DNA of 64,000 nt from an uncultured bacterium. Lineage in GTDB: Bacteria > Hinthialibacterota > Hinthialibacteria > OLB16. Every line of letters begins with the position of its first letter. The first letter of the stretch is position 1. Under the pieces are notes generated by a model. The model worked only from the letters and a program-made list of their open reading frames with translations, did no database searches and had not been told where the DNA came from. Of this stretch, positions 1 to 64,000 are shown piece after piece. Made by a program: the position numbers and the translations under genes. The stretch lies in assembly GCA_964422415.1 (NCBI GenBank), contig CAYRBI010000008.1, forward strand, positions 3,336 to 67,335. The letters are read 5' to 3'.

Positions 1-60
1 CCATTATGTTGCACGTAATATGCTTATATAAAAAAATAAACATATGAGGAGAAACCCACC

Positions 61-894
61 ATGACAACTCTGGTGAATTCCGGAAAATGTGTGTACATCC
101 TTATTGTTTGTTTGGTATTTGTTCAGGGGCAGGCCAAGGCCTCCGAGTTTTTTGGGAAACCGGATGTGATGACCGAAAAGACAACGGATAAAATTTCCTC
201 CTTGGAAAAAATCGCCTGGTGGAAGTTCGAGGATAATTTTCTTGATTCCGTGGACAGTCACGATGCTTCACTGGTTGGAAATGTGACCTATGTGGATGGG
301 ATCACGGGACGGGCCGCACACTTTGGGGGTTCAGGATATCTCACTGTGCCGGATAATGATGAAATAAGTGCGATGGAACAGTTCGCAGTGGATGCATGGA
401 TCCGGGTTACCCAAGAGAAAGCCGCCTATCCCTTATTCAACAAGTATGGGTATAGCAACTACAGTGATGATGAGTGGATTTTCGCCTTGAACCCCAGCCG
501 TGTTCCTTATCTGGGAGTTTTTTCGGGACCTTATGGGGGGTATTGCGATACGGTCATCACCGCGACAAGCACATTATCCATCGGAGACTGGCATCATGTC
601 GTCTCGGTGTTTGACAATGTAAACCATATCATGGAAATCTACGTGGATGACATCTTGGAAGCCACCCGCACAGCTTTTCATGAAAGTCTGCGAGACACAG
701 ACCAACCGCTTCAGATTGGTAGCTACAAATATTATTACACTTCTTCCAGGGAATACTTCTTTGGAGACATCGATGAACTCATCCTTTGGGGCAAGAGTTC
801 AGAAGTGGAACCCACTCTCACCCCTTCCCCCACTGAGACGGCAACACAGACACCCACCCCCACTCTGGCGTTGAGCCTTCTCCGGCTGAGGTAG
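61..894 (+). CDS. secreted LamG/concanavalin-like domain protein ending in a Pro/Thr-rich linker
   Basis: GAGGAG RBS about 8 nt upstream of the ATG. Signal-like N-terminus (VYILIVCLVFVQGQAKA). LamG-like blocks FGGSGYLTVPD, FAVDAWIRV, GDWHHVVSVFD, MEIYVDD, FFGDIDELILWG. C-terminus TPSPTETATQTPTPT. Confidence 0.65.
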   Translation: MTTLVNSGKCVYILIVCLVFVQGQAKASEFFGKPDVMTEKTTDKISSLEKIAWWKFEDNFLDSVDSHDASLVGNVTYVDGITGRAAHFGGSGYLTVPDNDEISAMEQFAVDAWIRVTQEKAAYPLFNKYGYSNYSDDEWIFALNPSRVPYLGVFSGPYGGYCDTVITATSTLSIGDWHHVVSVFDNVNHIMEIYVDDILEATRTAFHESLRDTDQPLQIGSYKYYYTSSREYFFGDIDELILWGKSSEVEPTLTPSPTETATQTPTPTLALSLLRLR

Positions 895-937
895 CAATAT
901 CCCTGGACAGCTGGAGTAACCGGAAACCAAAACACAT

Positions 938-973
938 CTCCCAACCCTCCCCCGCTTGGGGGAGGGTTGGGAG
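938..973. repeat. GC-rich palindromic hairpin (family B), possible bidirectional terminator between the convergent LamG gene and pnp
   Basis: Read directly: ctcccaaccctccccc / gggggagggttgggag, about 16-bp stem with GCTT loop. No T-run. Related hairpins at 9504-9537 and 53791-53857. Confidence 0.7.
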
Positions 974-996
974 GGAAGTTCCACCATCTGGACTGC

Positions 997-3264
997 TTAC
1001 CGCCGTCCTCCGCGTCCGCCACGATCTCCACCGCCACGGCCGCCACGGTCGCCACCACGATCCCCGCCGCTACGATGGGGACGGTCGCCACCGCGATCTC
1101 CGCCGCTTGAAGAACCACGCACTCCCTTGCGCAGGATCTCTTCCATTTGCTGAGTGGTGTCTTCGCCGGCAAGCTCTGCGTCGGCGATCTTCTTGCTCAG
1201 GTTGATACGGCCCTGATCATCGATCTCGACCACCTTCACCTGGATGGTGTCACCCACACGGACCACATCCTCCACGCGCTCTACACGGGATGGAGCCAGT
1301 TGTGAGATGTGCACCAACCCCTCACGCGAGGGGAGGATCTCCACAAAAGCGCCGAAGGTCATCAGACGGACCACCTTGCCTTCATAGATCCGGCCCACTT
1401 CCACATCACTGGTGAGGTAGTCGACCATCTCGCGGGCCCGGCGCAGAGCGTCTCCATCGGGGCTGGCGATGATAACCTGGCCGGTGTCATCCACATCGAT
1501 CTTGACACCCGTCTCGGCGATGATGCCACGGATGGTCTTCCCACCAGGGCCAATCAGATCGCGGATCTTGTCGACATCGATCATCAACATCTCGATGCGT
1601 GGCGCATGAGGTTTCAACTCGGTACGCGGAGCGGTCAGGGCTTCCGCCATCTTTTCGAGAATATGGAGTCTTCCCTGACGGGCCTGCTCCAGCGCCTCGG
1701 CCATGATGTCACGGGAGATGCCACCGATCTTGATGTCCATCTGCAGAGCGGTGATACCATTGCGGGTTCCGGTCACTTTGAAGTCCATGTCACCGAGGTG
1801 ATCTTCCATGCCCAGGATGTCAGAGAGGATGGCATAACGGTCCCCCTCCTTGATGAGTCCCATGGCGATCCCGGCCACCGGCTCCGAGATAGGCACACCA
1901 GCATCCATCAGTGAGAGACAGCCCGCGCATACAGTCGCCATCGAGGAAGAGCCATTGGATTCCAGGATGTCCGAGACTATGCGGATGGTGTAGGGGAAGA
2001 CCTCTTTGGTGGGCAGCACCGGCGCCAAGGCCCGCTCGGCAAGCGCGCCATGGCCGATCTCGCGGCGCCCTGGCCCACGGATGGGCTTCACCTCGCCTGT
2101 GCTAAAGGGCGGAAAGTTGTAATGCAAATAGTAGTGACGGCGGTACTCTGGAAGCAATGTGTCGATGATGAGTTCATCCGAAGAGGTACCCAGCGTAGTT
2201 GTACCGAGAGATTGGGTCTCTCCACGGGTGAAGAGCGCGGAACCATGCGCGCGGGGCACAAGGCCGACTTCAGCGGTGATGGGACGGATGTTCTTGGTGC
2301 CACGTCCATCGGCACGAACTCCCTCGTCGAGGACCATGCGGCGCATTTCACTCGCTTCGATATCATGGAACAGACCCCCCAGTTCCTTGGAGGCATCGTC
2401 ATACTCGGGATCCTCTTCCTCGGGAAGCAGATCCGCGGAGACCTCATCAAGTAGACGCGCGATAGCCTCATGACGGGCTTCCTTGCCCTGGGTGAGGATA
2501 GCGTCCTTCAGTTTATGACGGACACTCGCCTCCAGGCGTGAGATGAGATCGACATTCTTAGTGATCTCCTTGACCGCCATCTTGGGTTTACCCGCCAGGA
2601 CTTTGAGTTCCTGGACCAGATCGGCGATTTCACCGATCACACGGTGGCCTTCCTCCAAGGCGGCGATCATCTCGGCTTCAGAGATCATCTTCGCGCCGCT
2701 TTCAACCATCATGATGGCATCTTTGGTGCCCGCGATGGTGAGGTTAAGACGTGATTCCTCTATCTCAGCATAAGTTGGATTGATCAGGAAGCGTGAGCCC
2801 ACCATGCCCACCCGGACCGCGCCCAGGCAGGGCTCGAAAGGTATATCCGAGATTGCCAAGGCCGCGAAAGCCGCGATCATCGAGGGGATATCCGGATCGG
2901 TGTTCTGATCAGCGGAGAACACGGTCACCATGACCTGTGTTTCGAGGTTGAAACCATCGGGGAAGAGGGGACGCATCGGGCGGTCGATCAACCGCGAGGT
3001 CAGCGTCTCCTTGTCTGATGGACGGGATTCGCGCTTGAAGAAACCACCGGGGATTTTTCCGGCGGCAAAGTGTTTCTCACGGTAATCGACGGTCAGGGGG
3101 AAGAAATCGAGACCTTCCCGGCCCTTGGTATCCATGACCGCACAAGCCAGGACCATCGTGTCACCATAGCGGACTACAACGGAGCCATTCGCTTGCTTAG
3201 CCAGACTTCCAGTCTCGAGGATCAGATTCCGGCCCGCGATCTCGCGTTCAACTGATTTTTTCAT
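997..3264 (-). CDS. pnp: polynucleotide phosphorylase (PNPase) with a C-terminal RGG/GGDR-rich tail
   Basis: Two RNase PH-like halves (FFPLTVDYREKHFAAGKIPGGFFKRE; YNFPPFSTGE), a KH domain (IRDLIGPGGKTIRGI) and an S1 domain (GRIYEGKVVRLMTFGAFVEI). Lies downstream of rpsO. Start placed at ATG 3264 (MKKSVE) rather than the upstream GTG at 3282. Confidence 0.95.
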   Translation of the reverse strand: MKKSVEREIAGRNLILETGSLAKQANGSVVVRYGDTMVLACAVMDTKGREGLDFFPLTVDYREKHFAAGKIPGGFFKRESRPSDKETLTSRLIDRPMRPLFPDGFNLETQVMVTVFSADQNTDPDIPSMIAAFAALAISDIPFEPCLGAVRVGMVGSRFLINPTYAEIEESRLNLTIAGTKDAIMMVESGAKMISEAEMIAALEEGHRVIGEIADLVQELKVLAGKPKMAVKEITKNVDLISRLEASVRHKLKDAILTQGKEARHEAIARLLDEVSADLLPEEEDPEYDDASKELGGLFHDIEASEMRRMVLDEGVRADGRGTKNIRPITAEVGLVPRAHGSALFTRGETQSLGTTTLGTSSDELIIDTLLPEYRRHYYLHYNFPPFSTGEVKPIRGPGRREIGHGALAERALAPVLPTKEVFPYTIRIVSDILESNGSSSMATVCAGCLSLMDAGVPISEPVAGIAMGLIKEGDRYAILSDILGMEDHLGDMDFKVTGTRNGITALQMDIKIGGISRDIMAEALEQARQGRLHILEKMAEALTAPRTELKPHAPRIEMLMIDVDKIRDLIGPGGKTIRGIIAETGVKIDVDDTGQVIIASPDGDALRRAREMVDYLTSDVEVGRIYEGKVVRLMTFGAFVEILPSREGLVHISQLAPSRVERVEDVVRVGDTIQVKVVEIDDQGRINLSKKIADAELAGEDTTQQMEEILRKGVRGSSSGGDRGGDRPHRSGGDRGGDRGGRGGGDRGGRGGRR

Positions 3265-3484
3265 TGTGTGTGCTTTCCCCACTGGAAAGTGAGGACTCTC
3301 CGCGGACGCGGAGCAGTCAAGAATCTCCGTCAGGAGAGACCGATGTCTCTTTGGCGGATGAAAATGGAATTCCAGTGGATAAAAATTGGACTACTACCGA
3401 AGGGGAAACCTAAGTTGATGGCGGGAATCAGGTTGTGCTCCCTTTCCATTAAGAGGGAAGAACTTGGGTAGGACACTCACCCTG

Positions 3485-3512
3485 CATCGTCTTCTCGTTT
3501 GACAAGACGATG
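3485..3512 (-). promoter_or_regulatory. 9-bp perfect hairpin in the rpsO-pnp intergenic leader
   Basis: catcgtctt (3485-3493) pairs with aagacgatg (3504-3512) across a 10-nt loop. The position resembles the pnp leader hairpin known in E. coli; function here is only inferred. Confidence 0.3.
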
Positions 3513-3664
3513 GAAGGTATTTGTCCTACGTCTATTCCTCCCTGATTTCCCCCTCGTCCTCATAGCCCCGCCAAGCGGGGCCCCTTCTTCTTCCCCAGTT
3601 GGGGTTTCATTCAGTCTACTCAACAGGCATGGTCCCCGGAAGGGCCACTGGGGCTACACCGTTT

Positions 3665-3934
3665 CTAACGGCGTAACCCCAGTCTTTCAGTGATCTTGCG
3701 GTAACGGTCCAGCTCATTGCTCCGGAGATATTCGAGCAAACGGCGTCTTTGTCCAACCAGCATCAACAATCCACGGCGGGAGTGATGATCCTTGGCGTGA
3801 ACCTTGAAGTGGTCAGTGAGGTTTTTGATTCTTTCAGTCAGAATGGCGATCTGGACCTCCGGCGAGCCCGTATCCTTCTCATGCACCCGGTGTTCCTTGA
3901 TCAACTCATTCTTGCGTCCAGCGGTGATGCTCAC
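3665..3934 (-). CDS. rpsO: 30S ribosomal protein S15
   Basis: 89 aa with a full-length S15 pattern ([48 protein letters not shown]). Upstream of pnp. Confidence 0.95.
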
Positions 3935-4102
3935 TTGTCATTCACCTCCTTTCACTTAAAAGTTCTTTAATAACTCGAGTATAAACCTCTTCCCTGAGAG
4001 GCACACCAGGGGCGTATCATCCCAGAATCGAAAGCAGCGTCAAGACCTTTGCCCCGGGAAAGCCCCCGGAACAGCGCTCTGTCCGATGAATAGATACGTT
4101 CA

Positions 4103-4840
4103 TTATTGCTTCTTTTCCCAGATGTCCGCTAAGAGCCGCACCCATACCTCATATCCTGCACGATTGGGATGACAGCCATCATCCGACAATTTGACACTCA
4201 TTTCTCCCTTCTCATCACAGAAGGAGGGAAAGAGGTCCAGGTATGTCAGTCCTTGTTCCTTGGCCACCGCCTTGAGCTCCTCGTTCACCTTCCGCACCGT
4301 GGCATTGAGCTTGGCGCATTCGATGTTGGCGATGTTGCCACGGACTGGCAGACCCGACTGAATGTAGATCTTCGCACCGGGACAGTTCCGGCGGATGTCA
4401 CGGAAGAGGTAATCATACAGCGAGCGGAACTGGGGAATGGTCATGTTGTTATTAAAAACATCATTAATCCCAATCATCACAAAGACCTTGGAGGGTTTGA
4501 GTTCATAGACGGATTCATTCAGACGGCGCAGCAGCCCCCAAATTGCATCCCCACCGATACCCCGGTTGGCGGGATTCTGCTCAGGCAGCATCTCGGCCAA
4601 TGGAAATCCAGCGGTGATCGAATCCCCCACAAAAACCACCCCACCTGGCGCACGCTTGAGGTTATCCTCGTGGAAGGCCTTGACCTGAGCCTTCCAGGAA
4701 TCATTCATCTCCCCCGTCATATGCTCGCTGGCAAAGGGAAGGCTTTCCATCGCCGGTATATCCGCTCCTGTACCTTCCGGCGCGGCCTGAACTGTCCCCA
4801 GGGTGAACACCAACACCAGTACAAAAACAAATGTTTTCAT
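4103..4840 (-). CDS. secreted SGNH/GDSL-family esterase
   Basis: AGGAG RBS followed by signal peptide MKTFVFVLVLVFTLGTVQA. SGNH blocks FVGDSITAG, GIGGD, MIGINDV, DGCHPN. Start moved to the internal ATG at 4840. Confidence 0.8.
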   Translation of the reverse strand: MKTFVFVLVLVFTLGTVQAAPEGTGADIPAMESLPFASEHMTGEMNDSWKAQVKAFHEDNLKRAPGGVVFVGDSITAGFPLAEMLPEQNPANRGIGGDAIWGLLRRLNESVYELKPSKVFVMIGINDVFNNNMTIPQFRSLYDYLFRDIRRNCPGAKIYIQSGLPVRGNIANIECAKLNATVRKVNEELKAVAKEQGLTYLDLFPSFCDEKGEMSVKLSDDGCHPNRAGYEVWVRLLADIWEKKQ

Positions 4841-5023
4841 GAGATCTCCTTTTTTTTTCGCCTGCGATGAGTAAAGGATCTGCTGATTCATGGACTACAT
4901 GGACATGAGGCGTTTCATCTGAACAGAAGCGGACAAGGAAAGCAACCGGCTATGAATTCACACTTGCCAAGTGCGGGAGATGATCTGCACAATAGGGGAA
5001 AGCGATAAGGAGAGACTATACCC

Positions 5024-5242
5024 ATGGTATCAGCACTGGAACAAGCCTTTGCAGAGGCATCAAAACTTCCCTCGGAGGATCAGGATTCCTTGGGAAGATG
5101 GCTTTTGGAGGAAGTCCTCTCAGAACGAGTCTGGGAAAAGGCTTTTGCTGAGTCACAAGACGCTTTGGCACAGCTCGCCAAGGAGGCTCTCGCGGAACAC
5201 CGCCGTGGCGAAACCTTGGAACTCGATCCCACCCTCCTATGA
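5024..5242 (+). CDS. putative addiction-module antitoxin, partner of the downstream RelE/ParE-like toxin
   Basis: 72-aa acidic helical protein (EASKLPSEDQDSLGRWLLEEV). Its stop overlaps the next start by 4 nt (ATGA). Confidence 0.55.
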   Translation: MVSALEQAFAEASKLPSEDQDSLGRWLLEEVLSERVWEKAFAESQDALAQLAKEALAEHRRGETLELDPTLL

Positions 5243-5508
5243 CCTCCCGGACAACAAAGAGGTTTCGTAAAGCATTCCGTGAACTCTCCCGAAATGTCCA
5301 GAAGGATGCACGAGAAGCCTATAGCCGCTTCCAGGAAGACCCTTTCTATCCAAGTTTACAGTTCAAACAAGTTCACACCTCCCTTCCAATATACTCAGCA
5401 AGGATAAATGAAGGATATCGTGCTGTGGGTATAATGGAGGGTTCTGAGATTGTTTGGTTCTGGATTGGATCACATACCGATCACATTCATCTTTTAGGGC
5501 GAATATAA
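5239..5508 (+). CDS. RelE/ParE-superfamily type II toxin
   Basis: 89 aa. FRKAFRELSRNVQKDA ... YSARINEGYRAVGIMEGSEIVWFWIGSHTDH matches the RelE/ParE family layout. Translationally coupled to the upstream small ORF. Confidence 0.7.
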   Translation: MTSRTTKRFRKAFRELSRNVQKDAREAYSRFQEDPFYPSLQFKQVHTSLPIYSARINEGYRAVGIMEGSEIVWFWIGSHTDHIHLLGRI

Positions 5509-5655
5509 GGAGATGTCTGTTTACCCCAGAAAGAGAGATCCTTATAGCCGTAGATCAAGTCCTCTCACCCACTGTATGTTCCTATCCCCCCATTTTCCGT
5601 TATCATTCCATCCATTGAGTTTATTTACCGATAAGCCAAGGAGTCATCCAACAAG

Positions 5656-5994
5656 ATGAAAATGGTGGTGGCAATCATCCGTCCCAATAAGCTGGATGAA
5701 GTCAAGAAGGCGCTCGAGGACGAGGGGATCCGTGGAATCACCATCGCGGAAGTACGCGGGCATGGACGTCAGAAGGGACACACTGAGCTCTTTCGTGGGA
5801 AAGAATACTTCGTGGACCTGATCCCCAAGACACGGATCGAAATGGCCACCCCCGATGAGCATGTGGAGGGTGTCATCGAGGCCATCCTCAAGTCCTCGCG
5901 GACAGGGGAAGTGGGCGATGGCAAGATCTTCATCATTCCGATGGAGAATGCCTATCGTATCCGGACTGGGGAGGTCGGAGTAGAAGCACTTTGA
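5656..5994 (+). CDS. glnB: nitrogen regulatory protein P-II
   Basis: 112 aa. MKMVVAIIRPNKLDEVKKAL, T-loop GRQKGHTELFRGKEY, GDGKIFI. Confidence 0.9.
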   Translation: MKMVVAIIRPNKLDEVKKALEDEGIRGITIAEVRGHGRQKGHTELFRGKEYFVDLIPKTRIEMATPDEHVEGVIEAILKSSRTGEVGDGKIFIIPMENAYRIRTGEVGVEAL

Positions 5995-6070
5995 AATCCT
6001 GTTCCCATTCAATCCTCCAGTGGGGAGAGTTTCATCCTCTTTCTGCCTCAGCCAATCGAGACTAGACTAA

Positions 6071-8038
<1,968 letters not shown>

Positions 8039-8047
8039 AATGACACG

Positions 8048-8281
8048 ATGGAGGAAATCCTTCGCATTCTCTTTGGTGGATTAGCCGTCTTCTGCCTCTG
8101 GTGGTGGGCTAACCATATTCCACTGACAAAGAGTGAGAAGTGGTACTATCAGAAGATCCATGGCAGGGATGAGGATCAAGCAGATAGTCTCAGACAGAGG
8201 GGTGCTGTTATCTTGGCTCTTGTATTTGCGGGTATGGTCCTCTTGAAGGTCACCAGTCTGGTATTGGGGTTGGATTTCTGA
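8048..8281 (+). CDS. hypothetical small two-TM membrane protein
   Basis: 77-aa ORF with two hydrophobic segments. No clear RBS and no recognisable family. Confidence 0.3.
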   Translation: MEEILRILFGGLAVFCLWWWANHIPLTKSEKWYYQKIHGRDEDQADSLRQRGAVILALVFAGMVLLKVTSLVLGLDF

Positions 8282-8643
8282 ATAGTTGCTCACAGGGGGG
8301 TTGATCACACTCCTCGGTGAGGGAAACCCCACCCTGGCCATCATCAGCTCACATCAACTAGCCCACGAGTTCAACTCGTGGAGAAGCTGCTCCCAAACAT
8401 CTATCCCCAGAGAGAACAACCTCAGGGGCACTCTGTTCAGCCCCTCCAACCCGCATCTCCAGGATTCCTTTTCAACAGGTAGTTGAATGCCAGATGAAGG
8501 TCCGATACGATGGACCCTATGAATTGAGTCCTGGGAGGGGAGTGTCTCCCCGCAGGCGTTTGTTTTCAAACCGCGAATAGGCTTTCAAGCGGCAATCCAC
8601 TTTCGACCCATGGACTGATGGGCGCTCACAAAGGAGAGCAAAC

Positions 8644-9429
8644 ATGGTCGGGAAGCTCTGGAAGGCCCTGATGGGCCAAATCAACAAGCTGGCCAATTTC
8701 TTCTGGCAAGCTGATCCCATCGCACAGATGCAGTTGGAATATGATAATGCGGTCGAACAGCTCAAAGACGGCCGGACTGGGTTGGAGCAGTACCGTGCCC
8801 TAGTTGAACGGGTGACCCGTCAGGTCAAGGGCAATGAAAGCCGCGTGGCTGATCTGACCGCGCAGGTCAAGTCCTATCTCAAGATCAATGACCGCGCGAC
8901 AGCGGGCAAGTTCGCAATGGAACTCCAAAAGGCTCAAAGCGAACTCAAGGAGAACCTGGAACAACTGACTCTCCACGAGACCAGTTACCAGAATAATCTC
9001 ACTAAAATTCAGCACGCGACCAGCAAACTCAATGATGTCCAAACTAAGATCAAGCGTTACGATGCCGAGCTCAAGATGAGTGCCGCCGAAGCGGAGATGG
9101 CCAAACTCGCCCAAAGCTTCGATTTCGATGTTTCCACCGATTTTGGTGAACTCGAGAACATTATCCAGAGCAAGATCGACATGAACCGCGCCAAGGTGCG
9201 TGTGGCGGGTGATCTTTCTCATGAAGGTATCGCGGAGATCGAGGCCGAACAACGCAAGGAAGCCTCACAGGCTGAGGATTTACTCCAACAGTTCGAGGTG
9301 GATATGGGATTGAAGACCCCCGAGACCGCCAATGTGCAACAACAGGAGAAGTCCCTCGGCGCCACAGCTGACGCCACCACCGACCGTGAGAACGCTTTGA
9401 AGGATGTGGAAAAGCAACTGGGGGCATAA
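8644..9429 (+). CDS. pspA: PspA/IM30 (Vipp1/ESCRT-III superfamily) protein
   Basis: AAGGAG RBS. Long coiled-coil protein with a PspA-type N-terminus (LWKALMGQINKLANFFWQADPIAQMQLEYDNAVEQL) and heptad-rich helices throughout. Confidence 0.8.
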   Translation: MVGKLWKALMGQINKLANFFWQADPIAQMQLEYDNAVEQLKDGRTGLEQYRALVERVTRQVKGNESRVADLTAQVKSYLKINDRATAGKFAMELQKAQSELKENLEQLTLHETSYQNNLTKIQHATSKLNDVQTKIKRYDAELKMSAAEAEMAKLAQSFDFDVSTDFGELENIIQSKIDMNRAKVRVAGDLSHEGIAEIEAEQRKEASQAEDLLQQFEVDMGLKTPETANVQQQEKSLGATADATTDRENALKDVEKQLGA

Positions 9430-9503
9430 CAGCCCATACGCTTATGGGTATAGTAGGGAACTCCCGCTTGCGCGGGATGGAAATGCCCAGATGACATCAT
9501 CAC

Positions 9504-9537
9504 CCCATCCTCTCCCCCACGAGGGGGAGGGGATGGG
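9504..9537. repeat. GC-rich palindromic hairpin (family B) downstream of pspA
   Basis: cccatcctctccccc / gggggaggggatggg, 15-bp stem (one G-U) with ACGA loop. Same core as 938-973. Confidence 0.7.
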
Positions 9538-9568
9538 TGGGTTGTGAAGCGATCCAGATCTGAACCAT

Positions 9569-9600
9569 GGATTCCCGCTTGTGAGGGAATGACGTTTTTT
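9569..9600 (+). terminator. family-A repeat half-element (ggattcccgc...gggaatgacg) followed by a T6 run; possible attenuator or terminator after pspA
   Basis: attccc / gggaat stem followed by gacgtttttt, read directly. Lies 18 nt before the next start codon. Confidence 0.35.
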
Positions 9601-9617
9601 CAAGGAGGAGCAATCCA

Positions 9618-11420
9618 ATGGCGGATGAACGCATCGGGGGAGGCCCCAAACCGAGTTTCTATATTGTCCTATTCCTGGTGGTCATCGGCTTGGCGGCTTA
9701 TGGCCTACGGGATTTCATCTTTCCGAAGGGCGGACAGCAACCACGCCCCGTGGCCCCATTAACCACCGAGGATCTCCAGAAGGCCGCGCAACCAGCGCAA
9801 CCGAGCGAGCCGGTCACGGCAGACAAGGGGAGTGCCCCCGAGGCCCCCGATACCACACCGCTCACCACGGTCAAGGAGTACTCCTATGTTCCCAGCGAGA
9901 AACTCCCGCCGGTGAGCGGAGTCTCGAACTATGCCCCCTTGGCTGACCGGACTGTCAAGTTCTCGCTTAATGTCTGGGCGGGCTGGGCGCCGATCATTCT
10001 CTTCAATGAGGGCAAGGGGCCCGGCAAGTTGTGGAAATCTCCCAGCGGCCAGGACTTCAAGGTCGAGTTGATGCTGATTGATGATCCCGTGGCCATGCGT
10101 GATGCTTACGCCGCTGGCCAGGTTCATATCGGTTGGGGCACACTCGACATGGTCCCGCTCTTCATGGAGGAACTCCAGAAGGATAGCCGCATCCAACCGC
10201 GTGTCTTCCAACAAGTGGACTGGTCAAACGGGGGTGATGGCATCGTCATCCGCCGTTCCCACTGTAAGGATCCGCAGCATCCCTCCATCGCTGACCTGCG
10301 TGGGAAGAAGGTGGCATTGGCGCAAAACTCACCCAGCCAGTTCTTCGTGTTAAATGCCCTGATCAGTGGTGGGGTCCAACCCGCGGAGGTGACCTTTTTA
10401 TATACTGGTGATGCCTTCCAGGCCGCTGCGGCCTTTAATTCCGATCCGAGTGTCGCCGCCTGTGTCAGCTGGGCTCCCGACATCTACAACCTGACCAAGA
10501 TCCAGGATAACCACCTGCTGGTCACCACCGCCACCGCCAACAAGTTGATTGCTGATGTTTGGTATGCCCGCGCGGACTTCGCCAAAGACCATCCCGACAT
10601 CTGCGAGGGCTTAGTACGCGGTATCTTCGAGGGCATGGAGCAGATGAAGACCGACGAGGGCCGTCAGAAGGCCGCCGGCTTCATGGCCAAGATGTATAAC
10701 ATGCCGGCCACTGACTGCATGGGGATGCTCGGTGACGCGCACTCGACCAACTACGCCGAGAACCGCGACTTCTTCATGAACCAGAATAATCCCACCAACT
10801 TCGAACGCACGTGGGATACCGCCAATTACCTCTACCGCCACATCGGCAAGATCTCGAATCCTGCCTCCTTTGACACAGTGATGGACTTCTCGGTTCTCCA
10901 GAAACTGGCCAGCGAACCGCAGTTCGCTAGTAGCAAGAACGAATACCAGGTTCAATTCACTCCCAAGACAGTCCAAAGCATCAAGGCCGAAAGCGGTGAA
11001 ATCCTGACCAAGGTGGTCACCATTCACTTCTACCCCAACAGTTACGACCTGTTCAAGAAGGTGATCGAGAACGTAGACGGGAAAGATGTCGAGAAGCTCT
11101 ATGATCCCAACGCTGACTTCGTGCTGGAGGAGATCGGGAAGCTGGCGGGGCAGTATGGCGCGGCGCGGATTGTTATCGAGGGCCATGCCGACAGTAGCAT
11201 GAAGGGCAGCGTGCCCGCCGCCCTGGTCAAGGAGCTCTCCTCCAACCGCGCTAATGCGGTCAAGGAAGCGCTCATCAAGAAATTCACGATCCTCGATCCC
11301 AAGCAGTTCAGCGCCGTGGGCATGGGATGGGATGTTCCCGCCGATCCCTCGGACAAACAGAACCAGGCCAAGAACCGCCGTGTCGAAGTGAAAGTCTACC
11401 CCTTGGAGTCGGTCCAGTAG
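9618..11420 (+). CDS. membrane-anchored NMT1/TauA-like ABC substrate-binding protein fused to a C-terminal OmpA-like domain
   Basis: GGAGG RBS and N-terminal TM (FYIVLFLVVIGLAAYGL). Central NitT/TauT-type SBP-like region. C-terminus has OmpA-like blocks (IVIEGHADSS, NRANAVKEALIKKF, NRRVEVKVYP). Confidence 0.7.
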   Translation: MADERIGGGPKPSFYIVLFLVVIGLAAYGLRDFIFPKGGQQPRPVAPLTTEDLQKAAQPAQPSEPVTADKGSAPEAPDTTPLTTVKEYSYVPSEKLPPVSGVSNYAPLADRTVKFSLNVWAGWAPIILFNEGKGPGKLWKSPSGQDFKVELMLIDDPVAMRDAYAAGQVHIGWGTLDMVPLFMEELQKDSRIQPRVFQQVDWSNGGDGIVIRRSHCKDPQHPSIADLRGKKVALAQNSPSQFFVLNALISGGVQPAEVTFLYTGDAFQAAAAFNSDPSVAACVSWAPDIYNLTKIQDNHLLVTTATANKLIADVWYARADFAKDHPDICEGLVRGIFEGMEQMKTDEGRQKAAGFMAKMYNMPATDCMGMLGDAHSTNYAENRDFFMNQNNPTNFERTWDTANYLYRHIGKISNPASFDTVMDFSVLQKLASEPQFASSKNEYQVQFTPKTVQSIKAESGEILTKVVTIHFYPNSYDLFKKVIENVDGKDVEKLYDPNADFVLEEIGKLAGQYGAARIVIEGHADSSMKGSVPAALVKELSSNRANAVKEALIKKFTILDPKQFSAVGMGWDVPADPSDKQNQAKNRRVEVKVYPLESVQ

Positions 11421-11438
11421 ACCGGCCCCGGCGCGGAC

Positions 11439-12500
11439 ATGAATGGGGATACCACGCGAATGAACGGGAGGGCGCTTTCTTCTCTGCGGGCTTACTGTAA
11501 GCGATGGGGCATTATCCGTGACCAGCCGGGGGCGCTGGAAAGCGCGCTGGCCTCTTTTGTGTGCATCGGCTTGGTGGTGATGCTGTGGTATGTGCTAACC
11601 CGTGGACGCGCGGAAGAACGGACCATCGATCCGATTACCCTGCCCAGCTTAAGCGAGGCTTGGAGCTCCTTCCCACGCCTCTGGTTTGAGCGGGCGGTAG
11701 CCCGTAGCGCAATGTGGAGCCTGGGGAGAGTCCTGGGCGGATTCACGCTGGCCATCGCCATCGGTGTCCCACTGGGCGTGCTGGCCGGAACCTTTCTACG
11801 TTTGAACGCTTTTCTCCGGCCCATCTCCATCTTCGGACGGAACATTCCCATCGCCGCGCTGATTCCACTCACACTGATGTGGTTCGGTCTGGGCGAAACC
11901 CAGAAGGTGATGTTCATCTTCTTCGCCTCCGTGGCCTTCATCCTGTTTGACAGCACGGGGGCGGTTCAGAATGTCCCTGACAGCCACCTGGACGCCGCCT
12001 ACACATTGGGGGCGCGAGTGGACTGGAGAAAGGGTTCCATCTACGCGGCCATCATCGGGCTGGTGTATGCAGTGGTCTTCCTCTGCGCGCACCTGATGCT
12101 CTCGCAACGTCCCGGTCCGGAGGACGCAGCGCTGTGGTCAGCCTGGTATAAACATCTGGCCTCGCTGACTCTCATCGGATTCCTGTTGGGCTTCACGCTG
12201 TGGTGTCCAATTCTGAGCGTTCAGGCACTCAGCAAGGTCCTCCTCCCGCTGGCTCTTCCAGATATTGTCAACAGCCTGCGTCTGCTGTTCGGGCTGGCCT
12301 TCGGATACATCATGCTGGCCGAGGTCATCAACGCCGAGTATGGCCTGGGAGCGATCATCAACCTGAGCCAGCGCCAAGGCCCGCGTGAACACATCTACCT
12401 GGCACTCATCCTGATCGCGCTGCTGGCCTTTGCCATTGACCGTTGCATTCTGTCGCTGCAACGCTGGCTGTTTCCCTATTGCCAAGTAGGGGAGCATTGA
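11439..12500 (+). CDS. ABC transporter permease (NitT/TauT, BPD_transp_1 type)
   Basis: Multi-TM protein placed between the SBP and ATPase genes. The exact start Met is uncertain. Confidence 0.8.
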   Translation: MNGDTTRMNGRALSSLRAYCKRWGIIRDQPGALESALASFVCIGLVVMLWYVLTRGRAEERTIDPITLPSLSEAWSSFPRLWFERAVARSAMWSLGRVLGGFTLAIAIGVPLGVLAGTFLRLNAFLRPISIFGRNIPIAALIPLTLMWFGLGETQKVMFIFFASVAFILFDSTGAVQNVPDSHLDAAYTLGARVDWRKGSIYAAIIGLVYAVVFLCAHLMLSQRPGPEDAALWSAWYKHLASLTLIGFLLGFTLWCPILSVQALSKVLLPLALPDIVNSLRLLFGLAFGYIMLAEVINAEYGLGAIINLSQRQGPREHIYLALILIALLAFAIDRCILSLQRWLFPYCQVGEH

Positions 12501-12501
12501 G

Positions 12502-13365
12502 ATGCCCACTGCCCTGCCCTGTTCTTTGATTGATAGCCCACGCGCTCCGGTGATAGCCAGCGCAAAACCTATCATCGAATTCCGGAATGTAGCCAAGATG
12601 TATGGCCTGGGAACCCGGCGTGAGACGACGGTAATCCGTGATGTGAATTTCCTGGTCGAGGATCTCGAAGGGGTGGGAGAGTTTGTTGCCATGCTGGGGC
12701 CTAGTGGATGTGGCAAGAGCACCGTGCTGCGTCTCATCGCTGGTCTTCCACCCCAATTCCCAGCTTCGGCTGGCGAGGTTCTCTACCATGGCGAGACAGT
12801 CACCGGCCCTGGTATGGACCGTGGGATGGTCTTTCAAGACTACGCCTGCTTCGAGAACCGCACGGTCATCGATAATGTCGCTTTCGGCCTGGAATGCCGT
12901 GGTGTCTCCAAGAAGGAGCGCCATGAGCAAGCCCTCGAATGGATCGGCAAGGTGGGATTGAACCCCAGCAAGGACGCGTACAAATATCCGCATCAGCTCT
13001 CAGGCGGGATGCGCCAACGGGTCGCCATCGCACGGACATTAATATTAAAGCCACGGATCATCTTGATGGATGAGCCCTTTGGCGCACTCGATCCGGCCAC
13101 ACGCCACAACATGCAGGATCTACTCGTCACGCTGTGGAAAGAGGTACAGGCCACAGTCTTCTTTGTCACCCATGATGTCAGCGAGGCGGTGTATCTGGGT
13201 GACCGGGTCTTCATCTTCAGCAATGCCCCCGGAACCATCCTGCAGCGCTTCTATGTCATGTCACCCGACCGGCCCTCACGGCAGATGATGCAGGAGAAAG
13301 CCTTCCTGGAGACTGTCTTCCACATCCGGAACATCCTGGACGAACTCGAAGAAGGTAGTAGCTGA
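12502..13365 (+). CDS. ABC transporter ATP-binding protein (TauB/SsuB-like)
   Basis: Walker A GPSGCGKST, signature LSGGMRQRVAIARTL, Walker B ILMDEPFGALD, H-loop VTHD. Confidence 0.9.
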   Translation: MPTALPCSLIDSPRAPVIASAKPIIEFRNVAKMYGLGTRRETTVIRDVNFLVEDLEGVGEFVAMLGPSGCGKSTVLRLIAGLPPQFPASAGEVLYHGETVTGPGMDRGMVFQDYACFENRTVIDNVAFGLECRGVSKKERHEQALEWIGKVGLNPSKDAYKYPHQLSGGMRQRVAIARTLILKPRIILMDEPFGALDPATRHNMQDLLVTLWKEVQATVFFVTHDVSEAVYLGDRVFIFSNAPGTILQRFYVMSPDRPSRQMMQEKAFLETVFHIRNILDELEEGSS

Positions 13366-13366
13366 C

Positions 13367-14212
13367 ATGCGTGCGCGTAGCGGCTTCGTCGATTACGTGA
13401 AGGCCGCCTTCCTGTGGCATTGGAACCTGTTAGCGGTGGGAGCGGGAGTAGTGCTGGCGGTGCTCTCGCGGCGCACCGATGTCGTTTTGCCACTTCTCGG
13501 CGCGGGTGAATTGCTGTACCTCGGCCTACTCACCACCCGTCCACGCTTTCAAAAGGCAATCGATGCGCGCCGGTTGGGTGGCGAGCTTTCTCCCCAAACG
13601 GATCCCAAAATCCTTGATAAGATTCAAGACCAGCTCCAACCCGAAGACTGGGCCCGTTTCGAGAACCTCCGTAAGCGGTGCCTCGCCCTGAGCCGGATCG
13701 CCGAGCAGATCCGTGGCCCCCAGAATGCCGACACCACCCGCGTCCAGGACATGCAGACTGAATCGCTGGAACGACTGCTATGGATGTTCTTGAAACTCCT
13801 TTACAGCCAGGATGCCCTCAAGCGTTTCCTGCTGGCCACTAACCGCAATCAAATCCAGATCCAGATCGCGGCTTGCGACAAGGAACTCCAGGAGGCCACC
13901 AGCAATAAACGCAGCGACAAGTTGCTCCGTTCCCTGGAGGACAAACTCGACACCCTCAAACAGCGGTTATCCAATTTCGACCGCGCCGAGGAGAACCGTC
14001 AGATCCTCACCGCCGAGATCGACCGCATCGAACAAAAGGTCAACGCGATCAGCGAGCTGTCAGTCAGTTCACGTGACCCGGCGGATGTCTCCGCGCAGGT
14101 GGATGGCATCGCCGAGGGTGTCTCAGTCACCGAGGAGGCCATCCGTAAATTAGATGTCCCCCCGTTGTTTGAGACGGAGACCGCGCCACGATTCTTGAGT
14201 CAAAGCGAGTAA
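13367..14212 (+). CDS. hypothetical membrane-anchored coiled-coil protein
   Basis: Starts 1 nt after the ATPase stop. Two N-terminal hydrophobic helices, then about 200 aa of heptad-rich helix (LRSLEDKLDTLKQRLSNFDRAEENRQILTAEIDRIEQKV). No family recognised. Confidence 0.5.
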   Translation: MRARSGFVDYVKAAFLWHWNLLAVGAGVVLAVLSRRTDVVLPLLGAGELLYLGLLTTRPRFQKAIDARRLGGELSPQTDPKILDKIQDQLQPEDWARFENLRKRCLALSRIAEQIRGPQNADTTRVQDMQTESLERLLWMFLKLLYSQDALKRFLLATNRNQIQIQIAACDKELQEATSNKRSDKLLRSLEDKLDTLKQRLSNFDRAEENRQILTAEIDRIEQKVNAISELSVSSRDPADVSAQVDGIAEGVSVTEEAIRKLDVPPLFETETAPRFLSQSE

Positions 14213-14218
14213 GCCACC

Positions 14219-16015
14219 ATGACAGAAACGAAGACGAGTCTTCCGGCCTGGTCCGAGGAACTCCGGCAAGCCTACCTGGCGGGTACCGCGAGTCTGTTCA
14301 TCCTGAATGGGAATGTCTCCGACCTGGTGGGCAGCGAGGAGAACAACACCTACACCCTGGAACCACTGGCGGATTTCCTGGTGCGCCGTCTCTTCGGCAA
14401 CTATGACCTGGTACTGCATTACGACATGGGGCGCGGTCTACGGACATTCGCGGGCAATGATCCACAACGGCTCACACGCATGAACTCACTGATTGACCGT
14501 TTGCAGGGGGACAAGGGCGACCTACCACGCGATCCAACCCAGGCTTTACGCACCCTCGACCGGCTGGTGTCCCTCCTTCTGGTAGGCGAGGAAAACCGCT
14601 CGCGCAAGACAGCCGTGCTGGTGGATTACGCCGAGCTCCTCTGTCCGTTCGATGACCGTTATGGTGAACACCTCGCCACTTTCTTGAATTGGGCCCGGAG
14701 TCCAGTCATCCGGCGCGTGAACCTGCTCTTTATCCTGATGACCGAGAGCCTGGCACGGCTCAATCCGATCCTCGCGCAGAGTGGCCACACCCACGAGGTG
14801 TTTCTACCACTCCCCAGCCAGAGCGAACGCCGCCTCTTCATCTCCCGCCGGTTTACTGAGTTCGCTGAAGATGCGGAGCGATTGGCCATTCTGAGTTCAG
14901 GATTGACCTATACGAACCTTGACAGCTTGATGCGGCGGGTGGTGATGGACGCGGGAGAGAAAGGCCAAACCACGCCCACACCAGCCGTGGACATCGTGAA
15001 GAACCGGGAAGATGAAACCACACCAGTTCCCACGGGTCATCCGAAACGTATCCTCAGCGATACCAAATTGTTGGAGATCAAAAAATCACTCATGGAGGCG
15101 CAATGCCCCGGTCTGCTTGAGTTCGTGAAACCGGATTACACCCTGAACATGGTCGCGGGACACTCCGCCGCCAAGGAACGCTTGATTGCGGATGCACGTC
15201 TACTCAAAGAGGGGCAATTGGATGCGGTACCGATGGGGTACCTGCTCTGTGGGCCGGTGGGTGTGGGCAAGACCTTCCTGGCGTTGTGTTATGCGGGAGA
15301 AGTAGGAATCCCTTGCCTGACCATCCGCAATTTCCGTAGTAAATATGTTGGCGAAACAGAGTCCAACATCGAACGGATCCTCAGCGTGGTGCGTGAACTC
15401 GGCCCGGTGGCTGTCATCATTGATGAGGCCGACGCGGCGGTGGGAGACCGTTCTTCCTCGGGTGATTCTGGCACCAGCGCCCGGGTGTTCGCACAGCTCG
15501 CCAGCCAAATGGGAGACACACGCTACCGGGGGCGGATCATCTGGTTCCTTCTAACCTGCCGTCCGGATCTTCTGCCAGTGGACCTCAAGCGCCAAGGCCG
15601 TTGCGAGGAGCACATCCCTCTCTTCTACCCTCAATCGCCAGAGGAACTCAAAGCGATGTTTCTGGCGATGGCCAAGAAGGCCAAAGTCACCATCGATGAA
15701 TCGAATCTCCCCGACTTCGCCAAAATGCCCTCGCTGAGTGGCGCCGATATCGAAGGTGTTCTCACCCGTGCGCGGCGGGAATCCTTCCTACGTCAAAAAC
15801 CGGTCGATGCCGCAATGATCTCGGAAGTACTGGGAACCTTCCGTAGCGCGAAGAGCTCACAACACGAATTACAATGGCTCGCGGGTATCCTGGAATGCAC
15901 CGATGTGCGGTATCTGCCAGCCAGTGTGCGTACCAGTTTCGATGACGCCACCAGCTACCAAACTCTTGTACAGCGGTTTCACAGTCTCAAAGCCGTCCAA
16001 GATGTTTGCGAGTGA
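14219..16015 (+). CDS. AAA-family ATPase (classical clade) with a degenerate N-terminal AAA-like domain
   Basis: Walker A GPVGVGKTF, SKYVGETE, Walker B VIIDEADA and second region of homology (TCRPDLLPVDLKRQGRCEEHI), typical of the Cdc48/FtsH/Vps4-type clade. The N-terminal half has FILNGNVSD and VLVDYAELL where Walker A and B would sit. Confidence 0.85.
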   Translation: MTETKTSLPAWSEELRQAYLAGTASLFILNGNVSDLVGSEENNTYTLEPLADFLVRRLFGNYDLVLHYDMGRGLRTFAGNDPQRLTRMNSLIDRLQGDKGDLPRDPTQALRTLDRLVSLLLVGEENRSRKTAVLVDYAELLCPFDDRYGEHLATFLNWARSPVIRRVNLLFILMTESLARLNPILAQSGHTHEVFLPLPSQSERRLFISRRFTEFAEDAERLAILSSGLTYTNLDSLMRRVVMDAGEKGQTTPTPAVDIVKNREDETTPVPTGHPKRILSDTKLLEIKKSLMEAQCPGLLEFVKPDYTLNMVAGHSAAKERLIADARLLKEGQLDAVPMGYLLCGPVGVGKTFLALCYAGEVGIPCLTIRNFRSKYVGETESNIERILSVVRELGPVAVIIDEADAAVGDRSSSGDSGTSARVFAQLASQMGDTRYRGRIIWFLLTCRPDLLPVDLKRQGRCEEHIPLFYPQSPEELKAMFLAMAKKAKVTIDESNLPDFAKMPSLSGADIEGVLTRARRESFLRQKPVDAAMISEVLGTFRSAKSSQHELQWLAGILECTDVRYLPASVRTSFDDATSYQTLVQRFHSLKAVQDVCE

Positions 16016-16184
16016 AGAGTGTTTCCCACTCACCCCGTGTACCTTCACCACTGACGCATGAATCATTTCTCGCGCCGATGGAAGGAAAAGAGAATTGAAG
16101 AAAGGAATCCCCTTCTAGTGTGAGGGGACCGGAAGTTAAGGGGAAGATAAGCAATCTTGTGGTAGGTGTTGTGAGTGGTTCAGT

Positions 16185-16234
16185 AAAAAAACCCCCTCCA
16201 CGGAGCCACTTTGCAGGGGCGGCTCCGTGGAGGG
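16185..16234 (-). terminator. rho-independent terminator of the MCP gene
   Basis: 14-bp perfect stem ccctccacggagcc (16194-16207) / ggctccgtggaggg (16221-16234), followed on the minus strand by a U7 run (A7 at 16185-16191 on plus). Lies 24 nt after the MCP stop. Confidence 0.8.
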
Positions 16235-16257
16235 ACAGTGCAAGGACTCTGTCAGGT

Positions 16258-18582
16258 TCAGTAATCCCTGAGATCATCGTCATCCAAAGGGATAACACTT
16301 TCTGGACGAACCGCTCTCATCTCTTTAGGGAGCCGGTTGCTTCCAGCATGACCTGGGGCCTTGCGCGTCGCCGATTTGGAGCCATGTCCATTGTTCCCAA
16401 TGTGACCGCCAATCTTCACCATAGCAGGCTGTACTTGATTCCGTGAGGGTTTGGGAGCAATACGAGAAGGAGGAATTATTCTTTCAGCATGGGCGGAGTT
16501 GATACTCGAGAGGGTAAAGGAACCAACCATATCAGCCAGCTCCTCGGCTTGGCTACGTAACTCCTCGGAAGCTGCGGCGGATTCCTCCGCGTTGGCGGCG
16601 TTCTGTTGGGTCACGGAGTTCATCTGAGCCACCGCCACATTGATCTGTTCGATACCCCGGGACTGCTGCTCAGAGGCCGCTGCGATCTCAGTGATCACAT
16701 CGCTGACCTTAGTGGAACCGTTCATGATCTCGCTCAGGACCCTAGCCACCTCTGTGCATATATCCACCCCACCTTGGGCATTCTTCACAGAACCCTCGAT
16801 CAGATCCGCTGTATTCTTCGCCGCCGTCGCCGAACGTTGCGCCAGATTCCGGACCTCCTCGGCCACGACAGCGAAACCTTTCCCCGCATCGCCAGCCCGC
16901 GCAGCCTCGACCGCCGCATTCAGGGCTAGCAGATTGGTCTGGAAGGCAATCTCGTCAATGGTCTTCACGATCTTGGCGGTCTCATCCGAAGAGTTCTTAA
17001 TCCGGATTATAGCATCCGACATCCGCTCCATCGAGGAATTACCCTTCTCCGCCGAGAAACGGGACTCATCGGAGAGCTGCTTGGCATGACTGGCGTTGGC
17101 GGCGTTCTGCCGTGTGGTGGAGGCCATCTCTTCCAGACTAGCGGAGACCTCTTCGAGCGAACTGGCTTGTTCGTTGGCACCCTCCGCGAGGGTTTGGCTG
17201 CCAGTGCTGATCTGGCCACTGGCGTCATTCACCTGCTCCACCGAGGAGGCCACCTGTGCCAAGGACTCATCGAGGGTTTGAAGAACCTTGTTGATGTTGG
17301 TCTTCATCAGGTCGAAAGCCCCTTGGTATTCTCTCTGAACCCGGTTTGTCAGGTCACGGTTCGCAGCGCCTTGCAGCGCCTTACCACCATCCTGAATGAT
17401 GAGCCCATCCAGGGCACCAATACACACATTCAGGTTGTTCTTGATCAAGTTGAAGTCACCGTTGTAGGAGTCCGTGATGAGGGGTGGGATATCTCCCTTG
17501 GAAATGCGGTCCACATAATTGGCGGCCATGTTCAAGGGACCGATGACCGCATCAAGGCAGTCGTTAAAACCCTGGACAATGTCTTTATATCCACCGTGGA
17601 ACTTGGATGCATCGCCACGTGTTGCGAGATGCCCTTGGACCGCGGCCACGGAGAGAGAATTCGCCTCGGTGACAAGGCCCCGCAGCGATTCAACCACTTG
17701 TTTCATGGCAGGCGAGATCTCATCCTGACCATCCTTGATGGTAACCTCCATGGACAGATCACCGGCGGCCACATTCTGGAGATTCCCCACCACATTCTTC
17801 TGAAGATCCTCCGAGAAAACATCCATGGCCCTGGCCAGCACGCCGACCTCATCCTTACGGTCCATCTTGAGACGCATGCCCAGATGTCCCTTCACCATCT
17901 CTTGCATCATTTCAACACCACGCATGAGGGGCTTGGTGATGCCGCGGGCGATCAAGAGCCCAACACTAATGGCGAGAATAAACGCCAGCAAGCAACCCAC
18001 GATACTGATCGTAACAGCCATCTTGAATTCCTCGGCCGCCGTGGAATTTAGGTTAGTGGCGGCATTTTTATTGGCCTCAACCATCTTCTCGATGAGTCCG
18101 CCAATTTCCTTGCGCGCCGTGGCCGCCGCCCCACCATCCAACAAACCTTTTTTCGCCCCTTCGATATCTCCCGAACGAGCGCAGACAGCAACACTCTCGA
18201 CAGCGGCTTGATACCTCGACCAGAGCTCATCGAAGGGTTGCATGATCTCGATCTCTTCCTCGGTCAAATCCGCTTTACGGCATTCCTCAATCATGGAATT
18301 CACCGTGGCGATGTTCCCCTTCATTAGTCCCTCGATCGCGACACGCTCCTCTGGAATCAAGGCGAGTTTATAAATATCGCCACGAATCGCATAAATCGAT
18401 TTCTCGATCTTGCCCAAGCAATGGATGGGAACCAACCCATTGTCATAGAGTGAACCGAGTGATGTGTTCGCGTCTTGTAGACTCCAGTAGCCCACCACCG
18501 CGACACATACCACCAGCAGCGCCACAAGAAAGAATCCACTCGTGATTTTTGTTCCGACTTTCATGTCATCTAGTTTTCTCAT
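16258..18582 (-). CDS. methyl-accepting chemotaxis protein with multiple HAMP repeats
   Basis: TM1, periplasmic helical sensor, TM2, a long HAMP-rich linker, and the conserved signalling hairpin ([43 protein letters not shown]). Confidence 0.9.
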
Positions 18583-18644
18583 CTCTCTTCACCTCACAGC
18601 CCTTTCTATATCCGCCACCCGCGAGCAGGTGGAACTTTTCATCT

Positions 18645-19184
18645 TCAGTTCGCTTCCGCGTCGCTGATGAGCGATATTTCAGCCGTTTCGCGGGTTGACA
18701 TCACCCGATCCACATCCAAAAGCAGAACCACTTTACTGCCCACCTTCCCAATCCCCAGAATGAAGGTGGTATCCACCGCCGCTCCGAACTCGGGAGCGTT
18801 CTCGATCTGGCCTGATTGAATATCGAGTACTTCCGAGACTTCATCGACAATGGTTCCCATCGTGATTTGCCGTCCATCCCGGGAAACCTGTACCACGATG
18901 ATGCAAGAACGGTCGGTGTCATCTTTATGACACATCCCGAATTTAAGGCGCAGATCCACCACCGGAATAACCTTACCGCGTAAGTTGATCACCCCACGGA
19001 TAAAGGCTGGTGTCTTAGGAACCCGAGTAATCGAGATCAAGCCCATGATCTCCTGAACCTTGAGTATCTCGAGGCCAAAGACCTCACCCTCCAACTGGAA
19101 GGTGAGAAACTTTCCCCCGTGTGGTATTCCGCCAACGGTACGGGTTGCCGTCATGGGAGCCTCCAGCACTGCTTGTCCTGTCAT
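18645..19184 (-). CDS. cheW: chemotaxis coupling protein CheW
   Basis: FLTFQLEGEVFGLEILKVQEI ... IRGVINLRGKVIPVVDLRLKFG is a typical CheW domain. Confidence 0.9.
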   Translation of the reverse strand: MTGQAVLEAPMTATRTVGGIPHGGKFLTFQLEGEVFGLEILKVQEIMGLISITRVPKTPAFIRGVINLRGKVIPVVDLRLKFGMCHKDDTDRSCIIVVQVSRDGRQITMGTIVDEVSEVLDIQSGQIENAPEFGAAVDTTFILGIGKVGSKVVLLLDVDRVMSTRETAEISLISDAEAN

Positions 19185-19217
19185 AGTCCAACCTCCTTGT
19201 TCTCTTGCCCTGACTGA

Positions 19218-21491
19218 TTAATTCATACTGGTTATAATTTCCGGCCGATCCAGGCGGAAACCGTTGCTACCCGAATGAACCTCGTCTTTGGCGGCGTAAT
19301 TCCCATTCGTGACCGCCAGCCGGACCAAGGCGCCGATATCGAGAATCAACCCCACCCGTCCATCGGGCATAATGGCCCCACCCGAAAGACCCGGTGTTCC
19401 ATTGAGAGCCTCACCGAGAGGTTTGATGACAATCTGTTGCTGCCCCAGCAAGTCATCCACCACCAGCGCCGCGCGCTTGCCATCATCCTCGACCACGACA
19501 GCCGTGGCTTGTGTGACTTCTTGCAAGGCGCCACGGGTGTCAAACAGCCGGTCCAATCGGAATAAGGGAATCAAGTCCCCTTGTACCGACAGCATTTCTC
19601 CACGCTGGAAGAGCGATGAAATTTCACCTGGCAGAGGACGCAAGGACTGAACAATCGAGAGAGTCGGAATGATGTATTTCTCGCCGGAGACCCGTACGAC
19701 CATTCCATCGATAATGGCCAGCGTGAGCGGCAGGCGGATGGTGAAGACACTCCCCATGCCAGGCTCGGAGATGATTTCCACCTGGCCACGCAAGGCCTCC
19801 ACGTTCTTCTTGACCACATCCATCCCAACCCCACGCCCAGAGACATCGCTGATGGTGCTGGCGGTCGAGAATCCGGGCAGAAAGATCAGGTTGAAGATCT
19901 CACGTTCGGTTAACGGCTCACCCTCACGGACCAGGCCGCGGTCGATAGCCTTCGCCAAGATGGCATCTTTGTTCAATCCACGCCCATCATCATGGACCTC
20001 GATATAGATGGCGCCTCCCTTGTGATAGGCACGCAGTTCAATTCTTCCCACCTCGGGTTTTCCGAGTTTGATACGCTCCTTGGGATCGGTCTCGATGCCA
20101 TGATCCACCGCATTCCGGATCATATGGATCAATGGATCGCCAATCTGATCCACCACGGTTTTATCCAGTTCAGTATCTTCGCCAGCGGTTATGAGCTCGA
20201 CCTTCTTCCACGATTTATGCGCCAGATCACGTACCAGGCGGGCCATCTTCTGGAAGGTGGGACGAATGGGAACCATCCGTAGCGAGGTTCCCATCGCCTG
20301 TAATTCGCGAGTGATCTTGTCGAGTTGGCCGAGGTGACGCAAAAGAGCAGGCGAGGCGGTTCTTTTAAGTTCATCGGATTGGCAGACCATGGATTCGGCG
20401 ATGACCAATTCACCGATCGTGTCGAGGAGTTGATCCAGACGGTCAGCATCGACCTTGACCGTCTCCCGAATCTGAAGCGCCTGACTTTGCGCGGCCCCTT
20501 GAGAACGCAGGGCCTTGGCCACCTGACGAGCCTCGACCTTTCCCTCCTTCACTAACACCTCACCAATCTTCCGGGGGGGAACCGTACGAGACTGGTCCTG
20601 TAGGGCCTCGGCTAGATCATTCGGAGAAAGAAGGCCAGCATCAGTGAGAACTTCACCCAGCCGTTTACGGGAAGCTTCGGCCGGAGTGGGAACCCCGGCT
20701 TCAGTGGCATCCTCCGTAAGGAGCGTATCCACACCCTTGAGCCGCTCGATTAAGGGGACCATGACCTCATCCCCTGAGACTTGCCCCTCCATCGAACCAT
20801 CGGCGCGGAATCCTTTGATAACCTGCTTGAGGCCATCCACGGTGTCGAACACCAGGTCGATCACAGGACCGGCGAGAATCAAACTTCCCTCCCGCGCCCG
20901 GTCGAGCAGATTTTCGGCTTGGTGTGCCAGGGTTCCGATTTGAGTGAGCCCCAGAATTCCCGCTGAGCCCTTCACGGTATGGAAGGCACGGAAAACCGCA
21001 TTCAAAGCCTCACGGTCAGTGGAATCTGTCTCCATCGCCAACAACTGCATTTCCGAGTTGTCGAGGTGCTCCAACGACTCAGCCACAAAGGTCTCAAGCA
21101 TCTCTTGCGTGATATAATCGGCCATCGTGGACTTAGCAGGTGATGGCATGGAGGAAGCCATCTCCAAACCATACTCCTCCGGCGCCGTCAGACCGTCAGT
21201 GGAGAGAGAATTGATGGGGGCCGCTGGAATATTATCACCGGGGCTGAATCCAGCGATCTCCAGCGTCATTCCTTCGAAGCTCTGGATCCGGGCCTCAACC
21301 TCAGACACTGGATGAGTGCTGGAAAGGCGGATATGGAGAGTCCCGCCTGGCTCCAATTCTTGATCGTTCCGTATATCGGGAACAACATTTTCAACAACCC
21401 CAAAAATCTCCAGATCGCGTACCAGCACCAGAGCACGTACGGTGGGCATGGGGAGATCTTCCGACAAGTGGATGGCAAGGTTCCACATCAT
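19218..21491 (-). CDS. cheA: chemotaxis histidine kinase CheA with an extra ~125-aa N-terminal region
   Basis: HPt (FRAFHTVKGSAG), HATPase (HMIRNAVDHGIE, DDGRGL, GRGVGMDVV) and a C-terminal CheW-like domain. No fused receiver. Confidence 0.9.
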   Translation of the reverse strand: MMWNLAIHLSEDLPMPTVRALVLVRDLEIFGVVENVVPDIRNDQELEPGGTLHIRLSSTHPVSEVEARIQSFEGMTLEIAGFSPGDNIPAAPINSLSTDGLTAPEEYGLEMASSMPSPAKSTMADYITQEMLETFVAESLEHLDNSEMQLLAMETDSTDREALNAVFRAFHTVKGSAGILGLTQIGTLAHQAENLLDRAREGSLILAGPVIDLVFDTVDGLKQVIKGFRADGSMEGQVSGDEVMVPLIERLKGVDTLLTEDATEAGVPTPAEASRKRLGEVLTDAGLLSPNDLAEALQDQSRTVPPRKIGEVLVKEGKVEARQVAKALRSQGAAQSQALQIRETVKVDADRLDQLLDTIGELVIAESMVCQSDELKRTASPALLRHLGQLDKITRELQAMGTSLRMVPIRPTFQKMARLVRDLAHKSWKKVELITAGEDTELDKTVVDQIGDPLIHMIRNAVDHGIETDPKERIKLGKPEVGRIELRAYHKGGAIYIEVHDDGRGLNKDAILAKAIDRGLVREGEPLTEREIFNLIFLPGFSTASTISDVSGRGVGMDVVKKNVEALRGQVEIISEPGMGSVFTIRLPLTLAIIDGMVVRVSGEKYIIPTLSIVQSLRPLPGEISSLFQRGEMLSVQGDLIPLFRLDRLFDTRGALQEVTQATAVVVEDDGKRAALVVDDLLGQQQIVIKPLGEALNGTPGLSGGAIMPDGRVGLILDIGALVRLAVTNGNYAAKDEVHSGSNGFRLDRPEIITSMN

Positions 21492-21988
21492 GATGACTCA
21501 GAGCACCTCCCTGTAGGCATTCCCGTTTGGACCGGCGTCCGTTCGGATAACATTCTTTGCAACACCTGTTTCAGCGGTTCGTAATTCTCATTCAACATTT
21601 GGATGAAACGCGGCCTGAGCCGGTGTGCGTCCCCCAAAGCGGTTGAGGTTTCATCCGAGAGCAACAAGATGACATGAAATGAAGACAACAATGGACTAAG
21701 CGCCAACAGTTCCCGCAGATCTCTGATACGCGGGATGACGATCACACCCACCAGGCTCATCGATTGCGCTCTGGCCAGAATCTTCCGGAGCGTATCGGCG
21801 TGATGCGTAACAAAAATGCAGTCCGGAGGGGTGACTTCCTCCACCGCGCGCACAACTGGCTCGGCGGACTGGTCCCACAGAGGGACATGCAAGAAAACTT
21901 GTTCTCTATGCTCGTCGCTCATTCCTGTGATCCCAAAGCCTTCGTTGAGGCTTTGTATAACAGGATGTGTGCCAACCAGTTTGCACAC
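21488..21988 (-). CDS. hypothetical protein, possibly a degenerate receiver-like (beta-alpha)5 domain
   Basis: Its stop overlaps the cheA start (ATGA). Alternating hydrophobic-strand/helix pattern (VFLHVPLW, CIFVTH, LVGVIVIP, HVILLLSD) with no obvious phospho-acceptor Asp. The start may be MSDEH at 21922. Confidence 0.4.
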   Translation of the reverse strand: MCKLVGTHPVIQSLNEGFGITGMSDEHREQVFLHVPLWDQSAEPVVRAVEEVTPPDCIFVTHHADTLRKILARAQSMSLVGVIVIPRIRDLRELLALSPLLSSFHVILLLSDETSTALGDAHRLRPRFIQMLNENYEPLKQVLQRMLSERTPVQTGMPTGRCSESS

Positions 21989-22115
21989 AAACGAACTGAA
22001 AAAATGTGTTCGGATGGAGGAGACGATTCCTTCCCTTTTTCACCATGAATCCAGGAGTCACGGCAAAGAGAGGAAATCAGATATACGGTGTGTAAAGTAG
22101 ATCTGATGAAACAAT

Positions 22116-22145
22116 CCTGTATATTGGAATTATCCGATATACAGG
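22116..22145. promoter_or_regulatory. perfect 9-bp inverted repeat, candidate operator upstream of the orf166-cheA operon
   Basis: cctgtatat (22116-22124), N12, atatacagg (22137-22145), in the 242-nt gap between the response regulator gene and orf166. Confidence 0.3.
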
Positions 22146-22230
22146 AATAGACTTCCGATTTTCCGGAAAACTGTCCATTTGCTCGGACAGAGGTCACCTC
22201 GCTGGGAACGTTATCTAGTAATAAAAGGGG

Positions 22231-23694
22231 TCAGGAAACCTGATGGAGCTTCAAAAGCTCATACAGACGTGATTTAGATAGACCTGAAATCCGGCACATC
22301 TCTGAGACCTGGCCTCCGGTCCGGAGATTGAGATCCACCAGATAGTCTCGATCAGACCTCTCCCGGAAATGCCTGAAGGAAGGAAAACTTCCTGCTTGAT
22401 CTGGAGTTTCTTTGGATTTTGGAATTTCTACTGGATTTGGAATGGCCTTGGATTCTGAGGCAGGTGTGGATAGAACCATGGGTGGAGGGGGAGGGAGTGT
22501 AGGTTCTGAGGGTTCGCCGAAGAGAGCTCTGGCAGCTGCCACCCGGACCTGAGTAGGAAGGTGCTGCGGTAAAAGAGTCCTTCCCTCTCCTGCGGCAGCA
22601 ATGGAATACTCCAGGGTGTGAATCATCTCCCGGACATTTCCTGGCCATTGGTAAGCCGAAAAAGCAACCAGATATTCAGGCGAGATCTCCTTGACTCCCT
22701 CTTCCCGGTTCTTACAGATCCGTGCGAGGTGGTATCTCGCAATAGCGGGAATGTCCTCCCGGCATTCCCGTAAACTGGGCAACCGGATTGTGCAGGAGCG
22801 CAGCCGGTATAAAAGGTCAGCACGGAACTGGCCGGTCTCCACCATATGATCCAGATCACGGTTGGTCGCGGCGACAAGCCTAAAGTTGCTATCGATCTCA
22901 GTCTCGGAACCGACAGGACGGAAACGGTGTTCTTGCAGAACTCGCAGGAAGGTTTTCTGGATGGAAAGAGGGAGTTCGCCGACTTCATCCAAGAAAAGGG
23001 TTCCTTCATGGGCTTGGAGAACCAACCCATCTGTGTCCCGGAGTGCGCCGGTATAGGCTCCCTTGATGTGGCCAAAGAGGAGGCTTTCCACCAGTGTCTC
23101 GGGAAGTGCCGCACAATCCAGGATGACGAAGGACTTCTCGGCGCGTGAACTGTTGTTATGGATTGCGAAGGCGAAACTTTCCTTGCCTGTTCCGGTTTCA
23201 CCTTGAATGAGAACATTGGATTCAGTCCGGGCGGCCAGGAAGAGGACATCCAGGCAAGATCTCAAGCGGGGTCCAGATCCCACAATGCCATCCCGCCGGA
23301 AGGATTGCTCAAACCTTGGTCCCTGCTGTTCTTGCCGGGAACGGAGCGCGCGTGTGAGTGGCAGGAGAAGTTCGGAAAGGGAAGCACCCTTGGGTAAGTA
23401 ATCCCATGCACCCGAACGGATAGCCATTTCGGCTCCATCGGCGGTGCCCGCCCCAGTAATGATGATGACCTCGGGATTGGAGGGAGCGGCCCGAAGCTGG
23501 GGAATAATGTCGAGTCCGCTTCCATCCGGCAACCCCACATCCAGAAAGATTAAATCAAAGTGGCCATGCCGGTTGGCATCAACCGCCTGCACACGGTTAT
23601 GAACAGCCTGAACCTCATGGCCCTGAGACTGGATGAGGTGGCTCAGAGCAAAGCAGACTGCAGTATCATCGTCAACAATGAGGATGCTTGCCAT
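22231..23694 (-). CDS. sigma54-dependent response regulator (NtrC/Fis family)
   Basis: REC (ILIVDDD, DLIFLDVGLPDGSG). AAA+ sigma54-interaction domain (GETGTGKE, ESLLFGHIKGAYTGA as the GAFTGA variant). C-terminal Fis-type HTH (ISGLSKSRLYELLK). Confidence 0.9.
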   Translation of the reverse strand: MASILIVDDDTAVCFALSHLIQSQGHEVQAVHNRVQAVDANRHGHFDLIFLDVGLPDGSGLDIIPQLRAAPSNPEVIIITGAGTADGAEMAIRSGAWDYLPKGASLSELLLPLTRALRSRQEQQGPRFEQSFRRDGIVGSGPRLRSCLDVLFLAARTESNVLIQGETGTGKESFAFAIHNNSSRAEKSFVILDCAALPETLVESLLFGHIKGAYTGALRDTDGLVLQAHEGTLFLDEVGELPLSIQKTFLRVLQEHRFRPVGSETEIDSNFRLVAATNRDLDHMVETGQFRADLLYRLRSCTIRLPSLRECREDIPAIARYHLARICKNREEGVKEISPEYLVAFSAYQWPGNVREMIHTLEYSIAAAGEGRTLLPQHLPTQVRVAAARALFGEPSEPTLPPPPPMVLSTPASESKAIPNPVEIPKSKETPDQAGSFPSFRHFRERSDRDYLVDLNLRTGGQVSEMCRISGLSKSRLYELLKLHQVS

Positions 23695-23963
23695 CTCTGG
23701 TATCGCGGGCTAATTAAAACCATGATACACTTCCTTCCTGACTCCGACAATGAGGTCAGGGATTCGGCCTGGACAAAGCTCGTCTTGTCCGGTTCGGTTT
23801 GGACATGCAAGGAATCCATCGAAAGTGGGTGAAGGAGGGGTTGTTTATTCCTCAAAACTCCGGAATACCTACTATGATTAGGACTCCTTATCAATGGCTA
23901 TCGTCCGCTTTATTGGGAGAAAGCCATAAGTCCTCCAATACTTGCTGATCGCGGAGAGCCTGT

Positions 23964-25967
23964 GTGGAGCCACTTCAGCAACCTTCCTCATCCATGTCCA
24001 TGAACGGGTATCCCACGACACCTTCCTATGGGGAAGGGGAAATTCTCGCGGCCATCATCGAAGCCTCCCCAGTGGCCATCTATTCCATTGATCAAAATGG
24101 AATTGTGACCTCCTGGAATAAGGCCTCGGAAAAGATCTTCGGATGGAAGGCGGATGAGGTTCTAGGGAAACCCCTTCCGATCGTGCCAACTCGTTGGGAG
24201 GAGCAGTTCGAGGACCTCTTCGCGATGTTGAAGAATGGGCAGAAGTTCACCGAACTGGAGTTAAACCGGCTCCGGAAAGATGGAACCGAAATCGACATCT
24301 CTCTCTCGACCGCCCCGATCCATGGGCCCACTGGGGAAATGGTAGGGGTTCTGGGAATTGCCTCGGAGATTACCTCGCGCAAGCGGGCCGAGGAGGCTTT
24401 ACGCGAAAGCGAAAAGCGCTACCGGAGTCTGTTTCAAGAGAGCCGGGCGGTCATGCTCTTGGTGGATCCCGCCCAGGAAATCATTGTCGATGCGAACCGG
24501 GCGGCACATGCCTATTACGGTTACGAGCCGCATGTCTTTCGCGGTATGCCCATTTCCCGCATCGAGACTCTGTCCATTCTGAGCCAAAGACGGGATCTGA
24601 ATGGAACCAGTTCCAACTTCATGGAACATTTTTTCACCCGTCACCGCTTGGCGGACGATTCAATCCGCGAGGTGGAGGTCCATGGCACGCCCCTGGATAT
24701 GGATGGACAGCATTTCCTCTGTTGCATCATCCATGATATTACCGAGAAGGTGCAACTGGAGTCACACCTACGGCAATCGCAGAAGATGGAGGCAGTGGCA
24801 ACTCTGGCGGGAGGCATTGCACATGACTTCAACAACATCCTGAGTGCGATGCTGGGATTCGTGGACTTGATCCGCATGGAGACCTCACCCGAGAGTTCCA
24901 TCCGCCCCTTTGTCGAACAGATCCGTCTGGCCGCCAAACGGGCCAAGGACCTGATTGGACAGATCTTTTTCATCACCCGCGACACCGAGCAGGAATTCCA
25001 TCCCATCCAGATCCAGAGTGTGATCAAGGAGGCACTCCGCTTGCTCCGGGGCGCGCTACCCGCCACCATTGAGATCCGCCAGGACATCTCCCCCACCTGT
25101 GGTTCCATCTTGGGTGACCCCATACAGATCCATCAGGTGCTGATGAATCTATGCACCAATGCTTATCAGGCGATGCTCGCGGGTGGAGTCCTGGAAGTCA
25201 CCCTGGAGGAACAAGAACTCCCGCCGGATGGCCGTGGAGTTCAACTCGTGGGCCAGACAGTGACGCCTGGGCCAGTTGTCAATCCAACTGGCCGATTCGC
25301 ATGCTTGACTGTCCGTGATACGGGACAGGGGATGGACACTGCCACACGGAGCCGGATCTTTGATCCCTATTTCACCACCAAGGAACCCCGCGAGGGAACC
25401 GGTCTGGGATTAGCAATCGTCCATGGGATCGTCGCCAATCATAACGGCTTTATCCTTGTCAACAGCACTCCCGGCCAAGGATCGGCCTTCCAGGTCTTCT
25501 TCCCACTCTGTGAAAGTCCGGAGGCCACCCCGGAAGATGAGTTTTATTCGGTCCTCGCCCGTGGACATAACGAACACATCCTCTATGTCGATGACGAAGA
25601 GGCCATCACGAAAATGAGGTCGATTCTACTCGGAAGAATTGGCTACCGGGTGACCACCTGCCAAAGTGGTGCGGAGGCGCTTGCTCTGCTGTGCACCAGT
25701 CCCTGGGGATTTGATGTGGTTATCACCGACCTCACTATGCCGGGAATGACCGGCATTGCCCTAGGACGTGAGATTCAAAACATTCGCCAAGGCCTACCGG
25801 TGATCCTCTGTACCGGCCAATACACGGCTGGCAATACACAGGATTTATACGAAGCAGGGATCTACAGGCTCCTTCAGAAACCAGTTGAAGATGAGCTCCT
25901 CGCCACAACTATCCGCGAGGTGCTCCAGGAAGCAGCGGGAAATAGAGCTAATAAAAACCTTCCCTAA
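23964..25967 (+). CDS. PAS-domain hybrid sensor histidine kinase with C-terminal receiver
   Basis: Two PAS-like regions, H-box IAHDFNNILSAM, N/G boxes (NLCTNAYQAM, DTGQGMD, GTGLGLAIV), and REC (ILYVDDEE, VITDLTMPGMTG). Confidence 0.9.
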   Translation: MEPLQQPSSSMSMNGYPTTPSYGEGEILAAIIEASPVAIYSIDQNGIVTSWNKASEKIFGWKADEVLGKPLPIVPTRWEEQFEDLFAMLKNGQKFTELELNRLRKDGTEIDISLSTAPIHGPTGEMVGVLGIASEITSRKRAEEALRESEKRYRSLFQESRAVMLLVDPAQEIIVDANRAAHAYYGYEPHVFRGMPISRIETLSILSQRRDLNGTSSNFMEHFFTRHRLADDSIREVEVHGTPLDMDGQHFLCCIIHDITEKVQLESHLRQSQKMEAVATLAGGIAHDFNNILSAMLGFVDLIRMETSPESSIRPFVEQIRLAAKRAKDLIGQIFFITRDTEQEFHPIQIQSVIKEALRLLRGALPATIEIRQDISPTCGSILGDPIQIHQVLMNLCTNAYQAMLAGGVLEVTLEEQELPPDGRGVQLVGQTVTPGPVVNPTGRFACLTVRDTGQGMDTATRSRIFDPYFTTKEPREGTGLGLAIVHGIVANHNGFILVNSTPGQGSAFQVFFPLCESPEATPEDEFYSVLARGHNEHILYVDDEEAITKMRSILLGRIGYRVTTCQSGAEALALLCTSPWGFDVVITDLTMPGMTGIALGREIQNIRQGLPVILCTGQYTAGNTQDLYEAGIYRLLQKPVEDELLATTIREVLQEAAGNRANKNLP

Positions 25968-26070
25968 GGAACGCAAGGCGGGGACGGACTACTCCGAAGC
26001 GTGTAATTCCTCACAAGCATTTTGGGTTTGTTAACTTCCGATCTATTGTTACCAAGAGGCAATATGGCCA

Positions 26071-27846
26071 TCAAGGAGATAATTCCACCATCCCCTGATA
26101 AGTTGGTTGTCCGGAGATAGATGCCTCACGGTTAAGGCAATCCGGGCAGGCCTCCTTGAGAGCCAATTCATCCCACCATTCGATGTCATTCTTGAGGGCT
26201 TGCATGAAGTGTTCATTGGCTTGGGTGATATTTCCCTTGCGGTGAAAAGCAATGCCGAGGTGTAAATGGATGGTTCCCGCTGAATGCGGATCATCAAAAA
26301 GCAGAGCCTTCTCGAGATGGTCAATGCCCTTGTCGAACTGATCCCGGCGGATCTCAATCCACCCCAAGGTATCCAGATTATCCCCCGAGGGGACAAGTGA
26401 GACAGACTGGGAAGCCTCCTCAATAGCGGTGGCCAGGTCACCTCCAAACTCACAACCAACATAGGCCCGATGATTCAAAACAAGGGATTCCCGGCGTTTG
26501 GATTCGACTAAGTCCTCCTGCTTGCCCGGCGCTGGCATGGGAATAATGGAATCCAGAATATGGTAGAGTTGCTCGCGAATCTCTCCCAACTCAGCCGTGG
26601 CTCCAGTCAAGCGGGCTATATGCCCCTGATCCCACAGGATCCGCAATGGGTCTACATCATAATTTCCGGCGAATCCCGACCGGCGCCAGGGTTCAATCCT
26701 GTCCGCGCTCCGGCGATTCAGGGCAACAACACGGAACCGGCGATCCAGGAACTTGATTTGAACCTTCGTATCGGTATCTGTAGCTTTTCCCTTACCCTTC
26801 TCTTTCTCCTTCTTGGTCACCTTGGAGGAGATGTCCTCTAGGATCGAAGAAGCTTGAGGAAATTGGCGGTTATAGGCATAGCTGATGGCCAAGCGTTTCG
26901 CGAGGAAGAGGTCATCCGGGTGCGCCAAGTACAGATCCTGCATCCGTTTCTGAGCATCCAGGTCTCCCTGTTGAAGCCAGGGATCCTCCCGCCACAGAAG
27001 GTAATCAACCTGTCCGATCTGCCGCCATTCATGGAGGCAATACGCCATGAGCCCCACGCTCCCGGCCAGCGGAACGAGGATGAGAAGCCTTGTCAGAATC
27101 CCCCGTTTCGGATGGGGGAGATCCGGATTTATGGAACGGATTGAAATCCGTTGAAACACCAGGATGGGAAGCGAGCAGGCAGCCCCCATGAAAAGCGCGG
27201 CTATAAGGCCTTTCTGAGTGGGGCCGATCTGAGTGATGCCGGCGAACTCGATCGAGGGGTGGTAGACGGGGGCATAAGAAAGAGTCCATGAGAAAACCCA
27301 GAGTAAAAGAAGGGCCATCCAGGTTCCGCTAGGAACCACCGCCAGTCTCTCCGGCCCCTCATGGCGGTCAAATCCCAGTTTGACCAGAACCGTTCCTCCC
27401 GCCGCGAAGACCATGCCCAGGCTACCCGAGGTGATGACCGCCGTGGAAGTAAAGTCCACCAGGACCACCACCGCTCCCCCCACCAGGTAAATGAACAATG
27501 AGGGGAGCCTTCCAATCTCCTCCTCCATCATCTTCCCCAACGGTAACAGTGCGATCACCGAGAAAGCAAACCACCCCAAGCCCGGAGGGAGGAAGATGCC
27601 GGTCAAGAGCCGCCACCACTCCCCGCTCCAGACCACCTCCCGCATTGGATAGCCGAATTCGAGGACCTGATCTATGTTGAAAATCCCCATCAGATTGAGG
27701 GGAAAAAGAGTGAGGTCCTCCGGAATGTTACCGGTGGGATTGCCAGCCCAGTAGAGCCCCAGGGCGATACCGGCCTGGAGGATCAGGAAGCGGATGGCGA
27801 CAAAAGGCTCGGCCTGATTGAGTTTGTCGAAGAGATTGGGTTCCAT
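26071..27846 (-). CDS. rhomboid-like polytopic membrane protein fused to C-terminal TPR repeats
   Basis: GEWWRLLTGIF (the rhomboid WRxxT motif) within a multi-TM N-terminal half. TPR-like C-terminal half (GTIHLHLGIAFHRKGNITQANEHFMQALK). Start placed at ATG 27846 (MEPNLF). Confidence 0.55.
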   Translation of the reverse strand: MEPNLFDKLNQAEPFVAIRFLILQAGIALGLYWAGNPTGNIPEDLTLFPLNLMGIFNIDQVLEFGYPMREVVWSGEWWRLLTGIFLPPGLGWFAFSVIALLPLGKMMEEEIGRLPSLFIYLVGGAVVVLVDFTSTAVITSGSLGMVFAAGGTVLVKLGFDRHEGPERLAVVPSGTWMALLLLWVFSWTLSYAPVYHPSIEFAGITQIGPTQKGLIAALFMGAACSLPILVFQRISIRSINPDLPHPKRGILTRLLILVPLAGSVGLMAYCLHEWRQIGQVDYLLWREDPWLQQGDLDAQKRMQDLYLAHPDDLFLAKRLAISYAYNRQFPQASSILEDISSKVTKKEKEKGKGKATDTDTKVQIKFLDRRFRVVALNRRSADRIEPWRRSGFAGNYDVDPLRILWDQGHIARLTGATAELGEIREQLYHILDSIIPMPAPGKQEDLVESKRRESLVLNHRAYVGCEFGGDLATAIEEASQSVSLVPSGDNLDTLGWIEIRRDQFDKGIDHLEKALLFDDPHSAGTIHLHLGIAFHRKGNITQANEHFMQALKNDIEWWDELALKEACPDCLNREASISGQPTYQGMVELSP

Positions 27847-27977
27847 GCTGACGCCATGGGGAGTTGGAATTCTTTGACCCCTGAGACGTATGCGGAAAAC
27901 TACCACGGAAAGGGAGAGTCACCCAAGGGGGAGCGTTTTCCATACCACACGCTGGGTCTTTCTACCCCGGCCAGCCT

Positions 27978-29147
27978 ATGGATAGACTAACCGATACGAA
28001 AATGAATGTGATTTACCTGGACAATAACGCCACAACCCGTCCCGTCCCCGAGGTGAGAGAGGCCATGCTTCCCTTCTTCGATGATCTGTATGGGAATCCA
28101 AGTTCGCCCCACCATTTTGGTGGACAGGTGGAAAAGGATCTGACCATTGCCCGCCAGAGTCTGGCCAACCTTTTGGGATGTTCCCCAGGGGAGGTCATCT
28201 TCACCAGTGGGGGGACGGAAGCGGACAACCTGGCTATCCGTGGGGTGCTCACGGCCCATCCAGCCCAACGCCACATTGTAACTACAGTGGTCGAGCACAG
28301 CGCCATACTGGTTCAATGCCGGGAGTTGGAGCGGCAGGGGTATGCGGTTACCTGGTTGAAGGTGGATGGAGATGGACAGCTCAATCTGGAGGAATTGGAG
28401 AAGGCCATCCGCCCGGACACTGCCATTGTGTCAGTAATGTGGGCGAACAACGAAACTGGAGTCCTGTTCCCCATCGCAGAGATTGGAGCGATCTGCCAGG
28501 CTCACAAGGTGCCCTTCCATGTGGATGCGGTGCAAGCAGTGGGAAAAATCCCCATCGATCTCCACAAGACTCCAGTCGATCTCCTCTCTCTCTCCGCGCA
28601 CAAGATCCATGGCCCCAAAGGGGTAGGCGCGCTCTATGCGCGGACAGGGACACGGCTCAAGCCGATCATCTGGGGAGGGCACCAGGAGCGTGGACGCCGG
28701 CCCGGAACCGAACCGGTACCCTTGATCGTGGGACTTGGCAAGGCCGCCGGACTGGCGGGAGAGCACCTGTGGAAGGAAGACATCTCTGTCCGCACGCTCC
28801 GGGACCGGCTTGAATCGGGATTGAGAGAGAGCATTCCAAATCTGCGGGTGAATGGGGCACAAAGCCCACGGTTGCCTAACACGTTGAATGTATGTTTCCC
28901 GGGAGCCGAGGGGGAGGCCCTGCTGTTGCTCATGGATCAACATGGGATCGCGGCCTCCTCGGGGAGCGCCTGCCTGGCGGATAAACTTGAACCCTCGCAT
29001 GTCCTCCTGGCCATGGGGGTGCCCGCATCCGAGGCCATAGGTGCGGTACGTTTCAGTTTGAGCCGGTTGACTACACCGGCTGAGATCGAAGAGGTTCTGC
29101 GGATCCTGCCCGGATTGAACCGGAAAGTTCTCGCATTGGGAGGGTAG
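27978..29147 (+). CDS. cysteine desulfurase (NifS/IscS class I aminotransferase V)
   Basis: IYLDNNATT, PLP-Lys motif SAHKIHGPKGVGALY, catalytic loop SSGSACLA. Confidence 0.9.
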   Translation: MDRLTDTKMNVIYLDNNATTRPVPEVREAMLPFFDDLYGNPSSPHHFGGQVEKDLTIARQSLANLLGCSPGEVIFTSGGTEADNLAIRGVLTAHPAQRHIVTTVVEHSAILVQCRELERQGYAVTWLKVDGDGQLNLEELEKAIRPDTAIVSVMWANNETGVLFPIAEIGAICQAHKVPFHVDAVQAVGKIPIDLHKTPVDLLSLSAHKIHGPKGVGALYARTGTRLKPIIWGGHQERGRRPGTEPVPLIVGLGKAAGLAGEHLWKEDISVRTLRDRLESGLRESIPNLRVNGAQSPRLPNTLNVCFPGAEGEALLLLMDQHGIAASSGSACLADKLEPSHVLLAMGVPASEAIGAVRFSLSRLTTPAEIEEVLRILPGLNRKVLALGG

Positions 29148-29324
29148 ACTCTGTAAATCATGGAAAGGACGGAAGCATGGAATGACCGGAAGAGGAAACC
29201 GGAGGTTGAGAACGCATCGTCAGGCTCTCTGTTAACGGATTTGACCCTGACTAAGCTCAACTCCTTCCGATCCCTGCGATCCTTCCCTGAATTTCCTGAT
29301 TCAAGCAACCACACACCCCAATGG

Positions 29325-30191
29325 CTACTTCCCCTTGTTCAATAAACTCCCCAATAGTACGGAAGGAGAAATCAGGGCGTGGTAACTCCCAGCCCGGTTG
29401 TGGCGTTCCTGTTGAATCTTTAGATACCACCTTTCCCGGTCCACAGGCTCGAAGAGCGGCGCAAGTGAGAGGAGGTAAGTGTTGAGCACATCTAGGTCAT
29501 GGATCTCCCCCAGAATGTCCTGCAAATTCTCCAATATCTTGCCACATGCCGAGTAACGCTCCGGCAGGAAGTTTTCCACAGTGTACCGGAAACGTTTCAA
29601 AGCGACCCGCGCCCTGTGCCAGGATTCCTGGAGATCACCCTGGGTGGCGAGTTCCCGGTGACTTGCCAGGAAATCCTGGAGCCGGTCTAGCGCCATACTG
29701 TTGAAAAAGGGTTGGGAATTGAGAACCTCTCGCAAATGGCCTGGGAGTGTCTCGCGCCAGTCCGCCCAACTCTCCTTGTCAAACCGGGCAAGCGCCTCCT
29801 GAATACGATCGATATAGACAGGCTCCCTTTTCTGAAAGATTACGGTAACTGTAATCCGTACCAGATCAGTCTCTTCCCCTAACCGGTCGATCCATTGCTT
29901 GAGGACATGCAGATCTCTGAGGTGTCCGAGCGCCCGGAAGACACGTCGTAGTTCTCTGGACATCTTGTCCCATTGTCCACTGGGATCGAGTGGTTCAATG
30001 CCATGGGCTACCGAACGGCACCGCCGGATGGCCACACGCAGATCATGGGTTACATTCTCCGAGAGGTCCGACTCAGCCACGTCCAAAAGGCGTGAAACTT
30101 GAGCCATTCGTTTGGCCAATCCCATGGAGGCCGCCACCGGAGGGGAGAGTGAGAGGGAAAGGGAGACAGGAGCGGTAAATTCTTCTGGCAT
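29325..30191 (-). CDS. CHAD domain-containing protein
   Basis: Helical protein with repeated CHAD-type basic motifs (HDLRVAIRRCRS, LRRVFRALGHLRDLHV, WHRARVALKRFRYTVE). Start placed at ATG 30191 after AGGAAGG. Confidence 0.7.
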   Translation of the reverse strand: MPEEFTAPVSLSLSLSPPVAASMGLAKRMAQVSRLLDVAESDLSENVTHDLRVAIRRCRSVAHGIEPLDPSGQWDKMSRELRRVFRALGHLRDLHVLKQWIDRLGEETDLVRITVTVIFQKREPVYIDRIQEALARFDKESWADWRETLPGHLREVLNSQPFFNSMALDRLQDFLASHRELATQGDLQESWHRARVALKRFRYTVENFLPERYSACGKILENLQDILGEIHDLDVLNTYLLSLAPLFEPVDRERWYLKIQQERHNRAGSYHALISPSVLLGSLLNKGK

Positions 30192-30353
30192 GGTATCTGT
30201 CCTTCCTGGACATTGCAGTGATAATAGAGTTTTTTTGTTAGGTCTGCATTGGGAATTCGCGGCCATATTTGGGTGCCTGAAACCCAATGAGGGATTGAAT
30301 CGGAGATAATGTGGCTACAGCACAGGATCCATGGATGAGAAGGGAGAGGTCAC

Positions 30354-31721
30354 ATGACAGGTCTATTGAGTGTTGAAGACATCGAGTCGGCAATCCGGGG
30401 GGGAGAGATTGATACCATCATCACCGCATTCCCTGATCACTTGGGGCGATTGATTGGAAAACGGGTGGTAGGAGATTACTTCCTCGATCATGTTATAACC
30501 CGTCCGCTACATGCCTGCGCGTATCTTCTGACGGTCGACATGGAGATGACACCCGTGCCAGGCTTTGAACTCACCAGTTGGGAGAAGGGGTATGGCGACT
30601 TCCGGATGATCCCCGACTTCTCGACCCTCCGGGTGGCTTCCTGGCTGGATAAAACTGCCATTGTGATCTGCGACTTGGAGGCTGAGGAGTCCGGGGAACC
30701 GGTCGAGGAAGCCCCACGCTCCATTCTCCGCCGTCAAGTTGAGCGTGCCGAGGAGTCTGGTTATTCCCTGTTCATGGGGACAGAGCTGGAGTTCTACCTC
30801 TATGATGATGATTACCGGACAGCTTTTGCCAAGGGCTTCCAGGATCTCTGTCCCTCCACCGATTATCTGATCGATTACCATATCCTCGGCTGTACCCAGG
30901 ATGAACCGGTGATATCGCGTATCCGCCGTCAGATGTGCGCCTCGGGTATCCCCATCGAGTTCAGTAAGGGGGAATGGGGTTGCGGGCAACATGAAATCAA
31001 TCTGCGTTATGCGGCCCCGGTTGAGATGGCGGACCGGCATGTCCTTTATAAGAACGCGGTCAAGGAGATCGCGGCCTCGCTGGGTAAATCGATCTCCTTC
31101 ATGGCTAAACCACATGCCGATGCGGCGGGGAGCAGTTGCCACATTCACACCAGCCTGACACATCGGCACAACAAGGCCAACCTCCTCTGGGATTCCAACT
31201 CTCACACTCCCTCCCAGCTCTTCCGTTACTTCGTGGGCGGATTGCTGCGTGCGGAGCGGGAACTGTGCTTGCTCTTCGCTCCCACCATCAACTCATACAA
31301 ACGTTTCAGGCATGCCTCCTTCGCCCCAACCGCCATTACCTGGGCAGTCGATAACCGCACCACCTGCTTGCGTTGTATCGGACAAGGCGAGTCCTTCCGT
31401 GTTGAGAACCGCCTACCCGGAGCGGATGCGAATCCCTATCTGGCCATGGCGGCTACCCTGGCGGCGGGATTATGGGGGATCGAGAACCAAGTGGACTGCG
31501 GCGAACCCTTTAATGGCGATGCCTACACCAACAAGTCTCTCGCACGGGTTCCCGGCACTTTGGAGGAGGCCATCGAGCAGTTCCAAAAATCTGAGATCGC
31601 TCGCTCCGCCTTCAGCCCACGCCTCATCCAGCACCTGGTGCATCATGCCCAGGTCGAACAAGAATGCTTCAACAACACGGTCACCGATTGGGAGAGAAGG
31701 AGGTATTTCGAGAGGATCTGA
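30354..31721 (+). CDS. glutamine synthetase family protein (GlnA3/PuuA-like gamma-glutamyl ligase)
   Basis: GS catalytic blocks GTELEFYL, KGEWGCGQHEIN, SSCHIHTSL, NSYKRF, ENRLPGADANPYL. Confidence 0.8.
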   Translation: MTGLLSVEDIESAIRGGEIDTIITAFPDHLGRLIGKRVVGDYFLDHVITRPLHACAYLLTVDMEMTPVPGFELTSWEKGYGDFRMIPDFSTLRVASWLDKTAIVICDLEAEESGEPVEEAPRSILRRQVERAEESGYSLFMGTELEFYLYDDDYRTAFAKGFQDLCPSTDYLIDYHILGCTQDEPVISRIRRQMCASGIPIEFSKGEWGCGQHEINLRYAAPVEMADRHVLYKNAVKEIAASLGKSISFMAKPHADAAGSSCHIHTSLTHRHNKANLLWDSNSHTPSQLFRYFVGGLLRAERELCLLFAPTINSYKRFRHASFAPTAITWAVDNRTTCLRCIGQGESFRVENRLPGADANPYLAMAATLAAGLWGIENQVDCGEPFNGDAYTNKSLARVPGTLEEAIEQFQKSEIARSAFSPRLIQHLVHHAQVEQECFNNTVTDWERRRYFERI

Positions 31722-31735
31722 GGGAGGAGAAGAGG

Positions 31736-31930
31736 ATGAAAGTGCGAGAGATTCTGGCTATTCTGAAAGACGATGGCTGGATTATCACCCGGACACGGGG
31801 GAGCCACCATATCCTGAAGCATGGAATCAAAAAGGGCATCGTAGTGGTTCCAGGCCATTTGTCAGATGAGATGGCACCCGGTACACTGAAGAGTATCTGG
31901 AACCAAGCGAGGATCGAGCAAAAGCCATGA
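31736..31930 (+). CDS. hicA: HicA mRNA-interferase toxin
   Basis: MKVREILAILKDDGWIITRTRGSHHILKH is the YcfA/HicA signature. 4-nt overlap with the downstream hicB. Confidence 0.85.
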   Translation: MKVREILAILKDDGWIITRTRGSHHILKHGIKKGIVVVPGHLSDEMAPGTLKSIWNQARIEQKP

Positions 31931-32142
31931 TAGAATATGCCGTTGTGTATGAGTGGGCCAACACCAACTACTCCGCCTATGTCCCAGATCTCCCAGGGTG
32001 CACCAGTACGGGTCAAACCCTGGAAGAGATTCAGCGGAATATCACCGAGGCCATTCAAATCTACCTCGATGAACTCAAAGTGGATGGCCTTCCCATCCCT
32101 AAGCCGACGACTCGCGCTAGTATGGTTCAGGTCGCGGCATGA
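31927..32142 (+). CDS. hicB: HicB antitoxin (UPF0150 fold)
   Basis: YSAYVPDLPGCTSTGQTLEEIQRNITEAIQIYLDEL is the HicB N-terminal domain pattern. Confidence 0.8.
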   Translation: MIEYAVVYEWANTNYSAYVPDLPGCTSTGQTLEEIQRNITEAIQIYLDELKVDGLPIPKPTTRASMVQVAA

Positions 32143-32215
32143 AGACCTTTCACCCCATGTATCATTCAGGATGGGAAAGAAAGGGTGGGAACAATGAATT
32201 GGTTGGTTTACCCGT

Positions 32216-32291
32216 GGATTCCCGCCTTCGCGGGAATGACGGAATACACGAACTCATGTGAAAATCGTCATTCCCGCGAAGGCGGGAATCC
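32216..32291. repeat. 76-bp nested palindromic element (family A), full copy
   Basis: ggattcccgccttcgcgggaatgacg (32216-32241) is the perfect reverse complement of cgtcattcccgcgaaggcgggaatcc (32266-32291), with a 24-nt spacer. Each arm is itself a hairpin. Confidence 0.85.
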
Positions 32292-32317
32292 AGTGTGGAA
32301 CAAGTTCTCAGAAATCC

Positions 32318-33481
32318 CTACCCCCCATATGCCTTCTTGAACAATGCCTTGAAGTCCGCCAGCGTGCAGGGCCTTGGGTTGGTGGGGTGGCAGCCATCCT
32401 GAAAAGCGCCCTCAGCCAGGGCCTCCAGATCACTCTCCTTCACACCCACCTCTTTGAGGGTCGCGGGGATCCCGATCTCACGGTTCAGTTCACGCACCTT
32501 CTCAATGGCCAGTTTGCTGGCTTCATCCGTCGAGAGCAGCACCGCCTTGGGATCAAACAGGGCAGCCACCCGCGCGAACTTGCCAGCGACAGTCTCGCGG
32601 TTGAACTCCATCACATAAGGCAACACTACAGCATTCGCCAGGCCATGTTGTAGACCCGAGATCGAGGAGAGTGGATGGGCCATCGAGTGCGCCGCACCGA
32701 GGTCTTTCTGGAAGGCCAGGGCCCCCATCATGGCGGCGATCATCATGTAGCCACGCGCCTCACGGTTCTGCCCATCCTTGACCGCGGTGGCGAGGTTGCG
32801 GATCACCAGCTCCATACCGCCATAGGCGATGGCCTCCGCCACGGGATGAAACACATTGGAGACATAGGATTCCAGGTTATGAGTGAAGGCATCCATGCCA
32901 GTCGCGGCGGTGAGCTTGGACGGCAGGTCAAGGGTCAGGTCCGGATCAAGCAGAGCAACAGCCGGCATCAAACGCGGATCGAAGATGCATGACTTGCTCC
33001 CGGTCTTGCGCAGGATGATGACCGCGGAACGTCCCACTTCGCTGCCGGTGCCCGCGGTGGTGGGTATTGCAATGATCGGTGCGAGTGGAGGCGCGCCAGG
33101 CGGAGCCGGGGTGTAGTCTTCCATAAGCCCATCATAGGAGACCCGTACCGCCACCGCTTTAGCCACATCAATGGCCGAACCTCCACCAAAGGCGACCAGG
33201 GCATCATGTTGCCCTTTGCGGTAGAGCGCCGCCGCCTCATCGACATTATCCTCGGTGGGGTTGGGCAAAACCTGGCCGAAGAGGCCCCATGAGACTGGGC
33301 TCTCCTCAAGCACTTCGCGCACCGATTCATAAGCGCGCGTTTGAAGCATCCCGGGGTCGGTCACCAAGAGTGGATTCGAGGCTCCGATCATCTCCAGATA
33401 ACTGGCCAGATTGTTGATTTCGCCACATCCGAAACGGACGCGGGTGGGAATGGAAAATTGGCTGGTTGGGAGTGTCATCAT
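32318..33481 (-). CDS. iron-containing (group III) alcohol dehydrogenase
   Basis: GGGSAIDVAKA nucleotide-binding motif and His-rich metal site (DAFTHNLE, AHSMAHPL, HGLANAV). Start placed at MMTLPT. Confidence 0.9.
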   Translation of the reverse strand: MMTLPTSQFSIPTRVRFGCGEINNLASYLEMIGASNPLLVTDPGMLQTRAYESVREVLEESPVSWGLFGQVLPNPTEDNVDEAAALYRKGQHDALVAFGGGSAIDVAKAVAVRVSYDGLMEDYTPAPPGAPPLAPIIAIPTTAGTGSEVGRSAVIILRKTGSKSCIFDPRLMPAVALLDPDLTLDLPSKLTAATGMDAFTHNLESYVSNVFHPVAEAIAYGGMELVIRNLATAVKDGQNREARGYMMIAAMMGALAFQKDLGAAHSMAHPLSSISGLQHGLANAVVLPYVMEFNRETVAGKFARVAALFDPKAVLLSTDEASKLAIEKVRELNREIGIPATLKEVGVKESDLEALAEGAFQDGCHPTNPRPCTLADFKALFKKAYGG

Positions 33482-33601
33482 GGGGCATAAGATGCAAGAA
33501 GGGGCAGGAAATCGCAAGGGGGATGTTGGCGGCGGAGGCTAGTGGATTGGTGGTCTTTATAGTCTGCCTTATCGTGAAGATCTGCTCATTTGGCCGGCAT
33601 C

Positions 33602-34699
33602 TTATCGCTTGGAATTCGTGGTCAGCACCCCAGTTTTCAGCGCCTTCACTGGTTTTTCCGCCAAGACAGTGCTGCCGGAGATATTGGGATGTAGGGGGCC
33701 GCTGTACCAGCCGGTGGTGTCGACGTAATACACATTGGAATCTCCAGCCGCGTTAAGGTCCGATACAACGGCTTTGATACTGGATTCCTGCGCGCCACAG
33801 AAGGGACGTAAAGCCACAATCTTTGCCTTGGGGTAGGCTGTGCGAATCATGGCCAGATACCGGGCATAAAGTGACTGATATTCAATGGCCGCCATGTCTC
33901 CTTCGTTGGTCCCCTGGTTCACGACCACCACATCCGGCTGCCAAGTGTCGCGCAGGCAATCCGCATAGAAGAAGTTAAAGGAGTCCAGCGCCCCCGGAAC
34001 ACCACCACTGCCAGCACGTATCAGACCCGTCGCGCCGAACCCCACCTGCCGCCATTCCGCCCCTAACATCAAGGCTGTCTGGCCCGCATAAGACGAACGC
34101 GCATCAGCAAGCCAGGGCCAAGTGAATGGAATGCCTTCGACCACTCCAGCACGTCCTTCATTAACCACCACCCCTTCAGTGATGCTGTCACCGAGGAATT
34201 CGATGCTCAAGGTGGGCTTCCTCCATTGGGGAAGCGGCTCCTCCAACTTTCCGCCCTCCGCCAAACCAAAACCGGTGAAGGTGACACTGGCCACCAGAGG
34301 CGGTGTCCAGCGGCTCTGGTGTTCATCCAGGCCACGCACCATCAACATCACGGTATGCTGGCCTTGAGATAACCCTTCCGCCAGCTTCACGCTCGGAGCT
34401 ATTTCCGCCTCCTGCCATCCGCTCTCATCAATCCGCCAGGCGATGGTTGGATACGAACCTTGAGAGGTGCATTCGCAATGCGGCTGATTGAGGGAGATAT
34501 CGAATGATGCGTTGAGACTGGCGCCGGAGAAACGTGCCCGGACATAACTGCCGCTGTTGACGGTCACAGCACGATTGGCGGAACGCAGGTCCCAGCGTCC
34601 AAAGAAACAGTACTCATCCGGCCATGGCGTGGCCGCACACAATGTTGTTGAGATCAACAGCAACAAGGAAGAAAACATAAAACGAGCCAGGCGGTACAT
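33602..34699 (-). CDS. secreted SGNH hydrolase with an N-terminal beta-sandwich (carbohydrate esterase CE2-like layout)
   Basis: AAGGAG RBS and signal peptide (MYRLARFMFSSLLLLISTTLCAA). IEFLGDSITEG (block I), VVVNQGTNE (block III), GPLHPN (block V region). Confidence 0.7.
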   Translation of the reverse strand: MYRLARFMFSSLLLLISTTLCAATPWPDEYCFFGRWDLRSANRAVTVNSGSYVRARFSGASLNASFDISLNQPHCECTSQGSYPTIAWRIDESGWQEAEIAPSVKLAEGLSQGQHTVMLMVRGLDEHQSRWTPPLVASVTFTGFGLAEGGKLEEPLPQWRKPTLSIEFLGDSITEGVVVNEGRAGVVEGIPFTWPWLADARSSYAGQTALMLGAEWRQVGFGATGLIRAGSGGVPGALDSFNFFYADCLRDTWQPDVVVVNQGTNEGDMAAIEYQSLYARYLAMIRTAYPKAKIVALRPFCGAQESSIKAVVSDLNAAGDSNVYYVDTTGWYSGPLHPNISGSTVLAEKPVKALKTGVLTTNSKR

Positions 34700-34824
34700 C
34701 CACAACTCCTTTTCGGTTGGCGAAATGGGAAAAATCAGTTTCACCCTAGCAATTGGGACAGGAATCCCTACTTGTACCCACGGCAGGGAAAGGATTCCTT
34801 CCCCCCTTCATGGACACCTGAACT

Positions 34825-35253
34825 TCACTTTCTTCGTGATTCTTTCTCCGGCTGGAATCCAATCGGCCGCCGTGGAGGATTGGGAGGGGCCATCAGCCGG
34901 CGTAACCGGACAAAGGCACGCATGACCTGGATGTTGACCCGGATGGCACGCTCGCTGTTAAGGACGCTGGAGAGCATCGCCACCCCTTGTTCAGTGAAGA
35001 CGAAGGGTAGATAGCGCCGTCCACCCCGGTTTGAGGTCACAATTTGTGACCTCAAACTCAGCCACTCTTCAACGCTCAACTGAAACATGAAGTCCTCCGG
35101 AAATCGATGGAGGTTCCGATGGACTGCTTGGTTAAAGACTTTGGTTGAGACCTCATATAAATCTGCGAGATCTCGATCCAGCATCACCTTCTGCCCCCGG
35201 ATGAGGAAGATGGCCTGTTCAATACGTTCGGCGGGAATAGTAAGGTGAGACAT
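34825..35253 (-). CDS. ORF6N (KilA-N-related) DNA-binding domain protein
   Basis: [45 protein letters not shown] ... [19 protein letters not shown] matches the ORF6N family pattern as I recall it. Confidence 0.75.
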
Positions 35254-35299
35254 GGAAGGCCACGGATTGGGATATCCTAGAGTCTTCCTTCATCTATGG

Positions 35300-35512
35300 T
35301 TACGCCAGCATCAACCGGCGTCCCTTGGGCTCAGGAATCGGATCTCCAAACTCGTCGGCGGTCTTGAGCCAAAGATGGATAGCCTCACGGATATTACTGA
35401 GCGCTACTTCTTGGCTCTCTCCATGCGCCATACACCCCAGTAACTCAGGAGCTTCCGCCACATAGACTCCATCCTCAGCACTCCAGTATATAATGAGTTC
35501 ATATTTGTCCAT
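35300..35512 (-). CDS. hicB: HicB-like antitoxin (second pair)
   Basis: MDKYELIIYWSAEDGVYVAEAPELLGCMAHGESQEVALSNIREAIHLWL. Overlaps the upstream hicA-like ORF by 14 nt. Confidence 0.7.
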   Translation of the reverse strand: MDKYELIIYWSAEDGVYVAEAPELLGCMAHGESQEVALSNIREAIHLWLKTADEFGDPIPEPKGRRLMLA

Positions 35513-35765
35513 TGGCGTCCTCATGAAGTTTATAGTGGAGGATGATCTGACGAACTTGTTTGACCTGATATGGCTTTGCTGTGTTCCCATCCTTTTGGAG
35601 GTTTATCTTTTCTACAATGCCTTCTCTCCGGAAAAGATGATGGCTTCCTTCTATCCTGACCTCAAAACCCAGATGCAGCAAGAGCCGGCACAAGTCATCA
35701 AAGCCAATGTTCCTGTCTGATTGGCCAGTAAGTATCCTCTCAAGCAAATGCCGTACCTTGGTCAT
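35499..35765 (-). CDS. hicA: HicA-family toxin (second pair)
   Basis: LLLHLGFEVRIEGSHHLFRREG ... AKPYQVKQVRQIIL is a HicA-variant pattern. Start placed at MTKV (35765). Confidence 0.6.
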   Translation of the reverse strand: MTKVRHLLERILTGQSDRNIGFDDLCRLLLHLGFEVRIEGSHHLFRREGIVEKINLQKDGNTAKPYQVKQVRQIILHYKLHEDANGQI

Positions 35766-35831
35766 AGCAGTGGCATGATCAAAAGACAAAGGGGACTGAC
35801 CCACGATACCAGTAGGTGAACTCCCAACCGT

Positions 35832-36884
35832 TCACGCCCCCATGAACGCCTCCACCTTGGCCTGGATAGTCTTCCGGCTCTCATCGACACTGAGCACATC
35901 ACACTCCGAACCGAGGATGAAGGGATGCCCGACCTTCTTCATCTCCTCGATGAGTTGCTGCGCCTGGGCACGGACTCCATCCACCGTGGTCATCTCATCG
36001 GAGTAGAAATGTTTCGAGGGGAGGTTGCCATAGAGTACAGTCTGCTTGGGAACCAGGGGTGCATCCTCCCATAACTTGCGCGAGCTCCCCAGGCTGAGGA
36101 CCGCGGGATCCAGGCTACAGAAGGCGCGGATCATATCGGGCACTACCTCTCCGCAGCAATGGAAAAAGAGTTCAGCCCCGGAAGCAAGCAACTCCGCCTT
36201 GATCCGCTCATGGAATCGCAGCACATAGCGCTCGAAGATGTCAGATCCCTTCTGAAGCAGATTCGGTGAGATGTAGACCTGGTTGGCGGCTGGTTCGGCA
36301 ATAAGCACCGCTTTAGCCCCCGCCGCAAGCTGCGCATGGACATAAGCCACGATGGTATCGCTCGCAACTTCGAGCAACGACTCGACCAGACGCACTCCCT
36401 CATCATCCTCCGCGCTGACTCCAGTTCCCGCCATGTAGACTGGCGTGATCGGATCGGAAAGCAGTTTGGTCATGAGCGAGAAAGGGCCGATCGCCATCCC
36501 CATTGGAAGAAGCGAGGTACTCTTGGCGATGTATCGTACCGCCTCAGTGCTCGCTTTCATTCGAGGGATTGGAAGTTGTTTCGCTCCTTGACGGACTTGT
36601 GCGAGGACTTGCGCGCTAGGGCATTCCTCGAAGTGGAAGGTGGGTATAGCGGAAGGCGCCACCCCCAAGAGGGTCAGAATTGCTTCCTTCTCTACAGTGA
36701 GATCCATAAGTGGGATCGCCAGGGGTGTGTGGAAAGTGACCGCAGTCTCCTCCACAACCTTCCCCAGGGCGGTTCCATCCTGGAGGATTTCCTGAGTATT
36801 CGCATGGCCATGCAACACTAAATCGGTACCGATGGGTAAACGATGGCCTTGGGCGGCCAGTTCCAGAAAGATGTCACGACTCAT
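35832..36884 (-). CDS. uroporphyrinogen-decarboxylase (URO-D) family protein
   Basis: 350-aa TIM-barrel-like protein with URO-D/MtaA-like blocks (AKAVLIAEPAAN, LFFHCCGEV). Assignment is by recollection of the family pattern only. Confidence 0.5.
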   Translation of the reverse strand: MSRDIFLELAAQGHRLPIGTDLVLHGHANTQEILQDGTALGKVVEETAVTFHTPLAIPLMDLTVEKEAILTLLGVAPSAIPTFHFEECPSAQVLAQVRQGAKQLPIPRMKASTEAVRYIAKSTSLLPMGMAIGPFSLMTKLLSDPITPVYMAGTGVSAEDDEGVRLVESLLEVASDTIVAYVHAQLAAGAKAVLIAEPAANQVYISPNLLQKGSDIFERYVLRFHERIKAELLASGAELFFHCCGEVVPDMIRAFCSLDPAVLSLGSSRKLWEDAPLVPKQTVLYGNLPSKHFYSDEMTTVDGVRAQAQQLIEEMKKVGHPFILGSECDVLSVDESRKTIQAKVEAFMGA

Positions 36885-36890
36885 ATTGAC

Positions 36891-38951
36891 TTACGGTTTA
36901 CCGTCTCCTTTTACGAGGTTCTGGGCCTTCTCGATCCGGCCCTTCATGGTTTCATCGGTCAAGCCCGTGATGGTGAGTGGATGATCTCCACCCAACAGAA
37001 TCGAGGTGACAAAGTCACCCACACGGCGCAGGTTGGGGATATACAGATTATCAGTGAAGGCCTTGTCATCAGTAAAATCGAGACCGCTCAGATCCGCCTC
37101 ACACCCCGCCGTGTTCTCCGCCAGACCATGCGCGAGCAGCGTCCAACCACCGGCGCCAGCAAGCCCGGTCATTTGGCCGGGCTTCTGAGTGGTCTTCTTC
37201 ACGTAGGCCAACGCCAGCAGGATATCTTGCACACGGCATTGGGTATCGGTGAGGTTGTATGCTGGGAAATAGACGCCATCCTTATCCTCTACGGCTTTCA
37301 CGCGCGCGGTCCAAGAGGCATCCTGGATGTACTCGCCCGAACCGAGGCAATCGATCGCCAGCACCGGCATTCCCTTGTCGAGATGAGCACGGACCTGCTC
37401 GACCGGCTTCCCTTCCCCATCCACAAAGGCTGACTTGCCCTGAGGCGAAACCAGCAAGACAGCCCCCACAACGCGCTTGGCATCCATACGCGAGGGAATC
37501 CACAGGTTGGCGGGAACAGCCTGTCCGGTCTTCTCGTTCTTCAGCAAGAACTTTTCAAGAGAGATCTTGTCCACTTTAGCTTTCTGGGGTTTGGAGGTCG
37601 TGACCTCTTCTGGATTGGGTTCTTGAATCGCCATGGTGATCCGGAATGCTGTGCCGAGAACCTCGATGGCAGCCTGATGGTAGTGTTCGAGGTAATCCCA
37701 GATCTGTTTTTCACGGATCTCACGCATGTTGGCGAAGAGGTTCTCGGGCTTGAGCACATCGGCGGGGATGGGGTGATGAGTAAAGACCGCCAAATCCGGG
37801 GTGGCATCCACCACAAAAGGCTTCTCCGTGAAATCGGTAATGGGGCAATCTTTCATCAACCACTTGCCAAACCAGGCATAGACCGCCTCACGGGACTCCT
37901 TGTTGTAGTTGTGCTCGGCATCCACCAGGTGGTAGTCCACCTTGTCTGGTGAGTTGTAGAGCTCATAGATCGACTTAATCGCGGGAAACTCGACCTGTGG
38001 GGTATTCTTAGTCCAGTCACCGGTGGCGCACACCATCATGAGAGGACGCGGAGCCATGGTGGCGCCGATGTCCATGTTATTGAAGTTGAGACGTAGGCCG
38101 GGCAGGTTCTCACATTTACAGCCGCCCTGCATGTGTGCCGAGATCATGTTGACTGGGGCCGCCACACGAATCCGGTCCTCGACCGCATACAGCAGGAAGG
38201 TCTGTGTACCACCGCCTGAGGCCCCGGTGCATCCGATCCGGTGGGGTATCACATCGGGGAGGCTCCTCATGAACTCAAAAGCACGCAGACTGGTGTAGAG
38301 TTGGAATCCCGCTGGGCTAATCCCCCATAAGGCCTCACGCTTGCCACCGAAGTTGTGATCGATCAGGGCCTTGTTGTCCGCATAGCCCACCATGTCATAG
38401 GAGAAACACACATACCCCTGACGCGCGAAGGAGATAGCGCGTCCCGGCACCGAGCCGCGCTCAGTATCTGTAAAGCGACCATTCTCCCAATGACCATGCG
38501 GGCAGAGGACACCTGGATATTGCTTCAGGTTGCTCGGGTCTTGTTGCTTGGGACGATATAAATTCCCAGTGGCGTAATACCCGGGGAAGGTGGGCAGGAG
38601 CACCTTTTCGACCGTGTAGTCCTCATGCTCCTTGCGTTCGAAGACCTCCGTTTGGGCCGTAGAGGGTTCTGGCATGGGCCACAACCCAGCATCGATCAGC
38701 ACGGCTCTGCGGATGGCTTCCTTCTTCAGTTTCCAGGCCTCGAGTGAAGCGGGCTTCTCGAACTCCCAGGGGGTGTTGTAGGTCTTGAGGTCGGTCACCC
38801 GTGTGTCTCCGAGCCTCTCCCCGGCCTTGAGGACTTGAGTGGCACTCTCCTGTTTGGACATGGCCTTGCTCCCCCATGCGCTGTTACTTATTTCCACTCC
38901 TCCCATCACAACTGCACTAATGATTACCAAAGTCATCCACATACGTGTCAT
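36891..38951 (-). CDS. secreted alpha/beta hydrolase (acetyl-xylan-esterase-like N-terminal half, extra C-terminal domain)
   Basis: AAGGAG RBS plus signal/TM (MTRMWMTLVIISAVVMGG). AXE1-like region with nucleophile elbow GCTGASGGG. Confidence 0.7.
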   Translation of the reverse strand: MTRMWMTLVIISAVVMGGVEISNSAWGSKAMSKQESATQVLKAGERLGDTRVTDLKTYNTPWEFEKPASLEAWKLKKEAIRRAVLIDAGLWPMPEPSTAQTEVFERKEHEDYTVEKVLLPTFPGYYATGNLYRPKQQDPSNLKQYPGVLCPHGHWENGRFTDTERGSVPGRAISFARQGYVCFSYDMVGYADNKALIDHNFGGKREALWGISPAGFQLYTSLRAFEFMRSLPDVIPHRIGCTGASGGGTQTFLLYAVEDRIRVAAPVNMISAHMQGGCKCENLPGLRLNFNNMDIGATMAPRPLMMVCATGDWTKNTPQVEFPAIKSIYELYNSPDKVDYHLVDAEHNYNKESREAVYAWFGKWLMKDCPITDFTEKPFVVDATPDLAVFTHHPIPADVLKPENLFANMREIREKQIWDYLEHYHQAAIEVLGTAFRITMAIQEPNPEEVTTSKPQKAKVDKISLEKFLLKNEKTGQAVPANLWIPSRMDAKRVVGAVLLVSPQGKSAFVDGEGKPVEQVRAHLDKGMPVLAIDCLGSGEYIQDASWTARVKAVEDKDGVYFPAYNLTDTQCRVQDILLALAYVKKTTQKPGQMTGLAGAGGWTLLAHGLAENTAGCEADLSGLDFTDDKAFTDNLYIPNLRRVGDFVTSILLGGDHPLTITGLTDETMKGRIEKAQNLVKGDGKP

Positions 38952-39051
38952 GGGAACTTCTCCTTGGCGTGAGTAACGAGGGGATTCTAGGCACATTTGG
39001 ACGGGAGAAAGAAGGTGAGGGGGAATGTATGACGGGTCAGCTCATATGAGC

Positions 39052-39279
39052 TCACCTGTCCCACTCCCTCCGGATCTGGTTCTGGTATTCAAGGCCATCC
39101 ATTGAATGACTGCTCCAACACCCGAAACCGGGGAGGTCATCGAGGCTCTCTTGTCTATGTCTTTGGAGATACTCCTTCACAACGTTGCGGATGAGCTCAC
39201 TCCGGCTCATGCCAAGTCTACCGCTTAACTCATCCAAAGCCTCCATCTGGTCCTGTGGGAAATCAACTGTCACCCGCAT
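39052..39279 (-). CDS. ribbon-helix-helix (CopG/VapB-like) protein with no adjacent toxin gene
   Basis: MRVTVDFPQDQMEALDELSGRLGMSRSELIRNVVKEYL is an RHH motif. The C-terminus (DGLEYQNQIRREW) is typical of VapB-like antitoxins. Confidence 0.75.
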   Translation of the reverse strand: MRVTVDFPQDQMEALDELSGRLGMSRSELIRNVVKEYLQRHRQESLDDLPGFGCWSSHSMDGLEYQNQIRREWDR

Positions 39280-39559
39280 GTCTTCATTCTCACTCTGGAT
39301 TCATTTCCTCCAGGAAGTTTATCTGTTCTTCCCTCCACACCAAGTACGAGTACTATCTTGCTATGATACCTGTCCACCCTCGATCCTCAAAGGAGTGATT
39401 CGATGGCTCTCCGCATTTCCCGCCGTGGCCTCAAAAGGTTGCTCCTCGGTTTGGTTTCGCTGCTGATCCTGGCCTTGTTGGCACAGAAGGTGATCCACAG
39501 GGATGGTATTCATTCCCCGGTGTGGCAGTTCGTGGCGTAGGAGTTCCACATCCACAGTT

Positions 39560-40900
39560 TCACTTCCGGAAGTAGTCCAAGTAATTTCTGTAAAGAGTTA
39601 TTGTTTCCTCCCCCCCAGGCTTCATTTTCGCCCAGGGTGCGTTCATTAGCCCTGTATACTGATAGCAGAGAATCTTCTCGAAGTAAGGGAAGCGGGTCAG
39701 GTCATCCATCACACTCGATATAGTGCGTGGAACAAGGGTATTGGCCTCTCCAAACTTAAAGAGCTCCAAGTCCATCCATAAGTGTGAACCGCTCTCATCA
39801 CATAACTGCTGTAGGAGCTGATAAGCCTCCTCACCTGAAATGTCTCCTGGTGGCATCCGGTTGAAACCAAAGGGACACAGAATATCCAAGTTGGGGAGTA
39901 GTTCCCGGTATGCCTCCTCCGCACCACGCACTCCATGACAGTTGCTAGCAAGCATGACCGGCTTCTCAGGGGCAAGGCTTGCAGCATACGCTTTGAACTC
40001 ACGGAAGAAAGTGGAGATTTCTTCCCACCTTTGAGGTGTTCCTCCCAGATTTCCAAAAATTTCCTCAGGAATATACCAGCCATAAAACGAGGAGTGGTGG
40101 CCATAGAGCTGAAAGAGCTCCTTGGCGGCCTGGAAATGCCAATGCAGGGATCCCGCCGAAAAATCAAAGAACGCATACAGTCCAACAGGGACAAAAACCT
40201 GCATATTGAACCGGTCCGCCTCGCAAAGGACAACCTCGATGGGATCTCTGGTTTCAATAGCCATTCTTCCCGGGAAGAGTCTCGAGGGATAGTATGCGCA
40301 TCCCTGGTAGCCTTCCTCCTCGATGGCATGTTCTCCCCAGTAGGCTTGGTTACGGAAGCTCTCTTCAATGACCACAATGTGTAGCCCAAGTTCATGCATT
40401 CCCTGGATAGCTTCCCTCCAATCATCTTTGGTCATATTGACGATTTGACTATTCCAAGGACGTCCCTCTTCTTCGCTCCAGTGGTAAAATACCACCCAAG
40501 CACCATCGATTTTCTTGGGGAAAGATTGGCCGGAATCAAGGATCTCAATCGGGGTTGTAATTGACACCACCTGATCAGCCCAGTAAGCAGAGAAACGGAT
40601 TTCCCATTTTCCCCTACAACCTTCCGGAAGCCAGTTGAACTCAGTTCCTCTCAAAGACGATGGCTCAATCTCGACCCTATCCATGAACAATAATCTGGAG
40701 CTTTCACAATTCTCCAAGGCTATGGTTACCCTATATGTCCGCCGCTCGGGGGAAGGATTCGAGATGGAGCCTCTGATCTGTACATAGGTTTGCTCCCGGA
40801 TAGGAGAGGGGGGGAGCAGAGCAAGCTTAAGAATCGGATCCGGATTGGTTGTGGACATGGCAGTCGAGTAGATCATTAATAGTAAGGTTTTTGTCATCAT
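39560..40900 (-). CDS. putative glycoside-hydrolase-like protein (DUF4434-type TIM barrel with an N-terminal beta-sandwich)
   Basis: 446-aa ORF. Family assignment is by pattern recollection (IDGAWVVFYHW ... HELGLHIVVIE ... FYGWYIPEE) and is uncertain. Confidence 0.45.
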   Translation of the reverse strand: MMTKTLLLMIYSTAMSTTNPDPILKLALLPPSPIREQTYVQIRGSISNPSPERRTYRVTIALENCESSRLLFMDRVEIEPSSLRGTEFNWLPEGCRGKWEIRFSAYWADQVVSITTPIEILDSGQSFPKKIDGAWVVFYHWSEEEGRPWNSQIVNMTKDDWREAIQGMHELGLHIVVIEESFRNQAYWGEHAIEEEGYQGCAYYPSRLFPGRMAIETRDPIEVVLCEADRFNMQVFVPVGLYAFFDFSAGSLHWHFQAAKELFQLYGHHSSFYGWYIPEEIFGNLGGTPQRWEEISTFFREFKAYAASLAPEKPVMLASNCHGVRGAEEAYRELLPNLDILCPFGFNRMPPGDISGEEAYQLLQQLCDESGSHLWMDLELFKFGEANTLVPRTISSVMDDLTRFPYFEKILCYQYTGLMNAPWAKMKPGGEETITLYRNYLDYFRK

Positions 40901-40977
40901 TCTGTGCTTAGTCTCCTACCCCCTTTCCAATATGTCCAAAAGAAACCTTAGCTGTTCCCGATGTCATTTATAAGCAA

Positions 40978-41147
40978 TTAACAAGAACCTCTGAACAGGA
41001 GGTTATCGAGGCTCTCTTGTGTACGGCTCTGGAGATACTCTTTCACAACGTTGCGGATGAGCTGACATCGGCTCATGCCAAGTCTCTGCCGCTTAATTTG
41101 TCCAACGCCTCTATCTGGTCCTGTGGGAAATCAACTGTCACCCGCAT
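40978..41147 (-). pseudogene. frameshifted, truncated paralogue of the RHH gene at 39052-39279
   Basis: Reverse-strand reading gives MRVTVDFPQDQIEALDKLSGRDLA-stop. A 2-nt insertion relative to copy 1 breaks the frame; the next frame continues MSRCQLIRNVVKEYLQSRTQESL. Confidence 0.7.
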
Positions 41148-41296
41148 GTTCCCATTTTCACTCTGGGGGGTTTCTTTTTTACCAGAAGGATTTTTTCTCT
41201 ATTACTTGTACCCAAATAGCATTATTATGCGATTACGCCCTCCTGAGTTTTAAAAGCTCAGTGTCTCTCCCCTATGTATATCACATCCGTGGGCGC

Positions 41297-44200
41297 ATGA
41301 ACCTGGAGGTTGTCATGCGTCGCTTGTTGCTTGTTTCTGTTTTCCTTTTTTCGTTGCCTCTTTCTCCTTGTTCCGCTTTGGATGATTGGCGCGAGTACGG
41401 TCCCCCTGGCGGGGCGATGCTCAGTCTGATCTCAGACAGCAGCCATGAAGTTTTCATCGCGGCAACATCCACCCAGGTTTACCGGAGTTATGACACTGGT
41501 TTGAACTGGGAAGCGCTCCCCAGTATGCCCGATGCCAGTGGGATCAAGGATGCGGTCCTGGTGGGAGATTCCGAATCCGGTCTGATGGTGTGCACCAACA
41601 CCAATGGGATCTATCGCTGGGATCCTTCCTCCCAATCCTGGTTGCTCAAGATCACTGGAATTCAATCTTCCTCTCCCTATGCCCTCCAGTTCTTTGATCT
41701 GAGCGTGGTGACTTCCACATCCACTCGCGTGTTTGTGGGATGCTCCACTGGTCTGTACTACAGCGATAACCGTGGCGACCAATGGTACAAGATCACTCTC
41801 CCTTACGAAAACACTTCACCCCAATACAAGATGGTCACCCAAGTGCAGGCCGCCCGGGACGGAAGCGTGTATGTCTACACCTACACCCCCATCCGGATTG
41901 AATCAGATCTGGTGACCGCCTCCTATTTCGTCATGAAACCCGGCCTTCCCTCCACCGCCCTCTCAGGCGCGATGATCTGGCCGAATCCCAATAACGCCAA
42001 TGAACTGGTGATGATCTTCAATGGGATCTACTACAGCACGGACCGTGGCGAGAATTGGTCCTCACCCAGCGCGGGACAGGTTCCTCCCTCGCCGGTGGCT
42101 GTGGATTGGCTGTATGGCAAGCCGACAGTTTTTGGGGTCACCTCCACTTGTGTCCTGAATCGCTCAACCCTGGCCTGGTCACGGCTCTGGTCCCGTTCCA
42201 TCCGGACCCAATACCGTGCGGTGGAACGTGATACCGTCTCCGGCCACCTGCTGATCGCCTCGCAAAGCCGTGGAGTCTGGCGCAGTAATGATATGGGGCA
42301 AACCTGGACCTATTCCTCCAACGGGATGAGCGCCTATGGCGCGGTCTATGCGGTGGGGGTAGATCCCGCCAACTCCTCGATCGTCTATGCCGGAATGCAG
42401 ACCGAGGGGGTGTGGCGGACCAAGGATGATGGAGCCACCTGGGAGGAACGCAACACCGGCTTCGATTCAGATCCAGCCTACAGCGTTTCAATCCGTTCGA
42501 TTGCAGTCGATCCGGTGCATACCAACCACCTGCTAGCGGGAACCGAAACCCAGGGTGGGACACCGGCTTGGCTCTATCAAAGCCAGGATAGCGGCCAGCA
42601 CTGGACCAAGGTCTCCACCGGTCCTACCGGGTTGGCCTACTGCATTTTCTTCGTACCCTCCAACCCCAGTGTGATCCTGGTGGGCACCGGAATGGATGGA
42701 ATCTGGCGCAGCCCGGATGATGGGGTGACCTGGTCGCGTGTGGCAGATAAGGAGGTCTACCGGAATGTCCTCGACTTCGCCCAGGAGAAAGGGGGACGGA
42801 TCTTCACCGCACTGATCGGTGGTTTTAATCCCACCAATGGCTACGGATACAGTGATAATACAGGGACCACCTGGAATGTGGTGGAGGAAAGCGCTTCCTG
42901 TTCTCTGGCGGCGGATCCAGTGCGTGCGGGACGCGTGATGCGCGGTACCGGCTGGTGGGATGCCGGCGCGGGTATGCTGTACACCTCTAGCAACGGGACC
43001 AAGTGGGATGCGGTCAACACGGGCCTCCCCACACGGGTCTATGGATATGACATGGCCGACAGCACCGTGGCTGATCCGAATCACTCGGGAACCTACTACA
43101 CCTTCCTTCCCAATAGTGGCGTCTTCGAAACTGAAAATGATGGAGCAAATTGGACCCAGGTGGGGACCCTGACCGAGGGGAATACCCTGGAGTTCTCTAC
43201 CCGCAAACAGGGAACCTTATTCGTAGGACGCGGATATGAGGGCATCTGGTATTACCAGACCGCCGAAGCGATGCCCACTCCAACTCCAAGTGTCTCGCCG
43301 ACACCGAATGTCACTCCCACCTACACGCCGCCTCCTTGGTTCCCGCCGATGGCCACTAAGACTCCAACGATTCCGGCACAGCCGAATGTGGGAGCTGCGG
43401 ATGATGCCACCTGGTTTTCACCCACCAATCCCAAAGCAGGCGAAAGTGTCTCTGTCGGATCCTTACTCTTCAACAATTCAACTACCGCTGTTTCGAATAT
43501 CCGTGTCGATTTCTATGTGGGAACCGATCTGAACAATCTTCCACTGCTTTCCACGGTCACTGTACCGTCACTGGCGGCGCGTTCACGCCTTCCAGTCCAA
43601 TCAGTATCCAATTTTCTGACCCCCACCGCTGGAACCTACTATGTGAAGGTCAAAATCGACCCACTCAATGCGGTCTCTGAATATGATGAGACCGACAACG
43701 AGGTCCAAACCGCCTTCTATGCACGTTTTGGAGGTGCCGATAAGACTCCCCCCACTGGTTCTATTCGTATTGATAGCGGTAGCCTGTTCACCTATGACAT
43801 GAATGTCCATCTGGACCTGAATACCACGGATACAGGCAGCGGAGTGGGTTACATGTATGTGACCGGGTGGGTGTATGACCCACGTTTCGGCGGCCTGGCC
43901 AAGTACTATGAGAGCGGTTGGATCGATTACCTTGCGAGCGCCAGTTTCCTGATTGAGGGAGGATACTTCGAAGCTCTCTCGGTGACATATGCCGATCTGG
44001 ATGAAAATGTCTCGGACACTTATTGGGCGGTGACCAACTATTACCCCACTGAATACACGGAATTCGTCTTCTGGGATGAGTCGCTGTATTACCCCATGTA
44101 TCTCACCACCGGGGCCAATGTCACCCTCACGGTCAACCATGTCTTTGGCGACAGCGACCTGTATGTGATCGCCCCTTCGACACCGGATGGCTACTACGAC

Positions 44201-44623
44201 TGGTCGAGTGTTCACGATGGCATCACCACGGAAAATATATCCTTCACCGCACCTGAAACCGGTGTTTATTGGACGGTCGTCTTTGGGTATGACTTCTCGG
44301 AGTACCGTCTGCTCTGCAGCGGAAGCATGGGATCAAAGGAGTTGGTAAAGACACCGTCGTTACTGGCCAAAGGAACCCGCCGTAGCCCTGATTTCAACCC
44401 ACCCCCGGTAGACACAGAGCTCCCGGAAAAGATTTTGATTCCTTCCTTCAGCGCGGATCTCTATCCAGATGGCACGGTTGACTACAAGGACCTTTTCAAA
44501 CTGTCGAGATTGTGGGGAAAGGCCATGGGCGATGCGGGTTATGATGCCCGCTTGGGGGGCGTTGATACAGACCACCGCATCGGAGGAACACATTTACTGC
44601 AATGGTTGGGAATACGGCGGTAA
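41297..44623 (+). CDS. large secreted BNR/Sortilin-type repeat protein with PT linker, CARDB-like and PPC-like domains and a dockerin-like C-terminus
   Basis: Signal peptide MRRLLLVSVFLFSLPLSPCSA. At least 9 SxDxGxxW-type repeats (YDTGLNW, DNRGDQW, TDRGENW, NDMGQTW, KDDGATW, QDSGQHW, PDDGVTW, DNTGTTW, ENDGANW). PTPTPSVSPTPNVTPTYTPPP linker. DLYPDGTVDYKDLFKL near the end. The upstream part of the 41075 ORF is rejected. Confidence 0.85.
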   Translation: MNLEVVMRRLLLVSVFLFSLPLSPCSALDDWREYGPPGGAMLSLISDSSHEVFIAATSTQVYRSYDTGLNWEALPSMPDASGIKDAVLVGDSESGLMVCTNTNGIYRWDPSSQSWLLKITGIQSSSPYALQFFDLSVVTSTSTRVFVGCSTGLYYSDNRGDQWYKITLPYENTSPQYKMVTQVQAARDGSVYVYTYTPIRIESDLVTASYFVMKPGLPSTALSGAMIWPNPNNANELVMIFNGIYYSTDRGENWSSPSAGQVPPSPVAVDWLYGKPTVFGVTSTCVLNRSTLAWSRLWSRSIRTQYRAVERDTVSGHLLIASQSRGVWRSNDMGQTWTYSSNGMSAYGAVYAVGVDPANSSIVYAGMQTEGVWRTKDDGATWEERNTGFDSDPAYSVSIRSIAVDPVHTNHLLAGTETQGGTPAWLYQSQDSGQHWTKVSTGPTGLAYCIFFVPSNPSVILVGTGMDGIWRSPDDGVTWSRVADKEVYRNVLDFAQEKGGRIFTALIGGFNPTNGYGYSDNTGTTWNVVEESASCSLAADPVRAGRVMRGTGWWDAGAGMLYTSSNGTKWDAVNTGLPTRVYGYDMADSTVADPNHSGTYYTFLPNSGVFETENDGANWTQVGTLTEGNTLEFSTRKQGTLFVGRGYEGIWYYQTAEAMPTPTPSVSPTPNVTPTYTPPPWFPPMATKTPTIPAQPNVGAADDATWFSPTNPKAGESVSVGSLLFNNSTTAVSNIRVDFYVGTDLNNLPLLSTVTVPSLAARSRLPVQSVSNFLTPTAGTYYVKVKIDPLNAVSEYDETDNEVQTAFYARFGGADKTPPTGSIRIDSGSLFTYDMNVHLDLNTTDTGSGVGYMYVTGWVYDPRFGGLAKYYESGWIDYLASASFLIEGGYFEALSVTYADLDENVSDTYWAVTNYYPTEYTEFVFWDESLYYPMYLTTGANVTLTVNHVFGDSDLYVIAPSTPDGYYDWSSVHDGITTENISFTAPETGVYWTVVFGYDFSEYRLLCSGSMGSKELVKTPSLLAKGTRRSPDFNPPPVDTELPEKILIPSFSADLYPDGTVDYKDLFKLSRLWGKAMGDAGYDARLGGVDTDHRIGGTHLLQWLGIRR

Positions 44624-44780
44624 GGGGCCGCTACAGACTGAACAACATTACATGAGAGAAGAACTCTTTTTGAAAATGCATATGGGATGAATCTTCACAA
44701 ACTGATTCCCCACACCTAGACTTGCCTAGGTCAAAGGAAATCGTCAACAGCCAGAGACGTGCGGCGAAGGATCTGGGACA

Positions 44781-45281
44781 ATGAAGATTGTCGGGGATTA
44801 TTTGCACCAAAAAGCACTGAAGCTTACGAATAACCCAGAAGAAATGGACCTCTTTGCAAGGAGTGCTTTCAACCGGTACTACTACGCTTGTTTTCATCTA
44901 GCCCGAAATCTGGTTGCCGACATTCATCCCACTTCTGTGGGAGCAAATCACAAACAATTTCATGAAACAATTCTAACCACAACTATCCAGAGCGAGATAA
45001 AGAAAATTGCGGAAAACCAGTTGAAGAAAAAAGTCATCGACAGATCGCACTTTTCCTCCATCGTATCAAGCTCGAAAAGATCACTCAGTCAACTTGAAGA
45101 TATACTCAGACGAGCATACTCGGTAAGGTGTATCGCCGACTATCATGGAGAGGAAGTGGTCTGCCTAGAAGGAGGAAACCTTACTCTTACAGGGAAGACA
45201 TTACACGAGGCCAGTATGTGGCCAAAACGGGCCGCCATATACTGCAAGGAAATTAAGAAGCAATGGGATGAAATAGGATGA
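44781..45281 (+). CDS. hypothetical HEPN-like protein, candidate effector of the retron-like system
   Basis: 166-aa helical ORF in the low-GC island. N-terminal FARSAFNRYYYACFHLARNLV and C-terminal LRRAYSVRCIADYHGEE resemble the two conserved HEPN helices, with an R-x5-H (R116..H122) candidate catalytic motif. Confidence 0.55.
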   Translation: MKIVGDYLHQKALKLTNNPEEMDLFARSAFNRYYYACFHLARNLVADIHPTSVGANHKQFHETILTTTIQSEIKKIAENQLKKKVIDRSHFSSIVSSSKRSLSQLEDILRRAYSVRCIADYHGEEVVCLEGGNLTLTGKTLHEASMWPKRAAIYCKEIKKQWDEIG

Positions 45282-45287
45282 AATAGG

Positions 45288-46055
45288 ATGAGACCTGAGT
45301 CAGAGGTAATCGAGACAGTTAGACAGGTCGTGAAGAAGTGGTTTCCACGAGTCTGGCGGCACGCCTCTGTATGGCTTATAGAGGATCGTCTTATCGTCGA
45401 TATACCGTTCCCGATCTCCCAAGAGAATAACAAAGGAACCCCTGTTACGGGGAGGCGGCTTGCCAACCTCAAGAATGCACTTGAGGCAGCCACCAACCTT
45501 CAAGTTACTCTTGTTTTGAAATCTCCAGAGAATCAGGGGGACCTGGAAAATGGGATAAATGCTCTTATAAACACCATTCAACCAGGAGCGATTGACCAAG
45601 TCCTTATATCATCTCCCCTCTCAAACACTGTCGATGTTATCATGACTGTCAATAGTGGAAGATCCACTCTGTCGTCTGGAGCATCCGAGAAAATCAAATC
45701 CGTTGTTCAACGGTGTATATCCTTGGCGGGGCTGGAAGTAGGATCTATACATATCATTGGTTTCCAGAAGGAACTACCAACCACTAGCCAAATTCTTGCC
45801 TCTCTCAAGACCATTCAACCAGCTCAGGCAGGAGATCTAGCGGCATGGTTAATTAACAAAGGGTTTGGTATTCCAAGAGAGAAGTGGGTTGAGTCTCAGA
45901 TGGATGCCCTTCGGAAGAAGGGGCTCGTAGCATCTTTGAAAACTAAATCCTACGTTCTAACACAATCCGGACTTGAAGCAGTTCCAGGTATCAAAGGCAG
46001 TGTTAAAAGCGATGTGGCTCGCGCACTTGCCATGCGTGGAAGGAAGTGGGTATGA
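45288..46055 (+). CDS. hypothetical protein with a C-terminal winged-helix-like domain
   Basis: 255-aa ORF starting 6 nt after the previous stop. The C-terminal ~70 aa (SQILASLKTIQPAQAGDLAAWLINKGFGIPREKWVESQMDALRKKGLVASLKTKSYVLTQSGLEAV) has a wHTH-like helix-turn-helix plus wing pattern. The N-terminal ~165 aa are unrecognised. Confidence 0.5.
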   Translation: MRPESEVIETVRQVVKKWFPRVWRHASVWLIEDRLIVDIPFPISQENNKGTPVTGRRLANLKNALEAATNLQVTLVLKSPENQGDLENGINALINTIQPGAIDQVLISSPLSNTVDVIMTVNSGRSTLSSGASEKIKSVVQRCISLAGLEVGSIHIIGFQKELPTTSQILASLKTIQPAQAGDLAAWLINKGFGIPREKWVESQMDALRKKGLVASLKTKSYVLTQSGLEAVPGIKGSVKSDVARALAMRGRKWV

Positions 46056-46063
46056 TAACCTCA

Positions 46064-46240
46064 GGAGTGGTGGAGTGGAGAATGCGAGGGGATGAATCAT
46101 CCCCGCAAAAGCGGTGGTTTCGGTTTGAAGGGCGCCGCCCGGATGGGAGTCGCTCCTTCGAATCAACTCCCATCCGGGCGGCTTCCTTTACGCAAGTCAA
46201 CGTGACTTGGCTGGATGCCAGATGATCGCTCCACCGCTCC
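46064..46240 (+). ncRNA. candidate retron msr/msd non-coding RNA
   Basis: 12-nt terminal inverted repeats ggagtggtggag (46064-46075) and ctccaccgctcc (46229-46240) pair with one G-U. A short hairpin lies at 46088-46094/46098-46104. A 17-bp perfect stem lies at 46134-46150/46166-46182. The whole region sits directly upstream of, and slightly overlaps, the RT gene. Confidence 0.5.
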
Positions 46241-47190
46241 TTGTTTCCTTCCCAGATGCTCAGTCTTTCCTCTCAGTACTAAACGAGGAGTGTAGAGTTC
46301 GCTGCTCTCAAGAAGTCATATATCACTCCTCTAGGAAACTGCCCCCGATTGTTTCAAAAAGATCTCTTGCTGTCCTTTTTGGGTACTCACCAAGATTTGT
46401 CGGGGCAATGTGTGTTCGACCTCAGAGGTATTACCGCCACTTCCTCATACCGAAGGGAAAAAAGTCTCGTAAGATTGACGCTCCCCGAACTTCACTAAAG
46501 GTTATTCAGACATGGTTCGGATACCATCTCTCACGTGCCATAGTCCTTCCAGATTGTGTCCATGGATTCGTTCCAGGAAGATCGACCACCTCAGCTGCCC
46601 ATGTACACTGTGGGGCTGAATGGGTGGTGACCCTCGACATTCAAGATTTCTTCCCTTCGACTGGTGAGAGTCACATCAGGGATTGTTTATTGGAACTTGG
46701 GTATAGCAATGAGGGTACGACTCTCATTCTACAACTTATGACTTTGGATGGTTATCTCCCGCAAGGGTCACCTGCGAGCCCAGTCCTCTCGAATCTTGCG
46801 TTCCAGCACTCAGACTGGGAAATTATACAGCTTTGTCAGAAATTCTGTATTCAATATACTCGGTATGCTGACGACCTCGTATTTTCAGGAAAAGGGCAAG
46901 TCCCGGACACGCTTGTTAATGATGTAACCAAGATTATTGAACGGAGAGGTTGGCGGATTGCGTCAAGCAAGACTCGAATCAGGCACCTGCCACAATCACT
47001 GAAGGTGTTAGGGCTATTGGTTCACGGAGCCATACCAAGGCTGCCAAAACGATACAGGAACCAACTTAGGGCAATGAAGCATCTACTTGACACCAAATCT
47101 TTGAGTGAACCAACACTAAAGGTATTCAAAGGGCACGTGGCATATGCCATGTCAACCTCACAAACCGGGAATGGGACAAGGAAGGGATGA
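46207..47190 (+). CDS. retron-type reverse transcriptase
   Basis: YYRHFLIPKGKKSRKIDAP, VTLDIQDFFPS, LPQGSPASPVLSNL, YTRYADDLVFSG (YADD), and VLGLLVHG at the retron VTG position. 327 aa with no maturase or endonuclease domain. The true start may be ATG 46222. Confidence 0.85.
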   Translation: MAGCQMIAPPLLVSFPDAQSFLSVLNEECRVRCSQEVIYHSSRKLPPIVSKRSLAVLFGYSPRFVGAMCVRPQRYYRHFLIPKGKKSRKIDAPRTSLKVIQTWFGYHLSRAIVLPDCVHGFVPGRSTTSAAHVHCGAEWVVTLDIQDFFPSTGESHIRDCLLELGYSNEGTTLILQLMTLDGYLPQGSPASPVLSNLAFQHSDWEIIQLCQKFCIQYTRYADDLVFSGKGQVPDTLVNDVTKIIERRGWRIASSKTRIRHLPQSLKVLGLLVHGAIPRLPKRYRNQLRAMKHLLDTKSLSEPTLKVFKGHVAYAMSTSQTGNGTRKG

Positions 47191-47567
47191 ACGAGTATTG
47201 TTGCCATTCTCTTTTTTTCCCTGCATCTGAATCTACCTCATGTAATTCTATACAACACTCTGTAGTGGGGGGCCGCTCCTACGAGCAGTCCCCCATTATA
47301 GATGGATTTTCTTCCGTCTCTCTCATTCCCGCCAATAATTCTGAAAGTCCAAAACCTCATACTTTTGACGCTCACCTTTTTGCGATTGCCCCAACAGTTC
47401 TAAAAGGTCACGTGCGTCGATCATGCCATCACCCACACCCACCGGCCAGACATCATAGTTGGAAGACGATGTGATTTGCGCAGATTCATGGTCGGCTTGA
47501 CTTAGCTCCACACTTTGTTTCGTTCATTCTTCCTTGACACCCCCCCTCTGGATGCTACTTTTCCCAC

Positions 47568-49739
47568 ATGAATCCCACACCCTGCCTGTTTGGTTTCGGA
47601 CTTCACAATCACCAGCCTGTCGGGAACTTCGAGTCCATCTTCGAGGAGGCTTATCAGAAGGCCTATCTCCCCTTCCTGGATGTCTTCGAGCAGCATGAGG
47701 GTATCCGGATCACACAGCACTTTACCGGCATCCTTCTGGATTGGTTCGAAAACCATCACCCGAAGTTCATAGACCGGATCGGGAAGTTGGTGGATGTAGG
47801 ACGCATCGAGCTGATGGGCGGAGGTTACTACGAGCCAATCTTGGTGATGTTGCCCAAGGGCGACAGCGGTGAGCAGCTGGAAGCCCTTAACGAAAGGATT
47901 CGTTCACGGTTCGGCCAGCGCCCCAAGGGGGCCTGGGTGGCCGAACGGATCTGGGAGCCCTCGTTGACCAGCCTGTACGCAGAGGCAGGTCTGGAGTATG
48001 TGGTTCTGGATGATGCTCACTTCAAAATGGCCGGGCTAAGAGAAGACCAGCTCACTGGTCCCTTCATGACCGAAGACCAGGGGTTAACCCTGACCGTCTT
48101 CCCCATCAGCCAGAAACTCCGCTACATCATTCCCTTCCACCAGGTTGAGGAGACGATTGAATACCTGAAATCTTTCCCGTCTGGCAAGGGGACACGCTGT
48201 GTCATCATGGCCGATGATGGTGAGAAATTCGGTATCTGGCCCGAGACCTACAAATCAGTGTATGAGGAGGAATGGCTGGAGGAGTTCTTCACCGCTCTGG
48301 AGAAGGAATCCAAATGGCTAGAGATGGTGACCTTCTCCGAGGCCCGTAATCGCTGTTCCTCACAGGGGTTGGTGTACCTGCCCACCGCTTCATACTCCGA
48401 GATGATGGACTGGGCTCTCCCCTGGGAAGAGGGACGTGCCATCGAGGATTTTCGTAAACATCTGCCGGAGAAGACCCGTCAGCGTTATGGACGATTCATC
48501 AAAGGCAGCTTCTGGCGCTCCTTCCTCACCAAGTACCGTGAAATTCAGCACCTTCACCGCAAGGTACTGTCAGTGAGCGAATCGATTCACAAACTGCCGG
48601 AGGATTCCCCCGCCAAGCAAGAGGCGCTCCGTTATCTATGGGCCGCTGAATGCAACTGCGGTTACTGGCATGGAGTCTTCGGCGGCATCTACCTCAACCA
48701 TATCCGCGCGGAGAACTACCACAACCTGATCCTGGCCGAGCAGGCTGTTCGTTCCGCCGGACAGAAAACCGGGCAGACCATCCATTTCCGCCATTGGGAC
48801 TTCTTCCGTGATGGTGGCGATGCTCTCGAAGTAACCACCCCCACCGCTCATCTCCTCTTCGATCTGGAGGATGATGGCTCGTTGGTGGAATGGGACTTCC
48901 TCCCCAAAGCTTGGAACCTGGTCAACACACTCTCGCGCCATCCAGAAACCTATCACCGTGACCTGCTTGAAATGGCCAATAAGCCCACCGAGGAGGGGCA
49001 TGCCGCCTCGATCCATGATCTCCACCGTACCAAGGAAAAGGGACTTGAACGCCTTCTGGTGTATGATCCTTACCGGCGGGGAGGAAATATACTTCACTTC
49101 CTGAAGCCAGGATTGGCGCTGGAGAAGTTCACCGCCAATCCCGCTTTGGATCTGCGCGAGAAACCCTCCGGGAAAGCCAAAGTACACTACGAGACCACCC
49201 CATCTGGGTGTGAAATCACTTTTTCCTCCGTGGAGAAGGTCAAGAACCACGCGGGAAGGATCTCCACTGTGGAGGTACAGCGCATCTGGACCTATGACTC
49301 CGTACGGGATGAGTGGATATTGGAGTTACGCTTACAAAACCAATCACTGGATGGAGTGACCTTCGATCTGGGGATGGAATTCGGCTGGTCGCTCAACGCG
49401 GGCGCCACCTATGACCGGTTTTACCGGATCGATGGCCAAGCCCCCGAGGACCCGAGCCTGGGAAGCGTAGGTGAAAGCTCTGGAGTAGGTTCAGTAAGCT
49501 TGACCGAAGATTGGTGGGGGATTCGGATCGAGTTTCAATTCGAGAAACGCGCCAAGGTATGGCGTTTCCCTATCGAGACCGTGTCAAGCTCGGAGGGTGG
49601 TTTTGAACGCACCTATCAGAGTAGTGTGGTCATTCCCTCCTGGCCGGTGACACTCACGCCGGGGGGTGATGTGGATGCGGTGTGGTCCACCCGGTTTCAT
49701 CTCAAGATACACAACCTTCCCCATGGGGGTGCTGCATGA
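47568..49739 (+). CDS. glycoside hydrolase family 57 alpha-glucan enzyme (amylase/4-alpha-glucanotransferase type)
   Basis: GH57 conserved regions: HNHQPVGNF, GRIELMGGGYYEPIL, WVAERIWEP (nucleophile Glu region), MADDGEKFG (acid/base Asp region). Confidence 0.85.
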   Translation: MNPTPCLFGFGLHNHQPVGNFESIFEEAYQKAYLPFLDVFEQHEGIRITQHFTGILLDWFENHHPKFIDRIGKLVDVGRIELMGGGYYEPILVMLPKGDSGEQLEALNERIRSRFGQRPKGAWVAERIWEPSLTSLYAEAGLEYVVLDDAHFKMAGLREDQLTGPFMTEDQGLTLTVFPISQKLRYIIPFHQVEETIEYLKSFPSGKGTRCVIMADDGEKFGIWPETYKSVYEEEWLEEFFTALEKESKWLEMVTFSEARNRCSSQGLVYLPTASYSEMMDWALPWEEGRAIEDFRKHLPEKTRQRYGRFIKGSFWRSFLTKYREIQHLHRKVLSVSESIHKLPEDSPAKQEALRYLWAAECNCGYWHGVFGGIYLNHIRAENYHNLILAEQAVRSAGQKTGQTIHFRHWDFFRDGGDALEVTTPTAHLLFDLEDDGSLVEWDFLPKAWNLVNTLSRHPETYHRDLLEMANKPTEEGHAASIHDLHRTKEKGLERLLVYDPYRRGGNILHFLKPGLALEKFTANPALDLREKPSGKAKVHYETTPSGCEITFSSVEKVKNHAGRISTVEVQRIWTYDSVRDEWILELRLQNQSLDGVTFDLGMEFGWSLNAGATYDRFYRIDGQAPEDPSLGSVGESSGVGSVSLTEDWWGIRIEFQFEKRAKVWRFPIETVSSSEGGFERTYQSSVVIPSWPVTLTPGGDVDAVWSTRFHLKIHNLPHGGAA

Positions 49740-49975
49740 ATATCGAGGCTTTGAAAGAGTCCTATCAGTGCCCTAAATGCAAGGGGAAGCATCCGCTTCT
49801 GACCGAGCACGCCATTCCCCGTGGCGGCCCGGCGAAGATCCCACTCCCGATTCTGGACCGCTATCTCTTCGTAACCTGCTCACTGTGCGGATACACAGAG
49901 ACTTACAATTTAAAGGTCATCGAGCGTGTCGAGGAAAAAGCCGGGCAAGCAGTGGCGCAGGAGGTCCGGCGGTAA
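49736..49975 (+). CDS. small zinc-ribbon protein
   Basis: ATGA overlap with the GH57 stop. CPKC ... CSLC four-Cys ribbon (YQCPKCKGKH ... FVTCSLCGYTE). Confidence 0.55.
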   Translation: MNIEALKESYQCPKCKGKHPLLTEHAIPRGGPAKIPLPILDRYLFVTCSLCGYTETYNLKVIERVEEKAGQAVAQEVRR

Positions 49976-50007
49976 AAACCATCTACCGGGGAGGATGAAT
50001 CGCGCCC

Positions 50008-51222
50008 TTACATGGACTTGCCCAGGTCCGTACCCTTCCAAGCGAACCAAACCGTACCCAATACTCCAAAGGCAAATGCCGTCAACAGGTTGACCGCCGG
50101 GCTGAGCATCCACAGGAAAGCGCCGCCAAAAGCAGCAATTGAAACCACTACATCACGGATCAGGTAGTAGAGACCAAACATCCCCGCTTTGCAGTCCTCC
50201 GGCGCTAAGTCCATGATGAGTGCTTTCCGCGTAGGCTCCCCAAACTCCTTGAGGCCCCGAAGAATAAAGGCTCCCACCAGCCACGTAAAGGAATGGCAGT
50301 AAAGGAGAACCAGAGGGAAACAGGTGAAAAAGAGAAAGGTGGCCACGACAAAGGGCTTCTTCGTGCTCCGGTCAGCCAGGTAAGCGACCGGAATATAGAT
50401 CAAGACAGCGATGGCCATCTCAATCGCGGTGAGTATTCCGAATTGGGAAGCGCTGATGGGATGGCGGATGGATTCCATGCACCAGATGACCACAAAGGCA
50501 TAGGGGATCTGCTCACAGAAACGCACCAGGATATCGGAAATCAACAGACTCCGGAGGGATGGAGCCATGCGTCCCAAAAGGCGGAGAGGATTAGCCTCGG
50601 GAGACTTATCTTCACCACGCTTGTTCCCATGATCATCCGGCAGATAGGTTTGTTGCACCCAAACCGCCACACCGGCCAGAAGCAATGCGATCACAAAAGC
50701 TAAACGTACTCCCGTCTGGGTCCCCCAGGTGTCGATACAGAAACCACCCACCAGAGGTCCGATAGCCATCGGAATCCGGCGCACCAGGGAGTGCATCGAC
50801 ACTCCCATCGTCCGCTTGTGCTTTGGAAGAACAGAAGACACTAACCCCATCGTCGCAGGAAGAGAGATGGCGGTCCAGGAGAGAAAAAGACAAGCCCCCA
50901 ATAGGACTGCCTCCCACCTTGGAATGAGAATGACCAATGCAAAACCAGTCATCGCCAGAAGGTTGAAGATCAGAAGCGCGCGCTTGGTCCCCAAGCGCTC
51001 AGCGAGATATCCGCCCGGAAAGGAGTACAAGGCCGAGAGAAAGTTGTCCAAGCCATTGAGAATCCCCACCGAGAGAATACCCCCGCCCAGGGCCAGGAGA
51101 TAAACCGGGAGAAACCTCTCGGCCATCTTCTCGCCCATACCCACCAGAATGCACATACAGAGCAGTCCGAGGATACTTTTTTGGAGAGCCAGAAAGCGAA
51201 GGATGGGAGCCGGCGAAAACAT
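50008..51222 (-). CDS. MFS transporter
   Basis: 404 aa, about 12 hydrophobic segments. GYLAERLGTKRAL matches the MFS loop 2-3 motif. Confidence 0.85.
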   Translation of the reverse strand: MFSPAPILRFLALQKSILGLLCMCILVGMGEKMAERFLPVYLLALGGGILSVGILNGLDNFLSALYSFPGGYLAERLGTKRALLIFNLLAMTGFALVILIPRWEAVLLGACLFLSWTAISLPATMGLVSSVLPKHKRTMGVSMHSLVRRIPMAIGPLVGGFCIDTWGTQTGVRLAFVIALLLAGVAVWVQQTYLPDDHGNKRGEDKSPEANPLRLLGRMAPSLRSLLISDILVRFCEQIPYAFVVIWCMESIRHPISASQFGILTAIEMAIAVLIYIPVAYLADRSTKKPFVVATFLFFTCFPLVLLYCHSFTWLVGAFILRGLKEFGEPTRKALIMDLAPEDCKAGMFGLYYLIRDVVVSIAAFGGAFLWMLSPAVNLLTAFAFGVLGTVWFAWKGTDLGKSM

Positions 51223-51276
51223 GGCGGTGAATCGGACCTATCCTATGAATGAATTTGAATAAGAAAGATACGCTTC

Positions 51277-52494
51277 TTATCCTTTACGGCTATTGTCATG
51301 TGAAACGAATGATTCCGCCATCCGCCGCCGGCGTCCGCCCTGCCCTACCCCGACCTCACGTCCAATCGCGGCCAGACGGTTCTTGAGGCACTCAGCACAG
51401 ATGATAGCGCTTTCATAAATGCAGGCTTTGTCTGGATAAATCTCATAGAGCACGCGGTACTTGGAGGGAGTCAGATTGGGCATGACCACATTCGCGCCAC
51501 AGGCCAAGCCTTTCTCGCGCCCCTCGGCCTTGTCGAGGGTGGCCAAGGCGGTGGTACTGGGGATGTTGGCCTCGGGACACACCAGCCGCGCCAGAGCCAC
51601 AACCTTGCAGGTCATGGTCACTGTGTTGGGCACCTGATCCGGTCCCAGAGATGATTCATCGTGAATGGCCGGCCTTCCAAAAATTGGAAGTTGCCGGGGC
51701 ACCGTAGATTCACGCTGCCGCGGGAACGACGGCTCCCCAAGGATACCGCCCGTTTCATTAAGAACTAAGCCTAGCTCACCCAGAGGGGTATCCGGGTGCC
51801 GCAGGAATGGCCCCATGCCAATCATGTCCAGGTCGAGGTCCCGGAAGGTCAGAATATCCTCCGCTAGGGACTCATAGGTCTGACCAGGAATTCCGACCAT
51901 CACCCCGCTGCCCACCTCATACCCTAGTTCACGCAAAAAACGCAGGATCATCATCCGGTCCGGAGCCCCAGCGGGTGTTGGATGGATACGCTCATACAAG
52001 GCGCGGTCCGAGGTCTCGAAACGCAGGAGGTAACGATTCGCACCAGCCTCTTTCCAGAGGTGGAGTTCGGACTCTGTCCTTTCACCCAGGCTGAGAGTCA
52101 CCGCGAGAGGCGTATTGGCCTTGATCCAGCGTACTACCTCCGCCATCCACTCCGCTGAAATTCCCGGGTCCTCGCCGGCTTGGAGTACAACGGTTCCGTA
52201 TCCCAGATCGACCGCGGTTCGCGCACAGTCCTGGATCTCCTCCATGCTCAGCCGGTAGCGTTCCAATCCACGGTGTCCCGCGCGCAATCCGCAATAAGCA
52301 CACTGACGTACACAGTGGTTGGAGATCTCAACCAAACCTCTCAGGTGGACCGCATCGCCCACATGGGCCTGGCGGACCGAATCCGCCCAGGACCACAACC
52401 GTTGTAACTCGGTTTCGTTCTCCTCATGCAGCCAGGCGAGTATGTCCTCGCGAGTAAGAGAGCGTGTTGACATCTCCATTTTTGTAAAGCTCAT
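51277..52494 (-). CDS. hydE: [FeFe]-hydrogenase maturase HydE (radical SAM) with a ~45-50-aa internal insertion
   Basis: CVRQCAYC CX3CX2C motif and BioB/HydE-like blocks (GIPGQT, GPFLRHPDTPL, NIPSTTAL, CGANVVMPN). Located in the hydG-hydF-hydE cluster. Confidence 0.8.
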   Translation of the reverse strand: MSFTKMEMSTRSLTREDILAWLHEENETELQRLWSWADSVRQAHVGDAVHLRGLVEISNHCVRQCAYCGLRAGHRGLERYRLSMEEIQDCARTAVDLGYGTVVLQAGEDPGISAEWMAEVVRWIKANTPLAVTLSLGERTESELHLWKEAGANRYLLRFETSDRALYERIHPTPAGAPDRMMILRFLRELGYEVGSGVMVGIPGQTYESLAEDILTFRDLDLDMIGMGPFLRHPDTPLGELGLVLNETGGILGEPSFPRQRESTVPRQLPIFGRPAIHDESSLGPDQVPNTVTMTCKVVALARLVCPEANIPSTTALATLDKAEGREKGLACGANVVMPNLTPSKYRVLYEIYPDKACIYESAIICAECLKNRLAAIGREVGVGQGGRRRRMAESFVSHDNSRKG

Positions 52495-53741
52495 GAATGG
52501 CTTCCCTTCATCCCCATGTGGGCTTGATAGAGATCCCGCGCCGCCGGGAAGGGTTGTAGAGCCCGCTCGAAGATCCCCAGGCTGTATGCGATCACAAGAC
52601 CATAATTTGAAATAGGGACACCCACCTCACGGCAGTGCAGAATCCGCGCCAGCATCTCGCGGCGGTTCAACATACACGCCCCGCAATGAATCACAAGTTT
52701 GTATTCCGCCAGGTCATCCGGGAAATCATGGCCTTGCACATGGGTGAACTCGAGCTTACCACCCACATATTGGGTCAACCATCTTGGGATCTTCACCCGC
52801 CCGATATCCTCGCCAATGGGATGATGCGAACAGGCCTCGGATACTAGAACCCGGTCCCCGGTCTGCAAGCTGTCCACCGCCAAGGCTCCCTCAACCTGAG
52901 TGAGGAGATCGCCCTTGAAGCGTGAGAACAGGATCGAGAAACTGGTCACGGGCACCCCAGGTGGAGTATCCGCAACCACCTTGAGGAAAGCCTGGGAATC
53001 GGTTACCACCAAATCCGGTGGTACCGTGAAACGGCCGAGGATATGACGCAGTTCCCGTTCCTTGACCACGGCGCAACAGGCATCGTTATCCAACAGATCA
53101 CGGATGGCCTGTACCTGTGGAAGGATGAGCCGGCCCTTGGGGGCCTCTTTGTCGATGGGCACCACCAGCACCGCCAACCCGCCGGGGGGAACCAAGTCTC
53201 CCAGGATCGAGGGGTTGTTCAAAAGCTCCGCCGGAACACTTTCTAAAAGAGCTTGACGGAGATCTGGAATTCCACGCCCCGTATTGGCGGAGGTATAGAC
53301 TACCCGGACTTCTTGGTTCTGGAGACGATTGATGAGATTCGCGGCCGGTTGTCCGAGATCGCATTTATTAAAAACCACGATGGTGGCGATACCCGCCTCT
53401 AAAAACACCTTGAGCAGGTTCTCCTCGAAGGTGCCCCACTGATCCGCCACAGCCACCAGCAGGGCCACCTCGGTCCGCTCGATGACCTTACGGGTCTTCT
53501 GCACCCGCATCTCACCGAGTGCCCCCTCATCATCGATTCCCGCCGTGTCGATGAACAAGACCGGACCGAGCGGAAGCAATTCCATCGGTTTCTCTACCGG
53601 GTCGGTGGTGGTCCCGGCCTGCTCGGAGACAATGGACACCTCCTGGCGGGTGATGGCATTGAGCAGGCTCGATTTCCCCACATTGCGCCGTCCAAAGATA
53701 CCGATATGCAGCCGCATCGAACGCGGAGTGGTTTGCATCAT
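52491..53741 (-). CDS. hydF: [FeFe]-hydrogenase maturation GTPase HydF
   Basis: G1 GRRNVGKSS, G3 DTAG, G4 NKCD. C-terminal cluster motif CSHH ... HCGAC. 4-nt overlap with hydE. Confidence 0.9.
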   Translation of the reverse strand: MMQTTPRSMRLHIGIFGRRNVGKSSLLNAITRQEVSIVSEQAGTTTDPVEKPMELLPLGPVLFIDTAGIDDEGALGEMRVQKTRKVIERTEVALLVAVADQWGTFEENLLKVFLEAGIATIVVFNKCDLGQPAANLINRLQNQEVRVVYTSANTGRGIPDLRQALLESVPAELLNNPSILGDLVPPGGLAVLVVPIDKEAPKGRLILPQVQAIRDLLDNDACCAVVKERELRHILGRFTVPPDLVVTDSQAFLKVVADTPPGVPVTSFSILFSRFKGDLLTQVEGALAVDSLQTGDRVLVSEACSHHPIGEDIGRVKIPRWLTQYVGGKLEFTHVQGHDFPDDLAEYKLVIHCGACMLNRREMLARILHCREVGVPISNYGLVIAYSLGIFERALQPFPAARDLYQAHMGMKGSHS

Positions 53742-53783
53742 GTCTTATTCCTCATATATCCAGGCTACGCGGTGATACCCAAC

Positions 53784-55286
53784 TCACTCTCCAGCCCCCC
53801 TCTCCCATGAAGCGAGAGGAGTATCCTCTCCCTCTGCTTGTGGGAGAGGGGGGCTGGAGGGGTGAGGTGGGACAGGTGTGCCCAAACGGCAGACCGCCTC
53901 AGGAGAAATCAAGTTCTCAAACTCCTTTTGCGTCATCAGGCCCTTTTCCAGGACCACTTCGCGGATTGTTTTCTTCATCTTGCCTGCTTCCCACGCCACC
54001 TCGCAAGCTTGTTCATACCCCAGCACCGGCAGCAGGGCAGTTACAGCTGCGGTGGAACTATCCACATGAGCTCCACAACGGCCCTCGTTGGCTTCGATCC
54101 CCTCGACACACAACCGCCGCAGAATACCGCAGCCCCGTGCCAGGAGCTCCAGACTCTCCAGAAGACATTCGGCGATCAACGGCATGAAGGGATTCAATTC
54201 AAGGTTGCCAGAGGCACAGGCCAAAGTAAGGGTTGCATCATTGCCGATGACCTTCATCGCAACCTGGCTGGCCGCCTCGGGGATCACCGGGTTGACTTTG
54301 CCTGGCATGATCGAGGAGCCAGCCTGCCGCGCGGGGAGCTGGATCTCCCCCAAGCCTGCATCAGGCCCCGAGGAAAGCAGCCGCAGATCGGTACAGATTT
54401 TTATCAGGGAGGCCGCGCAGGCCTTCAGAATCCCGGAGACCTCCACAAAGACATCCGCATTCTGGGTGGCGTCGATCAAATTCTCCGCACGGGCAAATCC
54501 GATTCCAGTGATTTCCCGGAGGTGGTCCACCACACGGAAGATGTACTCACGAGGCGCGGTAAGGCCGGTCCCAATGGCGGTTCCCCCAAGGTTGACCACC
54601 CGCAGCCGCTCCTCGCATTTGTAGATCCGCCAGCGATCCCGGTTCAATGCTTCAGCATACGCGGACATTGTACGCCCCAACGTGGTGAGGACCGCATCCT
54701 GCATCTCGGTCCGTCCCACCTTGACCACATGGGCGAAACGCTTCTCGGCGGATTGAAAGGCTTCCTGGAGCAGTACGGTCTGTTCTTCGAGGTTACGGAC
54801 CAGGCGGATTGCGGCCAGTTTGAGCGCCGTAGGATAGGTGTCATTCGTGGACTGGTGAAGATTGAGATCATCGAGGGGTGAAACCCGTTGATATCGACCA
54901 TGGGGTTCACCAAGTAATTCTAGTGCGCGGTTGGCCAGCACCTCGTTAACATTCATGTTGGTACTAGTCCCCGCTCCGCCTTGAAGAGCATCCACGGTAA
55001 CATGCTCATCCAACACCCCCTCGGCCATCTCCTGGCAGGCGCGCAGGATGGCATCCACTTTGGATGGATCATCGGGCCACACGCCCAGGTCCCGGTTGGT
55101 CACCGCACAAGCCAGCTTCACCGTTCCGTAGGCGTGGACCAACTCGCGGTGGACATACCGCCGCGCCAGGGGGAAATTCTCCAACGCACGGAGTGTGTGG
55201 ATCCCATGGAGAGCCCCCGCTGGAACCAAGATCTCTCCGAGAAGGTCGCGTTCGATACGGAAAGGGGTGTCATCGTGGGGTGACAT
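53784..55286 (-). CDS. aspA: aspartate ammonia-lyase / class II fumarase family protein
   Basis: Signature GSSIMPGKVNPVIPE plus TNMNVNEVLANRA and HQSTNDTYPTA. The last ~25 codons run into palindromic repeat 53791-53857. Confidence 0.9.
   Translation of the reverse strand: MSPHDDTPFRIERDLLGEILVPAGALHGIHTLRALENFPLARRYVHRELVHAYGTVKLACAVTNRDLGVWPDDPSKVDAILRACQEMAEGVLDEHVTVDALQGGAGTSTNMNVNEVLANRALELLGEPHGRYQRVSPLDDLNLHQSTNDTYPTALKLAAIRLVRNLEEQTVLLQEAFQSAEKRFAHVVKVGRTEMQDAVLTTLGRTMSAYAEALNRDRWRIYKCEERLRVVNLGGTAIGTGLTAPREYIFRVVDHLREITGIGFARAENLIDATQNADVFVEVSGILKACAASLIKICTDLRLLSSGPDAGLGEIQLPARQAGSSIMPGKVNPVIPEAASQVAMKVIGNDATLTLACASGNLELNPFMPLIAECLLESLELLARGCGILRRLCVEGIEANEGRCGAHVDSSTAAVTALLPVLGYEQACEVAWEAGKMKKTIREVVLEKGLMTQKEFENLISPEAVCRLGTPVPPHPSSPPLPQAEGEDTPLASWERGAGE
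53791..53857. repeat. nested GC-rich palindrome (family B) overlapping the aspA-like 3' end
   Basis: ccagcccccctctccca (53791-53807) pairs with tgggagaggggggctgg (53841-53857). An inner gagagga/tcctctc hairpin lies between the arms. Confidence 0.8.
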
Positions 55287-55449
55287 ATGAGGTTGATTTT
55301 ACGATAAATCCGAAGACAAGGCAGTGGTTGGTTTCTCAACTCCCCCCAAAAAAAGGGGGCTTACATACAGGCCAATTCTGTTGTTGAAAAGGTTGAGGCC
55401 AACACTTACACTTTCCCAAAAGACCTTCAGAAACGAGGCACACCCAAAA

Positions 55450-55842
55450 ATGAGTGCCGAAAGAAATCCCATTCCCCGGTCTTTCCATCTCACTCCTGAT
55501 GCGCGCCTATCCTCCCTGGAAAATCTACAACCAAGATGGGATGGGGAAGACGCCGAAGTTCCCAATTCCTATTCGATGGATCTCGCGGGATGTGTGCTTA
55601 CACATCTTGACGAGAGAAGGATTCATCCCACCGCCATCATGCCCTGCATTGACGGAGGGGTGAGTATCGCCATCCATGTTGAGAAGCAAAAGATCCTTAT
55701 CGAGTGTTACAACACCAAAGTCCTGGCGGTATCTCTTGTCTCAACAGACCTTCAGATGAATGACAATTTCTCTCTTACAGATCCCACGGAAGCAGAGGTT
55801 TCCGAGGGCATCCAGCGTATTCATGATTTCCTTGTGATCTGA
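55450..55842 (+). CDS. hypothetical protein on the opposite strand inside the hyd cluster
   Basis: 130-aa ORF from an internal ATG (MSAERNPIPRS...). No recognisable motifs. It fills the gap between the aspA-like gene and hydG. Confidence 0.35.
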   Translation: MSAERNPIPRSFHLTPDARLSSLENLQPRWDGEDAEVPNSYSMDLAGCVLTHLDERRIHPTAIMPCIDGGVSIAIHVEKQKILIECYNTKVLAVSLVSTDLQMNDNFSLTDPTEAEVSEGIQRIHDFLVI

Positions 55843-55880
55843 TGGACCAGGGGCGGGGGTCTCCCCCCGCCCCACTTCTC

Positions 55881-57296
55881 CTAAACGTAAACATCTCTCT
55901 TCCCCGCCTTGACCTGCGCAAGGAGTTTCTCGGAGGTGATCCGGGTTTTTTCCGGCATGGTGGCCACCGACTCGGCGATGCACTTTTCACCAGCCCGTTT
56001 TGTTTCCGGATCGGCATAGTCCTCAAGATACTCCTGAAAGGTTGAGACGGCGTTGGGATCGCAGTGATCCTTGATCTCGCCGGGTTTAGCAAGATCCATA
56101 AAATCCCCACCAGTACGTCCCAAGCGGTAGCAGGCAGTGCAGAACGAGGGGATGTACCCCAGTGATGAGATGTCACGGATGACCTCGGGCAGAGAACGGT
56201 GATCGCCGAGGGAGAACTGGGCTTCATCGGCACGGTCTTCCCCTTCCGCATATCCGCCTGGATTGGTCCGGCTCCCCGCCGAAATTTGCGACACCCCCAA
56301 TGCGAAGGTTTCACGCCGGATGTTAGCGGTCTCGCGGGTCGACATGATGATACCCGTATATGGCACGGTCAGCCGCAGGATCGCCACGATCTTGCGGAAG
56401 TCAATGTCAGATACCGGATGCGGCGGATGCGTGGCGATATCCGATCCGGTTGCGGGCTCCATGCGTGGAACACTGATTGTATGCGGTCCCACACCGAAGA
56501 CCTGTTCCAGATGCTGGATATGCTGCATCAGCGCGAGAATCTCAAAACGCCAATCGAACAAGCCGAAGAGGATCCCCACGCCAACATCATCGATTCCCGC
56601 CTGCATGGCACGGTCCATCCCGGTCACACGCCAATCGTAATCGGCCTTCTTCCCTTTCAGGTGGACCCGTTGGTAGGTCTCCCGGTGATAGGTCTCCTGG
56701 AAGAGCTGGAAGGTTCCAATCTTGGCGGCCTTGAGACGCCGGAAATCCTCGACACTCATGGGCGCCAGATTAGCGTTGACACGGCGGATCTCACCATGCT
56801 CATGCTTGGTGGCGTAGACGGTAGCGATTGAATTGAGAATATAATCGAGACCCTCCGCCGGGTAGGACTCACCCGCCACCACCAAGATCCGCTTGTGCCC
56901 TTGATCGATGAGGAACCGCACCTCGCGAGCAATCTCCTCCTGGTTCAACGCACGCCGGTGGACTTCTCTGTTCCTGGCGCGGAAGGCGCAATAGGAGCAC
57001 TCATTACTACACAGGTTGGAGATGTAGAGAGGTGCGAACAACACCAGCCTACGGCCATAAATGAGCTCCTTGACCTCCTTGGCGGTACGAAACATCTCAC
57101 CCAGAAGATCTGGATCACTCACCGCCATTAACAACGCCGTTTCCTCTTGCGATAGACCCTTGAGATCCCGCGCTTTCGTGAGAATCTCCTGGACCCGGTG
57201 CTCATCGGGGCGCTTATTGGCGTTGAGGACCGACTCGATCCTGCGCTCATCGATAAAGGTGCACTTATACTCTTCAATATCCACTGCCATTCTCAT
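55881..57296 (-). CDS. hydG: [FeFe]-hydrogenase maturase HydG (radical SAM tyrosine lyase)
   Basis: CSNECSYC radical SAM motif and C-terminal CTAC-x22-C auxiliary cluster motif. Confidence 0.9.
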   Translation of the reverse strand: MRMAVDIEEYKCTFIDERRIESVLNANKRPDEHRVQEILTKARDLKGLSQEETALLMAVSDPDLLGEMFRTAKEVKELIYGRRLVLFAPLYISNLCSNECSYCAFRARNREVHRRALNQEEIAREVRFLIDQGHKRILVVAGESYPAEGLDYILNSIATVYATKHEHGEIRRVNANLAPMSVEDFRRLKAAKIGTFQLFQETYHRETYQRVHLKGKKADYDWRVTGMDRAMQAGIDDVGVGILFGLFDWRFEILALMQHIQHLEQVFGVGPHTISVPRMEPATGSDIATHPPHPVSDIDFRKIVAILRLTVPYTGIIMSTRETANIRRETFALGVSQISAGSRTNPGGYAEGEDRADEAQFSLGDHRSLPEVIRDISSLGYIPSFCTACYRLGRTGGDFMDLAKPGEIKDHCDPNAVSTFQEYLEDYADPETKRAGEKCIAESVATMPEKTRITSEKLLAQVKAGKRDVYV

Positions 57297-57320
57297 TTCT
57301 TCCGGTTACTTCAACCGGTC

Positions 57321-59108
57321 CTACGGTACAAGTTCGTTATACCGGCCTCGTTTTACATACTCCGTATGCAATAGTTCATGGGACTTATGCCCCAAGGGCT
57401 CTCCAAGAAATTCCTCGTAGAGCTGCTGGATGAAGGGATTCTCATGTGACATGCGCTTCTCTTTGCCAGCATCTTCGGCGTAGATGGCACGCATACGCGC
57501 TTGGCGGATCGCCTGGTTGGTGGGTTTGGGTTGGCCACCACCGCTCAAGCAACCACCGGGGCATCCCATCACCTCAATGAAATGATACTGTGGAACCACA
57601 CCGGCCGCCACTTGGTGCATCAACATGCTCGCGCCGGCCAATCCACTGGTGACCGCCACGCGGACAGTGAAACCCTCCAGGAAGGCATACTCCGGCTTGG
57701 CGCCCTCGATCTTCAATTCCGCTGTCTTGACCTGCTCAAGTCCGCGAACCGGGGTGATATCCAGATGCTCGAAGGGCACTGGACGCCCTGTAACCAGTTC
57801 GTAAACCGTGCGGATGGCGGCCTCCATCACTCCGCCGGTGGCTCCAAAGATATCGGCGGCGCCGGTCGAGAAACCCAACGGCTCATCAAACTTGCCATCC
57901 GGAAGCTCCTGGAAGTCGATACCCGCTTCTTTGATCATCCGGGCGAGTTCACGTGTGGTGATTGAGACATCCACTGTCGGTAACTCATTATGGAACATCT
58001 CGGGCCGGGTGACCTCGAACTTCTTCGCCGTGCAGGGCATGATCGAGACCACGAAGATATCTTTGGGATCCACCCCAATCTTCTCGGCATAGTAGGTCTT
58101 CAACAGCGCCCCCAACATCATCTGGGGTGACTTACAGGTGGACAGGTGGTCAAGCAGATCCGGGTATTCGTGTTCGATATTCTTGATCCAGCCCGGCGAG
58201 CAGGAGGTAATCATGGGCAGGACCGCATTGCCACCGGTGAGGGCTTCCTTGACCCGGTGCAGGAATTCAGAGCCTTCCTCCATGATGGTGAGATCCGCGG
58301 CGAAGTTGGTGTCGAAGACATCATCAAATCCCATCTCACGCAGCGCGGTCACCATCTTGCCCGTCACTAAAGTGCCCGCTGGATAGCCGAACTCCTCACC
58401 CAAAGCCGCGCGGATAGCGGGTGCGGTCTGGACGATCACACGCTTGCTGGGATCATGTAACGCCGTCCATACCACGTTGGTGTTGTCCTGAGCCATTAAA
58501 GCCCCCACTGGACAAACCAGGACACACTGTCCGCAATTGGCACAGTTGGCGGTGTTCAGGGTCAGGCCCTCCGCCGGTCCAACCATGGACTTAAAGCCAC
58601 GGTGTTGAACGTTAAGCACTCCCACCCCCTGGATCTGGTTACACACCGTCACGCAACGGCGGCAGAGGATACACTTGGAACTGTCGCGGATGATCGAGGG
58701 GCTGGAATCATCCACCAGGTCCTTCGATTTCTCACCCTCAAAACGGTATTCGGAGATATGGATCAACTCGCCCAAACGTTGAAACTCGCAGTTCTGGTTG
58801 CGGTAGCAGCTCAGGCAGTTGCGGGGATGGTCGGAGAGCATCAGCTCATACAGAATCTTGCGGGCGGTATGGATTCTGGCCGTGTTCGTCTGGACCTTCA
58901 TCCCCTCGCGGACCGTTACCATGCACGAGGCTTGGAGATTCCTTGCACCCTCGATCTCAACGACACAGATCCGGCAGGCGCCGGCTTGGTGGACACCCTC
59001 CAGATAGCAGAGGGAAGGGATCAGGATATTGTTCTGTTTAGCCGCTTCAAGCACGGAAATCCCCGGCTCGACGGTCACTTCTTTTCCATTAATCGTCAGG
59101 GTTACCAT
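57321..59108 (-). CDS. hydA: [FeFe]-hydrogenase catalytic subunit HydA (multi-cluster, bifurcating-type architecture)
   Basis: N-terminal 2Fe-2S ferredoxin-like domain and ferredoxin-type 4Fe-4S motifs (CILCRRCVTVC, CANCGQCVLVCP). H-domain L2 MPCTAKKFE and L3 EVMGCPGGCLSGGGQP. L1 reads TSCSPGW. Start placed at ATG 59108 after GGAGG. Confidence 0.9.
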   Translation of the reverse strand: MVTLTINGKEVTVEPGISVLEAAKQNNILIPSLCYLEGVHQAGACRICVVEIEGARNLQASCMVTVREGMKVQTNTARIHTARKILYELMLSDHPRNCLSCYRNQNCEFQRLGELIHISEYRFEGEKSKDLVDDSSPSIIRDSSKCILCRRCVTVCNQIQGVGVLNVQHRGFKSMVGPAEGLTLNTANCANCGQCVLVCPVGALMAQDNTNVVWTALHDPSKRVIVQTAPAIRAALGEEFGYPAGTLVTGKMVTALREMGFDDVFDTNFAADLTIMEEGSEFLHRVKEALTGGNAVLPMITSCSPGWIKNIEHEYPDLLDHLSTCKSPQMMLGALLKTYYAEKIGVDPKDIFVVSIMPCTAKKFEVTRPEMFHNELPTVDVSITTRELARMIKEAGIDFQELPDGKFDEPLGFSTGAADIFGATGGVMEAAIRTVYELVTGRPVPFEHLDITPVRGLEQVKTAELKIEGAKPEYAFLEGFTVRVAVTSGLAGASMLMHQVAAGVVPQYHFIEVMGCPGGCLSGGGQPKPTNQAIRQARMRAIYAEDAGKEKRMSHENPFIQQLYEEFLGEPLGHKSHELLHTEYVKRGRYNELVP

Positions 59109-59115
59109 GGTTTGA

Positions 59116-62100
59116 TTACCTCCGGTCACAGCGCAGGCAGCGCATGGCTTCAGCGATGGCGTTCAGTTTGTGGAAACCCACAACGACTTCATCGAAGTTC
59201 TTTTTGCGTAGATCAGCATCGAGGAAACGCATTTGGAAGCGTTCATGCTCGGCCACATCCTTGTCCTCTGAGGGCTTGGGAATTTCAATCGGCTCGCCAG
59301 TGTTCAGCTCGCCATTTCCTCCCAAGTAGCGGTCAATTGAGCGGGCCGCCCTTTTGCCATCCGCGATGGCTTGAATGACCACATCCGGACCACGCACGGC
59401 ATCTCCACCCGAGAACACTCCCGGCATATGGGTCATCAGAGTCTCCGCATCGGTCTTGATGGTACCCCAGCGAGTCACAATGGCCTCGCTCTTCTCGATG
59501 AAGGGCAGGTCGCCATGCTGGCTGACAGCGGGGATCACCATATCGGCCTCCTCGGTCCACTCAGAACCGACAGCGGGCCTGGGCTTGGGCCGTCCAGAAT
59601 CATCATATCCGACGAGTTCCATGCGGATACAGTTGACCCCGTCAACCTTGCCATTGACACCGGTGAAGGCCACGGGCGCCGAAAGGCACTCGATCCGGAT
59701 GCCCTCAGCGGCGGCATCACGGATCTCCTCGGCATCGGCTGGCATCTCCTCCACGGTACGCCGGTATAGAACCGTCACATGCTCAGCACCCAGACGTAGA
59801 GCCGTACGGGCGGCATCAAAGGCGGTACTCCCACCTCCGATTACCACCACCTTCTTGCCAACGCTCACCTTTCTTCCCAAGTTCACATCGCGCAGGAAAT
59901 CAAGGCCGTGATAAACGCCTTCGCGTTCTTCTCCATCCACGCCAATCTTGTTGGGGAACTGGGTTCCAGTGGCGACATAGATGGCGTCATGGCGGGTCCG
60001 TAGTTCATCGAAGCTCACACCCTTGCCAATCTCGATATCGGTGAAGATCCGGACACCCACCTGTTCGATCATCCGGATCTCATGATCCAGAATCTCCTTG
60101 GGAAGCCGGTATTCAGGAATACCAAAAGCGAGCATACCACCCGCCACGGGTTGTGCCTCGTAAACCACCACGTCATAGCCGAGACGAGACAGGTAGTAGC
60201 CACAGGTCAGCCCCGAGGGGCCAGCGCCAATAACTCCCACCGACTTGGATTTCTTGGGGAACACCAAGTCCTTGTAAGGTTCTTCGTTATTGAAGACATA
60301 ATCGGCGGCATACCGTTTGAGATCGCGGATTGCCACGGGTTCATCCAGCTGACCACGGCGGCATTTCTCTTCGCAGGGGTGCGTGCACACACGTCCGCAG
60401 ATGGCTGGGAAGGGATTATCCTTACGGATCAGGTTATAGGCCTCGCGCGGACGGCCAGCCGCGATTAACGCGACATAACCGGGAACATTGACTCCCGCCG
60501 GGCAAGCATTTTCACAGGGCGAGAGAAACAGATCGGCGCATACGCTGGCGCTACAATATCCGTGGCTGATGTGCTCCTCATACTCACTACGGAAATTACG
60601 GATCGTGCTCAGCACAGGGTTGCCAGCGGTCTGGCCTAGACCGCATGTAGCGGTCTCGCGGCAAGCGTTCGCTAGCTCCTCCAGCAACTCGATATCGCCA
60701 TCCTCGCCTTTCCCTTGGGTAAGGCGGGCGAGGATCTCGTGCATCCGTTTGGTTCCAATCCGGCAGGGCACGCACTTACCGCAAGACTCATCTTGGCAGA
60801 AGTCCATGAAGAACCGGGCCACATCCACCATGCAGGCATCCTCGTTCATCACGATCAATCCACCGGAACCCATGATGGTCCCCAAACTACGGAGAGAGTC
60901 AAAATCAACTGGCACATTCAGATGTTGCCGCGTAAGACAGCCGCCCGAAGGCCCACCGGTCTGAGCGGCTTTAAAGCCCTTACCGCCCTTGAGACCGCCA
61001 GCAATACCAAAAATGATTTGACCAAGAGTGGTACCCATGGGGACCTCGATGATCCCGGTGTTCAAGACATCACCCGCCAGGGCGAAAACTTTAGTTCCAG
61101 GACTGCCCTTGGTGCCATAGGTGGTGAACCATTCGGCGGTGTTTGAGATAATCAATGGGACATTGGCGAAAGTCTCGACGTTATTAATGACCGTGGGCCT
61201 TCCGAAAACGCCCGCGTCGGTGGGGAACGGCGGTTTCTGGCGCGGTTCACCACGCCGTCCCTCAATTGAGGCTATCAGCGCAGTCTCCTCGCCACAGACA
61301 AATGCTCCGGCGCCAATGCGGATCTCAATATCGAATGAGAAGGTTGTACCAAGAATGTTTGAACCGAGCAGTCCATGCTTACGGGCCTGGACAATGGCTG
61401 CCTTGAGCCGTTCGATCGCCAAGGGGTACTCCGCGCGTATATAAACGAATCCCCTGTTCGCACCGATTGCATAACCACCGATTATCATCCCCTCGATCAC
61501 TCCATGGGGATCGCCTTCGATCAAGGAGCGGTCCATGAAGGCACCGGGATCTCCTTCGTCGGCATTGCATACAATGTATTTCTGCTCAGACTTGGCGCGA
61601 TACCCGGCCTCCCATTTGATTCCGGTCGGGAATCCTCCACCTCCACGTCCTCGCAACCCTGATTTCTTGATCTCTTCGATGACCCCCTCGGGTGTCATCT
61701 GGCACAACGCCTTCTCCAAAGCGAAGTATCCATCCGCGCCAACATACGCCTCCAGAGAGGAATACGGGATGGATCCACACCGGCCCGTGACCAGCTTCAC
61801 CTGATTCTTGAAGTAGCTGATATCGGCTAGGTGCGTGATATGTTGTTTCCGCTCTTTATCGTAGAAGCATAAAGAATCGACGATTTTCCCACGCACCAGG
61901 TGGGAATAGACGATCTCTTGAACATCTTTGGGTTTCAGATTGCAATAGAAGACCCCATCGGGCTGGACCACGATGATGGGGCCAAGATGGCAGGAACCGA
62001 TACAGCCGGTTTCATGAACCACCACTTGATTCTTGAGCCCTGCATCCTGGAGGCAGTTGAGGAGAGCATCCCGGACAGCCAGGCAACCGGAAGAAATGCA

Positions 62101-62220
62101 TCCACCTCCTCCGCATACCTGCACCTGAAACTTAAATCGTTTTGTTTCCGCCTTATAATGCTGGCGGATTTCTTCAAGATCTTGCTTACTTGAGATAACA
62201 GTTTTTATATCCGCGCTCAT
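59116..62220 (-). CDS. hydB: NuoF-like flavoprotein subunit (HydB) fused to a GltD/NfnB-like NAD(P)H-FAD oxidoreductase module
   Basis: N-terminal Trx-like 2Fe-2S (CGGGGCISSGC ... GCIGSCHLGP), NuoF core (GRGGGGFPTGIKW, CGKCVPCRIG), then GltD-type region (CENACPAGVNVP, NPFPAICGRVCTHPCEEKCRRG, VGVIGAGPSGLTCGYYL, VVVIGGGSTAFDAA). Confidence 0.85.
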   Translation of the reverse strand: MSADIKTVISSKQDLEEIRQHYKAETKRFKFQVQVCGGGGCISSGCLAVRDALLNCLQDAGLKNQVVVHETGCIGSCHLGPIIVVQPDGVFYCNLKPKDVQEIVYSHLVRGKIVDSLCFYDKERKQHITHLADISYFKNQVKLVTGRCGSIPYSSLEAYVGADGYFALEKALCQMTPEGVIEEIKKSGLRGRGGGGFPTGIKWEAGYRAKSEQKYIVCNADEGDPGAFMDRSLIEGDPHGVIEGMIIGGYAIGANRGFVYIRAEYPLAIERLKAAIVQARKHGLLGSNILGTTFSFDIEIRIGAGAFVCGEETALIASIEGRRGEPRQKPPFPTDAGVFGRPTVINNVETFANVPLIISNTAEWFTTYGTKGSPGTKVFALAGDVLNTGIIEVPMGTTLGQIIFGIAGGLKGGKGFKAAQTGGPSGGCLTRQHLNVPVDFDSLRSLGTIMGSGGLIVMNEDACMVDVARFFMDFCQDESCGKCVPCRIGTKRMHEILARLTQGKGEDGDIELLEELANACRETATCGLGQTAGNPVLSTIRNFRSEYEEHISHGYCSASVCADLFLSPCENACPAGVNVPGYVALIAAGRPREAYNLIRKDNPFPAICGRVCTHPCEEKCRRGQLDEPVAIRDLKRYAADYVFNNEEPYKDLVFPKKSKSVGVIGAGPSGLTCGYYLSRLGYDVVVYEAQPVAGGMLAFGIPEYRLPKEILDHEIRMIEQVGVRIFTDIEIGKGVSFDELRTRHDAIYVATGTQFPNKIGVDGEEREGVYHGLDFLRDVNLGRKVSVGKKVVVIGGGSTAFDAARTALRLGAEHVTVLYRRTVEEMPADAEEIRDAAAEGIRIECLSAPVAFTGVNGKVDGVNCIRMELVGYDDSGRPKPRPAVGSEWTEEADMVIPAVSQHGDLPFIEKSEAIVTRWGTIKTDAETLMTHMPGVFSGGDAVRGPDVVIQAIADGKRAARSIDRYLGGNGELNTGEPIEIPKPSEDKDVAEHERFQMRFLDADLRKKNFDEVVVGFHKLNAIAEAMRCLRCDRR

Positions 62221-62326
62221 CTTTCATTCTCATTATCTATAAATATAATAACGCCCGGTTATGTCCGGGTATCAGAATAACTGGATGAAATCGACTCCTA
62301 TCGCCATACGTTCGGAGAACCTGGAA

Positions 62327-62827
62327 TCAATCGCACATCCCCAAAACTTTATGCAGCCGGTCAGGATTGACCTGACGGAGGACTGTGTCATTGATCATAA
62401 CCGCAGGCGCCAGACCACAGGCTCCCATACAACGCATAACCCCCAGCGTGAACTTCTGGTCATGGGTAGTCTCGCCCACTCCGATCCCGAGGATTTCGGT
62501 GAATTTCTTGAGGATTTTGCTTCCTCCCCGGACATAGCAAGCGGTTCCCAAACAGACCCGGATCGAGTATTCACCACGGGGTTTGTCGGAGAAGAAGGAA
62601 TAGAAACTAGTGACTCCATTGACCTCGGAGAGAGGGATATCCATCCGCTCGGCAATGAGCTTTTGGATATGTAAAGGAAGGTATCCATAGACACCTTGGA
62701 CAAGATGGAGGATCTGAATCAAACTCCCGGGCTCGGTTTTGAACTCGTCGATAATCTCCTTCACTCTGACCAGCTTTTCTTGTTCACTCTCTTTACCGCA
62801 CTGACATTGTATGAATGGGGCCTGCAT
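62327..62827 (-). CDS. hydC: NuoE-like thioredoxin-fold 2Fe-2S subunit (HydC)
   Basis: CLGTACYVRG ... CMGACGLAP four-Cys motif. First gene of the hyd operon. Confidence 0.85.
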   Translation of the reverse strand: MQAPFIQCQCGKESEQEKLVRVKEIIDEFKTEPGSLIQILHLVQGVYGYLPLHIQKLIAERMDIPLSEVNGVTSFYSFFSDKPRGEYSIRVCLGTACYVRGGSKILKKFTEILGIGVGETTHDQKFTLGVMRCMGACGLAPAVMINDTVLRQVNPDRLHKVLGMCD

Positions 62828-62923
62828 CGTCCGTTACCTTCCTTCCTTTATAGGTTATCAGCGCGTCATCCGCACTCATTTTACGAAAGATAACATACAC
62901 TTACACTGCCACTTTTGATTATA

Positions 62924-62952
62924 ATAATAGAAGTATTCCATTATGCTGTCAA
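62924..62952 (-). promoter_or_regulatory. candidate sigma70-type promoter of the hydrogenase operon
   Basis: On the minus strand: TTGACA (62952-62947), a 17-nt spacer, then TATTAT (62929-62924). About 95 nt upstream of the hydC start, in an AT-rich 326-nt intergenic region. Confidence 0.4.
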
Positions 62953-63153
62953 GGCTCATATCGAGAAAAAAAGCGCTAATCCATCCTTTTATCATGCGAG
63001 CTATGTATGTTGACAAGATACGTGTTCTGGGTCACATTTCGTTTACCCCTGTCTTCATTATCGATCGGTAAACAGGAAAAACAGAACGACCTGGTAAAGG
63101 TGAAATAAAAGGCAAGGAAATCAGTAGAAATTTCCTTAATCTGGATAGTAAAA

Positions 63154-64000
63154 TCAGGACCCTTCCTGGTTCCTACGCAGAGAAGCGGCCCGATTGTGGA
63201 GAATGTCGGGGCTGCGAGTCACCGCAAGGGCTGCTGCTTCGGAGATCACACCACTCATCCATAGCCGCACGAGATCCTGTTCCAGGGTTTGCATCCCCTT
63301 CTCGGTGCCTGTCTCGATGGCGGAGTAAATTTGCCCAGTACGCCCGGTGGCAATCAGATTGGAGACCGCTGGAGTCACTCTCAGGACTTCGCTGGCAATC
63401 ACCCGCTTCCCTAGGACCTCGCGGGGGTCTCTATCTCCATCAGTGGGCAAGAGGTGCTGGGAAATCACTGCACGCAGCACAAAGGAGAGCTGGCGCCGGA
63501 TCCCCTCCTGTTCTTCTCCTGGGAAGACCGCGATCACCCGTTCGATCGCTCCTGTCGAATCTCCCGCATGAACCGTGGCAAACACCAGGTGGCCCGTCTC
63601 CGCGGCGGCAATCGCGGTCCGCATGGTGGGCAGGTCACGGATCTCCCCCACCAAGATCACATCCGGATCCTGCCTCAGCGCCGCCACGAGAGCATCATAG
63701 AAACTAGGGGCATCAATCCCAATCTGTCTTTGACTGACCAGGCTCATCCGGGAGCGGTGGATGTACTCGACTGGATCTTCGATGGTGATGATATGGCACC
63801 GGCGGCTTGAGTTGACCCGGTCGATCAACGTGGCGAGTGTCGTGCTCTTGCCCGAACTGGTGGGTCCAGCCAAGAGCACAAGGCCCTGCGAGAGATCGCA
63901 AAGTTGATACAGACTCACCGGTAAGCCAAGTTCATCCAGTGGCTGGAAGGTCTGATCCAATCTTCGAATCGCAACCGCCAACTCACCCTGGATTCTGAAG
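63154..64000 (-). CDS. pilT: type IV pilus retraction ATPase PilT (5' end outside the window)
   Basis: Walker A GPTSSGKSTT, IITIEDPVEY, RQDPDVILVGEIRD, ETGHLVFATVH. The reading frame stays open to the window edge (FRIQGELAVAIRRL). Confidence 0.85.
   Translation of the reverse strand, partial: FRIQGELAVAIRRLDQTFQPLDELGLPVSLYQLCDLSQGLVLLAGPTSSGKSTTLATLIDRVNSSRRCHIITIEDPVEYIHRSRMSLVSQRQIGIDAPSFYDALVAALRQDPDVILVGEIRDLPTMRTAIAAAETGHLVFATVHAGDSTGAIERVIAVFPGEEQEGIRRQLSFVLRAVISQHLLPTDGDRDPREVLGKRVIASEVLRVTPAVSNLIATGRTGQIYSAIETGTEKGMQTLEQDLVRLWMSGVISEAAALAVTRSPDILHNRAASLRRNQEGS

Follow-up and report, generated by a model that had tools for sequence, protein, structure and literature searches.

The question raised by positions 44781-47190 of the window (the whole 64,000-nt stretch of DNA analyzed here) is whether a compact group of genes around a reverse transcriptase (RT) represents a new anti-phage system or a known one. 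An earlier note had described this region as a retron-like cassette consisting of a HEPN-like ORF, a winged-helix (wHTH) ORF, a structured non-coding RNA (ncRNA) and a retron-type RT, and had proposed that it was an undescribed defence system or a new or very rare subtype. The retron reading is confirmed by the analysis presented below and the novelty is not. Very probably the region is a type IX retron with all four parts intact, a system that acts against phages by abortive infection.

The three plus-strand ORFs listed in the note are all present, namely 44781-45281 (166 aa), 45288-46055 (255 aa) and 46207-47190 (327 aa, counted from a TTG), and the spacing of 6 nt between the first two was checked in the sequence. 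The HEPN gene, the winged-helix (WH) gene, the ncRNA and the RT gene follow one another on one strand (+) in the operon order of type IX, and all four parts are members of the type IX families. Each ORF matches a dedicated PADLOC type IX model (HEPN_IX, HTH_IX, RT_IX) over essentially the full length, and the best solved-structure match of each is the corresponding chain of PDB 36ht, the Retron-Kva2 complex. The E-values, 1e-41 to 1e-118 for PADLOC and about 1e-26 for the ncRNA covariance model, lie far beyond chance. Coordinates of the features are collected in Table 1.

Table 1. Features of the type IX retron locus (positions in the window).
Feature	Position	Strand	Evidence or remark
Inserted cassette, whole retron unit, 2,645 bp (2.65 kb)	44624..47268	.	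junction alignment, blastn, GC
9-bp direct repeat GGGGCCGCT, left copy	44624..44632	+	corresponds to the 5' hairpin arm of the terminator at the L089 site without insertion
Candidate promoter-like site TTCACA-17-TAGACT upstream of HEPN gene	44694..44722	+	weak evidence
HEPN_IX effector RNase (by homology), 166 aa	44781..45281	+	PADLOC HEPN_IX 1.1e-41; PDB 36ht_I 6.2e-11
HEPN catalytic H57	44949-44951	+	invariant; aligns to Kva2 H64
HEPN catalytic R116	45126-45128	+	invariant; aligns to Kva2 R122
HEPN non-conserved H122	45144-45146	+	variable in family
WH / KH-KH-wHTH protein, 255 aa; msDNA-binding bridge and co-antitoxin by homology	45288..46055	+	PADLOC HTH_IX 5.4e-44
Promoter-like site TTGCCA-18-TATGAT, candidate ncRNA-RT promoter	46027..46056	+	ends 7 nt before a1; position suggestive
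Retron ncRNA (msr/msd), ~180 nt	46063..46241	+	covariance model, fold, covariation
ncRNA arms a1 and a2, enclosing three stem-loops	46063-46077 and 46227-46241	+	fold
Stem-loop 1 (msr; bound by RT thumb in Kva2)	46083..46107	+	helices 2 and 3
Predicted msd template, ~77 nt	46115..46191	+	extent inferred by register with Kva2
Arms of msd long hairpin	46128-46150 and 46166-46188	+	17 pairs, 16 with compensatory changes
Conserved msd hairpin tip CTCCTTCGAA	46153-46162	+	
Stem-loop 3, between G46192 (opposing G) and G46210 (predicted branching/priming G)	46192..46210	+	
Type IX retron RT, 322 aa from ATG 46222	46222..47190	+	PADLOC RT_IX 1.1e-118, 394 bits
RT YADD (RT residues 215-218)	46864-46875	+	invariant in RT alignment
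9-bp direct repeat GGGGCCGCT, right copy	47269..47277	+	inside displaced terminator hairpin (47267-47294)

The product of the first gene aligns to HEPN_IX with residues 1-166 against profile positions 1-160 of 161, and a profile of its family has 36ht_I as the sole PDB match (8.4e-42). The single-sequence AlphaFold2 model was unusable (mean pLDDT 45), and the HEPN fold is predicted for the ORF from sequence homology to the solved Kva2 HEPN. The earlier proposal of a catalytic R-x5-H motif (RCIADYH, residues 116-122) holds for the arginine and fails for the histidine. All 34 type IX HEPN sequences compared carry H57 and R116, and the YYY motif at residues 33-35 (Kva2 Y40-42) is also kept. Position 122 is occupied across the family by E (13 sequences), K (5), H (4) or Q (3), and the canonical Rx4-6H HEPN class was rejected on this ground. 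On the family alignment the R-x5-H is a coincidence: H122 varies, and the invariant pair H57/R116 lines up with Kva2 H64 and R122, the residues validated there by mutation (2026 preprints, cited below). Absence of the Rx4-6H motif from type IX HEPN proteins is described both by Mestre et al. 2020 (PMC7736814) and in the Kva2 papers. According to an improbable reading, weaker than the one on mobility given below, the histidine six residues after R116, found in the window and in 3 of the 33 other family sequences compared, could partly restore a canonical Rx5H site and alter the substrate range. For motif-based reading the apparent Rx5H motif is a trap.

The second protein matches the Kva2 WH chain (36ht_B) at 4.7e-11 over residues 33-249. 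The residues D206, R209 and K210 correspond to Kva2 D197, R200 and K201, which contact the msDNA tip. Other positions have diverged: S216 replaces the equivalent of Sen3 R207, and the equivalents of Kva2 D190 and N193 are K199 and E202. Binding of msDNA, suggested for this protein in the note, was demonstrated experimentally for the homologous proteins of Kva2, Sen3 and Yin1, and by homology it is expected here.

A structured RNA had been noticed in the 150-nt gap before the RT gene. Strong structure is confirmed: the intergenic stretch has a minimum free energy of -103.5 kcal/mol (z = -7.5), and none of 200 shuffled sequences folded as well. The ncRNA is not limited to the gap, being about 180 nt long (46063-46241), and its 3' arm a2 overlaps the first codons of the RT gene. 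A covariance model was built from 28 other type IX loci with the window left out. In the 64 kb it gives a single strong match (46056-46244, 110.4 bits, E 9e-27); it recovers every other type IX locus searched except L033 and L036, both truncated, and it matched none of the 12 non-IX RT loci searched. In the MAFFT alignment 93% of cells are paired, compared with 33-44% for slid controls; both sides have changed in 31 of 38 pairs, and not one of 500 shuffles did as well. All five helices are kept in the window. Helices 2 and 3, which form stem-loop 1, are paired in 94-97% of cells, again with changes on both sides. A scan of 43-49 kb against Rfam, run permissively, returned no retron msr family and only sub-threshold miRNA-like hairpin matches on the msd stem.

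The complement of the msd hairpin tip, TCGAAGG (46155-46161), matches nucleotides dT26-dG32 of the Yin1 msDNA tip. The AC[G]-stem-[G]CU frame of stem-loop 3 is kept in about 25 loci, in which the stems (helix 5) co-vary, and the spacing of 18 nt between G46192 and G46210 equals that of Kva2 G121/G139. Homology to Kva2 G139 and the conserved [G]CU frame indicate G46210 as the likely branching guanosine. G46078, located directly 3' of a1, is a candidate for a branching G in the canonical alternative position.

The whole unit was acquired horizontally as a 2.65-kb insertion. Homology to the relatives L090 and L089 stops at 44621, within the upstream gene's stop codon, and restarts with L089 at about 47259 in the junction alignment; by blastn it restarts at 47311 (L089) and at 47519/47529 (L089/L090). 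The cassette sits between this stop codon and a terminator hairpin, the site is empty in the close relative L089, and the GC content is 0.47 versus 0.55 for the window. The empty site was found by protein search and contig look-ups; a metagenome scan for it using the GH57 neighbour yielded only relatives that are at most 37% identical. A BLAST of the non-coding ends and of the whole cassette against 80 loci found no conserved ends and no close DNA relative. There are no tRNA genes in the window and no significant long flanking repeats. The cassette carries no mobility gene. Were the 9-bp repeat a true target-site duplication, type IX cassettes could be mobilized by targeting of hairpins, in trans or in an RT-dependent manner, which is considered improbable. 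The comparison with the empty site provides unusually clean borders for a minimal retron cassette.

Among the explanations other than a working type IX retron, the one that survives best, though itself quite improbable, is a decaying or inactive relic, either silent or reduced to a HEPN-WH toxin-antitoxin pair. The insertion is isolated, and PADLOC found no other defence genes among 10 large neighbouring ORFs. The cassette lies downstream of an unrelated gene and has no convincing promoter of its own: the counts of a promoter and terminator scan did not exceed those of shuffled sequence, which makes the two promoter-like sites of Table 1 candidates only. Three otherwise near-invariant HEPN positions are altered (L39H, P61H, P123G), and decayed relatives are known, e.g., L026, which has lost HEPN and WH. 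Against this, all three ORFs are full length relative to the profiles and contain no frameshift or premature stop, every catalytic residue is kept, and the ncRNA retains its five helices and a score of 110 bits.

A retron RT combined with an uncatalogued HEPN and wHTH set, i.e., the new subtype or undescribed system of the note, is a very remote prospect. The pair looked novel because Pfam and NCBIfam give no significant family for either ORF, and general annotation would leave both as 'hypothetical'. However, Mestre et al. 2020 (PMC7736814, Table 1) list HEPN with a C-terminal wHTH protein, an ncRNA and an RT as type IX, dedicated models match the window proteins at 1e-41 (HEPN_IX) and 5e-44 (HTH_IX), and a homologous complex has been solved (PDB 36ht). 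The gene order and ncRNA are common to dozens of loci, and with 512 RT relatives at E <= 1e-30 the type cannot be called rare. The note itself had named a match to a catalogued retron type as evidence against its claim, and this is what was found. The type IX retron is a catalogued system, and the window locus is a divergent further example of it. Points that weigh against the type IX reading are the low identity of the accessory proteins, which match Kva2 at E ~1e-11 and whose nearest relatives are only about 30-35% identical, the three altered HEPN positions, and the replaced WH equivalents of Sen3 R207 and Kva2 D190/N193.

The RT itself was recognized correctly. The motifs noted earlier (YYRHFLIPKGKKSRKIDAP, VTLDIQDFFPS, LPQGSPASPVLSNL, YTRYADDLVFSG and VLGLLVHG) are found in the translation, and the reading frame is as described. 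The start is most likely ATG 46222, giving 322 aa, and not TTG 46207, because in the 327-aa version the alignment to the RT_IX profile starts only at residue 7, the database entry is the 322-aa form, and all homologues begin with M-N/K-x-P-P-L-L. An exact search of assemblies for the window RT gave no record. The match covers RT_IX profile positions 2-313 of 317, and the next type, RT_III-A, reaches only 221 bits. Among PDB entries the best match is 36ht_A, the Retron-Kva2 RT (5.9e-68), while Ec86 gives 3e-21; the Pfam match is RVT_1 (5.5e-17). The alignment to Kva2 begins at Kva2 residue 6 and spans the N-terminal domain, which is type-specific and contacts WH. By profile scores and the PDB match, the enzyme can be assigned to the type IX retron RT clade (clade 7). 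As the note had stated, maturase and endonuclease domains and ribozyme context are lacking: the RT ends shortly after the thumb, and no Rfam intron match occurs in 43000-49000. A non-retron RT (group II intron, DGR or UG/Abi/DRT) with unrelated neighbours has a negligible probability, as the weak matches to TIGR04416 (65 bits), Drt2 (44) and Drt3a (29), usual for all prokaryotic RTs, are far from the curated cut-offs of 300, 390 and 200, Drt4 gives 10 against 450, no template/variable repeat pair of a DGR lies nearby, and the best matches are all retron RTs.

Structures and mechanism of type IX retrons are described in three July-2026 preprints (bioRxiv 10.64898/2026.07.14.738597, 10.64898/2026.07.14.737667; PMC13405049). 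Retron-Kva2 of Klebsiella variicola (PDB 36ht; Hayashi et al. 2026, Hibshman et al. 2026) has the same four parts in the same order as the window locus. The ncRNA of the window resembles that of Kva2 in a 17-nt core of stem-loop 1, a linker of 10 nt, the length of the msd (about 76-77 nt) and a stem-loop 3 of G-stem-G form with its guanosines spaced by 18 nt. In the RT, YADD and the additional N-terminal domain are retained. The window locus differs from Kva2 in its far diverged sequence (E ~1e-11 for the accessory proteins, 6e-68 for RT), in non-overlapping HEPN and WH genes, in the extra histidine at +6 from R116 and in its host, an uncultured Candidatus Hinthialibacterota-like bacterium and not an enterobacterium. 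Stem-loop 3 is GC-containing (CAAGUCA/UGACUUG), whereas it is AU-rich in the compared gammaproteobacterial loci (Shewanella, Alteromonas, Methylococcales). Retron-Sen3 and Retron-Yin1 (Salmonella and Yersinia; Carabias et al. 2026) share the architecture of the window locus and the D/R/K contacts of the HTH. The tip nucleotides recognized by this HTH in Yin1/Sen3 (dT26, dG28, dA29, dA30, dG31, dG32) correspond to TCGAAGG, the complement of window positions 46155-46161. The stacking arginine, Sen3 R207 or Yin1 R209, is replaced in the window by S216.

Retron-Eco1 (Ec86, type II-A) is a more distant system. It also possesses a YADD RT, a long-hairpin msDNA that scaffolds a higher-order complex, and a related effector HTH, which domain 3 of Kva2 WH resembles (Hayashi et al. 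2026). The effector of Eco1, however, is a nucleoside deoxyribosyltransferase-like N-glycosidase and not a HEPN RNase, its branching G is in the canonical position, and the window RT is distant from it (79 bits vs 233 bits for Kva2). Both structure preprints place the HEPN-MNT toxin-antitoxin systems, with RNases of the canonical Rx4-6H kind, nearest to the type IX HEPN in structure. There too the toxin is a dimeric HEPN RNase; it acts on tRNA or rRNA, and a partner keeps it inactive. There is no detectable sequence similarity between the two, and Rx4-6H is not conserved in type IX. Neutralization in HEPN-MNT is achieved by AMPylation, in contrast to steric occlusion in the RT-msDNA-WH assembly of type IX.

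Neutralization of HEPN toxicity by RT-msDNA-WH and anti-phage abortive infection were reported for Kva2, Sen3 and Yin1 in the 2026 preprints, in line with the suggestion of the note that the HEPN-like protein is a toxic effector restrained by RT-msDNA. By homology to these systems, msDNA production, toxicity, trigger and phenotype in the host of the window are predicted to be as follows. The RT would bind the ncRNA, and priming would use the 2'-OH of a conserved guanosine, for which G46210, on the 3' side of the base of stem-loop 3, is the predicted position. About 77 nt, from 46191 back to approximately 46115, would be copied into an msDNA dominated by the long DNA hairpin. The WH protein, comprising two KH-like domains and the C-terminal winged helix, would hold the hairpin tip TCGAAGG via D206, R209 and K210 and link the RT-msDNA module to a HEPN dimer. 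[quoted passage not shown] Cleavage or remodelling of the msDNA by a phage nuclease or DNA-binding protein may then break the assembly. The freed HEPN RNase would cut tRNA anticodon loops and rRNA, translation would stop, and the infection would be aborted. The preprints do not agree on the trigger, given as an exonuclease, a PD-(D/E)XK nuclease or the T5 protein D5, which binds DNA, nor on the geometry of the assembly (sheet, ring or asymmetric particle) or the topology of the ncRNA, so the details of the mechanism as transferred to the window are provisional.

In one-genome-per-species data, 30 loci from many phyla contain HEPN, WH, a gap of about 160 nt and RT in this order, with RTs at least 39% identical to that of the window. 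About 10 more type IX loci run into a contig border or look decayed, as is the case for most of the other loci in this RT clade. HEPN or WH was found in none of the 40 loci whose RT is at most 38% identical.

The type, its parts and its mechanism had been described before, and standard defence-finder models recognize the locus, so little is added to retron biology as such. The covariation favours a G-stem-G third stem-loop beyond Enterobacteria, which bears on the disagreement of the preprints over the branching G. With this locus the range of type IX retrons comes to include an uncultured lineage that branches deeply and is probably Candidatus Hinthialibacterota. Since this Hinthialibacterota-like lineage keeps every catalytic residue, every DNA contact and the architecture of the ncRNA, the generality of the mechanism proposed for Kva2 and Yin1 is supported.

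This locus is a new and divergent type IX retron, of a catalogued and structurally solved system type which is detectable by existing defence-annotation models. The corresponding PADLOC models match the three proteins essentially end to end (HEPN_IX, 1.1e-41; HTH_IX, 5.4e-44; RT_IX, 1.1e-118), RT_IX scoring 394 bits vs 221 bits for the next retron type. Pfam and NCBIfam return a generic reverse transcriptase (RT) only, with no significant family for ORF1 or ORF2. The best PDB match of each protein is the corresponding chain of 36ht, the Retron-Kva2 complex (HEPN, 6.2e-11; winged-helix protein (WH), 4.7e-11; RT, 5.9e-68). Type IX was defined by Mestre et al. 2020 (PMC7736814) by two genes upstream of an ncRNA-RT module, the first encoding a HEPN-domain protein which lacks the Rx4-6H histidine and has a conserved histidine elsewhere, the second a protein with a C-terminal winged helix. 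Cryo-EM structures and mechanisms of the type IX retrons Kva2, Sen3 and Yin1 are described in three preprints of July 2026 (bioRxiv 10.64898/2026.07.14.738597, 10.64898/2026.07.14.737667; PMC13405049). The novelty claimed in the earlier note, an undescribed system or new subtype, has to be abandoned, since the PADLOC type IX models match, the published definition fits and the structure is solved.

The three ORFs lie where they were originally placed, all on the plus strand, and each motif quoted for them is present in the translations. The RT reading frame is open over the whole span assigned to it, but translation most probably starts at ATG 46222 (322 aa) and not at the TTG; the 322-aa form is the version found in the protein collection, and the RT_IX profile alignment begins at the same point. 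The retron region forms a trough in GC content (about 0.46–0.47 vs the window average of 0.55). Exactly where HEPN stops and WH starts there is a 10-bp tandem duplication (45266–45285), with two copies of GGATGAAATA followed by an incomplete third one, GGATGAg. Were only one copy present, HEPN and WH would share ATGA; the two genes overlap in most other type IX loci. The duplication thus accounts for the 6-nt HEPN-WH spacer remarked on earlier and leaves both proteins unaltered.

Features of the retron locus and its borders (window coordinates)
Feature	Position	Strand	Remarks
ORF1 (HEPN)	44781-45281	+	166 aa
ORF2 (WH)	45288-46055	+	255 aa
ORF3 (RT)	46207-47190	+	327 aa counted from TTG
ncRNA arm a1	46063-46077	+	pairs with a2
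ncRNA stem-loop 1	46083-46107	+	17-nt core 46088-46104, then 10-nt linker
ncRNA long hairpin	arms 46128-46150 and 46166-46188	+	conserved tip CTCCTTCGAA at 46153-46162
ncRNA stem-loop 3	46193-46199 paired with 46203-46209	+	G46192 and G46210 at its edges
ncRNA arm a2	46227-46241	+	pairs with a1
9-bp direct repeat GGGGCCGCT	44624-44632 and 47269-47277		junction alignment

The structured 150-nt stretch noted before the RT gene does fold far better than shuffled controls (46058–46245, −103.5 kcal/mol, z = −7.5), but its extent is about 180 nt and it runs into the RT coding region. The WH-RT intergenic region aligns well across 30 sequences, and RNAalifold predicts 33 pairs, 28 of them with compensatory changes. 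Covariation was tested with a hand-completed five-helix structure on a MAFFT alignment which had not been fitted to any structure: 93% of cells are paired vs 33–44% when partners are slid by 1–3 columns, the covariation score is 0.59 vs 0.07–0.12 in the slid controls, and both sides change in 31 of 38 pairs, with none of 500 shuffles as good. Trained on 28 loci, the window excluded, a covariance model gives one strong match in the 64 kb (46056–46244, plus strand, 110.4 bits, E ~1e-26). The same model recovers all type IX loci searched except two truncated ones (L033 and L036), about ten of those recovered being outside the training set, and has no match in the 12 non-IX loci to which it was applied.

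The a2 arm coincides with RT codons 2–7, and the same bases encode M-x-x-P-P-L-L, the N-terminal motif conserved in the RT. Its two invariant proline codons (CCN CCN) pair with a conserved GGNGG of a1, so these bases are constrained by both RNA structure and protein. The DNA complement of the long hairpin's tip, TCGAAGG in the window, matches the nucleotides of the msDNA tip that the Yin1 HTH contacts.

The third stem-loop belongs to an AC[G]-stem-[G]CU frame; about 25 loci have this frame, and its stems co-vary among them. The G-to-G spacing in the window is 18 nt, as between G121 and G139 of Kva2, the opposing and branching guanosines, respectively (Hayashi et al., 2026 preprint). Read in the Kva2 register, the branching G would be G46210 and the msd template would be at about 46115–46191 (77 nt vs 76 nt in Kva2). 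Alternatively, branching could occur at G46078, directly after a1; it is kept as an alternative because the ncRNA is described as canonical by Carabias et al. (2026 preprint). A subgroup from Shewanella, Alteromonas and Methylococcales (L019–L021, L023, L028, L030, L032, L035 and L043) has an AU-rich third stem-loop in which a simple search did not make the frame evident, so that type IX retrons may differ in where the branching G lies.

Syntenic ORFs taken from related loci were used for two HEPN alignments (34 and 30 sequences). Invariant positions are V4, R27, S28, N31, R32, Y34, Y35, H57, R116, D120, Y121, A144 and W147. In pairwise alignment, H57 and R116 correspond to Kva2 H64 and R122, mutation of either of which abolishes toxicity, RNA cleavage and defence (July 2026 preprints). 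The R-x5-H motif formerly read as the HEPN signature is a chance resemblance to the canonical Rx4-6H, since its H122 aligns to Kva2 E128 at a position variable in the family (E in 13, K in 5, H in 4, Q in 3). Against the PDB, the HEPN family profile matches solely the Kva2 HEPN (8.4e-42), which agrees with the published statement that only at the fold level can a resemblance to other HEPN proteins be seen. Single-sequence structure prediction of the HEPN ORF (pLDDT 45) was too poor for fold comparison. WH residues D206, R209 and K210 correspond to Kva2 D197, R200 and K201, through which the tip of the msDNA hairpin is read (July 2026 preprints). The RT retains YADD and the N-terminal extension which contacts WH in Kva2.

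Scanning one genome per species yielded 80 loci. Homologous four-part cassettes, which the earlier note had proposed to look for, do occur elsewhere: in 30 loci of the RT clade of at least 39% identity, tblastn places HEPN and then WH upstream of the RT gene at fixed spacing, and the ncRNA model recovers type IX loci. Most of the remaining loci of this clade end at a contig edge or look decayed; neither HEPN nor WH was detected by tblastn in any locus with RT identity of 38% or less. Type IX hosts comprise Verrucomicrobiota, Planctomycetota, Acidobacteriota, Nitrospirota, Bacteroidota, Spirochaetota, Desulfobacterota and many Pseudomonadota. A Nitrosomonas MAG (L026, 3442–4984) carries a type IX ncRNA (156.6 bits) and an RT of 42% identity without HEPN or WH; upstream are threonine synthase and a 123-aa ORF resembling IS200/IS605 TnpA. 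This locus is apparently a type IX retron that has decayed or been orphaned, its effectors possibly lost via the IS. In a Planctomycetia MAG (L038, 2565–4922) the ncRNA is detected (79 bits), HEPN matches over residues 1–64 only, the translated HEPN region diverging beyond about residue 110, and the best RT piece covers residues 119–308 only; decay of a further copy, or a frameshift in the assembly, may be the cause.

The borders of the retron are defined by comparison with two close relatives, which lack it at this site. In L090 the GH57 gene follows the sortilin/CARDB/PPC gene after 112 nt and the site is empty (3788–3899); in L089 a minus-strand gene of 1312 aa with a He_PIG domain lies between them. 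Nucleotide homology to both stops within the upstream gene's stop codon (44621–44623); it returns at 47311, where the He_PIG gene has its 3′ end, and at 47519–47529, the GH57 promoter. These breakpoints, together with the junction repeat, define the retron as a 2,645-bp insertion (44624–47268), which holds only its four parts and sits between stop codon and terminator. At the uninserted site (L089, 5702–5794), the counterpart of both GGGGCCGCT copies is the 5′ arm of the upstream gene's terminator hairpin. The arrangement recalls retron Ec107, which reportedly took the place of a palindromic sequence between genes in E. coli. The 9-mer occurs five times in the window vs 0.86 expected and may be part of a recurrent terminator-like or REP-like element. 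The He_PIG gene, intact in L089 and absent from L090, is represented in the window by a remnant of its 3′ end (47311–47469); a minus-strand ORF there (47323–47511, 62 aa) has a dockerin-like tail, GDGMIDARDLLELL, which resembles the C-terminal end of the 1182-aa secreted protein encoded upstream. Evidently, this intergenic site is a gene-turnover hotspot.

The surrounding genes are those of an ordinary chromosome (PNPase, ThiC, CheA, MCP, NifS, GlnA, GH57 amylase, [FeFe]-hydrogenase with HydE/F/G); the window has no tRNA genes, and ten large ORFs gave no further PADLOC matches. PNPase (997–3282) is 86% identical to a Candidatus Hinthialibacteria MAG protein and 87–94% to other sequences, with other phyla at about 60%. 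Genes for [FeFe]-hydrogenase, the maturases HydE, HydF and HydG, and an aspartase/fumarase-class lyase occupy 51277–59129. The contig probably derives from a bacterium of the candidate phylum Hinthialibacterota that lives anaerobically or by fermentation.

The window retron belongs to the type IX family and conserves its key residues, and by homology its biochemistry would be that of Kva2, Sen3 and Yin1. The RT would copy the ncRNA into an msDNA hairpin, whose tip would be gripped by WH, bridging RT-msDNA to a HEPN dimer with its composite H57/R116 site occluded within a higher-order assembly. Damage or remodelling of msDNA by a phage nuclease or DNA-binding protein could release HEPN, and the free HEPN would cleave tRNA anticodon loops and rRNA, leading to translation arrest. 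The mechanistic intuition of the earlier note, a HEPN effector restrained by RT-msDNA with WH as a possible msDNA binder, was good and fits the mechanism in the Kva2, Sen3 and Yin1 preprints. The locus adds some supporting evidence on ncRNA topology and is of note for its clean insertion boundaries and unusual host.

Follow-up and report, generated by a model that had tools for sequence, protein, structure and literature searches.

The window (the whole 64,000-nucleotide stretch of DNA that was analyzed) contains a complete type IX retron, a bacterial anti-phage system defined in the classification of Mestre et al. (2020; PMC7736814) and characterized structurally and functionally in three preprints of July 2026. 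Its components are arranged in the order HEPN–WH–ncRNA–RT, and all retron features described below lie on the + strand. The first gene (44781..45281; 166 aa) encodes the HEPN effector, a putative toxin/RNase that matches the PADLOC profile HEPN_IX over its full length (E = 1.1e-41); it is followed by the gene for the winged-helix (WH/HTH) accessory protein (45288..46055; 255 aa), which matches the PADLOC profile HTH_IX (E = 5.4e-44). The retron RT gene (46222..47190; 322 aa from ATG 46222) is assigned to type IX by the PADLOC profile RT_IX (E = 1.1e-118; 394 bits vs 221 bits for the next-best type, III-A, with type X also among the next-scoring clades), with residues 7–318 of the protein aligned to positions 2–313 of the 317 in the profile. 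The start at ATG 46222 fits both the RT_IX profile and the N-terminus of the Retron-Kva2 RT; the mechanically called ORF begins at TTG 46207 (327 aa). A Pfam search of the three retron ORFs identified RVT_1 in the RT (5.5e-17) and no other domain.

Retron-Kva2 is a type IX retron of Klebsiella variicola with a solved structure (PDB 36ht; bioRxiv 10.64898/2026.07.14.738597; PMC13405049), and the window locus has the same four parts in identical order. The three proteins match the solved chains ‘Retron-Kva2 Reverse Transcriptase’ (E = 6e-68), ‘Retron-Kva2 HEPN’ (E = 6e-11), and ‘Retron-Kva2 WH’ (E = 5e-11), and in the alignment to 36ht the HEPN residues H57 and R116 are aligned with the catalytic H64 and R122 of Kva2. 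Arg116 aligns with the catalytic Arg of the family. Retron-Yin1 and Retron-Sen3, compared here by description only, likewise belong to the family defined by an RT, a conserved ncRNA found with covariance models, an HTH protein, and a HEPN protein (bioRxiv 10.64898/2026.07.14.737667). The best PDB matches of the RT are solved retron RTs, including the retron-clade RT of Retron-Eco1 (Ec86; PDB 7v9u; E = 3e-21), and its translation includes the YADD catalytic motif (RYADDLVFSG). The NAxxH motif and VTG triplet are named for retron RTs in Mestre et al. (2020); by eye, the place of the former is taken by SAAHVH in the window (family consensus AAxxH, with A and H invariant), and that of the latter by KVLG (KVHG in the family), so that both motifs can be recognized, with the N of NAxxH and the T of VTG substituted throughout the type IX clade. 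The closest relatives of the RT among 5.8 billion proteins are about 50–52% identical and belong to Verrucomicrobiota MAGs, the only named ones being Prosthecobacter; because relatives are only ~50% identical, the transfer of function to this locus rests on family-level conservation. Of the 40 loci in the comparative set that gave a hit, 39 have HEPN, 36 have WH, and 35 have both, located 5' of the RT gene in unchanged order.

The retron block has a G+C content of 0.45–0.51, vs 0.53–0.60 on its flanks. As distinct from Kva2, the locus is chromosomal and lies between housekeeping genes: a gene for a 1182-aa BNR/CARDB/PPC protein on one side and a gene for a GH57 amylase on the other, with MFS transporter and hydrogenase maturase genes further downstream. 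No tRNA genes were found in the window. The retron block looks like a small horizontally acquired insertion rather than part of a defence island.

Between the WH and RT genes, and extending into the latter, the region 46063–46241 is almost certainly the type IX retron ncRNA (msr-msd), as supported by its fold and by a covariance model built without the window. With RNAfold, 46055–46250 has an MFE of -103.5 kcal/mol vs -69.3 +/- 4.5 kcal/mol for 200 dinucleotide shuffles (z = -7.68), and none of the 200 shuffles folds as well. A first-pass annotation, read directly from the letters, had identified three stems within this region, and all of them are included in the MFE structure. The a2/a1 terminal repeats, in which GGAGTGGTGGAG (46064–46075) pairs with CTCCACCGCTCC (46229–46240) over 12 positions with one G-U, form part of a terminal stem of 15 bp in RNAfold, with a 5' arm (a2) at 46063..46077 and a 3' arm (a1) at 46227..46241. 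The 7-bp hairpin GGGGATG/CATCCCC (46088–46094/46098–46104; loop AAT) is seen both in the letters and in the MFE structure; together with a 3-bp helix (46083–85/46111–13) that encloses it across an internal loop, it constitutes the msr module (46083..46113). Letters and MFE also agree on the long msd stem-loop (46134..46182), which has a perfect 17-bp stem (46134–46150/46166–46182) and a 15-nt loop, CGCTCCTTCGAATCA (46151–46165). The order noted in the first-pass annotation, an msr hairpin followed by the long msd stem that becomes msDNA, is supported, as is its assignment of the region to a retron msr/msd RNA beside an RT gene. Beyond what had been annotated, we identified a further hairpin, SL3 (46193..46209; CAAGTCA-ACG-TGACTTG; 7 bp, in the MFE structure), the 3-bp helix that closes the msr module, and a promoter-like site 5' of a2.

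The loop of the msd hairpin has a core, CCTTCG, that is nearly invariant across the family alignment, and the window loop CGCTCCTTCGAATCA keeps the family consensus CGCTCCTTCGAATC. Two additional pairings in the window MFE structure, GAAGGG/UCCUUU (46127–32/46184–89) and a mini-hairpin CUGG/CCAG (46211–14/46218–21), have no counterpart in relatives and were set aside as lineage-specific or incidental. Rfam gave no retron or msr family, either at gathering thresholds across the whole window or at E <= 1 across 40–52 kb; the sole hit was a chance miRNA match outside the region.

The layout of the RNA is shared with the Kva2 ncRNA: a 5' arm, a 17-nt msr hairpin, a linker, a template of ~75–76 nt with a long hairpin, a 17-nt SL3 flanked by Gs, and a 3' arm that falls within the first codons of the RT. 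The window differs in that the linker leading from the msr hairpin to the template has 2 extra nt, the terminal stem comprises 15 bp vs about 10 bp in Kva2-like loci, and the SL3 stem is CAAGUCA/UGACUUG vs AAAGC/GCUUU in most relatives, with the change of the basal pair compensated. [quoted passage not shown]

Type IX-like RT loci were collected from species-representative genomes (41 loci, L001–L041) and from viral contigs (six loci, L081–L086); the remaining hits of the RT scan represent other retron types. The set of 43 loci used for RNA comparison includes the window and spans Verrucomicrobiota, several proteobacterial classes, Spirochaetota, Planctomycetota, and phage contigs. In the 200 nt upstream of each type IX RT, the elements follow one another as they do in the window. 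One relative, L003, has kept the RT, SL3, and the 3' arm, with the 5' half of the RNA gone and no HEPN or WH hit.

The clamp (as we term the terminal stem for reasons given below), the two helices of the msr module, the msd hairpin, and SL3 are five helices conserved by covariation across distant bacteria. In a sequence-only MAFFT alignment of the 43 loci (A2), 85.6% of cells in the five window helices are paired, vs 37–44% when the partners are slid by 1–3 columns, and the covariation score is 0.50 vs about 0.09, with none of 500 shuffles as high. In the model-guided alignment (A4), 90.0% of cells pair; over both alignments the values are 85.6–90.0% paired vs 36–48% slid, with covariation of 0.50–0.60 vs 0.08–0.13. 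Changes on both sides of a pair were observed in A4 at 11 of the 13 pairs of the clamp helix, two of the three pairs of the msr closing helix, six of the seven pairs of the msr hairpin, all 17 pairs of the msd stem (93% of cells paired), and four of the six pairs of SL3; the two msr helices taken together are 99% paired, with both-side changes at 8/10 pairs. Within SL3, the basal pair is AU in 36 loci, CG in 2, GC in 2, UA in 1, and GU in 1, and the fifth pair is CG in 19, UA in 7, UG in 4, AU in 2, and GC in 1. Thus, the a2/a1 pairing, the msr hairpin, and the long msd stem of the first-pass annotation all covary across the 43 loci. RNAalifold on A2 found both helices of the msr module together with the msd stem, and 25 of the 27 pairs show compensatory changes; the terminal stem and SL3 were not recovered on this MAFFT alignment because the arm registers and loop lengths vary, and they were resolved by pair counting, realignment with a covariance model, and a test of cognate vs non-cognate duplexes.

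A covariance model built from A2 (R1) scores 106–167 bits on 42 of the 43 seed loci, which are bound to match since the model was made from them, and 62 bits on L014, a divergent locus with a short msd; the same model, built with the window included, had no hit at E <= 0.01 among 113 loci that represent other retron types (>600 kb). Because the window is part of the R1 seed, a second model (R2) was built from the other 42 loci only (A5). Across the 64 kb of the window, R2 gave a single hit on the plus strand, 46064–46242 at 122.2 bits (E = 2e-29), in which no pair is marked as non-standard. Minus-strand covariance-model hits of 28–33 bits were rejected as a second gene, being mirror images of the palindromic stems.

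Given that the register of the arms drifts between clades, the terminal stem was also tested without an alignment, by computing for each locus the energy of the duplex that the stretch 5' of the msr helix forms with the stretch 3' of SL3. Cognate arms have a mean energy of -24.1 kcal/mol, vs -14.2 kcal/mol for arms taken from different loci, and none of 10,000 permutations was as good. The first-pass annotation had cautioned that a1 lies inside the beginning of the RT ORF, which is correct: counted from ATG 46222, the 3' arm occupies RT codons 3–7 (A-P-P-L-L). Clamp pairs at the first and second positions of both Pro codons are invariant G-C, and those at three third codon positions vary as UA 30/CG 10, as UA 19/CG 5/GC 3/AU 3, and as CG 13/GC 11/UA 5/AU 5. 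Synonymous sites therefore track their partner in the 5' arm. This shows directly that the terminal stem is selected at the level of the RNA, despite the protein-coding function of one of its arms. Given that the 3' arm lies inside the initiation footprint, folding of the clamp and initiation of RT translation are probably mutually exclusive.

A sigma-70-like promoter consensus match (TTGCCA-18 nt-TATGAT; 46027..46056; 10/12 in the consensus scan) ends 7 nt upstream of the a2 stem, with its -10 element overlapping the WH stop codon (TGA 46053–46055). The predicted transcription start, at about 46062–46064, would coincide with the first base of the a2 arm. TTGnnn-N16-18-TAnnnT occurs at the matching place in homologous loci, with at least 8/12 in only 13 of 43, and promoter consensus matches in the region are no more frequent than in shuffles; a conserved stand-alone promoter was therefore not retained, and the site is put forward as a suggestion. 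A second promoter consensus match is located upstream of the HEPN gene (44694–44722).

In the canonical retron RNA, the elements follow the order a2, branching G, msr hairpins, msd hairpin, opposing G, a1. The locus could be read in the same way, with the a2/a1 closure as the priming helix and the branch on a G just 3' of a2 (G46078); in that case, the cDNA would begin near 46226 and run through the RT start codon, SL3, and the msd hairpin, to a length of about 110 nt. Such an arrangement would follow what retron reviews and Mestre et al. (2020) give as the general rule, i.e., end-to-end inverted repeats with an adjacent branching G; moreover, the terminal stem is real, strong, and covarying, and Gs do stand 3' of a2 in the window. 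The first-pass annotation had named the Gs at 46076–46080 as candidate branching guanosines. However, the spacer between a2 and the msr helix contains no conserved G: in none of its columns is G the majority base across the 43 loci. In RNAfold of the window, U46076 and G46077 are paired within the terminal stem, and G46078, the first G outside the 15-bp stem, faces U46226, with which it can pair, which leaves the inner end of the terminal stem without a pair of opposed Gs. The cDNA reads of Kva2, which cover G45–A115 of the 173-nt ncRNA and end before stem-loop 3 (bioRxiv 10.64898/2026.07.14.738597), likewise stop short of what such priming would copy. These observations make priming at the a2/a1 closure unlikely, as does the position of the conserved AC-G...G-CU signature, which sits at SL3.

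The base of SL3 is flanked by Gs across the family. On its 5' side, 42/43 loci have a G, with C just before it in 32 and A one position further 5' in 37; on its 3' side, 41/43 loci have a G, followed by C in 39 and then U in 38. In L016, L017, L018, L020, and L026 (5/43), SL3 is weak and AU-rich; L020 is without the 3' G. In the window, the residues concerned are G46192 (AC-G-stem context), the predicted opposing G, which would not be copied and corresponds to Kva2 G121, and G46210 (stem-G-CU context), the predicted branching (priming) G, which corresponds to Kva2 G139. The Kva2 study placed the branching G at the 3' base of stem-loop 3 with the opposing G opposite, a branch site that was itself suggested from cDNA sequencing and read ends (bioRxiv 10.64898/2026.07.14.738597). 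Since the conserved G/G at the base of SL3 stands where it was placed in Kva2, the a2/a1 closure is probably not the priming helix; the terminal inverted repeat of the first-pass annotation is real, conserved, and covarying, and it is for its candidate branching guanosines that the annotation is not supported. On the basis of this sequence comparison, G46210 is probably the priming residue. The parallel preprints on type IX are less specific: that on Yin1/Sen3 terms the ncRNA architecture canonical and names no branch position (bioRxiv 10.64898/2026.07.14.737667), and another describes initiation at a priming guanosine from the inverted repeat region, also with no branch position. According to an experimental retron census, the first copied base mostly yields dG, and the branching G often follows TTA; in the window, the template C46191 gives dG, and TTG (TTT in the family) precedes G46210.

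The comparison with Ec86 bears on how SL3 may be related to the priming stem of other retrons. Both RNAs have an msr hairpin before a long msd hairpin, and Ec86 has AC-G-stem...stem-G-C at the inner end of its a1/a2 stem (sequence verified in 48 E. coli genomes), the stem-G-C site being its branch site. The priming stem of Ec86 consists of the two RNA ends (a2/a1), with the branching G 5' of the msr hairpins, whereas in the window the equivalent stem, SL3, is closed into a hairpin and lies 3' of the msd, and a separate clamp joins the ends. The window order is thus clamp arm, msr hairpin, msd hairpin, opposing G, SL3, branching G, clamp arm. Because the branching G comes after the 3' strand of SL3, as it does after a2, and the template and opposing G come before the 5' strand, as they do before a1, SL3 can be regarded as a loop-closed priming stem. 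From this order of elements, we infer a circular permutation, in which the RNA ends have been shifted to a point between the branching G and the msr hairpin and are held by the clamp; the terminal stem looks like a clamp that joins the ends of a circularly permuted retron RNA. The departure from the canonical branch-site layout is a property of the whole type IX family and not of the window locus alone.

The extent of the predicted template was derived by homology with Kva2-like loci. The phage collections that were searched had no hit and the plasmid collections just two (Photobacterium and Leisingera), with no Klebsiella locus, and three IMG/VR viral-contig loci (L082, L084, and L085), with RTs 58–63% identical to that of Kva2, were used as proxies for the Kva2 ncRNA. 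Measured between the outer ends of the 5' and 3' arms, the ncRNA of these proxies has a length of exactly 173 nt. Published Kva2 numbering places the linker at 35–44, the template at G45–C120, and the opposing G at 121 (bioRxiv 10.64898/2026.07.14.738597). The landmarks of the proxies coincide with this numbering, with the hairpin at 18–34 (G...C), the linker at 35–44 (A...G), G45, A52–A57, and G121, as well as UCAAC at 116–120 (giving dG1–dA5) and the branch G at 139–140. Carried to the window by the model alignment, these coordinates predict a 75-nt msd template (46117..46191), copied from C46191 back to about G46117, with termination near the latter; because the linker between the msr hairpin and the template is longer than in relatives, the stop site is uncertain by ~2 nt. 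The predicted ~75-nt msDNA, GTAAAGGAAGCC...CCGAAAC, forms a DNA hairpin of about 19 bp (-27.9 kcal/mol in a DNA fold), and by analogy with Kva2 the segment 46117–46123 would be left as a 7-nt RNA–DNA hybrid.

Taken as a whole, the locus is best explained as encoding a complete type IX retron ncRNA that primes at SL3, a reading that we hold with reasonable confidence. In the mechanism that this would entail, the RT would bind the msr hairpin through its thumb domain, as suggested by Kva2 and Yin1, and synthesis would use as its primer the 2'-OH of G46210, at the 3' base of SL3. Copying would proceed from C46191 leftwards through the msd hairpin and stop near G46117, giving the ~75-nt msDNA; the template would be removed by RNase H, and trimming at the 5' end would set free a hairpin DNA of ~70 nt, still annealed to the msr fragment. 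The msDNA stem-loop is a WH-binding, defence-essential element in Kva2 and Yin1, and for Yin1/Sen3 it has been described as both a scaffold and the target of the trigger (bioRxiv 10.64898/2026.07.14.737667). In the window system, the WH protein may similarly bind the conserved msDNA loop, and a complex of RT, msDNA, and WH, in a higher-order assembly with HEPN, would keep the HEPN RNase inactive. Phage nucleases or other phage proteins that damage or bind the msDNA would lead to release of HEPN, and the freed HEPN would cut tRNA or rRNA, causing growth arrest.

The position of the 3' arm within the RT gene also raises the possibility that the RNA is a relic or a cis-regulatory leader, i.e., a conserved RNA that acts without reverse transcription and controls translation of the RT via the clamp on codons 3–7. 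The clamp covers the translation initiation region in most of the 37 tabulated loci (for loci in which the 3' arm is apparently upstream of the RT, the putative start is an extrapolation from the tblastn offset), and at least one relative (L003) is visibly decayed, which shows that such loss happens in the family. Against this, the window retains a full-length RT with YADD, the catalytic His and Arg of HEPN, and a full-length WH protein; every helix of the ncRNA is present, with no non-standard pair relative to the family model; and the msd loop retains the consensus CGCTCCTTCGAATC. A regulatory role would, moreover, be compatible with templating. We therefore regard a relic or leader without reverse transcription as very improbable, and retain the reading of a functional retron ncRNA primed at SL3.

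The window locus is an intact, ordinary, divergent type IX retron of an already characterized kind. Standard defence-system profiles already recognize the retron; what is added to its annotation is the boundaries and parts of the ncRNA, now given to the base. The points that are noteworthy lie at the level of the family only, namely the support for non-canonical priming and the dual-coded clamp. For the former, the comparison of 43 loci provides independent support for the recent, unreviewed proposal that priming in type IX retrons takes place at a hairpin 3' of the template and not at the terminal repeats, which is also relevant to the prediction of msDNA sequences from genomes. In the engineering of type IX retrons for DNA writing, donor insertions and trimming of the ncRNA must respect both SL3 and the clamp.

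For the latter, we tentatively propose that the type IX a2/a1 stem is a dual-coded clamp and not a priming element, in which RT codons 3–7 (the conserved Pro-Pro-Leu N-terminus) double as an RNA arm; we think it possible rather than probable that this holds in full. The main text of two of the three type IX preprints (bioRxiv 10.64898/2026.07.14.738597 and 10.64898/2026.07.14.737667) makes no mention of a permutation, an overlap, or a start codon. If the proposal is true, a single transcript could serve either as the mRNA for the RT (clamp open) or as the substrate for reverse transcription (clamp closed), and the clamp would be a built-in switch for the ratio of RT to ncRNA.

The 3' arm of the clamp, the terminal stem of the retron ncRNA, lies at 46227-46241 on the forward strand (columns 213-225 of A4, a covariance-model-guided alignment of 43 type IX loci), where it doubles as codons 3-7 of the RT. 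Substitutions at third positions of the Pro and Ala codons of this arm have matching substitutions in the 5' arm across the 43 loci, and this covariation indicates, from the alignment, that selection on RNA structure acts on synonymous sites. Upstream, a promoter-like site (TTGCCA-18-TATGAT; 46027-46056), the -10 hexamer of which overlaps the WH stop codon, would place the RNA start on the 5'-most base of the clamp; the same layout recurs in relatives, with mostly weak hexamers.

SL3, the predicted priming hairpin, varies among the type IX loci. In L016, L017, L018, L020, and L026, a scattered set from Shewanella, Paracoccaceae, Methylovulum, and Nitrosomonas, it is AU-rich and only 3-4 bp long instead of AAAGC/GCUUU, and in L020 the G at its 3' base is missing; the priming site of these five loci may differ from that of the rest of the family. 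An insertion of ~21 nt occupies the SL3 loop of L032 (2298-2479), and the retention there of the basal AAAG/CUUU pairs and flanking Gs suggests that the loop tolerates extra sequence, which bears on engineering. In L003 (2315-2512), a locus from a Candidatus Binatia MAG, a type IX RT is accompanied by SL3 and the 3' arm of the clamp, and unrelated sequence stands in place of the ncRNA's 5' half. Neither a HEPN nor a WH homolog was found upstream of it, and the retron at this locus seems to have decayed or been rearranged.

Two pairings in the minimum-energy fold are specific to the window and have no counterpart in relatives. One, GAAGGG/UCCUUU (46127-46132/46184-46189), lengthens the msd stem; the other is a CUGG/CCAG mini-hairpin of 4 bp (46211-46221) directly upstream of the RT ATG. 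Beyond the RT, a 95-aa ORF (47187-47474) that overlaps the RT stop codon and is contained in the 377-nt gap (47191-47567) ahead of the GH57 gene has no Pfam or PADLOC match and is probably non-coding. An operon terminator may be located within 47187-47567; none was detected there by a simple scan.

The G+C content of the retron block (44400-47400) is 0.45-0.51 vs. 0.53-0.60 in the flanks (~5-10 points lower). The block is flanked by housekeeping or carbohydrate-metabolism genes, and no integrase, tRNA, or other defence genes were seen near it. Further downstream, a minus-strand cluster (51277-57296) encodes a radical-SAM protein, HydF (with GTPase and HydF dimer/tetramer domains), an aspartase/fumarase-class lyase, and a BATS radical-SAM protein. 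This cluster resembles an [FeFe]-hydrogenase maturase set (HydE/F/G), which points to an anaerobic host.
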